Shown here: in pieces, positions 1-29,016 of the stretch | Position numbering within the stretch: the first letter of the stretch is position 1 | Layout: every line of letters starts with the position of its first letter | Virus record (IMG/VR): IMGVR_UViG_3300005805_000336 | Coordinates: 1-29,016 of that record | Source of the DNA: a virus | Lineage: Duplodnaviria; Caudoviricetes | Direction: 5' to 3' (one strand) | Length of the DNA: 29,016 bases | Position numbers and translations under genes: made by a program | Notes under the pieces: model-generated | Databases searched by the model: none | Told to the model about the DNA's origin: nothing | What the model saw: the letters and a program-made list of their open reading frames with translations, nothing else

Positions 1-2
1 CG

Positions 3-353
3 GCCGCGCTCGTGGCCGGTGCCGCATCTGGCGGCGCTGGCGCTGCCGCCGGCGGGGCCACACTCACCGCGGGGGCGAGCCTGCTGGCCGGCGTGGCGAC
101 GGCAGGCGGCGCGGCGCCAAGCGTCACGCTGGCCGCCGCCGCGGCGTTCATCCCCGGCGCGGCATTCGGCCCGTCCAGCGCTACCGCCAGCGGCGCGGTG
201 CTGTCCGCCGCCGCCTCCGGGATGTGGGGATCGGCCTTCGGGCCGATCTTCACGCCGACGCGCGGCTTCGTGGCGCGCCGCGGCCGCGCGGCCTTCGAGG
301 CCGCTCGCCAGCCAGCGGACTTTGAAGCGACAATCGACCTCGCAGTGCACTGA
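3..353 (+). CDS. 5'-truncated Ala/Gly-rich virion-associated protein (C-terminal part)
   Basis: Frame open from the window edge to TGA 353; precedes the head-completion genes. Confidence 0.55.
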   Translation, partial: AALVAGAASGGAGAAAGGATLTAGASLLAGVATAGGAAPSVTLAAAAAFIPGAAFGPSSATASGAVLSAAASGMWGSAFGPIFTPTRGFVARRGRAAFEAARQPADFEATIDLAVH

Positions 354-365
354 CCGAGGCATGCC

Positions 366-671
366 ATGACGACCAGATGGCCGACGAAAGATCCGGGCGA
401 GGAGGTGACGGCGGCATTCGACTACGAGGCTGTCGGCGCAGGCGCGCCATCCCTGCCGGCTGTGACGATCGCCGTTCGCATCGGCACCGATCCGTCCGCC
501 GCCGCGATGCTGATCGGCTCGCCGCAGGTCGCCGGCAATCGCGTGCTGCAGCGCATAGGCGGCGGCGTGGCGGGCGCGGAGTACGAGGTGCGGTGCATGG
601 CGACGGTGGGCGGCGATCGCCTGCTGATCGCGGCGCTGCTGCCGGTGGTGCGCCGCCCGACGGCGGCCTGA
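366..671 (+). CDS. Small virion adaptor-like protein (KDPxE..FD type)
   Basis: WPTKDPGEEVTAAFDY N-terminus, beta-rich, GAGG RBS, structural gene context. Confidence 0.6.
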   Translation: MTTRWPTKDPGEEVTAAFDYEAVGAGAPSLPAVTIAVRIGTDPSAAAMLIGSPQVAGNRVLQRIGGGVAGAEYEVRCMATVGGDRLLIAALLPVVRRPTAA

Positions 672-680
672 GGAGGGGCG

Positions 681-1079
681 ATGATCTACGTCACGCGCGA
701 GGACTACGAGGAGGCCTTCAGCGCCGCCGAGCTGGTGGATCTGCTGGCCCGCGGCGTCGACTTCGAACGCCAGGAGGCGGCCGCCGCCAGCCTGATCGAC
801 GGCTACTTGGCCGGCCGATACGTGCTGCCGCTGGTGGCCGTGCCAGACATGCTGCGGGCCTGGGCTCTCGACGTGCTGCGCTACCGGCTGTGGAGCGATC
901 AGGCGCCCGAGGAGGTGCGGCGCCGCTACGAAGACGCGTTGGCCCAGCTGCGCGACCTGGCGGCGCGCAGGATCGACCTGCCGCCGGGCGTGGCCGGCAC
1001 GCCTCCGGCCGCCGCATTCAACTACGGCGGCGAGAGCGCCGAGCGAGTCTTCACGATGACGACGCTGCAGAACTTCTGA
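681..1079 (+). CDS. Mu gp36-like (DUF1320) head-tail connector
   Basis: IDGYLAGRYVLPL and VRRRYEDALAQLRDLA motifs; GAGGAG RBS. Confidence 0.88.
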   Translation: MIYVTREDYEEAFSAAELVDLLARGVDFERQEAAAASLIDGYLAGRYVLPLVAVPDMLRAWALDVLRYRLWSDQAPEEVRRRYEDALAQLRDLAARRIDLPPGVAGTPPAAAFNYGGESAERVFTMTTLQNF

Positions 1080-1081
1080 CC

Positions 1082-1738
1082 GTGGGGAAGCTCTTCTTCA
1101 GGATCGACGACGGCGGCGCGAAGAAGAAGATCGCGGCGCTGCAGGCCGCAACGAACGACATGCGCCCGGTGTACGAGACGATCGGCCGCGTCCTCGTGAA
1201 CCGTGTGCGGCTGTGCTTTAAGCTCGGCATCGACCCGTGGGGCAACCCGTGGCAGGCGATCAAGTGGCGCGCGCCGCGATCGCGCATGGTGGCGGTCAAA
1301 GACAAGGCCGGCAACGTCATCGACTACAAGCGCAAGTTCGGGAAGGACGGCAAGCTGCTGCTGACCAAAACCGGCAAGAAGCAGGTCGAGGCGAACAAGG
1401 CGGGCGCGGCCGGCCAGCCGCTGCGCGACACCGGTCGCCTTAACCGATCGGTCAGTTCGCAGGCCGACGGCGAAGGCGTCACCGTGGGCACAAACGTCAA
1501 GTACGCGCGGATCCATCAGTTTGGGGGCGAGATCAGGCCGAAGAACAAGCCGTTCCTTGCCTTCCCGGGGCCGAACGGACAGATTATCTTTGCGAAGCGC
1601 GTCACCATCCCTGCCCGCCCCTATCTGCCGCTGCGCAAGGGATCAGCGGTCGTCGCACTGCCGCCCTCGTGGTCGGTGCTTGTTGTCAACGCGCTCAAGA
1701 GCTACTTTCGCAAGAAGGTCGCGGAAGTGGCCGCCTGA
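1082..1738 (+). CDS. Phage virion morphogenesis protein (Mu gpG-like tail completion)
   Basis: DPWGNPW, LRDTGRLNRS, VGTNVKYARIHQFGG and IPARPYL motifs; true start is probably GTG 1082 within the 377..1738 ORF. Confidence 0.88.
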   Translation: MGKLFFRIDDGGAKKKIAALQAATNDMRPVYETIGRVLVNRVRLCFKLGIDPWGNPWQAIKWRAPRSRMVAVKDKAGNVIDYKRKFGKDGKLLLTKTGKKQVEANKAGAAGQPLRDTGRLNRSVSSQADGEGVTVGTNVKYARIHQFGGEIRPKNKPFLAFPGPNGQIIFAKRVTIPARPYLPLRKGSAVVALPPSWSVLVVNALKSYFRKKVAEVAA

Positions 1739-1740
1739 TC

Positions 1741-2184
1741 ATGTACGCAGAAATCGAACAGCGAATTCTCGACCGCCTGCGGGCGAAAATCCCCGATCAG
1801 GACGGCCAGCCTGTCACTATCGAGCCGCTGCGCGAGATCGAGCGCGTGCCTGAAATGCGCCAGAAGGCGCCTGCGGTGTGGGTGATTTATGACGGCTTCA
1901 CGCCCGGCGACTCGATCCCGAGCATGCCCCACGTGCAGCAGGTGCGCCTGGAGTGGTTCGTCGTGGTCGCGGCCAAGAGCGCCAAGGGCGCCGGCGACGT
2001 CGAGGCAGCGCGCGACATGGCCTCGGCGCTGGCCGAGCGAGTCATGAAGGCCCTGCTGGGCTTCCACGCCGGCGGCGGACAATACTTGCGTCTCGGAGAT
2101 GCGCCGGGGCCTGAGTACGATGCCGGCTACTGTCACGTCCCGCTGGCTTTCACCTGCGCGGCCACCTTCAAGGGCCAGCCCTGA
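1741..2184 (+). CDS. Tail terminator protein (Mu gp37-like)
   Basis: MYAEIEQRILDRL start, PAVWVIYDG motif, position just before the tail tube gene. Confidence 0.75.
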   Translation: MYAEIEQRILDRLRAKIPDQDGQPVTIEPLREIERVPEMRQKAPAVWVIYDGFTPGDSIPSMPHVQQVRLEWFVVVAAKSAKGAGDVEAARDMASALAERVMKALLGFHAGGGQYLRLGDAPGPEYDAGYCHVPLAFTCAATFKGQP

Positions 2185-2186
2185 GC

Positions 2187-2693
2187 ATGAACTTCCTTCA
2201 GCACCTCACTGCCGATCGCGCGCGCGAGCTGCTGAACTACGCGCCCGAAACCGGCGCCTTCACATGGCGGGTCGCTCGACAAAACGGGGCGAAGCCAGGC
2301 CAGGCCGCTGGCAGCCGCCGCCACGACTACATGATCCTGCGCCTAGACGGCGTGAACTACATGGCCCATCGCGTCGCGTGGCTGATCGTGCACGGGGCCT
2401 GGCCCGATGGCGAGATCGACCACGTCAACGGCAACAAGTTCGACAACCGGCTGGCGAACATCCGTCCGGTGACGCACCAAGGCAACGCCGAGAACAAGCG
2501 GCGCGCAAGGGCTGACAACAAGCTCGGCGTATTGGGCGTGCACCTCGACAGCAGGCGGAAAAGCCGGCCCTATGTTGCGAGCATCCGCGTCGACGGCAAG
2601 CTCAAGCAGATCGGCGCCTTTGCAAGCGCAGAAGAAGCCCATCGGGCCTATGTTCAACAGAAGCGGCAAGTTCACGCCGCGTGCACTCTCTGA
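2187..2693 (+). CDS. HNH homing endonuclease with C-terminal AP2-like DNA-binding domain
   Basis: AHRVAW...IDHVNGNKFDNRLANIR (HNH) followed by GVLGV...YVASIRVDGK..IGAF.SAEEAHRAY. Confidence 0.92.
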   Translation: MNFLQHLTADRARELLNYAPETGAFTWRVARQNGAKPGQAAGSRRHDYMILRLDGVNYMAHRVAWLIVHGAWPDGEIDHVNGNKFDNRLANIRPVTHQGNAENKRRARADNKLGVLGVHLDSRRKSRPYVASIRVDGKLKQIGAFASAEEAHRAYVQQKRQVHAACTL

Positions 2694-2706
2694 AGGAGCC
2701 TGAATC

Positions 2707-3627
2707 ATGCCGGATTACTCTTACATAGGCAGCGGCCGTGCCTACCTGCGCGAGATCGGCGGCGGCGGCGGCCTGATCGAGGTCGGCAACGCCTCGAATC
2801 TGACCTTCAGCGTCACCGAGGACACGATCGAGCAGAAGGACTTCACGCAGCCGGGCGGCGGCACCTACAACGAGGTGCGGCGCATCAGCGCGGTCGAGTG
2901 CACGATCACGATGGCCGAGCTCTCGCCGGCGAATCTCGCGCGGGCGGTGTACGGGTCGGCCACGGCCGTCGCGTCGACCACGGTGAGCGGCGAGGCGGTG
3001 ACGGTGTACCCCGACGCCTTCTCGGCCTTCGCGCACCTGCCCCTGACGACGCCGACGCCGACGGTGGTGCCGGCGCAGGCCAGCGCGACGGCGCGTGCGA
3101 ACACGACGGCCTATGCGCTGAATTCCTACGTCCTGCCGGCCACGCCCAACGGCTTCTATTACAAGGCCACGACGGCCGGCACCAGCGCCGGCACGATCCC
3201 GACCTTCCCGACGACCATCGGCGCGACCGTGACCGACGGCACGGTCACGTGGACGTGCGCGGGCCGCACGACGCTGGTGGCCGGCACCGACTACGAGATC
3301 CGCCCGGGCGGCATCTTCGTCTACGTGGGCCGCCTGATCGCCGGCGAGGTGCTGACCTGCGGCTACACCCGCGCTGCGGCCGACGTGGTGCAGGCGCTGA
3401 CGAACTCGGGCAAGGAGTACGAGCTCGTCTTCGACGGCCTGAACGAGGCGCGCAGCGGCAAGCGCACGCGCGTCACGGCCTACCGCGTGAAGGTCGGCGC
3501 GGCGCAGCAGATCGCGCTGATCGGCGAGGAGTACGCGGCGCTCGAGGTGACCGGCAAGCTGCTGAAGGACACCAGCAAGACCGGCGCCGGCGTGAGCCAA
3601 TACTTCGCGGCCGTGATCGAGCAGTGA
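2707..3627 (+). CDS. Major tail tube protein with an inserted small beta domain
   Basis: YIGSGRAY...EVGNASNLTF...LSPANLARA...LVFDGLNEA pattern; upstream of chaperone and tape measure; AAGGAG RBS. Confidence 0.85.
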   Translation: MPDYSYIGSGRAYLREIGGGGGLIEVGNASNLTFSVTEDTIEQKDFTQPGGGTYNEVRRISAVECTITMAELSPANLARAVYGSATAVASTTVSGEAVTVYPDAFSAFAHLPLTTPTPTVVPAQASATARANTTAYALNSYVLPATPNGFYYKATTAGTSAGTIPTFPTTIGATVTDGTVTWTCAGRTTLVAGTDYEIRPGGIFVYVGRLIAGEVLTCGYTRAAADVVQALTNSGKEYELVFDGLNEARSGKRTRVTAYRVKVGAAQQIALIGEEYAALEVTGKLLKDTSKTGAGVSQYFAAVIEQ

Positions 3628-4037
3628 GCGCGCCTGATGACCTGAGCGTGCTGGCGCCTGAGGCGCTGGGCAGCGTCGAGCTCGGCGAGGGCGCGGCGGC
3701 CTGGCGCGGCCAGGTGCGGCCTCTGAAGATCGGCCAGCTGCCGGCCTTCGCGCGCGCCGCGCGCCCGCTGGCAGACCGCATCGGCGGCCTGCTGGCCGGC
3801 GGCGTCACGGCCGAGGCCGTGCTCGACCTGATCGAGCAGGACTTCGACCGCGTGGTCGAGCTGCTGCACGTCGCAACCGGCGCGCCCGTGGAGGCGGTGA
3901 AGGAGGCAACGCTCGACCAGGCGCTCGGCGCGGTGCTGGCGGTGCTGGCGGCGAACAAGGATTTTTTGCGCGGCCGGCTGGCGGCAGCCCTGCGGACGGC
4001 CGCGACGCTGAACCCTGGGGCTGGGCCGACACCGTAG
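3624..4037 (+). CDS. Tail assembly chaperone (gpG analogue)
   Basis: GTG overlaps the tail tube stop; VRPLKIGQLPAF and NKDFL motifs; lies between tube and tape measure genes. Confidence 0.8.
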   Translation: MSAPDDLSVLAPEALGSVELGEGAAAWRGQVRPLKIGQLPAFARAARPLADRIGGLLAGGVTAEAVLDLIEQDFDRVVELLHVATGAPVEAVKEATLDQALGAVLAVLAANKDFLRGRLAAALRTAATLNPGAGPTP

Positions 4038-4231
4038 TCGCGCTCGTCGCGGCCGGCTGGTCTTTCGAGGAGGTCAAGAGCCTCACGCTCGCGCAGGTCG
4101 GCGCCTTCCTGGCCGCGATCGAGAGGCAGCAGCGGCAGCGGCGCCTCGGCGACGCAATCGCAGCCAGGATGGCCCAAGCTGACGGCAAGGCGTGGAAGAC
4201 CTACGTGAAGGGCCTGCGTCGTGGCGGCTGA
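3962..4231 (+). CDS. -1 frameshift extension of the tail chaperone (gpT analogue)
   Basis: Slippery T-TTT-TTG at 3962-3968 in the correct phase; -1 frame open to TGA 4229-4231 (..GWSFEEVKSLTLAQVGAFL..). Confidence 0.75.
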   Translation, partial: FFARPAGGSPADGRDAEPWGWADTVVALVAAGWSFEEVKSLTLAQVGAFLAAIERQQRQRRLGDAIAARMAQADGKAWKTYVKGLRRGG

Positions 4232-6965
4232 TCTCTCCTTCCGAATCGGCGCCGAGCTCACCGAGATCAAGGGCGCGCTCGCCAGCCTGCGCCAGGACTT
4301 CGCCCGCGTAGGCCAGGCCGCGAACCAGGCCGGCGGCCGCGGCGCCCTGCAGGGCCTGGAGCAGGGCGCCGGCCGGGCCGCGCGCGCCGTCGGCGGCCTG
4401 GTGGCCGGCTTCGCATCGCTGGCCGGTGCCATCGCGCTGATCGGAGCGGCCGACGAGCTGAACACGCTGAACGCGCGGATCCGGCTCGTCACCGGCAGCA
4501 CCGAGGAGTACAACCGCGCGCAGGTCGCGCTGTTCGACCTCGCGCAGCGCACGCGCAGCAGCCTGGGAGACACGATCAACACATACGTGCAGATCGGGCA
4601 GGCCGTCAAGGATGCCGGCGTCGGCCAGGAGGTGCTGCTCGGCGTCGTCGAGACGATCAATCAGGCGGTGCAGCTGTCGGGCGTGAACGCCGCGTCGGCG
4701 CAGGCCGCGCTCGTGCAGCTCACGCAGGGCCTTGGCAGTGGCACGCTGCGCGGCGAAGAGCTGAACAGCGTGCTTGAGCAGACCGGCAAGCTGGCCGACG
4801 TGATCGCCCGCGGGATGGGCATCACCCGGTCGCAGCTTCGGGAATACGGCGAGCAGGGTAAGATCACCGCCGAGCAGGTGATCAACGCGCTGCAGTCGCA
4901 GCGCGCCGAGGTCGACGCGCAGTTCGCGCAGCTGCCCCTCACCGTCGGCCAGTCGGTGACGCTTCTGCGGAATTCCAGCCTGCAGCTGCTGGGCGCCTTC
5001 AACGAGAGCACCGGCGCGACCGCGGGCCTGGCGTCGGTGATCAAGGATCTAGCCGACTTCCTGGCGAGCGACGCCGCCCTCGGCACCGTGGTCGAGTTCG
5101 CCGCGACGTGGTCGAGCGCCTTTCGGCTGATCACCAGCGACGTGCAGGCCGCCGTCGACATCATCGGCGGCGCAACGCGCGGCATCACCAGCCAGGGCGA
5201 GACGATCTTCGGCTTCCTGGCGCGCGCCTTCCGCGAGCTGCCGCTGAACGTGCGGGCAGGAATCCAGATCGCCACGGTCAACATCGCGGCCTTCATCGAC
5301 TCGACGATCGCCAGCTTCGGCGCGCTGGCAGACTACATCCGGGCGATCTTCGACCCGCGGACCACGATCGCCCAGGTGCGCGCGCAGGCGCTGCGCACGC
5401 AGGCCGCGATCGAGCAGGCGCGGCAGGAGTCCGTCGATCAGGCGCTGCGCGAGCGGCAGCAGGCGCTGAACGACGCCGAGGCGGCGAGGCGCGAGTCCGA
5501 GCAGCGCCGGCAGCGCGCGCGCTCCACGCCGGGCAGCACGGCGGCCGGCACGTTCCGCACGCGGCCTGACGATGCCGCCGCAAAGGCCGCCGCCGCGGAG
5601 CGCAAGGCCGCACTCGACGCCGAGGAGAAGCTGGCCAAGGACAGCGCGCAGCGCGCGCTCGGCATCCTGCAGGGCTACTACGAAGACGCGCAGCTAGCAG
5701 CTGAGCAGTACTTCGCCGCACGTCAGGCGATCGAACTGGCGGCGCTTGATCGCAGCATTGCCATCGAGCAGCGCCGACGCGATGCGGCGGCGCCTGGATC
5801 GGCGGATCGCGTCATGGCAGAAACCGAGATCAAACTGCTGGAGGCAGCGAAGACCGACATCGTCGCCAAGGCGCAGCGTGACCGGGCTGCTGCCGAGCGC
5901 GAGATCGAGCAGCAGCTTACCCAGGCCCGAGCGCAGCAGCTCGACAACGAGGGCCGCACGGCCGAGGCAGCGCGCATCCGGCTGGAGGCGCAGTATCGCG
6001 ACCTGCTGGCGCGACTCGGCAAGGACAGCGAGGGCGCGAAGCTGGTGCAGAAGCTGATCGACACCGGCGTCGCCCAAGCGCAGTTCGACGAGGTGAAGGC
6101 GCAGTTCGACCGCACCGTGGCCGATCTGCAGGCCCGCCAGCAGGCGATCGCGAACCAGCAGCAGACCGGCGCGATCACGAACGACACAGCGCGCCAGCAG
6201 CAGTCCGACGCGCAGCGTGCCGCCGTCGAGCGGCTGCGCGCGCTGAACGCCGAGCTGCAGCGGCTGGCTGCGGATCCCGCCGCGCTGCCGGCCGTCAGGC
6301 AAGCCGCGGAGGAGGCGAACGCAGCCTTCCATCGCCTGCAGATCGACGGCCTGACCGGCCTCGACCTCGCGATCGTCGACCTGCTCGCCAGCCTGGCGAA
6401 CCTGCAGGACGGCTTCGCGCAGTCGCTGACCGGCGCCGGAGTGGACGCGCTGACGAACCTCTTCACCGACCTGGCGAGCGGCAGCAAGTCGGCGAAGGAC
6501 TCGATCCTCGACTTCGTGCGCAGCTTCGTCGCCAGCATGGCGCAGATCGCGGCGCGCGCCCTCGCCACCTACGCGGTGCTGCAGCTGCTTAAAGCGGCAG
6601 GGGTTCCGACTCCGGCCTTGGCCTTGGTTCGGCACAGCGGCGGCATGGTGACGGCTTCAGGCGGCCCTCGCCGCTCCGTCAACCCGCTCATATTCGCCGG
6701 CGCGCCGCGCTTCCACGCGGGCGGCATGGTGGGCCTGAAGCCGGGCGAGGTGCCGGCGATCCTGCAGACCGGCGAGGAGGTGCTGGCGCGGAACGACCCT
6801 CGGAATGCGGCCAACGGAGGGGGAGGCGGCGGCGGCACCCGTATCATCAACGTCCTCGATCCGGGCCTCGTGCAGGACTACATGACGAGCAGCAGCGGCG
6901 AGAAGACGTTCGTGAATCTGATCGAGCGCAACGCCGGCAGCATCCGGCAGATCCTTGCGGGGTAA
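4221..6965 (+). CDS. Tape measure protein
   Basis: 914 aa, helical and Ala/Gln-rich; LVQLTQGLGSGTLRGEELNSVLEQ and FHAGG...GEVPAILQTGEEVL motifs. Confidence 0.95.
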   Translation: MAADLSFRIGAELTEIKGALASLRQDFARVGQAANQAGGRGALQGLEQGAGRAARAVGGLVAGFASLAGAIALIGAADELNTLNARIRLVTGSTEEYNRAQVALFDLAQRTRSSLGDTINTYVQIGQAVKDAGVGQEVLLGVVETINQAVQLSGVNAASAQAALVQLTQGLGSGTLRGEELNSVLEQTGKLADVIARGMGITRSQLREYGEQGKITAEQVINALQSQRAEVDAQFAQLPLTVGQSVTLLRNSSLQLLGAFNESTGATAGLASVIKDLADFLASDAALGTVVEFAATWSSAFRLITSDVQAAVDIIGGATRGITSQGETIFGFLARAFRELPLNVRAGIQIATVNIAAFIDSTIASFGALADYIRAIFDPRTTIAQVRAQALRTQAAIEQARQESVDQALRERQQALNDAEAARRESEQRRQRARSTPGSTAAGTFRTRPDDAAAKAAAAERKAALDAEEKLAKDSAQRALGILQGYYEDAQLAAEQYFAARQAIELAALDRSIAIEQRRRDAAAPGSADRVMAETEIKLLEAAKTDIVAKAQRDRAAAEREIEQQLTQARAQQLDNEGRTAEAARIRLEAQYRDLLARLGKDSEGAKLVQKLIDTGVAQAQFDEVKAQFDRTVADLQARQQAIANQQQTGAITNDTARQQQSDAQRAAVERLRALNAELQRLAADPAALPAVRQAAEEANAAFHRLQIDGLTGLDLAIVDLLASLANLQDGFAQSLTGAGVDALTNLFTDLASGSKSAKDSILDFVRSFVASMAQIAARALATYAVLQLLKAAGVPTPALALVRHSGGMVTASGGPRRSVNPLIFAGAPRFHAGGMVGLKPGEVPAILQTGEEVLARNDPRNAANGGGGGGGTRIINVLDPGLVQDYMTSSSGEKTFVNLIERNAGSIRQILAG

Positions 6966-6968
6966 GCC

Positions 6969-8210
6969 ATGACTAACGCGACGGCCGCCGGATCGTCGGT
7001 ATTGGCGCGGGCTAGTCTGCTGCCTGGAGGGGCCAGCGCAACCCCGATAGTTTGGGCGCATCAGCCCTACGGCGCGGTGCTTGAGAGGATGTCGTGGCTG
7101 ACAGACGTGCTGCCGTCGTTCAACGGCGCAGAGCAGCGCCGGGCGCTACGGGCCGCGCCGCGCCGCAGCTTCGAGTTTGATGTCATGATGTCCGCCGCCG
7201 AGCGCCGGGCGGCCGAGAACCGGCTGCACCAATGGCAGGCGCGCCGGTGGGCGTTGCCCATCTGGCCGGACGCGCGACCACTGAGCGCATCCATTGCGCC
7301 CGGCGCCACGGCTGTGCCATGCGACACAGCGACGCGTGACTTCCAAGTCGGCGGCATCCTGGCGGTGGTGCTGAACACGAGGAGCTACGAGGTGCTGCAG
7401 GTGGAGTCGCTCGCCGTCGACTCGATAGGCCTCGCCGCGCCGGTCGCCGGGTCTTGGCCGGCTGGATCCGCCATCGTGGTTCCGCTTCGCGCGGCCCGGA
7501 TGACCGATCGCGTGGATCTGTCGCGCTTCACCGGCGCGCACTCCTACGGACGATTCAGATTCGAGATCGACGAGCCCTGCGATTGGCCGGCCGCTGTCGA
7601 GAGCACCTACCGCGGCATCCCCGTGCTCGCTCAGGCGCCGAACTGGACGGAGGACGTGCAGCAGGGCTACGAGCGATTCCTGGCCCGGCTTGACCCGGGC
7701 ATGGGCCTCACCTACGTCGATGACGAGGCCGGAGGCCCGCACCTGATGCAGTCGCATCGATGGCTGCTGGACGGGCGCACGCAAGCCGACGCCTTCCGCC
7801 GGTGGCTGTATGCGCGCCGCGGTCGCCTGGCCGCATTCTGGCTGCCGACGTTCGCCGAGGACTTCGTGGTCGCCGCTTCCATCGGTGCGTCTGCGCTCAC
7901 CATAGACGTCGAGCACTGCGACTACACGCAGGCGATCGGCCAGGCAGTCGGGCGGCGCGACATCCGCATTCGGCTGACGACCGGCCAGACGTTCTACCGG
8001 CGCATCACCGGCAGCACGGTGGTGTCTTCGGCCGTCGAGCGGCTGTCGATCGATGCCGCGCTGGCCGTGCTCGTCTCGCCGGCGCAAGTGGAGAGCGTCA
8101 GCTACATGGCCGCGGCCCGCCTGGATTCGGACGCCGTCGAGATCGCCTGGACATCCGGCGCATTGGCAGAATCTCGCCTCATGACGAGGGTGCCGCGCAA
8201 TGACCTATGA
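6969..8210 (+). CDS. Tail protein (distal tail/hub region, D3112-like module)
   Basis: ERMSWLTDVL...EQRRALRAAPRRSF and RRGRLAAFWLP motifs; directly after the tape measure gene. Confidence 0.75.
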   Translation: MTNATAAGSSVLARASLLPGGASATPIVWAHQPYGAVLERMSWLTDVLPSFNGAEQRRALRAAPRRSFEFDVMMSAAERRAAENRLHQWQARRWALPIWPDARPLSASIAPGATAVPCDTATRDFQVGGILAVVLNTRSYEVLQVESLAVDSIGLAAPVAGSWPAGSAIVVPLRAARMTDRVDLSRFTGAHSYGRFRFEIDEPCDWPAAVESTYRGIPVLAQAPNWTEDVQQGYERFLARLDPGMGLTYVDDEAGGPHLMQSHRWLLDGRTQADAFRRWLYARRGRLAAFWLPTFAEDFVVAASIGASALTIDVEHCDYTQAIGQAVGRRDIRIRLTTGQTFYRRITGSTVVSSAVERLSIDAALAVLVSPAQVESVSYMAAARLDSDAVEIAWTSGALAESRLMTRVPRNDL

Positions 8211-9012
8211 CGCCCGCGAGCGCAGCGCGCAGGATGGCCAGCCGATCGAGCTGTACACCTTCGCGCGCGACACGCTGCGCTGGAGATACACCAGCGCCGA
8301 CCGGCAGGTGACAGCCGCCAGCGCCACATTCGCGCCGTCGCCGATCGCCCGCTCGCGCATAGAGTCGTCCCAGCAGCTGTCGCGCGCCACGATCACGATC
8401 ACGGCACCGCGCGAGCTTGAGATCGCCGAGATGCACCGCGTCGTCGCGCCGTCGACGCCGATCACCGTGCTTGTGCAGCAGATCCATGCGGGCGATTCCG
8501 AGGTGGCGACGATCTGGTCTGGCCGCGTGGTGGCGGTGGACTTCGCCGGCCCGGAGGCGCGCATCACCTGCGAGCCTATCGTCACCAGCATCAAGCGCCT
8601 GGGCTTGCGGCGGGTGTACCAGCGCAGTTGCCCTCATGTGCTGTACGGATCGGCATGCGGCGTCAGCCGAACCGCATACCACGCGGCAGGAACAGTCGCG
8701 TCTGTGAGCGGCCTGCAAGTCAATGTGGCCGCGGCGGCGGCACAGCCAGACGGCTACTTCGCTGGAGGCTACCTGCAGTTCGAGCTGGCACCGTCGATCT
8801 TCGAGCGCCGCTTCATCAGCGGCCACGTGGGCGATGCGCTCACGGTGGCTGCGCTTCCGCAGGGTCTGGCCGCCGGGACCACGGTGACGCTGTTCCCGGG
8901 ATGCGACCACACGCTCGCGACGTGCTCGGGCAAGTTCTCGAACACAGCCAACTACGGCGGCTTCCCGTTCATGCCGACCAAGAATCCCTTCGGCGGCGAT
9001 CCGATCTATTGA
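8200..9012 (+). CDS. BR0599/DUF2163-family tail tip protein (gpL-like, Cys cluster)
   Basis: YQRSCPHVLYGSACGV...PGCDHTLATCSGKFSNTANYGGFPFMP. Confidence 0.88.
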   Translation: MTYDARERSAQDGQPIELYTFARDTLRWRYTSADRQVTAASATFAPSPIARSRIESSQQLSRATITITAPRELEIAEMHRVVAPSTPITVLVQQIHAGDSEVATIWSGRVVAVDFAGPEARITCEPIVTSIKRLGLRRVYQRSCPHVLYGSACGVSRTAYHAAGTVASVSGLQVNVAAAAAQPDGYFAGGYLQFELAPSIFERRFISGHVGDALTVAALPQGLAAGTTVTLFPGCDHTLATCSGKFSNTANYGGFPFMPTKNPFGGDPIY

Positions 9013-9021
9013 GGGCAGAGC

Positions 9022-9255
9022 ATGGGATGGGAATTCGTCGCGTACCTGCTTGTCGCCGCGGTAGTCAGCTATGCGCTGGCGCCCAAGCCCCCGCAGCAGC
9101 CGCCGCCGTCTGTGGAGGACGTTGATGCGCCTACCGCCGAGGAGGGGAGACCGCTCGGCGTGATCTTCGGAGAGGTATGGATCACCGGCCCAAACGTGGT
9201 GTGGTACGGCGATCTGAGAACGACGCCGATCAGGCGCAAGGGCGGAAAGAAGTGA
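9022..9255 (+). CDS. Small tail assembly protein
   Basis: Hydrophobic N-terminus, PTAEEGRPLGVIFGEVWITGPNVVWYGD. Confidence 0.8.
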   Translation: MGWEFVAYLLVAAVVSYALAPKPPQQPPPSVEDVDAPTAEEGRPLGVIFGEVWITGPNVVWYGDLRTTPIRRKGGKK

Positions 9256-9473
9256 ACGAGCCGGTCGTGCTGCTTCGGCACTGCGTCGGCGTAGACGGGC
9301 AGCCGTACTGCGCGCGCGGCCTGCGCGAGTTCATGCGACGGCACGGCATGGACGTGCGCGTTCTGGCCCGCCAGGGATACCCGGCGAGCGTGATCGAGGC
9401 GACAGGCGATGCGATGGCGCAGCGCGCGGCGGGCAACGCGCGCGCGGAGCACGAGACAGCGAGGGCCGAATGA
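9252..9473 (+). CDS. Small conserved tail-module protein
   Basis: GTG overlaps the upstream stop; YCARGLREFMRRHGMD; stop overlaps the next start. Confidence 0.75.
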   Translation: MNEPVVLLRHCVGVDGQPYCARGLREFMRRHGMDVRVLARQGYPASVIEATGDAMAQRAAGNARAEHETARAE

Positions 9474-12400
9474 GCGGTGGCAGCAAGACGCAGACCGTAG
9501 GGTGGCGCTACTACATGGGGCTCCACATGGGGCTGTGCCACGGGCCTGTCGATGCCATCACCGAGATCCGGGTCGGCGACCGCACGGCATGGACAGGGGA
9601 GCAGACGGCTTCCGGCGCGATCGCCATCGATGCGCCAGACCTGTTCGGCGGCGAGGAGCGCGAGGGCGGCGTGCAGGGAACGCTCGACGTGATGATGGGC
9701 GAGCCGTCACAGGCGCCGAACAGCTATCTGGTGTCGAAGCTCGGCGCGCTCGTGCCGGCGTTCCGCGGCCTACTGAGCACCGTCTTCAGGCAGGGTTACG
9801 TGGGCGCCAACAACCCTTACGTCAAGCCATGGGCGTTCAAGACGAGGCGCATCCTGCAGGGGTGGCATGGAGGATCGGCGTGGTATCCGGCAAAGGCGGC
9901 GATCGTGCTGGCGGCTCAGTCCTCGAGCGTGCAAAGCCAGGCCGCCTTCGCCATCTTCGCTGGCGCAGACGAGAACAACGCGTTCCCGTACCTGTACACC
10001 ATGCCCGGGTACCAGCCAACTGCGGCCACGGTGACAGAAGACGTCGCGTCGTTCGCGCCCTACGGCGTCGACGGCAACAACAGGGCCGCCATCCTCGATT
10101 CGTCGCCAAGCTTCGACTTCGCGCAGGGCGAGGACTTCGCGATCGAGTTCGAGGTGAACGCCGCTGGCAGTAACGGCGGAATTGGATCTCAGCCCGCGAA
10201 CTTTCTCTTCTGCCGAACGGAGGTCAACTCCACGACGGGAACCGGCAACTACACGATGCTTCGGAAGTGGTCGTTCTCGGAAAACAGCAGCATCGTCAGC
10301 TTCTCTGCGCCGGATATTGCCGGCTTGGTCAGTTGTCCCGCAACGTTCGGGGCGTGGACAAGCTACCGCGTCGAGCGCAACGGGACCACGCTGCGCATGT
10401 ACAAGAACGGAGCGCTCGTAGGATCCAACACCTGCACGGCTGGCGCGATTTCTGGACCGTGCCGTATCGGCATCAATGGCCCCTATCAGTATGGCGTCGG
10501 AGACATCCCGAACACTTGGGGTGGGAACGTCGGAGTCACGAGTTACCGCAATCTGCGCATCTTCAAGGGCTCGATCACGCCGCCGATCATCGGCATGAAC
10601 CCTGCGCATATCGTCTACCAGTGCCTGACCGATCCAGAGTGGGGCATGGGCTACAGCGCGAGCATCATCGACGATGTGAGCTTCAGGGCCGCGGCGGATA
10701 CCTTCTTTGACGAGGGTATGGGGCTGTGCCTGCATTGGGCGAGGCAGGAGCAGATCGAGGCGTTCCTGCAGGTGGTTCTCGACCACGCCGGCGCGCAGCT
10801 GGTGCAGGACAGGCGCACCGGCCTGTTCAAGCTCACGCCGATCCGCGCGAACTACAGCCTCGCATCGCTGCCGGTGTACGACGAAAGCTCCGTTCGGTCT
10901 GTCGATACCTACCAGCGCCCGGGGCTTGCCGGCGCCGTCAATGCGATCACCGTCAAATTCAACGACGTGGCGACAGGCCGCCGCGGCAGCGTGACGGTGC
11001 ACAACCTGGCCAACATCGCCGCCCAGGAGGAGACAGCCGCGCAGGCCAAGGCTTACCCCGGCCTGCCGACGGCCGCGCTGGCGCTGCGGGTGGCCATGCG
11101 GGATCTGCAGGCGGCTTCCACGCCGCTGGCGAAGGTTCGGATGCGCGTCAATCGCACGGCCTACGCTGCGCTGCCCGGAGACGTGATTCGCCTGACTTGG
11201 CCGAAGCTCGGGATCGCCGATCTGGTGCTTCGGGTGCTCCGCGTGGACATCGGGCAGCTGACGGACGGCCTGATCGAGATCGAGGCAGGCGAGGACGTGT
11301 TCGGGCTGCCGGCCGCCACCTACGGGGCTCAACAGCCTTCCGGCTGGGTTCCGCCGAACCAGACGCCGCGGCCGATGGCGGCGCGTCTGGCGCGTGAGGC
11401 CACGTACTACGAGGTTCAGCGCGGCCTGTCGCCAGCCGACCTGGCCGCGCTGCCTTCCGATGCCGGCTACGTCGTCGCCGCCGGCGTTCGGGGCGGGCCG
11501 GACGCGATCGACTACAGCATGAGGACGAGGACCGGCAGCGGCGCTTTCTCCGAGGCCGCGCGCGGCGCTTTCGTGCCCTCGGGGCTTCTTTCTGCGGCGC
11601 TCACGCCAGGCGCAGCGGCCGCCACGCTGACGGGCGTCGTGGACGGCGATCTCATCGCTGCAGGCGCCTACGCGCAGATCGGCCCCGAGATCGTGCGCGT
11701 GGACTCGTTCGATGCTGGCACAGGCGCGATCGCGTTCGGCAGGGGGGTCATGGGCACGGTGGCCAGGCAGCACGCCAGCGGCACGCTGGCGTTATTCTTG
11801 GGCGACTTGATCGCTGACGACGAGACGCAGCGGCTCGACGGCGAGGTGGTCGACGTCAAGCTGCTTACGCGCACAAGCCTGGGCGAGCTCGCCGAGGGCA
11901 GCGCGCCAACCGATTCCGTTGTCATCGATTCGCTCGCCGCCAGGCCATATCCGCCGGGCCGCGTTCGCATCAACGGGGCCGCCTACCCGGCCACGGCGCT
12001 TGCACCGATCACGATCGCGTGGTCGCATCGGAACCGGCTGCAGCAGAATCTCGAGGGCGACGAGAGCGGGAACATCGGGCCGGAGCCTGGCGTGACCTAC
12101 GCCGTCGAGCTGCGCAAGGCGGACACGGGCGACCTGCTGGACCGCACGGATGGCATTGCAGGCACCAGCTATTCGGTGCCGGAGGTGGCCGGCGACTTCC
12201 CGCTGCGCGTGCAGCTGTGGGCCATGCGGTCGGATCCAGACGCTCTGGCGCTGCGGAGTGCATTCGAGGTGACGCGCGCCCTGCCCAGCCTTGGATCTTC
12301 GTCGGTGATCTGGCGATTCTTGATCCCTGCCGGCGGGCATGTTGACGTCCAGCGGTTCTACACGACGACGGCGGGCATCTATCACCAAGTGCGGCGCTAT

Positions 12401-13810
12401 TCCTCGCAGGGCGTGCTCGAGGACACGGCCTACGCATTCATGGTGAGCGGGGCCGCGCTGGACCCGTCGAACAGCCGCCTGGCCGTCGGCATCTACAGCC
12501 TGCCTGCGAGCCTGCAGCAGACCGCGTCGAAGGTCAGGGTGTACGACCTCACGGCGGCCGGGCTATCGACCAGCGTCGACATCACGCCCGACTTCCCGCC
12601 GCCATCTGGCACAGAGATCATCGGCGTCGCGGCGGCCGCCGGCAGCATCTATGCGGTGAACTACGACGGCACCCGCCTCATCCGGTACAACGCTGCAGGC
12701 GCGGAGCAGGCGCGCGTCGACGCGACGCTCTTCCGGCAGTTCGACTGCGATGGCACAGAGCTGATCTTCCCGGCCGCCAGCGGCTTTCAGAGCCGCAACC
12801 CGCTGACACTGGCCGCGATCTCGACCGTGAACTTCGCGCCAGGCGCGACCAGGACAGGGCAACTGCGTCTGGTAGGCGGAGAGGTCGTGTTCATCGGAAA
12901 TCCTCAGTCTGGCGGCAACAGCACGCTGTACCGCTACAGCATGGCCGGCGCGCGCATTGCCAGCTACTCAGCAGTCCCGTTCTCTGGTAGCGGCGCGGGC
13001 TGCGATCTGCAGGCCTTCGGCCCCTACCTGTCGGCCGGCGACAGCGGCACGCCGGCAGTGTTCGACCGGCTGGGCGGTTGGGCCTCTGTGCCGACGGCAG
13101 GCGCCGCCGCGGCCATGGAGAGCGCGCAGCGGCACGATTTCACCACGCAGCACCTCGGCATCCCGCCGTTCTCTTCTGTGGCGCTCCTGCTGCATCTGAA
13201 CGGCGCCAATGGCTCGACATCGTTCCCCGACAGCGGGCCGCTGAACAGGACGGTCACTGGCAGCGGCGGCGCGCAGATCAGCACCGCGCAATCTCGCTTC
13301 GGCGGCGCCTCGGCGAGCTTCAACGGCAGCACGGGCCAGCTCGACACCAACCTCGCGGGCACAGCGTTCGGCACAAGCGACTTCTGTGTGGAATGCTGGA
13401 TCTGGCCAGACAGCCGGGGAATAGGAGACTTCCGTAACATCTTGGGCAACGGCACCGGATTGGGCCAGTTCACGTTTCACCTTAATTCGAACTCGCCTCC
13501 GCAACTCAGGGTATACCTTAGTGGCGGCGTCACTCAGTTGAACGGCGGCACGGTGAGCGCGGACTCATGGTCTCACGTGGCGTTCACCAGACATGGGAAC
13601 ACGTTCAGTATGTTCCTCAACGGTACGCTCGTCGCTGCACACACACAATCAGGAGTCAACTTGAACGCGGCGGATGCCGTTGGGGTCGCTGGTCCGTACG
13701 GGGGTCTGCCGCGGTGGATAGGCTACATCGACGAAGTGAGGGTGACGATCGGCGCGGCCAGGTACACGAGCACCTTCGCCGCCCCGACAGCGCCATTCCC
13801 TGACTTCTGA
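9470..13810 (+). CDS. Central tail fibre / tip attachment protein (J-like) with inserted and terminal LamG-like domains
   Basis: YYMGLHMGLCHGPVD, MNPAHIVYQCLTDPEWGMG and RPYPPGRVRING motifs; C-terminal LLLHLNGANGS...YIDEVRVT LamG-like domain. Confidence 0.92.
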   Translation: MSGGSKTQTVGWRYYMGLHMGLCHGPVDAITEIRVGDRTAWTGEQTASGAIAIDAPDLFGGEEREGGVQGTLDVMMGEPSQAPNSYLVSKLGALVPAFRGLLSTVFRQGYVGANNPYVKPWAFKTRRILQGWHGGSAWYPAKAAIVLAAQSSSVQSQAAFAIFAGADENNAFPYLYTMPGYQPTAATVTEDVASFAPYGVDGNNRAAILDSSPSFDFAQGEDFAIEFEVNAAGSNGGIGSQPANFLFCRTEVNSTTGTGNYTMLRKWSFSENSSIVSFSAPDIAGLVSCPATFGAWTSYRVERNGTTLRMYKNGALVGSNTCTAGAISGPCRIGINGPYQYGVGDIPNTWGGNVGVTSYRNLRIFKGSITPPIIGMNPAHIVYQCLTDPEWGMGYSASIIDDVSFRAAADTFFDEGMGLCLHWARQEQIEAFLQVVLDHAGAQLVQDRRTGLFKLTPIRANYSLASLPVYDESSVRSVDTYQRPGLAGAVNAITVKFNDVATGRRGSVTVHNLANIAAQEETAAQAKAYPGLPTAALALRVAMRDLQAASTPLAKVRMRVNRTAYAALPGDVIRLTWPKLGIADLVLRVLRVDIGQLTDGLIEIEAGEDVFGLPAATYGAQQPSGWVPPNQTPRPMAARLAREATYYEVQRGLSPADLAALPSDAGYVVAAGVRGGPDAIDYSMRTRTGSGAFSEAARGAFVPSGLLSAALTPGAAAATLTGVVDGDLIAAGAYAQIGPEIVRVDSFDAGTGAIAFGRGVMGTVARQHASGTLALFLGDLIADDETQRLDGEVVDVKLLTRTSLGELAEGSAPTDSVVIDSLAARPYPPGRVRINGAAYPATALAPITIAWSHRNRLQQNLEGDESGNIGPEPGVTYAVELRKADTGDLLDRTDGIAGTSYSVPEVAGDFPLRVQLWAMRSDPDALALRSAFEVTRALPSLGSSSVIWRFLIPAGGHVDVQRFYTTTAGIYHQVRRYSSQGVLEDTAYAFMVSGAALDPSNSRLAVGIYSLPASLQQTASKVRVYDLTAAGLSTSVDITPDFPPPSGTEIIGVAAAAGSIYAVNYDGTRLIRYNAAGAEQARVDATLFRQFDCDGTELIFPAASGFQSRNPLTLAAISTVNFAPGATRTGQLRLVGGEVVFIGNPQSGGNSTLYRYSMAGARIASYSAVPFSGSGAGCDLQAFGPYLSAGDSGTPAVFDRLGGWASVPTAGAAAAMESAQRHDFTTQHLGIPPFSSVALLLHLNGANGSTSFPDSGPLNRTVTGSGGAQISTAQSRFGGASASFNGSTGQLDTNLAGTAFGTSDFCVECWIWPDSRGIGDFRNILGNGTGLGQFTFHLNSNSPPQLRVYLSGGVTQLNGGTVSADSWSHVAFTRHGNTFSMFLNGTLVAAHTQSGVNLNAADAVGVAGPYGGLPRWIGYIDEVRVTIGAARYTSTFAAPTAPFPDF

Positions 13811-13896
13811 TCGTGCGCCAATCCTGCGCCACTCGGCACGGGCGAACGCGTGAGAGGTGCACGGATGGCGACGATCAAGCGCGAGTGCCCGTCGTG

Positions 13897-13925
13897 AAAA
13901 GAAACCGGCCGCGCTGGGCGGCCGG
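13897..13925 (-). terminator. Intrinsic terminator of the leftward operon
   Basis: On the minus strand: CCGGCCGC-ccagc-GCGGCCGG followed by TTTCTTTT. Confidence 0.75.
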
Positions 13926-13980
13926 GAAGCCTCATGAGAGGAGGAGACAACCGGACAGGCCGGAGGGCTTTATTCTAGAC

Positions 13981-14319
13981 CTAGGCCATATCCCGCTCTT
14001 CGGCGCGCTGGGCGTAGCTCGGCCGCTTGGCCACGCGGTCCGCCACGGCCTGACCGATTGCGACGCCGCCCAACAGACCGACGCGCTCTCCGTCGATGAC
14101 GACAGCATGCTGGTCGCATCGCGCCTTGGCGGGCACGTACAGCTCGACAACGACGCGCTGCCACAGCTGACCAGGAGCTGGATCGGCTGGGATCGGCGGC
14201 AGCGTGGCTGCCATGGCTTCGCGGCGCGCGTCCATCAACGCGCGGCGTCGCCGACGAGCAGCTGGCGTGTTGCAATGCGCCCAGCGGTTGGGCTTTTGGT
14301 TGCGGCGATGACTTTTCAT
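13981..14319 (-). CDS. Hypothetical protein, last gene of the leftward operon
   Basis: ORF (ATG 14319 or GTG 14325) directly after the cassette 1 stop, followed by the terminator. Confidence 0.6.
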   Translation of the reverse strand: MKSHRRNQKPNRWAHCNTPAARRRRRALMDARREAMAATLPPIPADPAPGQLWQRVVVELYVPAKARCDQHAVVIDGERVGLLGGVAIGQAVADRVAKRPSYAQRAEERDMA

Positions 14320-14336
14320 AGTCACGGTATCTACTA

Positions 14337-14343
14337 GTTAGGA
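14337..14343 (+). other. Left boundary core site (R'-like GTTAGGA) with no upstream attC arm
   Basis: GTTAGG is complementary to CCTAAC of attC1; contains the TAA stop of the cassette 1 gene. Confidence 0.65.
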
Positions 14344-14610
14344 CCTTGCATCACGCAAGCCGTGTGCGTATCCGGCCTCGTACTCGTCTTCGCCGCGCCT
14401 GCGCTGCTGCCAGTCGTTCCAGCAGCGGGTGTGCAGGTACAGGTTCTCTTCCGTGTCGCCCGTATCCAGCGTCAGGCGCACTTCCGGCTCGTGCGCAACG
14501 TGGCCTCTGTAGTGCATCTGCTGGCCGCAGTACCAGCATCGCACCGGCCTAACTGGCGTTTCGAGCCGACCCGCGTCGGCGAGCGGCACCTGTGCGTCTT
14601 CATGCTTCAT
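14338..14610 (-). CDS. Cassette 1 hypothetical protein (CxxC...HxxC metal-binding-like)
   Basis: GGAGG RBS and ATG inside the attC1 loop; CWYC and HTRC motifs; stop in the core site. Confidence 0.7.
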   Translation of the reverse strand: MKHEDAQVPLADAGRLETPVRPVRCWYCGQQMHYRGHVAHEPEVRLTLDTGDTEENLYLHTRCWNDWQQRRRGEDEYEAGYAHGLRDARS

Positions 14611-14645
14611 CTGCGCCTCCTTGGCGGCTCAAACTATCGTTGGGC
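14547..14645 (+). repeat. attC site 1 (99 bp)
   Basis: GCCTAAC-TGGCG-TTTCGAGC...GCTCAAA-CTATC-GTTGGGC. Confidence 0.88.
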
Positions 14646-14647
14646 GG

Positions 14648-14965
14648 CTAGTAGCAGATCACGCGCGCAAGGTGCGCCACGGTCCGCACCTTGATCGTCT
14701 TGCCGCTGGTGCTTGTCACCTCTAGCCCCTTTGCGCCCATGTCGTTCTCCCAGCAGTACCAATCGAGCCATTCGTTGTCGTCGCCAACCTCGCGCCCCAG
14801 GCATGCGGTGTAGGCGTCCCACATACGCCCCATAGCCAGCGCAATCGGCGCTTCTGGGCCGCACTTCGTCAGTGCTTGCAATGCCTCGTACTGGGCCTGC
14901 CAGTCGTCGTACCTGCGCTGCCACTCCAGCAGGCGCGGCGCAATGTCTGCTGGCTTCTTCTTCAT
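14648..14965 (-). CDS. Cassette 2 hypothetical protein
   Basis: 105 aa ORF filling the cassette; WLDWYCWENDMG. Confidence 0.75.
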   Translation of the reverse strand: MKKKPADIAPRLLEWQRRYDDWQAQYEALQALTKCGPEAPIALAMGRMWDAYTACLGREVGDDNEWLDWYCWENDMGAKGLEVTSTSGKTIKVRTVAHLARVICY

Positions 14966-14999
14966 GCGTCTTTTCCCTTCGTGCCTTCGTTCACCAGCC

Positions 15000-15057
15000 G
15001 CCCAACCCCTCGCTCAACTTGACCGCCTACGGCGGCAAGTTAGCTCGAACGTTAGCC
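15000..15057 (+). repeat. attC site 2 (58 bp)
   Basis: GCCCAAC-CCCTC-GCTCAACT-tgaccgcctacggcggca-AGTTAGC-TCGAAC-GTTAGCC. Confidence 0.93.
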
Positions 15058-15291
15058 AGCACGGGCGCGAAGCATGGCGTCAGCACATGCGTAGGCGCTG
15101 GCCGCCCATTCATTGATGATCTGCTCGCCCGTCTTGCCATCCACACACCATGCGCGCCCCATCAATCCCGGCAATGCTTGTGCCGCAAAGTAGTCGCGCA
15201 TCGACATGCCAAAAGAAGTCATTTCTTGTTGTCCTTGGCCGTTCAATTCCCATACCGGGAATGCCGGTCCTCCGTCTTTGTCTGTGCTCAT
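15052..15291 (-). CDS. Cassette 3 conserved phage hypothetical protein (GGPAFP / RDYFAA family)
   Basis: DGGPAFP...GMSMRDYFAAQAL...AYACADAMLRAR; AAGGA RBS; stop in R' of attC2. Confidence 0.82.
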   Translation of the reverse strand: MSTDKDGGPAFPVWELNGQGQQEMTSFGMSMRDYFAAQALPGLMGRAWCVDGKTGEQIINEWAASAYACADAMLRARAG

Positions 15292-15324
15292 GTTGTCCTT
15301 CCTGCCAGCGTTGTTATGGGTGCT

Positions 15325-15376
15325 GGCTAACCCTTCGCTCAAGCCGACCTTCGGCGGCTTAGCTCAAACGTTAGGT
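15325..15376 (+). repeat. attC site 3 (52 bp, aadA-attC-like)
   Basis: GGCTAAC-CCTTC-GCTCAAGC-cgaccttcggcg-GCTTAGC-TCAAAC-GTTAGGT. Confidence 0.93.
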
Positions 15377-15377
15377 T

Positions 15378-16100
15378 TCACAACAGCCCCTCTTGCACAG
15401 GCTGTCGCGGCTCTTCGGGCGGCAGTAGCGTGCCCTGGGCCTGGGCGCGGCTGATGCGCTCGCAGGCGATGTCGAAATACGGGCGGTGGATCTCCACGCC
15501 GATGAAGCGGCGCCCCATCGTCACGGCGGCAACTCCTGTGCTTCCGCTGCCCATGTAGGGGTCAAAGATCACGTGCGCCTTGGGCATTTGCTCAAGGCAC
15601 CAGCGCATCACGCCTTGCGGCTTCGTTGTCGGGTGCCAGCGCTGGCCGCCTTCCTCGCCCGCCTTCACGCATGCCACGCCCTTCCACAAGTACCGGATCA
15701 CGTTTCGCTTAATCTTCAGGTTCGTCCATGCGTACTCCGCGTCGGCGAAGCTGTCATTCGGGCCAATGCCCGTGTGCTTGTCCCAGGCCACCAGCGTCCC
15801 GCCTTCCGGCAGCCTGGCGCGGTAGTGGTCGGCGCCAAACATCAGCACCGCCGGGAAACGCAGCAGCGGTGTCGGATCAAACGGCACGGTGTCTTCGTGA
15901 ATCGGTTTGTTCGCGTTCTTGCCAAGTGTGCCAAGGCGCTTCATGGTCAAGCTGACCGGAGAGGCCCCGCCGCCTCCGTGCACGTACCCAATGCCATATG
16001 GCGGGTCGGTCACGCATGCGTCGGCCTGCACAAGCGGCAGCACCTCGCGGCAGTCCCCGTGCCACAGTTCCGCGTTCCCGATCACCACTTTTTCAGCCAT
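15378..16100 (-). CDS. Cassette 4 DNA N6-adenine/N4-cytosine methyltransferase (beta class)
   Basis: TDPPYG precedes HPTTKP and FDPYMGSGSTG...FIGVEI. Confidence 0.92.
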   Translation of the reverse strand: MAEKVVIGNAELWHGDCREVLPLVQADACVTDPPYGIGYVHGGGGASPVSLTMKRLGTLGKNANKPIHEDTVPFDPTPLLRFPAVLMFGADHYRARLPEGGTLVAWDKHTGIGPNDSFADAEYAWTNLKIKRNVIRYLWKGVACVKAGEEGGQRWHPTTKPQGVMRWCLEQMPKAHVIFDPYMGSGSTGVAAVTMGRRFIGVEIHRPYFDIACERISRAQAQGTLLPPEEPRQPVQEGLL

Positions 16101-16127
16101 CGTCATCCTTCGATATATCGCTGTGAA

Positions 16128-16196
16128 ACCTAACACTACGCTGCACCGGACCCAGCCCGGCAGGCCGGGCCGGTCCGGTGAGCTACAGCGTTAGGC
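16128..16196 (+). repeat. attC site 4 (69 bp)
   Basis: ACCTAAC-ACTAC-GCTGCACC...GGTGAGC-TACAGC-GTTAGGC. Confidence 0.9.
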
Positions 16197-16388
16197 GCTT
16201 TTCATCCAAGCCACCAGATACAGCATCGTGCTGCTGCCGTGATCGCTGCAGCTCTGGCTTTGCCACGAGTCGCCGTCCCAGTAGACCCAGCAGAAGTGCT
16301 CGCCAGCATCGGTTTTGCCCCAGTTGTTGCCTTTTGCCCAAACGGGGCGGCCGTCCTTGGGCGCCGTCTCAATCGGTTGCCATTCCAT
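16191..16388 (-). CDS. Cassette 5 DUF551-like protein
   Basis: MEWQPIETAPKDG...AWM; GAGG RBS; stop in R' of attC4. Confidence 0.8.
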   Translation of the reverse strand: MEWQPIETAPKDGRPVWAKGNNWGKTDAGEHFCWVYWDGDSWQSQSCSDHGSSTMLYLVAWMKSA

Positions 16389-16412
16389 CGTTTCCTCGCT
16401 TCGGCGCCGCGC

Positions 16413-16512
16413 GCCTAACCCCTCGCTCAAGCAGACCGCGAACGGCGGCCACGTTTTCTGTCTCCGTCCAAGCCTAAGCGCCGTTCACGGCAGCTTAGCT
16501 CGAACGTTATGC
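16413..16512 (+). repeat. attC site 5 (100 bp)
   Basis: GCCTAAC-CCCTC-GCTCAAGC...GCTTAGC-TCGAAC-GTTATGC with internal stem GAACGGCG/CGCCGTTC. Confidence 0.92.
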
Positions 16513-17612
16513 GTGTTGCTCATGCCACCAGTGAGCATGCGCCAGGCTGTGGCTGCACACCGGGGCACTTGTCCATTGCCGAGGGCTTTAAGTCTGTCCA
16601 CCCGATGGGCCACCCCATCAGCCACTCGACCCACGTCGGGTTCAGCTTCCCACCAACTTGGTCGGCCAATCCCACCTGGGGATCGGTCGGCTTCCTGCCG
16701 GTCAGCTTCACCACCGAGCTCTTGGGCTCCGTCACCACGCTGGTGGGCGTGCGCCACATGCGCGCCGCCGCGTCGTTCAAGTTCGAGCGCCGGCCGTTCA
16801 AACTCTGCGCGCCCTTGTAGCGTTCCGGTATCCCAATGCGATGGTCGCTGTTCTTGGGTGTCGGCCACCTGGCCACCGCCACCGCCAGCGGCTGCTGCAA
16901 GTTGATGCCCTGCGCCGCCTTCTCGGCCTGGCGCCGCTCCCAGTTCTCCACGTTGCCGCTCTGCTTTGCATCGCCGGCATTCGGCGTCGGCCACATGGCC
17001 GCACTCGCCGCAAGGCCACGGTTGCTGCTCCTGCCGTCCGGCCGCATGTGCCGCACCGTGCCCGTCTCCGTCACGTACAGGTTCCCGCCCGTGATCGGCC
17101 GCGCGTCGGTCGCGCAGGGTGTCGGCACCCACAAGCCAGAATCGGTCGCGCTGGTGGGGGGCGCCAACGTCGGCAGCTCCCAGCACTGTCCAGCGGCAGT
17201 CATACCCGAGCGCGGCCAGGTCACCGAGCACTCGTCCGAGTCCCCGAGTAAGGAGCGCTGGGCTGTTCTCCACGAAGCAGAAGCGGGGTCGAACCTCGCC
17301 AATGATCCGCGCCATGTGGGTCCACATTCCGCTGCGCTCGCCGTCGATGCCTGCGCCCTTGCCGGCCACGCTGATGTCCTGGCAAGGAAAGCCCCCCGAA
17401 ACCACGTCAACAAGCCCGCGCCAAGGTCGTCCGTCAAAGGTGCGAACGTCGCTCCAGACCGGGAAAGCCGGGAGAAGTCCTTCGTTCTGGCGGGCGGCAA
17501 GTACGCAAGCGGCGTAGGGTTCCCACTCCACAGCGCACACGCAGCGCCACCCGAGCAACTTGCCCGCGAGTATTCCGCCACCAGCGCCTGCGAAAAGAGC
17601 CAACTCATTCAT
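16485..17612 (-). CDS. Cassette 6 DNA cytosine-5 methyltransferase, main chain
   Basis: LFAGAGG (motif I), GGFPCQ (IV), VENS (VI), HQRDRF (VIII), LKALGNGQVP (X). Confidence 0.93.
   Translation of the reverse strand: MNELALFAGAGGGILAGKLLGWRCVCAVEWEPYAACVLAARQNEGLLPAFPVWSDVRTFDGRPWRGLVDVVSGGFPCQDISVAGKGAGIDGERSGMWTHMARIIGEVRPRFCFVENSPALLTRGLGRVLGDLAALGYDCRWTVLGAADVGAPHQRDRFWLVGADTLRDRRAADHGREPVRDGDGHGAAHAAGRQEQQPWPCGECGHVADAECRRCKAERQRGELGAAPGREGGAGHQLAAAAGGGGGQVADTQEQRPSHWDTGTLQGRAEFERPALELERRGGAHVAHAHQRGDGAQELGGEADRQEADRSPGGIGRPSWWEAEPDVGRVADGVAHRVDRLKALGNGQVPRCAATAWRMLTGGMSNTHNVRAKLP
16520..17608 (-). CDS. Alternative-frame partner chain of the C5 methyltransferase (WPTP repeats plus motif IX-like segment)
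   Basis: 362 aa same-strand overlapping ORF; four W(P/R)TP-type repeats and LNPTWVEWLMGWPIGWT; true start uncertain. Confidence 0.7.
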   Translation of the reverse strand: MSWLFSQALVAEYSRASCSGGAACALWSGNPTPLAYLPPARTKDFSRLSRSGATFAPLTDDLGAGLLTWFRGAFLARTSAWPARAQASTASAAECGPTWRGSLARFDPASASWRTAQRSLLGDSDECSVTWPRSGMTAAGQCWELPTLAPPTSATDSGLWVPTPCATDARPITGGNLYVTETGTVRHMRPDGRSSNRGLAASAAMWPTPNAGDAKQSGNVENWERRQAEKAAQGINLQQPLAVAVARWPTPKNSDHRIGIPERYKGAQSLNGRRSNLNDAAARMWRTPTSVVTEPKSSVVKLTGRKPTDPQVGLADQVGGKLNPTWVEWLMGWPIGWTDLKPSAMDKCPGVQPQPGACSLVA

Positions 17613-17637
17613 ACATCTCCACGCTTCGGAACCACAC

Positions 17638-17710
17638 GCATAACACCTCGCTCAAGGCGACCCGCTACGGGCTAGCGCCCTTCGCGGGCGCCTTAGCTCC
17701 AGCGTTGGGC
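17638..17710 (+). repeat. attC site 6 (73 bp)
   Basis: GCATAAC-ACCTC-GCTCAAGG...CCTTAGC-TCCAGC-GTTGGGC. Confidence 0.92.
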
Positions 17711-17919
17711 GTCTTGCGTTCGTTCCACGGCCGCAGCGCCTCGTCCTCTGCGCGGCTGCCGGATCGCAGCAGGCGAGCGAATGGCCCTGTTGCGAGGCAT
17801 TGGCCGCATTGCACGCTCACCGTCCGCTGCATGTGGTTCCAGTTGAAGGTGTGGCGCGGGTCGCGCGTGCCGGCGTTTCCGCAATGGGGGCACGGCAGCA
17901 CGTCAGTGGAACTCGTCAT
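17665..17919 (-). CDS. Cassette 7 Lar-like zinc-ribbon protein
   Basis: LPCPHCG...VQCGQCLATGP...WNER pattern; GGAG RBS; reads through into attC6. Confidence 0.72.
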   Translation of the reverse strand: MTSSTDVLPCPHCGNAGTRDPRHTFNWNHMQRTVSVQCGQCLATGPFARLLRSGSRAEDEALRPWNERKTPNAGAKAPAKGASP

Positions 17920-18151
17920 CGTCGTCTCTCCATTGGTGGCACAGGCACTCGCAGTCGTCGTCGTGCTGCTCGCGGCTGTCAATGTCGCGGTCGTAGCGCA
18001 GCAGCGCGCACAGCCGCGCCGAGTCGCTCACGCAGGCGCAGCCGTAGGTGCCGCGCGGGCCGTCTTGGTCGCGCTCCGGCACCGGCCGCCCAACCCCTCG
18101 CTCAACCGGAGAGCCCACAGCGGGCGCCTCGGCGTTCGTTGCATCCGTCAT
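17903..18151 (-). CDS. Cassette 7 Cys-rich hypothetical protein starting inside attC7
   Basis: ATG overlaps the upstream stop (ATGA); CAC...C...CECLCH. Confidence 0.65.
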   Translation of the reverse strand: MTDATNAEAPAVGSPVERGVGRPVPERDQDGPRGTYGCACVSDSARLCALLRYDRDIDSREQHDDDCECLCHQWRDDDDEFH

Positions 18152-18181
18152 GTGGGCTCCCGGTTAGCTCGAACGTTAGGG
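18088..18181 (+). repeat. attC site 7 (94 bp)
   Basis: GCCCAAC-CCCTC-GCTCAACC-ggagagcccaca...tgtgggctccc-GGTTAGC-TCGAAC-GTTAGGG. Confidence 0.92.
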
Positions 18182-18549
18182 CTCTCTTCGTCGGGCGGGC
18201 TGTAGTCCCACTTAGCAATCAGCGCCATCGCTTGCGGCGGCAGCGGGTTCGCCACCAGTTCGGCCCGCGCACGCACCCAGCCGGCGCAAATCTTGCCATC
18301 CAGCGGGCTGTGGCACTGAAACGGCTTTCCTTCCGCCGCAGCTTTCAGAAAGTCCATCTGCGTCTGCAAGCACCCGTTCGGCACGCTTCCAGGCTGGCAT
18401 GCGCAGGTCTTGCACATGTCGTCGCGCAGTCCTGGGCCTTTCACGCCGTAGAGCCCCATTTCCACCAGCCGGGCGCGGCCAAGCTCAGCCAGGCGCGCGG
18501 CGCTCTTTCCCATTGCGCGGCCCTCGGGTGTCACTCTGCTGTGTGTCAT
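18148..18549 (-). CDS. Cassette 8 hypothetical protein (CxxCxC...CH...CAGW)
   Basis: AAGGA RBS; MCKTCAC, PFQCH and ICAGW motifs; reads through into attC7. Confidence 0.78.
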   Translation of the reverse strand: MTHSRVTPEGRAMGKSAARLAELGRARLVEMGLYGVKGPGLRDDMCKTCACQPGSVPNGCLQTQMDFLKAAAEGKPFQCHSPLDGKICAGWVRARAELVANPLPPQAMALIAKWDYSPPDEESPNVRANREPT

Positions 18550-18577
18550 GCCTATATCCTTTCGCTTCGGCTGCCAG

Positions 18578-18636
18578 CCCTAACTGGTCGCTCAACCGGG
18601 CCGCCGAAGGCGGTCCGGTTAGCTCCAACGTTGGGC
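18578..18636 (+). repeat. attC site 8 (59 bp)
   Basis: CCCTAAC-TGGTC-GCTCAACC-gggccgccgaaggcggtcc-GGTTAGC-TCCAAC-GTTGGGC. Confidence 0.93.
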
Positions 18637-18642
18637 CGCCCG

Positions 18643-18843
18643 CTACTCGCTGCGCTGCTGCTTGCGCAACTTTGCGGCATCGCGCGTCACCAGCTCGCGC
18701 ACGCGATCCGGCCCGATCAGCAGCGCATCGGCCCACTGCGCGTCGGTCATGCGGATCTTCCGCACGGCCATCACTTCGCCGCTGGAGTCCTTGGGCTTGC
18801 GCCCTTGGCCTCTTCCGGGGCCGCCGCGCTTTGGTTGTTCCAT
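18643..18843 (-). CDS. Cassette 9 small DNA-binding protein (RGG.GRGQGRKP plus RHH-like)
   Basis: KRGGPGRGQGRKP...VRKIRMTDAQW. Confidence 0.7.
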   Translation of the reverse strand: MEQPKRGGPGRGQGRKPKDSSGEVMAVRKIRMTDAQWADALLIGPDRVRELVTRDAAKLRKQQRSE

Positions 18844-18989
18844 CCTGCCACCTCTTCCACGCACGTCTCGAACTGGCTGTCTGTCATCCCGGTGGTGTCC
18901 ACGTCTTCGGGATGGGTGTCATGCGGGTGGCGCCAGGCGAAGCGGCCTTGCCGCAGCACCAGCCGCCACCCTTCGGCGGCAAGGCTCAC
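18771..18989 (-). CDS. Cassette 9 small hypothetical protein
   Basis: GTG overlaps the upstream TGA; AAGAAGG RBS-like sequence. Confidence 0.5.
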   Translation of the reverse strand: MSLAAEGWRLVLRQGRFAWRHPHDTHPEDVDTTGMTDSQFETCVEEVAGWNNQSAAAPEEAKGASPRTPAAK

Positions 18990-19147
18990 GCCTTCTTGCT
19001 CCGCAGCTCGTCGTAAACCTCGCCGGCCAGCTTCATAAACGTACCTTCGCCGAGCACTGCATCGATGGCCTGCTGCACGGTCATGCCGGCTTGCATCTTG
19101 GCGAGGATCTTGGCGCTGATCGTGGCGTTCTTGAAGACTTGGTTCAT
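18986..19147 (-). CDS. Cassette 9 small hypothetical protein (53 aa)
   Basis: MNQVFKNATISAKIL...; ATG about 30 bp downstream of the -10 box. Confidence 0.65.
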   Translation of the reverse strand: MNQVFKNATISAKILAKMQAGMTVQQAIDAVLGEGTFMKLAGEVYDELRSKKA

Positions 19148-19177
19148 GTCGTGCTGCGTTGCGTTGTCGATGGGTGT

Positions 19178-19206
19178 ACTGTAGCCACGCAATCCAACAT
19201 CGTCAA
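19178..19206 (-). promoter_or_regulatory. Sigma70-type promoter internal to cassette 9
   Basis: TTGACG-17 nt-TACAGT on the minus strand, with an A-tract upstream. Confidence 0.72.
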
Positions 19207-19239
19207 GCACTTTTTGTGGCCGCGCAATCAAGTCGCGCA

Positions 19240-19273
19240 CAAGCTCCGGTGGTCGCCTGCAAGCTCCGGTGGT
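19240..19273. repeat. 14-bp direct repeat with 20-bp period
   Basis: CAAGCTCCGGTGGT at 19240-19253 and 19260-19273. Confidence 0.85.
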
Positions 19274-19294
19274 TGCGCGCTCCGGCAAGGCCCG

Positions 19295-19367
19295 GCCCAA
19301 CAAAGCCAGTGCAGCCGACTCGCTACGGCCTTCGGCCTTCGCTCACGGCTGACTGCCGGCGTTAGGC
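19295..19367 (+). repeat. attC site 9 (73 bp)
   Basis: GCCCAAC-AAAGCC-AGTGCAGC...GCTGACT-GCCGGC-GTTAGGC (left spacer is 6 nt). Confidence 0.85.
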
Positions 19368-19715
19368 GCTCAGTGGCGGCACAGGCAGCCAATGCGTCGG
19401 GTTCGGCCCGAGCGGGTTGCTGTCGGCCGTTGTCGCATCGTCGTAAACCCATCCGCTCCACTCTTCGCCGTCAAGGTAGCTGGCAGCCACCCACGGCGTA
19501 TAGCCCGGCGTGGTGTCGTTCACCAGAACCATCGTGCCGTCGTGTGGCGCAGTGGCTATCGGCAACCACGCGCCTAACCCCTCGCTGAACGCCGCGGCGA
19601 CGCAGCCCTCGGTCGCGCAGTAGACCGGCTGCGAGCCGAGCAGTCCCGGTCCGATGACGAGCGAGCCGAGGAAGGTGTCTGCGCCGCAGTGGGCGCACTT
19701 GCCGACGGGGCGCAT
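19362..19715 (-). CDS. Cassette 10 fusion: Cys-containing N-terminus plus DUF551-like domain
   Basis: ATG overlaps the upstream TGA; CAHC..CATEGC, then FSEGLG (half attC), then WLPIATAPHDG...PTHWLPVP; stop in R' of attC9. Confidence 0.72.
   Translation of the reverse strand: MRPVGKCAHCGADTFLGSLVIGPGLLGSQPVYCATEGCVAAAFSEGLGAWLPIATAPHDGTMVLVNDTTPGYTPWVAASYLDGEEWSGWVYDDATTADSNPLGPNPTHWLPVPPLSA
19572..19591 (+). repeat. Truncated attC (R'' and L'' only)
   Basis: GCCTAAC-CCCTC-GCTGAACG with no matching L'/R' downstream. Confidence 0.75.
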
Positions 19716-20017
19716 CAGTGCCCCCCTTTCGCCGCCTCGGCTATGTCGGAAGCGGTTTGTGGCGCCAGAACGAATCTCACCCACTTGCGCGGGTTGCGGC
19801 GCTGCCGAAGGCCATTCTCGCGAAGCCAAATGGCGTATGCGGTTGTCTTCAGGCCGAGCCCGATCTCTTCCATGTGCGCGACCTCGACCTCCTCCCAATC
19901 CGTTTTTTCGACCACAAGGACCTTCAGGATGGTCTGCGCGAGTAGGTCAGGCTGGCCGCGTATCGGCTTTCTGATATCAGCAAGCCGCGCCCAGGCGGCT
20001 CGTGCTGCTTCGTTCAT
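19715..20017 (-). CDS. Hypothetical protein
   Basis: AAGGAG RBS; translationally coupled at both ends. Confidence 0.7.
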   Translation of the reverse strand: MNEAARAAWARLADIRKPIRGQPDLLAQTILKVLVVEKTDWEEVEVAHMEEIGLGLKTTAYAIWLRENGLRQRRNPRKWVRFVLAPQTASDIAEAAKGGH

Positions 20018-20316
20018 CAGTGTGCTCCTTTCGCCGCCTCAGCCTCTTTCGCGGCCATCCTGCGGCCGTAGCCGATGCAGGCGGCCATGATGCCCTCGGA
20101 CTGCACGAGGCCGACCTGGGCGCCCATCGCGGCCGTGATGGCGGCCATGAGGCCGTGCCAGAAGAGCAGGCGCTCGGCGTGCGTCATGCCATCGCATGCG
20201 ACCTTCGTGACGAGCGGAAGCACGGCGTCGGCCACCTGAGCGCCGACCATCATCGGCGGCGCCATGATGTCGATCTCGAAGTCGTGTTGCGCGAGCGGTT
20301 CGGGTTCGGTGCTCAT
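20017..20316 (-). CDS. Hypothetical protein
   Basis: MSTEPEPL start; stop overlaps the next ATG. Confidence 0.7.
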   Translation of the reverse strand: MSTEPEPLAQHDFEIDIMAPPMMVGAQVADAVLPLVTKVACDGMTHAERLLFWHGLMAAITAAMGAQVGLVQSEGIMAACIGYGRRMAAKEAEAAKGAH

Positions 20317-20453
20317 CGGTGCGGCCCTTTCCACTGCTGCTGGTCGTCGCGATCCATGCTCATCACCAAGCATGCCATGAGCATCACGCCAAGCGTGCCG
20401 CCGATGGAAAGGCCAAGCGCGCCTCAGGCGAGCGCGAGGCCGGTGAATCTCAC
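20313..20453 (-). pseudogene. Small membrane protein gene interrupted by an in-frame TGA
   Basis: MRFTGLALA*GALGLSIGGTLGVMLMACLVMS...; coupled to both neighbours (GTGA, ATGA). Confidence 0.5.
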
Positions 20454-20659
20454 GACCTCTTCCCCTTTGCCGGCCGCGTCTCCAGGCCCCGCAGGAACTC
20501 GTCGACGGTGGCGCGGCGCCAGGACAGGCGGCGGGTGTTCAAGCGCGGCGGCAGCCAGTCGGCGCCGCCACGCGCGACGGCGCTGCGGATGGCGGCCTCG
20601 GTGCGGCCGAGCAGCTTTGCCATCTCGGGCACGTATAGGACTTGCGCTTCGGTGCTCAT
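20450..20659 (-). CDS. Excisionase/AlpA-like HTH protein
   Basis: VLYVPEMAKLLGRTEAAIR...LPP...RRLSWRRATVDEFL. Confidence 0.78.
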   Translation of the reverse strand: MSTEAQVLYVPEMAKLLGRTEAAIRSAVARGGADWLPPRLNTRRLSWRRATVDEFLRGLETRPAKGKRS

Positions 20660-20669
20660 GGGATCCTCG

Positions 20670-21188
20670 TCAGGTGGTGGAAGTGTTGCCGGCTGCGGCC
20701 GCGCCGCCGTCGCCGTCGAACAGGTCGGGCGGCCCTTCGATCTCGACGCGCGCGCCGTCTTGCACGCGCTTCGCCAGCTCGGCGATGTCGCCGCTGCTCG
20801 GATAGAGCGACACGCTGCAGGTGACGTCGACAGTGCCGCCGTCGCGCGGCTGCAGGGCGAACTTCTTCACCTCGCACCCGGCGAAGCTGGCGCCGTCGAT
20901 CTTCACGCTGGCGCTGGTGATCGCGTTCGCGTAGGCCACCGGGCGCATGAAGCCGTTGCGCGCGGCCATGATCCCGCCCGACTCGGCGCGCCATAGGAAG
21001 GCTTCGAGGGCCTCGTCGAAGTAGGCGCAGAGCGCACGGTCTACCTTCGTGAAGGCGAGCTTCACGTCGACGGCCAGGATCTTCTCGTCGTCGGGGCCTT
21101 CCTTGCGCACGTTGAGGTGCTTGATCTCGGCGATGCCGGCCAGGCGGAAGACCGGGCGCTTCGGGGTGGTGGTGGTGTCGGTGCTCAT
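20670..21188 (-). CDS. Conserved phage hypothetical protein
   Basis: 172 aa with phage-like codon usage; HLNVRKEG..E..LAVDVKL. Confidence 0.78.
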   Translation of the reverse strand: MSTDTTTTPKRPVFRLAGIAEIKHLNVRKEGPDDEKILAVDVKLAFTKVDRALCAYFDEALEAFLWRAESGGIMAARNGFMRPVAYANAITSASVKIDGASFAGCEVKKFALQPRDGGTVDVTCSVSLYPSSGDIAELAKRVQDGARVEIEGPPDLFDGDGGAAAAGNTSTT

Positions 21189-21191
21189 GGC

Positions 21192-21626
21192 CTAGAAGGG
21201 AATGTCGTCGTCCATGTCGTCGAAGCCGGTGCCCGTGCCCTTCGCAGCGGGCCGCGGCGCCGGTGCAGCTGCGCGCGGTGCCGGTGCGGGCGCGGCCTGG
21301 CGCTGCTCGCCGCCTTCGCGGCTGCCGGCGAACTGCAGGTCGTCGATCCGCACGGCCAGCTTCCAGCCCGGCGAGCCGTCGCGCTTCTCGAACGTCTCGA
21401 CGCACGGCTCTCCGATGATCTCGATCTGAGTGCCCTTCTTCAGGTAGTCGGCCAGCTTCTCGGCGCGCGTGCCCCACAAGGTGCAGTCGATCCACTGCGT
21501 CGGCTGCTCGCCGTCGACTTTGCGGCCGTGGTTGTAGGCCGCGGAGAAGGCCGCGACGGGCGTGCCGTCGGGGCTGTAGCGCACCTCGGCGTCGCGGCCG
21601 AGGCGGCAGAGTCCGATCAGTTTCAT
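21192..21626 (-). CDS. ssb: Single-stranded DNA-binding protein
   Basis: RLGRDAEVRY...YLKKGTQI...; acidic tail DDDIPF. Confidence 0.95.
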   Translation of the reverse strand: MKLIGLCRLGRDAEVRYSPDGTPVAAFSAAYNHGRKVDGEQPTQWIDCTLWGTRAEKLADYLKKGTQIEIIGEPCVETFEKRDGSPGWKLAVRIDDLQFAGSREGGEQRQAAPAPAPRAAAPAPRPAAKGTGTGFDDMDDDIPF

Positions 21627-21628
21627 GC

Positions 21629-21817
21629 TCAGTGCACTCCTTGGACGTTGACGAGGATCGAGGCGTCGACCACGGCGTAGGCCGCGCGCTCGGCGCCGCG
21701 CTTCGTGGCGTAGGCCTCGCCGCTGTCGGCCACCGTGCGGCCGGTCGCGGCCTTCATGCGCCAGCGCCAGCCGTCGGCGGCCTTGTAGACGGTGATGGTG
21801 TAGGTCTTGAATTTCAT
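21629..21817 (-). CDS. YegP/DUF1508-like protein
   Basis: YKAADGWRWRMKAATGRTVADSGEAYATKRGA. Confidence 0.8.
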   Translation of the reverse strand: MKFKTYTITVYKAADGWRWRMKAATGRTVADSGEAYATKRGAERAAYAVVDASILVNVQGVH

Positions 21818-21869
21818 GCTGCCGGTCTTTCGTGGTGCTGGGGCGGCGCGAGGCCGCCCTGGGTTGTGA

Positions 21870-22583
21870 TCAGCGGCGAGCCGCCAGGGTCTGCTTCTCG
21901 AACACGCGCACGCCCGGCAGGTTCGTCGCCATTCCGGTCGCACGCACCTGGGCGCGCAGCCTCACGGAGTCGACGGCCAGCAGCGCCAGCAGCTCGGGGC
22001 GCTGCGCGACGTGCTGAACCAGCGCCAGCAGGTCGACGACCTCGAAGTCGACGGTGGTGCTGGTGCTGATGCCCTTCACGGCCGGCGGCGCCGGCACGGC
22101 CGCGGGAGGCGCGACGACCATCTGCGCGACCTGATCCTTCACGGCAGCCTCGCCGGTGCGGCCCTCGGCGGCTAGGGCCTTCGCCTCGGCCTCGAGGCGC
22201 TCGCGCTCGGCTTGAGCGGCACGCTCGCGCGCTAGGCGATCCTCCTCGGCCTTGCGCTGCTCCTCGCGCTGCCAGCCGAGCATCTTCTGCTTCAGGATGC
22301 CCTCGGCCTGCTCGAGCAGCGCGATCGGCGGCTTGAACAGCGCCATGACGGCGGCCTTCGCGGCGTCGAGCGGCTTCGTGATGCCGAGGCGCTTCTCGTT
22401 CAGCGCGTCGATCTTGCGCTTGATCGCCTTGAGCTCGTCGGCCGCGATCTCGAATGTTGCGGCGTCGACGACCTCGAAGGACTGCACGAGGTCGAGCGCG
22501 CTGGCGGCGCCGCGCTGCAGGTCGGCGCTGCTGGGCGCTGCGATCGCGACGCTAGCGGGGATGGTGGCGGTGGTGTCGTTCAC
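21870..22583 (-). CDS. Coiled-coil phage protein of the recombination module
   Basis: GTG overlaps the exonuclease stop; ITKPLDAAK..., LPGVRVFE. Confidence 0.75.
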   Translation of the reverse strand: MNDTTATIPASVAIAAPSSADLQRGAASALDLVQSFEVVDAATFEIAADELKAIKRKIDALNEKRLGITKPLDAAKAAVMALFKPPIALLEQAEGILKQKMLGWQREEQRKAEEDRLARERAAQAERERLEAEAKALAAEGRTGEAAVKDQVAQMVVAPPAAVPAPPAVKGISTSTTVDFEVVDLLALVQHVAQRPELLALLAVDSVRLRAQVRATGMATNLPGVRVFEKQTLAARR

Positions 22584-23203
22584 TTGGTGGCTTCCTTCCA
22601 GGAGTGCAGCGCCAAGCATGCCATGAAGCATGCTGAATCGCTGTGATTCGTGAATCGGTGCAAACGATAGGTGCCGTCGTCAAACAGATGAACGCTGGCG
22701 CGGCGGATCTGAGAGCCTGGTCCGAGGTCGGCGTCGTTGACGTGCAGCAGCTCCTCGTAGGCAGCCAACTGCACGCCGAAGGACGGGTGCGGCTGCAGGC
22801 CGGTCTTGCGGTCGACCAGCACGATGTCGGTGCCGTGCCCGCGCCACGCGCGCATCCGCACCAGGCCGTCAAGCGTGCCGGCGTAGCGAAGCGTCGGGTG
22901 GTAGAGCCGCTGCTCGGTGGCGAGCACCTCGACGTCGTTCTCGATCTTGAAGCGGCGCCAGGCGTGCACGCAAGCCATGACGCGCGCATCGGTGCCGTCG
23001 TCGTCGAGCTCGCCCAGGTCGTCGAGTTCGCAGGCTAGGTGCACGGCCAAACCGAAGGCGCGCGCGGCTTCGAGCAGCTGCGGCGGCACCGCGCTGAAGT
23101 CAGGGCCGATGCCGGCGCCCTTGAGCAGCTGGGTGACGCTCGGCAGCCTCACGCCGTCGAGGGCGTAGGTGTGCGAGGCCTCGTCGAATGAGAAGAAGGG
23201 CAT
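22580..23203 (-). CDS. PD-(D/E)XK exonuclease
   Basis: FDEASHTY, LPSVTQLL, G..VH, YAGTLD...VDRKTG...QLAAY. Confidence 0.85.
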   Translation of the reverse strand: MPFFSFDEASHTYALDGVRLPSVTQLLKGAGIGPDFSAVPPQLLEAARAFGLAVHLACELDDLGELDDDGTDARVMACVHAWRRFKIENDVEVLATEQRLYHPTLRYAGTLDGLVRMRAWRGHGTDIVLVDRKTGLQPHPSFGVQLAAYEELLHVNDADLGPGSQIRRASVHLFDDGTYRLHRFTNHSDSACFMACLALHSWKEATK

Positions 23204-24078
23204 CACGCGCCCCGCTTCAGCAGCTCGGCCTTCACCGTGTCGAAGTCGGCCTTCGACAGCTTGCCGGCCTCGATCACCACTCCATGCAAGCCGACGGCCG
23301 CGGCCACCTCGGCCAGATCGGCGCCGATGCTGCGCGCCTTGTTGCCCAGGTAGGCGATCTCGCCCTGGCCGACCATGCGGTCGCCGCTAGGCGCGGGCGC
23401 GGCGGCCTGGACCGGCGCCGTCACAGCCGCATTCTCCTCGGCGCTCGCGCCGGCGCTAGTGGCAGGCGTCGCGTCGACTACGTCGGCCGGCGCCGGTGCG
23501 GCGCTGGGCCGTGGCTTGCGCGCCACCGTCGGGCCTGCAGGCGGCTGAACGACAGTGGTGCCGTCGGACTGGGTGGCGACGACGTCGAGATCCTGCGCTT
23601 CCTCGGTGACGATCGCGCCGCCCAGCGCTGCCGGGAAGGTCGCGCGCACGCCCTCGGCGATGCACCGGGCGCGCAGCATGGCGCGCGGTGTCCGCTTCCA
23701 ATTGTCCTTGTTCAGCAGGCCGGCGCGGGCAGCCATGTCGAGGTTCCACTCGATCCGCACGCTGCCGCCCTTCGGGTGGCTGAACGTGCCGCTCACGACC
23801 TGCTCGGTGAAGTCGTGCCACTGCACGCTGCCGCCGGCCTGCTGAAAGCGGGCGAGCACGCTGTGCGTCTTGCGCGCCGGGCGGCCTTGGATGACGTCGT
23901 AGTCCTGCGCCACGCTGGCCGGATGCAGGCCCTCGGCGTCGGCGATCAGCATCAGCGCGTAGGCTTGCTGCGGCGTCTGGATGCCGAACAGCTTCGACTC
24001 GGCCAGGGCGCCGGCCATGTCGCGCATGTCGGTGAGGGAGAAGGCGCGCTGCTCGCGCACCGCAGGTAGGTTGCTCAT
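23203..24078 (-). CDS. RecT/Red-beta-like single-strand annealing protein
   Basis: GLHP....YDVIQGRP, AARAGL..KDNWKRTPRAMLRARC...RATFP; adjacent to exonuclease and SSB. Confidence 0.75.
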   Translation of the reverse strand: MSNLPAVREQRAFSLTDMRDMAGALAESKLFGIQTPQQAYALMLIADAEGLHPASVAQDYDVIQGRPARKTHSVLARFQQAGGSVQWHDFTEQVVSGTFSHPKGGSVRIEWNLDMAARAGLLNKDNWKRTPRAMLRARCIAEGVRATFPAALGGAIVTEEAQDLDVVATQSDGTTVVQPPAGPTVARKPRPSAAPAPADVVDATPATSAGASAEENAAVTAPVQAAAPAPSGDRMVGQGEIAYLGNKARSIGADLAEVAAAVGLHGVVIEAGKLSKADFDTVKAELLKRGA

Positions 24079-24130
24079 GGGTGGTTGTCGTCCTGTGATG
24101 CCGCCGGTCTATCGCCGAGCGCGCATCGCA

Positions 24131-24159
24131 ATGCTACATCGTAGCGGAGCGCGGCGCAA
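24131..24159 (-). promoter_or_regulatory. Leftward early promoter (PL-like)
   Basis: TTGCGC-17 nt-TAGCAT on the minus strand. Confidence 0.55.
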
Positions 24160-24300
24160 CTTGCAGTAGCATGCAAGGCGAAAAAATGCCGGGACAGCGG
24201 CCCCGGCTTTCACAGTCTTCTTGCACTTCGCCCCTACATCAGCAGCGCCAGCGCCGCGGTGGTATCCGAGTGCATAGGTGGGGATTTTGTTCCTCGGGGC

Positions 24301-24329
24301 TTGCAATATCAGGCTATCGGAAATAGCAT
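24301..24329 (+). promoter_or_regulatory. Rightward early promoter (PR-like)
   Basis: TTGCAA-17 nt-TAGCAT upstream of the Cro-like gene. Confidence 0.62.
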
Positions 24330-24355
24330 CGCGCTGCAACTATGAAGGGGAACAC

Positions 24356-24589
24356 ATGGCAGACAACGCGACGGCGCATCAGGTGGTGCGCGCAGCCGTC
24401 GGCGCAGCTGGTGGCGTCTCGAAGGTGGCCGAGCACTTCGGGATCTCCGCGGCATCGGTGAGCGGCTGGCTTGACCGCGGCAGCGTGCCGGCCGGCAGGA
24501 TCAAGGCGCTGTGCGATCTCGGCGGCAACGTCGTGACGCCGATGCAGGTGCTCGACGCGCTGGCGCGCGAGGCGAGGGCTGCAGCGTGA
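24356..24589 (+). CDS. Cro/YdaS-like HTH regulator
   Basis: AAGGVSKVAEHFGISAASVSGWLDRGSVPA; first gene of the rightward operon. Confidence 0.85.
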   Translation: MADNATAHQVVRAAVGAAGGVSKVAEHFGISAASVSGWLDRGSVPAGRIKALCDLGGNVVTPMQVLDALAREARAAA

Positions 24590-24912
24590 AGCGCCCGCGC
24601 CTATACGTCTCCGGCCCGATGACCGGCAAGCCGCTGCTGAACTTCCCCGCCTTCCACGAAGCGGCGGCCCAGCTGCGCGCCGCTGGCTTCGAGGTGGTGA
24701 ACCCCGCCGAGCTCAACCCTGAACCGAACGCGCGGTGGCTCGACTGCATGCGCGCGGATATCAAGGCGCTCGTCGACTGCGACGGCGTGGCCCTGCTGCC
24801 CGGGTGGACGGAAAGCCGCGGCGCGAAGCTCGAGGCCACGATCGCCGAGGGCCTGGGCATGACGCTGTGGGCGGTGCCCGAGTGGCTGCGCAGCGACGTG
24901 AGGGCCGCCTGA
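24586..24912 (+). CDS. DUF4406 family (nucleoside deoxyribosyltransferase-like) protein
   Basis: LYVSGPMTG...NFPAF...NPAE...CDGVALLPGWTESRGAKLE. Confidence 0.9.
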   Translation: MKRPRLYVSGPMTGKPLLNFPAFHEAAAQLRAAGFEVVNPAELNPEPNARWLDCMRADIKALVDCDGVALLPGWTESRGAKLEATIAEGLGMTLWAVPEWLRSDVRAA

Positions 24913-25793
24913 TGCCGACGCGCTACCTGAAGCCGGGCATCCGCGACAGCGAGGCGATCGACCGCCTGAGGCCTGCCGCCGAGGTGCTCTTCTACCGGCT
25001 GCTCGTCACCGTCGACGACTTCGGCCGCGCCGACGCCAGGCCCGCGATGGTGAAGGCGGCATGCTTCCCGATCAAGGCGGCCGTCGACGCCGCCGGCTGC
25101 GCCGAGCTGCTTGACGAGCTGGCCGACGCGGGCCTGCTCGACCTCTACGCCGTCGAGGGCAAACCATACCTGCAGATGCGGAAGTGGGACAACGCGCCGC
25201 GCGCGAAGGAGAGCAAATTCCCACCCCTGCATGACGGATGCACGCGGATGCGCGCAGGTGTATGCAATCCGCGCGCACTTCTACCCGTAACCGTAACCGG
25301 AACCGGAACCGGAACCGGAACCGAGAACCGGGAACCGGAAACCGAAACCGCAACCGTGCTTCCGCCGGGGCCGCAAGCGGCACCCGCCGGCGCCCGGAAG
25401 CCGCGGGCAGAGAAGCCGACCGACGCCGCCTGGGATGCCTACACCGGGGCCTTCGTGCAGCGGTACGGCACCGACCCGGTGCGCAACGCCACCACGAACG
25501 CGCAGATGGCGCAGTTCGTCGGCCGCCTCGGCGCCGAGGAGGCGCCCCACGTCGCGGCCTTCTACGTCGGGCACAACGGCGCCTTCTACGTGCGCGGAGG
25601 ACACGCCGTCGGCGGGCTACTGAAGGATGCCGAGAAGCTGCGCACCGAGTGGGCCACGCGACGCCAGATCACAGCTACAGCCGCCCAGCAGGCCGACCGC
25701 ACGCAGACGAATCTCGACGCCTTCGCGCCGCTGCTGGCGAAGGCGCGGGCCGAACGGGAGCAGCAGGAACAAGGGGCAGAGCATGCCGAGTGA
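24912..25793 (+). CDS. Phage replication initiator (O-analogue)
   Basis: N-terminal LFYRLLVTVDDFGR winged-helix type domain, low-complexity linker, position after Cro-like gene. Confidence 0.75.
   Translation: MPTRYLKPGIRDSEAIDRLRPAAEVLFYRLLVTVDDFGRADARPAMVKAACFPIKAAVDAAGCAELLDELADAGLLDLYAVEGKPYLQMRKWDNAPRAKESKFPPLHDGCTRMRAGVCNPRALLPVTVTGTGTGTGTENREPETETATVLPPGPQAAPAGARKPRAEKPTDAAWDAYTGAFVQRYGTDPVRNATTNAQMAQFVGRLGAEEAPHVAAFYVGHNGAFYVRGGHAVGGLLKDAEKLRTEWATRRQITATAAQQADRTQTNLDAFAPLLAKARAEREQQEQGAEHAE
25284..25355 (+). repeat. AACCG(G/T) short tandem repeat in the initiator linker
   Basis: (accgta/accgga)n run encoding VTVTGTGTGTGTENREPETET. Confidence 0.85.
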
Positions 25794-26385
25794 GCAACTG
25801 ATCCAAGCCGTCGCGGTGACGGCAGAGCTGTGCGGGCGCACCTTCTCGCCAGCGGCCGCCGCGGTCTTCGTCGACGACCTGTCGCGGTATCCCGAGGCGC
25901 AGGTGCTGGGCGCGCTGCGCCGCTGCCGGCGCGAGGTGCGCGGGCTGCTGACGGTGCAGGACGTCCTGAGCCGGCTCGACGACGGCCGCCCTGGCGCCGA
26001 GGAGGCCTGGGCCATGATCCCGCAGGACGAGGCCGGCTCGACAGTGTGGACTGATGAAATGGCTGCGGCCTACGGAGTAGCGCGGCACCTGCTCGCCGAG
26101 GGCGATCGCATCGGCGCGCGGATGGCCTTCCGGGAGTCCTACGGCCGGCTCGTGGCTCAGGCCCGCGACGACGGCAAGCCGGTGCGCTGGTCGCCATCGC
26201 TGGGCCACGACCCGGGCGGCCGTGAGGCAGTGCTGCAGGAAGCCGTGCGCCTGGGGCGCCTGAGCATCGCGCACGCTGCCGTCGAGCTGCTGCCAGGCAT
26301 CGAAGACCGCCGGCCGGCGCTGTTGGCCGGGCAAGAACGGGTCGCCGCACTGATCGGCGGCCTCGCAACGAAGACCGTCGCATGA
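25783..26385 (+). CDS. Replication partner protein (P-analogue / helicase-loader position)
   Basis: Overlaps the initiator stop; DGRPGAEEAWA...ARMAFRESY...SLGHD. Confidence 0.65.
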   Translation: MPSEQLIQAVAVTAELCGRTFSPAAAAVFVDDLSRYPEAQVLGALRRCRREVRGLLTVQDVLSRLDDGRPGAEEAWAMIPQDEAGSTVWTDEMAAAYGVARHLLAEGDRIGARMAFRESYGRLVAQARDDGKPVRWSPSLGHDPGGREAVLQEAVRLGRLSIAHAAVELLPGIEDRRPALLAGQERVAALIGGLATKTVA

Positions 26386-26405
26386 CGGCAGGAAGGCAAC
26401 CGACC

Positions 26406-26531
26406 ATGAACCGTAGAACGAAACTGATCCTCGTGATCTTCGCGCTGGCCGCGATCGCCGCCGGCTTTCTCACAGCGCACCCCTGCGACATCGACGGCAG
26501 GCACGATCCTGCCTGCGAGGTGCGGCCGTGA
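26406..26531 (+). CDS. 41-aa membrane or secreted peptide
   Basis: MNRRTKLILVIFALAAIAAGFLTAHPC...; stop overlaps the next ATG. Confidence 0.55.
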   Translation: MNRRTKLILVIFALAAIAAGFLTAHPCDIDGRHDPACEVRP

Positions 26532-26905
26532 TGATGCAAGCCGACCTTTTCGCCGCGCCAGCGTTCACAGATCCGCCGGAGCCGCGCAAGCTTGCCCGCC
26601 GCGGCGCGCCAAGCACGTCTAAGCTGGCCGCCCTCGAGGTGCCGAACTTCGCCGGCGAGCACCATGCCGTCATCCTGCAGGCGCTGAAGGATCACGGCGC
26701 GCGAGGCCTGACCGTGCACGAGATCGCCGCGTACTGCCGGCTGGACGCGCATGCCATCGGCAAGCGCATGAACGAGCTCCGGGCGGGCAACATCGTCGAG
26801 GTGATGCGAGAGCGGGACCGCAGCATGATCCTGTGCGACGTGACCAGGAAAACGCCAAGCGGTCGCCAGGCTCGGGTGTGGGTGCTGAAGAAGGGGGTAG
26901 CCTGA
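26531..26905 (+). CDS. Winged-helix DNA-binding protein
   Basis: GLTVHEIAA...IGKRMNEL...TPSGRQARVW. Confidence 0.78.
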   Translation: MMQADLFAAPAFTDPPEPRKLARRGAPSTSKLAALEVPNFAGEHHAVILQALKDHGARGLTVHEIAAYCRLDAHAIGKRMNELRAGNIVEVMRERDRSMILCDVTRKTPSGRQARVWVLKKGVA

Positions 26906-27066
26906 TGCTCTCCTCGCAGTTCATCCTTCCGCGACGCCGAGCAGATGCCTCGTGCCGCATGACCATCCCCCCCCCGCCAATACACCGAACTACTGTGTAA
27001 GACCCTATATACCTCGCAGATCAATGCAATACAGTCGATACCCGACCCTCATCATCCGGAGCAATC

Positions 27067-27477
27067 ATGCCCACCGACACGCCTGACCTCGTTCTGCCAG
27101 CCCTTCCCGCGCTGCCCACATACCCGGCCGAGCCGGGGCCGGCCCGCGACGAGTGGCACCGCCTGGCGCGACTCCACACGGATGCCGCCAGCGTCCGCGC
27201 CCAGCAGGCCCGCGCCGACGCCGAGCAGGCCGTGGCCGAGGCCGGCCAGGCCGCCGCCGCTGCGCAGCGCGCCGCCGCCGACGCCCTCACCAAGCCCGCA
27301 TTGGCCGACCCCGCGTACCTCGCGGCGATGCGGCTGCACGCCGAGGCGCTGGGCAAGCTCGCCGCGTCGATGAGCCGCGGCAGCGAGATCAGCGGCGGAG
27401 ACGCAGTCATTGCCGCGCACGTCCGCGGCATCGCGCGCGAGCTGGCCGATGCGCCGCCTGCCTCCGGCGCCGCCTGA
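27067..27477 (+). CDS. Ala-rich hypothetical protein
   Basis: GGAG RBS, 136 aa ORF. Confidence 0.65.
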   Translation: MPTDTPDLVLPALPALPTYPAEPGPARDEWHRLARLHTDAASVRAQQARADAEQAVAEAGQAAAAAQRAAADALTKPALADPAYLAAMRLHAEALGKLAASMSRGSEISGGDAVIAAHVRGIARELADAPPASGAA

Positions 27478-27633
27478 GCGCGCGCCAGACACGCGCGACC
27501 TGACCGCATCCGAGGCCCGCATGCTCGCCTGCGCGACGATGCCGCTCGACACCCTGCGCCAGCAGGCGCAGGCTGAGGTGCATGACGCGTGGGCGCTGCT
27601 GCGGCGCCTCGGCATCCGCTCGCAGGTGCCTTG

Positions 27634-28305
27634 ATGGATGCGGCCAGCGCGGCGCTCATGGCCAATCTGCCGATGGTGAGGCGAATCGCGCACAAGATGC
27701 TCGCGACCCTGCCGGCAAGCGTTGAGATCGACGATCTCATGCAGGCCGGCATGATCGGACTACTGGAGGCCGTGGAGCGTTACGACCCAAGCCGCGGCGC
27801 ATCGCTACAGACATACGCCGAACCGCGAATCGCCGGAGCCATGATGGACATGCTCCGATCGTTCGACGAGGCGCTGCGCAGCGACAGGAGCGCGCAGCGG
27901 CGAGCGGCGCTGGCGCAGCAGCTTCTCGAGCACCGCCTTGGCCGGGCCGCAACGACGGCGGAGATCGCTGGCGAGATTGGCATGTCGGTGGAAGGCCTTG
28001 ACGCTCTGCGATACGCGGCGCCGGCGGCGGCAGCTATGGATGACGCCGACGGCATCGATCTGATTCCGGCATGCCCGCTGGCCAATCCAGAGACGTGGCT
28101 GGAACTGAAACAGCAGGTGGAAGCAGCAGTCTCGGCATCCGGTCAACTGAGCGAGCGGGAGCAGGCCGTCCTGAGCATGTTCTACGACGACGACATGACG
28201 CAGGCCGCGATAGCCGAACGGTTCGGAGTCTCAGATTCGCGGATCTGCCAACTGCGGGCCTGCGCGTTGTCCAAGGTCGCCATGGCGGTGAGACTGGCCG
28301 CGTGA
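27634..28305 (+). CDS. FliA/WhiG-family (sigma28-like) RNA polymerase sigma factor
   Basis: LPASVEIDDLMQAGMIGLLEAVERYD...RIAGAMMDMLR (region 2); LSEREQAVLSMFY..DMTQAAIAERFGVSDSRICQL (region 4). Confidence 0.9.
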   Translation: MDAASAALMANLPMVRRIAHKMLATLPASVEIDDLMQAGMIGLLEAVERYDPSRGASLQTYAEPRIAGAMMDMLRSFDEALRSDRSAQRRAALAQQLLEHRLGRAATTAEIAGEIGMSVEGLDALRYAAPAAAAMDDADGIDLIPACPLANPETWLELKQQVEAAVSASGQLSEREQAVLSMFYDDDMTQAAIAERFGVSDSRICQLRACALSKVAMAVRLAA

Positions 28306-28508
28306 TGTCGCGACCGCCGCTCACGACACGCGACAGAGGCCTTGGGCACGCGCTGCGGATCCAGCGCCTGTGCGCGCCGGCCCAATGGCGAGCGCAGGTG
28401 GACGCGATCGAAGACCCGGCCGAGCGCCAGGTGGCCGAGGACTACCTGCGCGGCATCATCGAACGGATCCGCTTGCTGCGGGCGCTGCGGGAGAAGGACA
28501 GCCAGTGA
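28305..28508 (+). CDS. Hypothetical protein
   Basis: Coupled to the sigma gene stop and the VRR-NUC start. Confidence 0.65.
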   Translation: MSRPPLTTRDRGLGHALRIQRLCAPAQWRAQVDAIEDPAERQVAEDYLRGIIERIRLLRALREKDSQ

Positions 28509-28948
28509 AGCACTTGGAACATCAGCACCAAGTCGCCCTGATCGCCTGGGCGCACCGCATGCGCCTGCCGCCGGCGGCCGACATTCGCCCAGGCGCCACG
28601 CTGGGCACCTATCTGCTGGCCCTGCCGATGGGCGGCAAGCGCAACCCGCGCGAGGCTGCGCGACTGAAGGCCGAGGGGGCGAAGGCCGGCGTGAGCGACC
28701 TACTGCTGCCGCTGCGCCGCCAGGGCTTCGGCTCGTTCTGGCTTGAAATGAAGGCGCCCAGGGAGAAGCCGACGCCCGCGCAGCGCGAGTGGCTCGACCT
28801 CATGCGCGAGGCTGGCTACCGGGCCGAGTGGCACGACAGCTGGACGGAAGCGGCGGCCGCGCTGGCGGACTACGTCGGCGTGAAGCCGCCCGTCTCTACA
28901 ATCGCCGCGCCGCAACAGCACGAGGAACCCCGATGCAGCGCACCGTGA
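28505..28948 (+). CDS. VRR-NUC domain nuclease
   Basis: EHQHQ...LKAEGAKAGVSDL...WLEMKA...PTPAQREW...GY. Confidence 0.9.
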   Translation: MKHLEHQHQVALIAWAHRMRLPPAADIRPGATLGTYLLALPMGGKRNPREAARLKAEGAKAGVSDLLLPLRRQGFGSFWLEMKAPREKPTPAQREWLDLMREAGYRAEWHDSWTEAAAALADYVGVKPPVSTIAAPQQHEEPRCSAP

Positions 28949-29016
28949 AAGAGCTTGTCGCCGCGATGGGCTACACCGACGCGATCGAGCTCTGCCGCGG
29001 CTGGGGCGGCCGCGGC
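28933..29016 (+). CDS. Mor/C-like transcription activator (5' fragment)
   Basis: MQRTVKELVAAMGYTDAIELCRGWGGR resembles the Mor-family L..hG...A..L....GG start; only 28 codons visible. Confidence 0.5.
   Translation, partial: MQRTVKELVAAMGYTDAIELCRGWGGRG

Follow-up and report, generated by a model that had tools for sequence, protein, structure and literature searches.

The array is probably a phage integron that lacks an integrase of its own, with nine attC cassettes of inverted genes beside an attI-like docking site. The cassettes of near-identical phages differ exactly at G|TT, and their excision and insertion are likely the work of IntI acting in trans, provided either by the host or by a phage that carries IntI. 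The array lies within the 29,016-nt stretch of phage DNA analyzed here (the window). The features are listed below; the + strand is the attC top strand.

13905–13925, − strand: terminator-like hairpin and T-run, at which the leftward early transcript would stop (by consensus match only; 8 such hairpins versus 6.7 in shuffles)
13981–14319, − strand: platform gene, 112 aa, always adjoining the attI-like site
14320–14343, + strand: attI-like site with L-like box, 5-nt spacer and crossover G|TT at 14337
14338–14639, + strand: cassette 1; attC 14547–14645; 90-aa ORF (14610–14338) on −
14640–15051, + strand: cassette 2; attC 15000–15057; 105-aa ORF on −
15052–15370, + strand: cassette 3; attC 15325–15376; 79-aa ORF on − (phrog_2201)
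15371–16190, + strand: cassette 4; attC 16128–16196; N6/N4 DNA methyltransferase on − (PF01555)
16191–16506, + strand: cassette 5; attC 16413–16512; 65-aa ORF on −
16507–17704, + strand: cassette 6; attC 17638–17710; C5 cytosine methyltransferase on − (PF00145)
17705–18175, + strand: cassette 7; attC 18088–18181; 82-aa ORF, then Lar restriction-alleviation gene (PF14354, phrog_599), both on −
18176–18630, + strand: cassette 8; attC 18578–18636; 133-aa ORF on −
18631–19361, + strand: cassette 9; attC 19295–19367; three short ORFs on −, with a sigma-70-like promoter at 19206–19178
19362–19591, + strand: fixed anchor cassette; truncated attC (19572–19591) consisting of R″ and L″ only
20450–24078, − strand: leftward early genes (excisionase-like, SSB, exonuclease, RecT-like), co-directional with the cassette ORFs

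Nine attC sites delimit the cassettes

All nine complete attC sites of the original prediction were located at their predicted starts, facing one direction, each with an AAC core, a 5-nt spacer, an 8-nt L″ box carrying one extra base, a 7-nt L′ box, a 5- to 6-nt spacer and a GTT core. A 6-nt first spacer had been assigned to one site; in our parse this spacer is 5 nt in 9/9 sites, with the 6-nt parse also possible for the site at 19295. The units measured 302, 412, 319, 820, 316, 1198, 471, 455 and 731 bp, reproducing the predicted range of 302 to 1198 bp. The R″-L″-loop-L′-R′ layout with an extrahelical base was present throughout. Covariance-model matches had been expected, and a model trained on 22 attC sites from bacterial arrays only, used in place of IntegronFinder's own, matched all nine sites at 37.8 to 67.6 bits (E values no higher than 1e-6), and the match ranked next reached 13.7 bits. 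A strict attC grammar found 7/9 sites, whereas 300 dinucleotide shuffles of the region yielded 0.01 on average and 60 shuffles of the whole window yielded 0; the shuffle figures apply to this strict grammar only, and a looser grammar recovered 9/9.

When each R″ was compared with the 5′ end of its own unit, as in a circular form, pairing was 7/7 in 8/9 units and 6/7 in unit 1; pairing of R″ with the adjacent R′ was 5 to 6 of 7 in all nine. The attC bottom strands fold with L-box pair probabilities of 0.3 to 0.99. At the right-hand end, the anchor remnant, a tenth site, is followed by no L′ or R′ and is translated in frame as part of an ORF spanning 19715–19362. An Rfam search of the array gave no match, as expected because the array is a DNA element. 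The array was compared by blastn with 50,697 annotated phage records, of which 127 matched; none of the best 40 spans the array, and all 40 are methyltransferase-region pieces. The 65-aa product of cassette 5 is putatively DUF551-like, by motif only; a Pfam search of cassette 5 gave no match, and DUF551 was confirmed neither for it nor for the anchor ORF.

Cassette genes are inverted relative to attC

Every cassette ORF lies on the − strand and is inverted relative to attC, a feature absent from the original prediction; the usual orientation, with the ORF ending near R″, was found in none of the cassettes. Each hairpin moves together with the gene on its left and is located at that gene's start. 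The RBS and start of the cassette 1 ORF sit inside the loop of its own attC, and the 82-aa ORF of cassette 7 likewise starts within its own attC. The cassette 6 methyltransferase gene ends within the adjacent attC, and the stop of the cassette 8 ORF overlaps the start of the following ORF inside attC 18088.

The same orientation extends to other viral cassettes. Among 148 of these, Pfam hits were inverted in 15 cases and forward in 0, while hits in bacterial arrays were forward in 45 and inverted in 8. A codon model trained on this phage called 100 viral cassettes inverted, 0 forward and 48 unclear, but the control on bacterial cassettes failed (26 forward, 17 inverted, 66 unclear); the orientation call therefore rests on Pfam hits and RBS position. 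The cassettes form a widely distributed phage-type class with inverted genes. Longest-ORF length was rejected as an orientation test: it is poor in GC-rich phage DNA and miscalled 2 of 8 window cassettes (viral cassettes: 63 inverted, 22 forward, 63 ties). A literature search found no paper on the inverted cassette class, its platform or natural swaps.

A conserved attI-like platform

The platform gene has 28 homologous clusters. Pfam, PHROG and NCBIfam held no match to its product, and the Atlas search returned blank; the predicted fold (pLDDT 85, pTM 0.47) resembled nothing in PDB or BFVD. The adjoining attI-like site is conserved in 14 distinct platforms, and its G|TT stands at a constant distance from the platform gene in 16/16 related-phage loci. 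Pairing of the first attC with the platform site was 7/7 in 11/13 cases and 6/7 in 2/13. The L-like box is imperfect: it reads ATC in the window, not AAC, which occurs in 5/14 platforms, and the site is unlike the attI of IntI phages. The conserved attI-like platform at 14320–14343 is the predicted docking site. No Pc reading from attI into the array was found: a consensus scan gave no + strand promoter, and the genes point toward the attI-like site.

Near-identical phages carry different arrays

The original prediction that related phages would vary at G|TT rather than at unrelated breakpoints was borne out in the complete phage G001 and the metagenome contigs L345 and L344. G001 is ~99.8% identical to the window (99.76% over 1–13162, 99.1% over 13881–14342 and 99.86% over 19360–29014), yet in G001 six different cassettes occupy the interval bounded by these same G|TT points, 14337 and 19361. 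G001 departs from the window at 19360, and its anchor cassette is identical. L345 carries the first four cassettes of G001 and then cassette 4 of the window, the switch falling at G|TT, where no more than 5 bases are shared; L344 has a third kind of first cassette. Four different arrays sit on one backbone, about 99.8% identical, and the attI-like site is the left breakpoint in G001, L345 and L344. Such differences at identical recombination points suggest that the phage likely reshuffles its accessory genes by IntI in trans.

Single cassettes tell a similar story. Cassette 1 is present in other contexts with its ends at G|TT, and cassette 2 begins at 14638 behind different sequence in runs X4, X5 and X7. 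In six runs from six other studies, contig matches begin at 19360 with different letters before that point; the run evidence consists of assembled contigs from 8 of the 20 listed runs. Misassembly was considered, but the junctions in G001, L344, L345 and the six other studies are independent. In run X1, which may be the source sample, two contigs together span the array with 0 differences. A joint omitting cassettes 2 and 3 in run X14, one side of which comprises just 23 letters, was not counted. The cassette 4 copy in L345 is a hybrid formed inside the methyltransferase gene, so homologous recombination acts here too. Separately, a tail-fibre block lacking attC is also swapped between the window and G001.

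The integrase is absent from the array but present in other phages

No tyrosine recombinase lies in the window, in line with the original prediction, and a search of the wider genome, represented by the complete near-identical G001, gave no match to PF00589, PF00239 or IntI. None of 14 platform-bearing records, 5 of them complete, had an IntI above the cut-off. The array is thus an attC cluster with no intI nearby (a CALIN); intI next to the array, as in a complete integron, is found neither in the window nor in G001 but occurs in other phages such as G023. There, a true IntI (TIGR02249, 427 bits against a cut-off of 265) adjoins an array of this kind. These enzymes belong to a phage IntI clade sitting beside inverted arrays, and intI holds its usual position relative to attC. 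Three further phage IntI homologues, L317, L318 and L321, are accompanied by no array and were excluded from the class.

The same attC motif fills Burkholderiales arrays, and IntI was present in 5/5 of the genomes tested. One G001 attC matches a Rubrivivax array site at 110/129 positions. Phage-type cassettes were found in a bacterial integron, the partner cassette lying outside the set of 272 cassettes compared, within which there were no viral-bacterial pairs. We infer a freshwater Burkholderiales host. IntI in trans could come from IntI-encoding phages as well as from the host.

Comparison with known systems

That attC arrays are rarely described in phages holds for the printed record, but they have been described already. 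The text and part of the supplement of Qi et al. (2023, Front Microbiol 14:1091391, PMC9892861) report 17 phage CALINs without intI in 10,705 phage genomes, with IntI1 recombining 5/6 of the attC sites tested in in vitro-style assays. Like the present array, these are attC clusters without intI that carry DNA methyltransferase cargo; they have 2 to 4 sites each in the supplementary table, versus nine here, and are discussed as captured bacterial cassettes. Those portions of the paper describe no inverted genes, attI-like platform or swaps between near-identical phages. Rescanning CALIN phages here gave a forward array in TJE1 (3 sites) and an inverted one in MW202573 (2 sites).

Sedentary chromosomal integrons of Burkholderiales share the attC sequence family and structure, circular-form pairing and G|TT crossover, but have forward genes, intI in cis and, unlike the phage array, metabolic and stress cargo (GNAT, glyoxalase, SnoaL). 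Inverted-integrase integrons of the Treponema group (Cury et al. 2016, PMC4889954) likewise have an unusual orientation within the integron; in those, intI is flipped relative to attC, whereas here the cassette genes are. Insertions at attG and SALINs (Loot et al., bioRxiv 10.1101/2022.09.11.507474) resemble the platform in that IntI can insert cassettes at non-integron sites, and by analogy the platform may have arisen by an attG-type insertion. However, attG comprises scattered GWT sites, while the platform site keeps one position, is conserved at 16 loci and has served many cassettes.

Alternative explanations

It is unlikely, though the least improbable alternative, that the arrays were built by past IntI and are now moved only by phage RecT/exonuclease recombination, either as whole blocks flanked by conserved sequence or via homologous cassette genes. 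In its favor, the phage has RecT-like and exonuclease genes, the methyltransferase cassette of L345 is a hybrid formed within the gene, and the tail-fibre block moved without attC. Yet L345 joins cassette 4 of G001 to cassette 4 of the window at G|TT across just 5 bases, the four arrays differ on a backbone that hardly does, and single cassettes recur elsewhere with G|TT ends. A different trans enzyme, for instance a short Xer-like recombinase that lacks the IntI insertion or a complex dependent on the small platform protein, is very improbable. The linkage of gene and site in 16/16 loci would fit such a complex, but the attC sites correspond to canonical bacterial sites linked to IntI, other phages have true IntI beside arrays of this kind, and the modeled platform protein matches no recombinase fold.

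If the top strand were recombined instead, each hairpin would go with its right-hand gene, and the cassettes would be ordinary forward ones read on the other strand. Low-rate top-strand recombination exists (PMC5027507), and the R″/R′ pairing test alone cannot separate the two models. Against this, the window and G001 have different hairpins to the left of the anchor gene, as do the window and L345 to the left of cassette 4, while hairpins stay with the left-hand gene; the extra base occupies the left L box when the + strand is read, matching bacterial forward arrays put through the same scan; and two genes start within the hairpin on their right. The top-strand reading is already largely refuted, and we regard it as barely credible.

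Proposed mechanism and significance

In the proposed integrase-less phage integron, IntI would recombine the folded − (bottom) strand of attC, and new cassettes would enter at 14337. A leftward early transcript would read all cassettes toward the platform gene, in which case no Pc would be needed. Because the genes are inverted, they could follow a leftward replication fork with the bottom strand as lagging template, the orientation expected to favor recombination; origin and fork direction are deduced from gene order. A lagging-template effect on recombination is known, and bottom strands of chromosomal integrons are mostly on the leading template (PMC5371416). The cargo, two DNA methyltransferases and Lar, would mainly counter host restriction, and the phage RecT-like system has likely added hybrid cassettes.

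The evidence is evenly poised on whether Burkholderiales phages run their own mirror-image integron system, with a phage-specific pool of inverted anti-restriction cassettes, a phage IntI clade wired into the early operon, integrase-less phages whose docking site and small gene hitchhike on trans IntI, cassettes passing between phages and host integrons, and phage recombination making new gene-attC combinations. If this reading is true, that recombination would make phages one birthplace of gene cassettes.

Integrons are now viewed as bacterial stores of anti-phage genes. Here, phages apply integron chemistry, wired in reverse, to counter-defence cargo. The four arrays on a single backbone provide direct evidence from nature that an integrase-less phage changes its accessory genes cassette by cassette, and cassette swapping offers a sequence-level mechanism for part of early-region mosaicism. 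Because the platform site, phage IntI and cassette pool are small and clonable, cassette origin and phage-host trade become testable. For candidate anti-defence genes, too, the arrays offer an enriched source, with methyltransferases, Lar, a Tad2-like domain and RNA ligases among the cargo.

An attC array with inverted genes

The window belongs to a viral record that is 50% complete. Annotation and profile matches placed the following genes around the array.

up to 13810, + strand: tail genes
leftward: early block with excisionase-like, SSB, exonuclease and RecT-like genes
beyond the early block: cro-like, replication, sigma-factor and VRR-NUC genes

The array comprises nine attC sites spanning 14547 to 19367, with the top strand on the + strand in 9/9. 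A strict attC grammar found seven sites where 0.01 were expected. The original prediction of a nine-site array was borne out by a covariance model trained on 22 attC sites from bacterial arrays, which recovered 9/9 at 37.8 to 67.6 bits; all other matches scored 13.7 bits or less. In eight of the nine units, R″ was complementary (7/7) to the unit's own 5′ end, and in 0/9 was it fully complementary to the adjacent R′. This pairing with the unit's own end is the mark of assembly at G|TT as cassettes. A tenth attC (19572-19591) is truncated after L″ and reads in frame within the ORF at 19715-19362.

Genes of ordinary integrons read from attI to attC, according to PMC5027507, whereas all window cassette ORFs are inverted, lying on the − strand, opposite to the attC top strand. 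Pfam matches in this cargo include N6/N4 methyltransferase, C5 methyltransferase and Lar. The RBS and start lay just inside R″ in 6/8 scored cassettes and after G|TT in 0/8. The cassette's own attC loop contains the gene start in two cassettes, and three genes terminate within the attC of the following cassette, in one case with a stop/start overlap.

Natural cassette exchange at G|TT

G001, a complete phage record of 47,353 bases, is 99.76% (1-13162), 99.1% (13881-14342) and 99.86% (19360-29014) identical to the window. From G|TT at 14337 to G|TT at 19361, it carries six different cassettes, also inverted. A metagenome scan covering 48/64 parts yielded two contigs with related arrays: in L345, G001 cassettes 1 to 4 are followed by window cassette 4, the changeover falling at G|TT where 5 bases are in common, and then by more cassettes; L344 has yet another first cassette. 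In contigs of 8/20 listed runs, matches from six runs of six other studies begin at 19360 with differing preceding letters (G001 attC in three), and cassettes 1 and 2 were also found preceded by foreign sequence, their ends lying at G|TT. Related phages thus vary at G|TT, as the original prediction required. Could these be forward cassettes on the opposite strand? Among the window, G001 and L345, each hairpin travels with its left-hand gene, and this largely excludes that reading. The L345 methyltransferase matches the window copy over ~690 bases, save a one-base deletion, and then changes to a different 5′ end and attC, so homologous recombination contributes too.

The C-terminal part of a long tail protein (13163-13880) is also exchanged between the window and G001 despite 99.8% identical backbones (L344, window type; L345, G001 type), and is likely a host-range module.

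Integrase absence and the attI-like platform

No integrase accompanies the array: PF00589 and PF00239 profile searches of the window and complete G001 gave no match, nor did tblastn with an IntI query. In the rest of G001, 42/47 long ORFs yielded nothing beyond packaging, head and other non-recombinase families. The window has an excisionase-like gene (20450-20659), and no cI-like repressor gene was found between RecT and the cro-like gene (24078-24360). Given no repressor and no integrase despite the excisionase-like gene, the phage resembles a lambdoid phage turned lytic. An HNH homing endonuclease (2187-2693) lies between tail terminator and major tail genes. The phage also encodes a sigma-70 family factor (27589-28305), which contains regions 2, 3 and 4 and is positioned as a late regulator would be.

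The ORF beside the array (14319-13981) belongs to an unnamed family of 28 clusters. A GTT core stands at a fixed distance from the start of this platform gene in 16/16 viral loci encoding it, about 17 bases where the start is alignable. An attC follows 13 of the platforms; its R″ pairs with the platform core at 7/7 positions in 11 of them and at 6/7 in the other two. After removal of two duplicates, 14 distinct platforms remained, each with an L-like box and then a 5-base spacer ahead of the core; the last three bases of the box are AAC in 5/14 and ATC, as in the window, in 4/14. IntI over cut-off was found in 0/14 platform-bearing records, 5 of them complete. We read the platform as a putative attI-like docking site. 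A second family of attI-like ends occurs on the left of the arrays in L033, L053, L063, L094, L041 and L101; in some, a small basic ORF of another kind comes next.

The inverted class across viruses

With one 16-base attC motif, 146 viral stretches were matched (estimated total, about 170; 80 had wide flanks), and 148 distinct cassettes were parsed from 38 loci. Pfam matches fell in 15/148 inverted and 0/147 forward ORFs, and 86 cassettes had the RBS and start within R″, against 4 with both after G|TT. The identical motif in bacteria (139 stretches from 5/64 parts, the arrays being mostly from Burkholderiales and other betaproteobacteria) gave 109 cassettes with 45 forward and 8 inverted matches, 4 of the latter in two prophage-like loci (L190, L219). 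PF00589 matched in 7/49 viral records; among near-complete ones, in 1/8, below cut-off. A Tad2-like anti-Thoeris domain and RNA ligases in cassettes (L058 2265-2564, L025 1267-1866, L063 4417-5028) are candidate anti-defence cargo.

Qi et al. 2023 (PMC9892861) reported 17 CALINs in phages, three complete integrons carried by temperate phages, and recombination of 5/6 phage sites by IntI1; its main text and part of its supplement do not describe inverted genes. In our attC scan, one of those records was inverted and TJE1 was forward. Further literature consulted comprised PMC4889954, 10.1101/2022.09.11.507474, PMC8618304, PMC13323075 and 10.64898/2026.03.17.712381. A search of literature mostly outside subscription journals returned no paper on cassettes of inverted orientation in phages, on a clade of phage IntI or on this platform.

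Possible sources of IntI

The temperate phage G023 carries attI with seven inverted cassettes, an integrase gene, an excisionase-like gene and a gene for a true IntI (TIGR02249, 427 bits against a cut-off of 265); this intI is co-directional with the cassette genes. Its IntI found 11 viral loci, of which 8 were 73-100% identical (four partial), and by our attC scan an attC lay near 7 of these 8. In a small tree of 14 rows, four full-length phage IntI formed one branch (100/100), separate from five chromosomal IntI. Members of this clade of true IntI (L301 1453-2433; L311-L316, L319, L320) sit at the early-operon end, often followed by genes for excisionase and a phage integrase, and several are truncated. 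Three AT-richer viral contigs (L317, L318, L321) carry homologues 48-65% identical to phage IntI, with no attC array found nearby.

Potential hosts also encode IntI (5/5 tested genomes with this attC type), and one G001 attC matches a Rubrivivax array site at 110/129 positions. A betaproteobacterial array (L230 9972-11409), with intI apparently on the same contig (C4), holds two inverted phage-type cassettes amid forward ones. One, encoding an N6/N4 methyltransferase, shares 77.6% identity over 790 bases with a cassette from the IntI phage L312; the other, a Lar cassette, shares 87% identity with L314 over 257 bases.

Proposed mechanism

We propose that IntI acting in trans recombines − strand hairpins, whose L-box pair probability on folding was 0.3-0.99. 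New cassettes would enter at 14337, and the truncated anchor could not excise, pinning the right end. A leftward early transcript, assisted by a promoter-like sequence within cassette 9, would traverse the array and stop at a terminator-like sequence at 13925. Gene order suggests an origin in the replication gene near 25300, and the initiator gene contains short tandem repeats (25285-25360) that are possibly the origin. With the origin there, a leftward fork would make the bottom strand the lagging template, which favours recombination (PMC5371416), with cassette genes remaining co-directional.

The window array is a genuine CALIN that was reshuffled recently; it belongs to a phage-type inverted class and has an attI-like platform.

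Follow-up and report, generated by a model that had tools for sequence, protein, structure and literature searches.

Integron-type cassettes with inverted genes in the leftward early arm of a freshwater phage

The leftward early arm of a freshwater phage (IMG/VR record IMGVR_UViG_3300005805_000336; all 29,016 nucleotides were analysed and are hereafter referred to as the window) very probably contains an integron cassette array, at ~14,338-19,715, in which the attC sites lie on the plus strand, all of the credible genes lie on the minus strand, and the cassettes are likely shuffled by an integron integrase acting in trans. The evidence comprises the polarity of the sites, the strand of the genes, differences in cassette content among near-identical phages with breaks at G|TT, a complete relative without IntI, and the same polarity in other phage arrays with or without an IntI of their own.

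A rule-based scan of the window with the pattern R''-spacer-8 nt L''-VTS-7 nt L'-spacer-R' located nine attC sites, all on the plus strand. At the same cut-off, 20 shuffles of the window gave four matches, or 0.2 per window. The first-pass annotation had taken the plus strand as the attC top strand on the grounds that the 8-nt L'' with its extra base lies on the left, and this arrangement holds for all nine sites. Applied to a class 1 integron record, the scan places the aadA1 attC on the strand of its gene. Two of the checks that the annotation had proposed, a covariance model and folding, were carried out. With a covariance model built from 21 bacterial attC sites, eight of the nine scored 26.6-61.3 bits on the plus strand (E ≤ 4e-5), whereas nothing exceeded 11.2 bits on the minus strand. 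When the bottom strands were folded, the same eight stood out, with z values of -2.3 to -6.2. The remaining site, attC 1 (14547..14645), is weak by the model (11.4 bits on plus, E 0.38) and unremarkable in its fold (z -0.1). The others are attC 2 (15000..15057, 61.3 bits), attC 3 (15325..15376, 58.2 bits), attC 4 (16128..16196, 40.3 bits), attC 5 (16413..16512, 26.6 bits), attC 6 (17638..17710, 53.2 bits), attC 7 (18088..18181, 40.4 bits), attC 8 (18578..18636, 46.3 bits), and attC 9 (19295..19367, 34.3 bits). Direct comparison of the records confirmed that attC 3 closely resembles the aadA1 site, as had been noticed at first reading; a blastn search of that site against plasmids returned nothing useful.

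The sites also display the signature of cassettes. The R'' complements the R' of the preceding site in eight of eight cases and its own R' in only one of eight, and each unit runs from the TT of one core to the G of its own attC. The units are predicted to recombine by the ordinary bottom-strand attC reaction. With nine sites in 4.8 kb, all on plus, and no intI nearby, the array corresponds to a CALIN. An Rfam search of the sequence gave no match, and comparison of the array with cultured phage records gave matches only for the methyltransferase genes.

The usual cassette layout, with the gene on the top strand and ending at R'', is not found here. Indeed, the credible cassette genes are all on the minus strand, as the annotation had proposed, and their PHROG and Pfam matches lie on that strand; they include two DNA methyltransferases, a Lar-like protein, and small phage genes. 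Among the best plus-strand open reading frames in the array, 10 of 11 have no PHROG match, and the other, with a weak match (E 3e-6), is antisense to the C5 methyltransferase. Cassette 1 (14338..14610) encodes 90 residues with no assigned function, and its SD sequence and ATG lie inside its own attC. A copy (92%) occurs mid-array in G002 behind a different attC. Cassettes 2 and 3 specify proteins of 105 residues (14648..14965; phrog_28377, weak) and 79 residues (15052..15291; phrog_2201). Cassette 4 encodes an N6/N4 DNA methyltransferase (15378..16100; phrog_67 at 1e-41, PF01555), cassette 5 a 65-residue protein without a family match (16191..16388), and cassette 6 a C5 cytosine methyltransferase (phrog_363, phrog_1008, PF00145) with two overlapping frames, 16485..17612, which enters attC 5, and 16520..17608. 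The first gene of cassette 7 (17903..18151, 82 residues) begins with an ATG inside attC 7, and the second (17665..17931; phrog_599, PF14354), for a Lar-like restriction alleviation protein, enters attC 6. Note that the ATG of the first gene overlaps the stop codon of cassette 8 (ATGA at 18148-18151), a 133-residue gene without a family match (18148..18549) that ends inside attC 7. Cassette 9 (18643..19147) holds three short open reading frames, 18643-18864, 18771-18989, and 18986-19147, without family matches. A fixed tenth cassette (19362..19715, 117 residues), common to the window and the relative G001, reads through the remnant of a tenth attC at 19571-19590, of which only the left half is present. 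Upstream of the array, and in the same direction as its genes, lies the leftward early arm (20017..24078, minus), with RecT-like, SSB, and small genes and two of the exonuclease family.

The TAA stop codons that had been noted within GTTA at 14338, 15052, 16191, and 19362 are indeed there, although the notion that stops always fall in GTTA was rejected, as these represent four of ten cassettes. The other stops lie 7-13 nt inside the cassette (14648, 15378, 16520, and 18643) or fall in the adjacent attC (16485, 17665, and 18148).

Both attC 1, with a 60-nt VTS, and attC 7, with a 54-nt VTS, hold the start codon of a gene (14610 and 18151, respectively). A gene start lies inside 65 of 161 long viral sites versus 1 of 55 long bacterial sites. 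A site 94% identical to attC 1 heads an unrelated gene in L242, and in nine pairs of long attC sites that are nearly identical, the identity ending at R'', the genes they head are unrelated. A copy of cassette 4 (98%) is found mid-array in L241 with a different attC of its own, the identity ending near the gene start. This swap, taken together with the nine pairs breaking at R'', indicates that a second process acts; not every change falls at the G|TT of R'.

The left boundary of the array, 14337, does not belong to a further attC; it is the entry site, an attI-like sequence (14305..14344, plus) with its crossover G|TT at 14337/14338 and no adjoining intI. The window differs from G001, a complete relative with a backbone 99.8% identical, between this G|TT and that of attC 9 (19361/19362), the right edge of the variable region. 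In the alignment, the two sequences cease to match at 14342 and match again from 19360, with six other attC sites between, and contigs from four other studies end at 14339-14342 and begin at 19360. Six different first cassettes stand behind the same left site in eight records, and thus this site acts as an attI-like entry point. Such behaviour would fit an attI, which sits at the top-strand 5' end and takes new cassettes at G|TT; the sequence is without match to any IntI-linked attI. Cassettes that are 99-100% identical with different neighbours likewise break at G|TT. The G|TT junction pairs number eight on the left and four on the right, not all of them independent. No complete cassette is common to the window and G001, which is not predicted by simple insertion at one end.

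A GWT outside of att sites can also receive cassettes through IntI, such secondary sites being termed attG (Loot et al., bioRxiv 10.1101/2022.09.11.507474). The entry site resembles these in having GTT. Unlike attG, it is reused repeatedly, and a related motif heads the arrays in L007 and L147, and thus it behaves as a dedicated attI-like site. The motif was absent from the 401 genomes of the Rubrivivax order that were searched, and 16 of 19 viral matches to a short form of the pattern were dropped as chance, being in low-GC contigs without attC. Read joints were not used as evidence of excision; their sides are short (20-36 nt in those linked to attC) and the sequence between the sides is not known, and the joints are likely repeat artefacts.

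An intI gene beside the array, which would mark a complete integron, is lacking here and present in other phages of the class. The complete genome of G001 has no match to PF00589 or PF00239, and an IntI profile searched against six frames of the window, G001, and G002 found nothing. The open reading frame beyond the entry site (13981-14325) was considered as an intI remnant and rejected. With no IntI encoded by the phage, the integrase is likely supplied in trans; its source could be the host, or else an IntI-bearing phage, either co-infecting or resident. IntI was found above the cut-off in 3 of 31 sampled viral records. At 80 viral IntI loci with 99 cassettes, the genes are on the bottom strand in 68 and on the top in 1, and the attC sites lie upstream of intI on the opposite strand. 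The IntIs of phages group in clades restricted to phages. That integrons originated in phages was considered and is not claimed: four IntIs from viruses are basal in an Xer-rooted tree, but only three of nine Xer loci were recovered in it, the branches are long, and forks are open.

A tally of gene against attC orientation, which the annotation had called for, strongly supports its proposal of a distinct reverse-polarity class. The 142 cassettes of other viral arrays gave 106 bottom, 0 top, 5 ambiguous, and 31 uncalled (92, 0, 3, and 27 when non-redundant), whereas the 116 cassettes of bacterial arrays of the same attC type gave 5 bottom, 86 top, 2 ambiguous, and 23 uncalled. Of the five bacterial exceptions, four belong either to a prophage-like contig or to a toxin-antitoxin cassette of the PIN type. 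PHROG matches fell to 26 of 122 bottom-strand frames versus 0 of 114 top-strand frames, and in one phage with two opposite arrays each follows the local gene direction. Genes outside the window were called with a purpose-made Markov model, and roughly one in four received no call; viral arrays were sampled with a pattern based on the window's sites and thus represent one attC type. By the same scan phage TJE1 has ordinary polarity; the AT-rich sites of P12002L are missed by the scan, and it was left out of the calls. Acb2/Tad1-like matches were seen among the cargo.

The unlikely possibility that the attC-like repeats serve the phage RecT-like/exonuclease system as short stretches of homology, through which cassettes and whole arrays swap between phages without an integrase, would agree with the RecT-like and exonuclease genes upstream, the replacement of the entire array between the window and G001, the swapped attC of cassette 4, and a genome without IntI. 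The entry site, however, has only GTT in common with attC and yet takes six first cassettes, the breaks coincide with G|TT, mismatches occurring a few bases further left, and homologous exchange has no need of a kept hairpin, an extra base, or R'/R'' pairing. It is likely that such exchange acts alongside, moving whole arrays through identical flanks. Less probable still is that another tyrosine recombinase, such as a small Xer-type enzyme, recombines sites that merely look like those of an integron. There is no IntI here, and the entry-site motif has no bacterial match among the genomes searched, but in type the attC sites are class 1/betaproteobacterial, phages whose sites belong to this type possess a full IntI with the IntI-specific insertion and 53% identity to IntI1, and G001 has neither recombinase family. 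Phages are known to have captured integrons from hosts (Qi 2023), and inverted toxin-antitoxin cassettes occur in host arrays. The idea of a bacterial array captured once in reverse and now a static relic, its cassettes inverted by chance, is nevertheless the least likely, as the turnover already contradicts it: among phages 99.5% identical the arrays differ. In addition, the cargo is phage-type, the captured integrons M16-3 and Va p16 have the ordinary layout with most annotated genes opposite to intI, and the only pair common to 257 viral and 116 bacterial cassettes involves a prophage-like contig.

Given integrase-driven shuffling by the bottom-strand reaction, each gene would travel with the attC that precedes it as the gene is read. 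The array probably forms the end of the leftward early operon and is transcribed toward the entry site, which would leave the newest cassette most distant from the promoter; the entry site would then serve acquisition and not switching on. The long attC loops may supply the ribosome site, the start codon, and the first 15-25 residues. With less assurance, inversion may prevent expression of phage cargo (methyltransferases, Lar-like) from the host Pc and of host defence cassettes from the phage operon, and make the non-template strand the one that recombines. Should the fork travel leftward from the replication genes, this strand would also be the lagging-strand template, and cassette turnover would be raised; a lagging-template effect is described in the available text of Richard et al. 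2024 (PMC13108822).

There is no Pc reading into the array on the top strand, the genes being on minus, and a consensus scan of 13700-24600 reported no plus-strand promoter-like site. The annotation had ascribed expression to a leftward phage promoter at 24131..24159 (minus). A leftward early operon fits the gene layout, but that particular promoter is a weak match (TTGCGC-17-TAGCAT) that the scan does not report. The scan's sole match in that range is a putative sigma-70-like promoter inside cassette 9 (19206-19178, minus; TTGACG-17-TACAGT), with 0.6 expected by chance. RNA sequencing runs contained 5-11% of the sequence words, as contigs only. It is plausible that the promoterless cassettes would be silent in a host integron, as had been suggested; for cassette 9, with its own promoter-like site, silence is doubtful. 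Inverted toxin-antitoxin cassettes of bacterial arrays, which carry their own promoters, similarly have the gene on the attC bottom strand (one is in L044). Unlike those cassettes, a small minority in host arrays, inversion is the rule here and most cassettes show no promoter.

The array shares with bacterial integrons, both class 1 and sedentary chromosomal, the attC anatomy, the G|TT crossover, and R'/R'' pairing within the cassette, and the IntI-bearing phages also have intI, attI, and array in the bacterial order, intI being on the strand opposite the attC top strand. It differs in that the genes are on the bottom strand and read toward the entry site with no role for Pc, the attC precedes its gene and often holds the start codon, the cargo is of phage type, and the genome lacks intI. 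Phage CALINs and integrons have been published (Qi et al. 2023, PMC9892861), and phage attC sites were recombined there with attI1 by IntI1, the bottom strand being preferred. The present array resembles those CALINs in its attC cluster without intI and its methyltransferase cargo. The available text of that report makes no mention of inverted genes, of a site of entry, of cassette turnover between related phages, or of IntI clades specific to phages. One of its arrays, TJE1, is that of ordinary polarity above; another, MW202573, with five attC on minus and genes annotated on plus, belongs to the reverse class, although the available text does not so describe it. A literature search found no paper on gene inversion in phage cassettes.

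Integrons are treated as bacterial devices and, recently, as stores of anti-phage defence, and the mosaic accessory regions of phages are usually attributed to illegitimate recombination. The evidence leans toward a wider reading in which phages run a mirror-image integron system, equipped with IntI lineages and attI-like sites of their own and with a large reversed cassette pool common to IntI-bearing phages and IntI-less free riders. This pool would be kept apart from that of the hosts, since phage cassettes are antisense in host arrays and host cassettes in phage arrays, and new cassettes would arise by the joining of a start-codon attC to a gene body at R''. If so, nature would offer a case of attC sites being transferred to new genes, and how cassettes arise would become directly testable. 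Phage attC matches would have to be read differently, and odd recurring protein ends, encoded by attC arms, would be explained. Reversed integron chemistry would provide phages with a site-specific engine for mosaic accessory regions, and its cargo would form a bounded catalogue of counter-defence candidates (methyltransferases, Lar-like, and Acb2/Tad1-like).

A rule-based scan of the window placed all nine of its attC sites on the + strand, against 0.2 per shuffled window, and set the aadA1 attC of a class 1 record, which site 3 (15325-15376) resembles, on the strand of its gene. The covariance-model check that the first-pass annotation had proposed was run with 21 bacterial training sites, namely that of aadA1 and 20 of 56-64 nt closing top-strand bacterial cassettes; because these 20 came from loci found with a window-derived pattern, the model tests strand and not independence of type. 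Eight sites scored 26.6-61.3 bits on the + strand, the maximum on the - strand being 11.2 bits, and the attC at 14547 was weak. The attC top strand is thus +, as had been claimed. The credible genes do run opposite to it, for the family matches (an N6/N4 methyltransferase, a two-frame C5 methyltransferase, a Lar-like protein and phrog_2201) fall on the - strand. Gene stops were said to sit at the GTT end, and a TAA within GTTA closes the gene in four of the ten cassettes; the remaining genes stop 7-13 nt inside the cassette or continue into the neighboring attC. Note that the C5 methyltransferase consists of two same-strand ORFs, 16485-17612 and 16520-17608, which overlap fully, begin 4 nt from each other and each match a methyltransferase PHROG.

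Other arrays were sampled with one attC pattern, yielding 32 viral and at least 51 bacterial-genome matches; one overlapping viral locus was dropped, and cassette strands were called with our own three-periodic coding model. Of 142 viral cassettes, 106 carry the gene on the attC bottom strand and none on the top strand (5 ambiguous, 31 uncalled; 92/0/3/27 when non-redundant), whereas the 116 bacterial cassettes among the matches listed give 5 bottom, 86 top, 2 ambiguous and 23 uncalled. This supports, for the one attC type sampled, the proposed distinct class of reverse polarity. PHROG matches occur in 26 of 122 best bottom ORFs versus 0 of 114 best top ORFs; of the 86 bacterial top-strand genes among the matches listed, 40 have a Pfam match. 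The five bacterial exceptions among those matches comprise one PIN/FitA cassette, three on a prophage-like contig and a bottom-strand ORF lacking a Pfam match, with a PliI match on the top strand. The single viral-bacterial pair of shared cassettes among them has that same contig as its bacterial partner. In one phage with two oppositely oriented arrays, the genes are bottom-strand in both. Reversed polarity is a trait of the whole class as sampled through one attC type, although the TJE1 array, of ordinary polarity, is a counterexample. Inverted cassettes in bacteria are a minority and have their own promoters.

The window cassettes are genuine units: R'' is complementary to R' of the preceding site in eight of eight cases and to its own R' in one of eight. 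A complete 47-kb relative, G001, 99.8% identical to the window, matches it up to 14342 and resumes at 19360, with six different attC sites in between. Cassette 1 recurs in another relative, G002, in mid-array behind a different attC with its junction at G|TT. The left site was compared among six metagenome contigs, G001 and the window (five contigs share at least 460 nt of flank at 99%, one only 59 nt); it heads six different first cassettes, one known over just 9 nt. Contigs of four other studies end at 14339-14342 and begin at 19360. Of the 47 cassette pairs that are near-identical, the ones flanked by differing neighbors break at G|TT (8 left and 4 right junction pairs, the same cassette recurring in several). 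On the basis of this turnover, the junctions and the contig breaks, 14337 is the entry site of the array, whose fixed far end is the broken tenth cassette. In L182, an IntI-bearing phage, one cassette occurs twice within the array, with different neighbors on both sides.

A search of G001 yielded no tyrosine recombinase, IntI included, and no serine recombinase; IntI exceeds the curated cut-off in 3 of 31 viral records and in none of the five complete ones. In G019 and G016/G008, phages with their own IntI, the phage integrase comes first, followed by intI, attI, the array and the early genes, with all genes on the same strand. Of 86 viral IntI loci, the best 80 contain 68 bottom, 1 top, 2 ambiguous and 28 uncalled cassettes (53/1/2/22 when non-redundant). 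A quick tree with 53 viral and 80 bacterial proteins plus 3 from Xer, accompanied by a smaller careful one, required 6 viral/bacterial label changes versus 44 when shuffled, and revealed viral clades of 21, 19 and 6 (SH-aLRT 96-99). Since the clade of 19 is nested within mostly proteobacterial enzymes, phage IntI was likely acquired several times. Several arrays without an IntI have left sites that finish in words like CCTAAAACAC|GTT, similar to attI1 and host attI sites; the window entry site belongs to a separate small family with L007 and L147, for which no partner was found among the genomes searched. IntI acting in trans on ordinary bottom-strand attC hairpins is the probable mechanism, and whole arrays would also be exchanged by homologous recombination as a likely companion process.

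Several related loci deserve mention. An intI N-terminal fragment (L129, 5117-5506) lies at its array's far end, 3' on the top strand, and is opposite in strand to the cassette genes. The IntI-like gene of Virus Rctr41k (L157, KX853513, 4680-5678), annotated xerD in the GenBank phage record, encodes a protein that groups with viral IntIs, and one attC is called downstream. Acb2/Tad1 hairpin-domain matches in first or inner cassettes (L126, 8529-8897; L067, 1497-1769), one below and one above cut-off, mark anti-defense candidates.

The attC sites may also supply gene starts. A bottom-strand Shine-Dalgarno sequence and ATG opening a frame of at least 60 codons occur in 65 of 161 long viral sites; among long bacterial sites the figure is 1 of 55, and among short viral sites 0 of 104. 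In the window, ATG 14610 and ATG 18151 are starts of this kind, and ATG 18151 overlaps the stop codon of the preceding gene. Short ORFs within attC, on the top strand, are described in PMC8876359. Nine pairs of long sites, three within a single locus, are 88-100% identical yet precede unrelated genes, the identity stopping at R'', which suggests from sequence comparison that new cassettes are born when a start-bearing attC moves. Such relocation could proceed by top-strand cleavage or short-homology exchange.

The window, an entire 29-kb virus record whose sequence occurs in runs from lake and freshwater metagenomes, carries tail genes up to 13810 (+); its leftward early arm (-), with RecT-like, exonuclease and SSB genes, begins at 24078, and from 24278 onward the + strand has Cro-like, replication and sigma-factor genes. 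An HNH endonuclease (2187-2693) sits amid the tail genes. The tail-fiber C-terminus and the DNA after it (13163-13880) are replaced in G001 and L241, and L240 and L243-L245 have a 63-nt insertion after 13162; attC sites do not lie at these boundaries. As no repressor gene is present between the divergent arms (24078-24278) and no integrase in G001, the phage may not be temperate. Expression had been assigned to a leftward promoter at 24159-24131, but its sequence, TTGCGC-17-TAGCAT, falls under the scan threshold; gene order suggests expression from the leftward operon. The sole promoter-scan match in 13700-24600 lies within cassette 9, and upstream of it a short direct repeat, two copies of CAAGCTCCGGTGGT (19240-19275), is a possible operator. 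Other promoters are possible given that the phage encodes its own sigma-70-family factor (27589-28305).

Qi et al. 2023 (PMC9892861) reported, in the text available, 17 phage CALINs and IntI1 activity; inversion is not reported in that text, though the figures or Dryad file may show it, and the MW202573 array of that study is inverted by the present strand calls. Related literature includes PMC13108822, 10.1101/2022.09.11.507474 and PMC13366799. A literature search conducted mostly without subscription journals turned up nothing on reversed phage cassettes or on IntI clades of phages. The orientation described in the first-pass annotation is confirmed and its class interpretation largely right; expression from the named promoter and silence in a host integron are unproven.

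Follow-up and report, generated by a model that had tools for sequence, protein, structure and literature searches.

An early-left integron-type cassette array with antisense genes in a tailed phage, likely reshuffled by an integrase acting in trans

Results

The DNA analysed here (the window) is a 29,016-nucleotide stretch of a tailed phage genome, in whose early-left region we found an array spanning 14338–19590 that consists of ten units, bounded by nine attC sites that are complete and a tenth that is truncated. Early-left genes encoding SSB, an exonuclease and a RecT-like annealing protein lie upstream on the strand of the cassette genes (19715–24078, minus strand), and a terminator-like hairpin (13905–13925, minus strand) closes the leftward gene run, oriented towards the tail gene. 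Neither the promoter nor the terminator scan gave an excess above chance (8 terminator-like sites versus 6.7 expected), and no plus-strand promoter-like site (Pc) was found in what is a weak scan; a Pc directed along the top strand would serve no purpose with antisense genes.

The first-pass annotation had placed the array at 14639–19578, but its start lies further left, at a G|TT at position 14337, and its final site (19572–19590) is a left arm only. The entry point (14320–14343, plus strand) is a candidate attI equivalent or secondary (attG-like) site. No attC hairpin lies upstream of this G|TT, where the covariance model also had no match, and the site bears no likeness to the attI-like sites or motif that precede intI in intI-bearing phages. 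Contigs from sequencing runs X4, X5 and X12 match the left flank of the array and end at 14339–14342; from these contigs and the comparison with a sister genome described below, the non-hairpin G|TT at 14337 appears to be reused by different cassettes.

All ten units carry their genes on the minus strand, antisense to attC. Unit 1 (14338–14639) contains a 90-aa ORF (14610–14338) whose start codon and ribosome-binding motif sit within its own attC site, and it also occurs in genome G042, there preceded by another site. This 99-bp attC site (14547–14645, plus strand; covariance model 34 bits, E = 3e-5) folds weakly (z = −0.8), and its body has close likenesses with different flanks in 6 of 7 viral loci. 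Position 14639 was considered as a half site or attI and rejected, as the covariance model and viral relatives show the full attC at 14547–14645. The 105-aa ORF (14965–14648) of unit 2 (14640–15051; attC 15000–15057) has a homologue in the phage integron of genome G030. Unit 3 (15052–15370; attC 15325–15376) holds a 79-aa ORF of phrog_2201; the model matched nothing in the six loci searched among the seven with homologues (37–46% identity), so this gene family also exists without flanking sites. Unit 4 (15371–16190; attC 16128–16196) encodes an N6/N4 DNA methyltransferase (16106–15378; PF01555, E = 4e-16), and unit 5 (16191–16506; attC 16413–16512) a 65-aa ORF for which the family search gave no match. 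Unit 6 (16507–17704; attC 17638–17710) encodes a C5 cytosine methyltransferase in two overlapping frames (17612–16485 and 17608–16520; PF00145, E = 9e-33; phrog_1008, E = 4e-36).

Unit 7 (17705–18175; attC 18088–18181) combines an 82-aa ORF, the start of which (18151) falls within its own attC, with a gene for a Lar-like restriction alleviation protein (17919–17665; PF14354, E = 5e-9). The 133-aa ORF (18549–18148) of unit 8 (18176–18630; attC 18578–18636) has ten viral homologues, and its stop codon overlaps the start codon of the next gene inside the site at 18088–18181. Unit 9 (18631–19361; attC 19295–19367) has three small ORFs preceded by a promoter-like element (19206–19178) from a scan that returned one site versus 0.9 expected by chance. 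Unit 10 (19362–19590), the one unit with the truncated site, carries a DUF551-like gene (ORF 19715–19362) that is fused in frame with upstream sequence and matches PF04448 weakly (E = 0.005); past 19578, a contig from run X7 continues into a different attC-like arm. The cargo is of phage type (two DNA methylases and Lar) and matches phage families. A blastn search of the array against 50,697 cultured-phage records gave 50 matches. The 40 listed are confined to the two methylase genes without spanning any whole unit, and no cultured model was found. On the plus strand of the array, one of nine ORFs tested had a weak family match (phrog_28355, E = 3e-6).

The nine complete sites are 52–100 bp long, with an inverse core ending in AAC and a core starting with GTT; the criterion applied for attC was that these be separated by 50–150 bp. 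All nine carry R and L boxes, and in the folds the L boxes are paired with the extrahelical base bulged. When the units were circularised and folded, a check proposed in the first-pass annotation, the bottom strand folded more stably than the top in eight of nine sites (z from −3.2 to −6.9 in eight of nine). Hairpin bodies were closer to the viral than to the bacterial pool in 9/9 sites. The body of site 15000–15057 has a 98% identical counterpart in the G012 integron, whereas identity reaches no more than 78% across 232 bacterial bodies. Likeness between bodies is widespread (92 pairs), and in six of eight locus pairs with a common gene start the body differs, for which G|TT recombination alone is insufficient as an explanation.

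It had been proposed that the AAC core of each site pairs better with the GTT core of the previous site than with its own, and this was borne out. The two ends of one unit are complementary over 6–13 bp versus 3–6 bp within one site: contiguous end matches are 11, 12, 13, 9, 11, 8, 9, 9 and 9 bp in units 2 to 10 (8–13 bp) and 6 bp in unit 1, and within-site core matches are 3, 5, 6, 4, 3, 3, 3 and 3 bp. The end pairs originally quoted, with their lengths (11, 12, 13 and 11 bp, and 8–9 bp for the others), were all found in the sequence. The suggested permutation test, run exactly, showed complementarity to the previous site to exceed that to random sites: only 2 of 362,880 pairings of the nine units attain the total of 91 observed here (the mean being 44.8), and with unit 1 included 2 of 3,628,800 score as high. 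The signal persisted with the 7-bp core removed (positions 8–12 alone, 23 of 362,880) and was absent past position 12–13 (P = 0.1 and 0.56). The unit-specific matches reach past the shared consensus. Bacterial chromosomal arrays are as strong as the window in this respect, with an end match over 12 bp in 64 of 118 units; end complementarity is therefore an ordinary cassette signature, and nothing special to the window array. More unusual is that the array lies in a phage genome, has antisense genes and lacks an integrase in cis.

A complete sister genome (G003; 47,353 bp) shares the window backbone at 99.76% identity over 13,163 bp and 99.86% over 9,655 bp. It is identical up to GTTAGG, departs from the window into another cassette 5 bases past the G|TT at 14337, and rejoins one base before the G|TT at 19361; unit 10 is common to both. 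Between these two junctions it carries about 3.05 kb of other cassettes, none in common with the window, with end matches of 10, 12, 10, 12 and 4 bp. None of the profiles PF00589, TIGR02249 and PF00239 matched in the sister genome, which lacks a tyrosine or serine recombinase; a PHROG label of 'transposase' there was rejected, the Pfam match being a phage metallopeptidase domain. Disjoint sets of units between the same two junctions suggest that these phages likely swap accessory genes with the help of an integron integrase absent from their own genomes.

Comparison of cassettes for the same boundary with new neighbours gave a further case: unit 2 has 99% identical copies in loci L147 and L148 that start at G|TT and differ in neighbours and hairpin body. 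With the switch points of the sister genome and the second setting of unit 1 in G042, this supports the earlier proposal that the units were mobilised by site-specific recombination at G|TT. The circular intermediates also proposed would be expected from integron biology; free circles were not seen in contigs. No circle junctions (back-joints) occurred among the listed joints of eight runs, which are contigs only and so drop rare forms; most run joints had sides shorter than 30 bases and unknown middles and were left out. The sequencing runs listed include no RNA data.

To place the array among related loci, we used a regex attC detector that gave two false matches in 1.8 Mb of Markov sequence and overlooks sites found by the covariance model, including site 14547–14645; the counts retain long 'units' of low end match, which are probably merged cassettes. 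Among 119 units at viral loci 98 were antisense, 1 sense and 20 uncalled, versus 15 antisense, 60 sense and 43 uncalled among 118 at bacterial loci, counts that describe relatives of the window phage rather than all phages, since a motif taken from the window served to find the loci and strands were called with a tool trained on genes of this phage. In bacterial loci, viral cargo proteins matched only antisense units or a stretch near which no site was detected; with no gene turning up in both orientations with respect to attC in this comparison, gene flipping between inverted ends is without support. We did not find reversed cassette polarity described in print.

The window array falls under the published definition of a CALIN (PMC9024848), which asks for two or more attC sites in a place where no integron integrase is near. 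Neither TIGR02249 nor PF00589 matched in the window, and intI is not next to the array. PF00589 was present in 2 of 11 nearly complete carriers. Among carriers of the same attC motif, 2 of 28 virus records and 5 of 6 bacterial genomes encode an IntI that passes the TIGR02249 cut-off. Some relatives have their own intI and an attI-like site adjoining the phage integrase. The IntI proteins of two such relatives, G012 and G030, keep all catalytic motifs and the integron-specific insertion; IntI-like proteins of cultured phages are at most 53% identical.

Discussion

Taken together, our data argue with good confidence that the window holds a phage early-left integron-type cassette array with antisense genes, likely reshuffled by IntI supplied in trans by the host or another phage. 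Most likely, IntI acting in trans shuffles a pool of phage-specific cassettes. By analogy with integron biology, it would fold bottom strands and excise units as circles, which would then be inserted at G|TT, probably often at 14337. The methylase and Lar cargo may help against host restriction. The cassette genes are presumably reversed because they are read from the leftward early promoter of the phage; where relatives have an intI of their own, the canonical intI-attI-attC geometry, with intI at the end of the gene run, would force the cargo antisense.

A broader reading, which we offer as a tentative possibility, is that phages of Betaproteobacteria maintain a mirror-image cassette economy, in which a phage-specific IntI clade and cassette pool carry counter-defence genes from phage to phage and also into host integrons, and exchange of the gene and its inverted-repeat ends on both sides (at G|TT and at AA|C) grafts hairpin bodies onto genes as a route to new cassettes.

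It is improbable that the sites were originally made for an integrase and are now shuffled mainly by the RecT-like annealing protein and exonuclease acting on short conserved arms. Both genes do lie upstream of the array, the sister genome has no site-specific recombinase, and hairpin bodies, which recur in similar form in 92 pairs, are exchanged on the same gene. However, the sister junctions share just 6 bases starting with the G at 14337 and, at 19361, a single base left of G|TT, and identity of 6 or 1 bases is insufficient for homology-driven exchange. Position 14337 also lacks any arm, and the unit-specific end matches go past the consensus. Very unlikely is the notion that the array is a decaying relic, a piece of a chromosomal integron that the phage took from its host on a single occasion: the genes are antisense while 60 of 75 called bacterial units are sense, the cargo matches phage families, the bodies lie nearer the viral pool at all nine sites, and the 99.8% identical sister with a different array largely refutes it. 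An account of the repeats as RNA hairpins, either terminators or translation signals, dispersed between phage genes, with the end match a by-product, would suit their place between co-oriented genes on the predicted mRNA, where they often contain start or stop codons, yet it is scarcely credible given that the ends that match flank a whole gene and do not belong to one hairpin, that units move at G|TT, that no Rfam family was found in the window and that identical anatomy adjoins intI in bacteria and phages.

Integrons have been viewed as devices of bacteria and have lately also come to be seen as banks of anti-phage genes. Phages appear here to apply integron chemistry to accessory genes of their own, among them those for methylases and restriction alleviation, and the window and its sister form a natural experiment with one backbone, two disjoint arrays and no recombinase of their own. 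How cassettes arise has been called largely unknown (PMC5371416); small inverted ends specific to each unit, together with hairpin bodies that can be exchanged, offer a concrete handle on this origin.

CALINs in phage genomes have been published, 17 in 10,705 genomes, and five of six attC sites tested from them recombined with IntI1 in vivo (Qi et al. 2023, PMC9892861). The window array resembles them as an attC cluster without integrase and with DNA methyltransferase cargo. They are described as typical in layout or as having divergent sites; uniformly antisense genes, exchange between sister phages and a phage-linked IntI clade are not reported in the accessible text of that study, the supplement of which may include antisense cases. 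The accessible part of a recent preprint (bioRxiv 10.1101/2025.06.18.660453) contains nothing on phage cassettes. The insertion of attC at attG sites by integron integrases, as presented in the accessible text of Loot et al. (bioRxiv 10.1101/2022.09.11.507474), offers a way for an array to begin at a non-hairpin GWT site such as 14337 with no integron platform; there it is spread over very many sites, whereas in the window one site is apparently reused.

Sedentary chromosomal integrons of Burkholderiales (L202, L238 and L379) have the same attC arm motif, G|TT polarity relative to intI and cassette-specific end match (mode 12 bp), but differ in having intI in cis, mostly sense genes, non-phage cargo, and hairpin bodies that are longer (median 112 versus 83 nt) and more uniform. 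One Burkholderiales array contains two antisense phage-type cassettes. Next to the phage integrase, the complete integrons borne by phages (G012, G030 and G044–G046) have intI and an attI-like site containing two direct repeats, and the window phage has neither. They are like it in site family, cassette polarity and position in the leftward run, and have cargo and hairpin bodies in common with the window array.

Cassette ends in the array

A detector combining a regular expression with pairing identified eight attC-like sites, each of which has its top strand on the plus strand. A covariance model built from these eight recovered one more (14547-14645; 34 bits, E = 3e-5), which folds weakly (z = -0.8). 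At a tenth site, 19572-19590, the left arm alone remains. Counted from the first G|TT, at 14337, the array comprises ten units. In a circular cassette the core and inverse core are complementary, and the first-pass annotation had described this pattern for units 2-10, with each AAC core pairing better with the GTT core of the previous site than with its own. The observation was confirmed: the two ends of units 1-10 match over 6, 11, 12, 13, 9, 11, 8, 9, 9 and 9 bp, respectively, versus only 3-6 bp within sites. An exact permutation test of the pairing gave 2/362,880 for units 2-10 and 2/3,628,800 for all ten units; positions 8-12 alone keep the signal (23/362,880), which is gone by approximately position 13. 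When folded, all nine circle forms were more stable than the native sites, and in eight of the nine the bottom strand was more stable than the top. Such unit-end complementarity is ordinary for cassettes. The arm motif also recovered 133 bacterial loci; of their 118 units, 64 have end matches of exactly 12 bp, and at positions 8-12 bacterial units of up to 800 bp score 0.86-0.98 against their own end versus 0.43-0.84 against other units of the same array.

Exchange of units and of hairpin bodies

The proposal that these units were mobilised by recombination at G|TT was supported by comparison with G003, a complete sister phage genome of 47,353 bp with a terminal repeat. G003 and the window are 99.76% identical over 1-13162, 99.1% over 13881-14342 and 99.86% over 19360-29014. 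From the G|TT at 14337 to that at 19361 the window carries nine units (5,024 bp), and G003, whose array spans the ends of its record, carries approximately 3.05 kb with five detected sites, probably six units, and end matches of 10, 12, 10, 12 and 4 bp. Similarity between the cassettes of the two phages is limited to short arms; identity ends 5 bases past the first G and returns 1 base before the last. Units also occur in other surroundings: 99% identical copies of unit 2 begin at G|TT in two other loci, L147 and L148, with different neighbours on either side, and unit 1 is found in another genome, G042, behind a different site. Contigs from sequencing runs of several studies start or diverge at 14337, 14638 and 19360; one of these runs, X1, is not independent of the window and may come from the source sample itself. 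Separately, the tail protein has a different C-terminal part (13165-13881) in each of the two phages, likely a swap of receptor-binding module.

Hairpin bodies also change. Among 226 viral sites, six of the eight pairs that share a gene start and have a different downstream neighbour differ in hairpin body (as independent events, five changed versus two), and among 225 bacterial sites all three such pairs retain it. As the bodies first differ 1-14 bases past AAC, inside the consensus arms, the swaps are compatible both with top-strand exchange at AA|C and with RecT-type microhomology. Most cassettes of L379, a bacterial chromosomal integron, are sense; two adjacent ones (5936-7495) are antisense and of phage type, encoding a Lar-like protein and an N6/N4 methylase, and their presence suggests flow between phage and host arrays.

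Gene orientation and cargo

The ORFs of all ten units lie on the minus strand, which is the attC bottom strand, and family matches among the cargo include an N6/N4 methylase, a two-frame C5 methylase, Lar and phrog_2201. The two C5 methyltransferase frames (16485-17612, minus) overlap, with start codons 4 bases apart, and each matches methylase families. One of nine long plus-strand ORFs in the array had a weak family match. Polarity was anchored on the canonical integron L379, in which intI faces away from sites of like polarity. Among relatives recovered by the window's motif, called with a codon model that was trained on the genes of this phage, 98 of 119 units in 40 viral loci (including the window) are antisense, one is sense and 20 are uncalled; the identical caller found 60 of 118 bacterial units sense, 43 uncalled and 15 antisense, some of these 15 in loci whose cargo is phage-like (L187, L213). 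Genes interlock with their sites: of 60 short antisense units, 48 have the stop codon at -11 to +16 of the G, supplied in 25 of these 48 by TAA of the core, and 14 have their gene start within the hairpin. The unit 8 stop overlaps the unit 7 start inside an attC hairpin (18148-18151), so coupling there depends on cassette order.

Genomic setting and source of the integrase

The window is an entire virus record of 29,016 bp and approximately half complete. Family searches placed tail and connector genes on the plus strand as far as 13810, SSB, exonuclease and RecT-like genes leftward from 24078 on the minus strand, and replication and late-regulation genes on the plus strand after this leftward run, at whose distal end the array sits. 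A free-standing HNH endonuclease gene (2187-2693) lies inside the tail cluster, and a sigma-70-type factor is encoded at 27634-28305. The family searches found no match to integrase families anywhere in the window, and the whole G003 genome, whose other half carries lysis, terminase, portal and capsid genes, had no match for tyrosine recombinase, integron integrase or resolvase. The gap separating the divergent early runs (24078-24356) contained neither a repressor family match nor a long ORF; given this and the integrase-free G003, this may be a lytic phage of temperate descent.

Of 35 virus records, 7 carried PF00589; among the 11 nearly complete ones the count was 2. IntI scored above the TIGR02249 cut-off in 2 of 28 virus records (phages G012 and G030) and in five of the six bacterial genomes that have this attC motif. 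Both phages carry intI on the cassette-gene strand, with the array on one side of it and a second tyrosine recombinase on the other, and their first units have end matches of 11 and 9 bp, respectively; G030 carries a unit 2 homologue between two sites. Searching viral sequences with the G012 enzyme yielded 11 loci, of which seven share, by eye, an attI-like end with two direct repeats (a pattern search caught five of these) and two of the seven have a short intI frame. Short-frame phage intI genes were seen in L339, L342 and L343, the L339 array being oriented oppositely relative to the intI remnant. Among database relatives, the best 120 are 67-98% identical, whereas in the order of genome G036 (401 genomes, including two unpublished ones whose sequence supports no claim here) identity is at most 57% among the matches listed. 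In a tree, 30 relatives sampled by similarity group with four phage enzymes in a single clade (100/100), to which the G030 enzyme is a long-branched sister. All nine window hairpin bodies are nearer to viral than to bacterial ones, and one is 98% identical to one in the G012 integron. The donor may be either a phage-type or a host IntI.

Proposed mechanism

IntI recombines folded bottom strands at AAC of R' (PMC5027507). In our model, IntI would excise a unit as a circle, whose ends would make one extended stem, and the circle would then be inserted at another G|TT. Position 14337 may act as attI proper or as an attG-like site that is preferred for insertion (bioRxiv 10.1101/2022.09.11.507474). 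Arrays without intI in seven other loci (L018, L021, L044, L059, L074, L075, L352) begin at similar non-hairpin sites resembling a simple attI core. With intI at the far end of the leftward early run, as for a phage integrase, canonical geometry would set attC polarity against transcription, so that expression would be confined to antisense cargo; a phage integron of this kind that lost its intI would be left as an array like that of the window. Should replication begin close to the initiator gene (24912-25790), with one fork moving leftward, the bottom strands would be on the lagging template, the orientation favouring excision (PMC5371416).

Comparison with known systems

Phage CALINs, attC clusters without an integron integrase nearby, were already known: Qi et al. 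2023 (PMC9892861) describe 17 of them in phages, with methylases among the cargo and with sites on which IntI1 is active. Our literature search, conducted largely outside subscription journals, found no paper describing reversed phage cassettes or phage-encoded integrons. To the known CALINs the window adds a near-isogenic phage pair without any recombinase, together with hairpin-body exchange.
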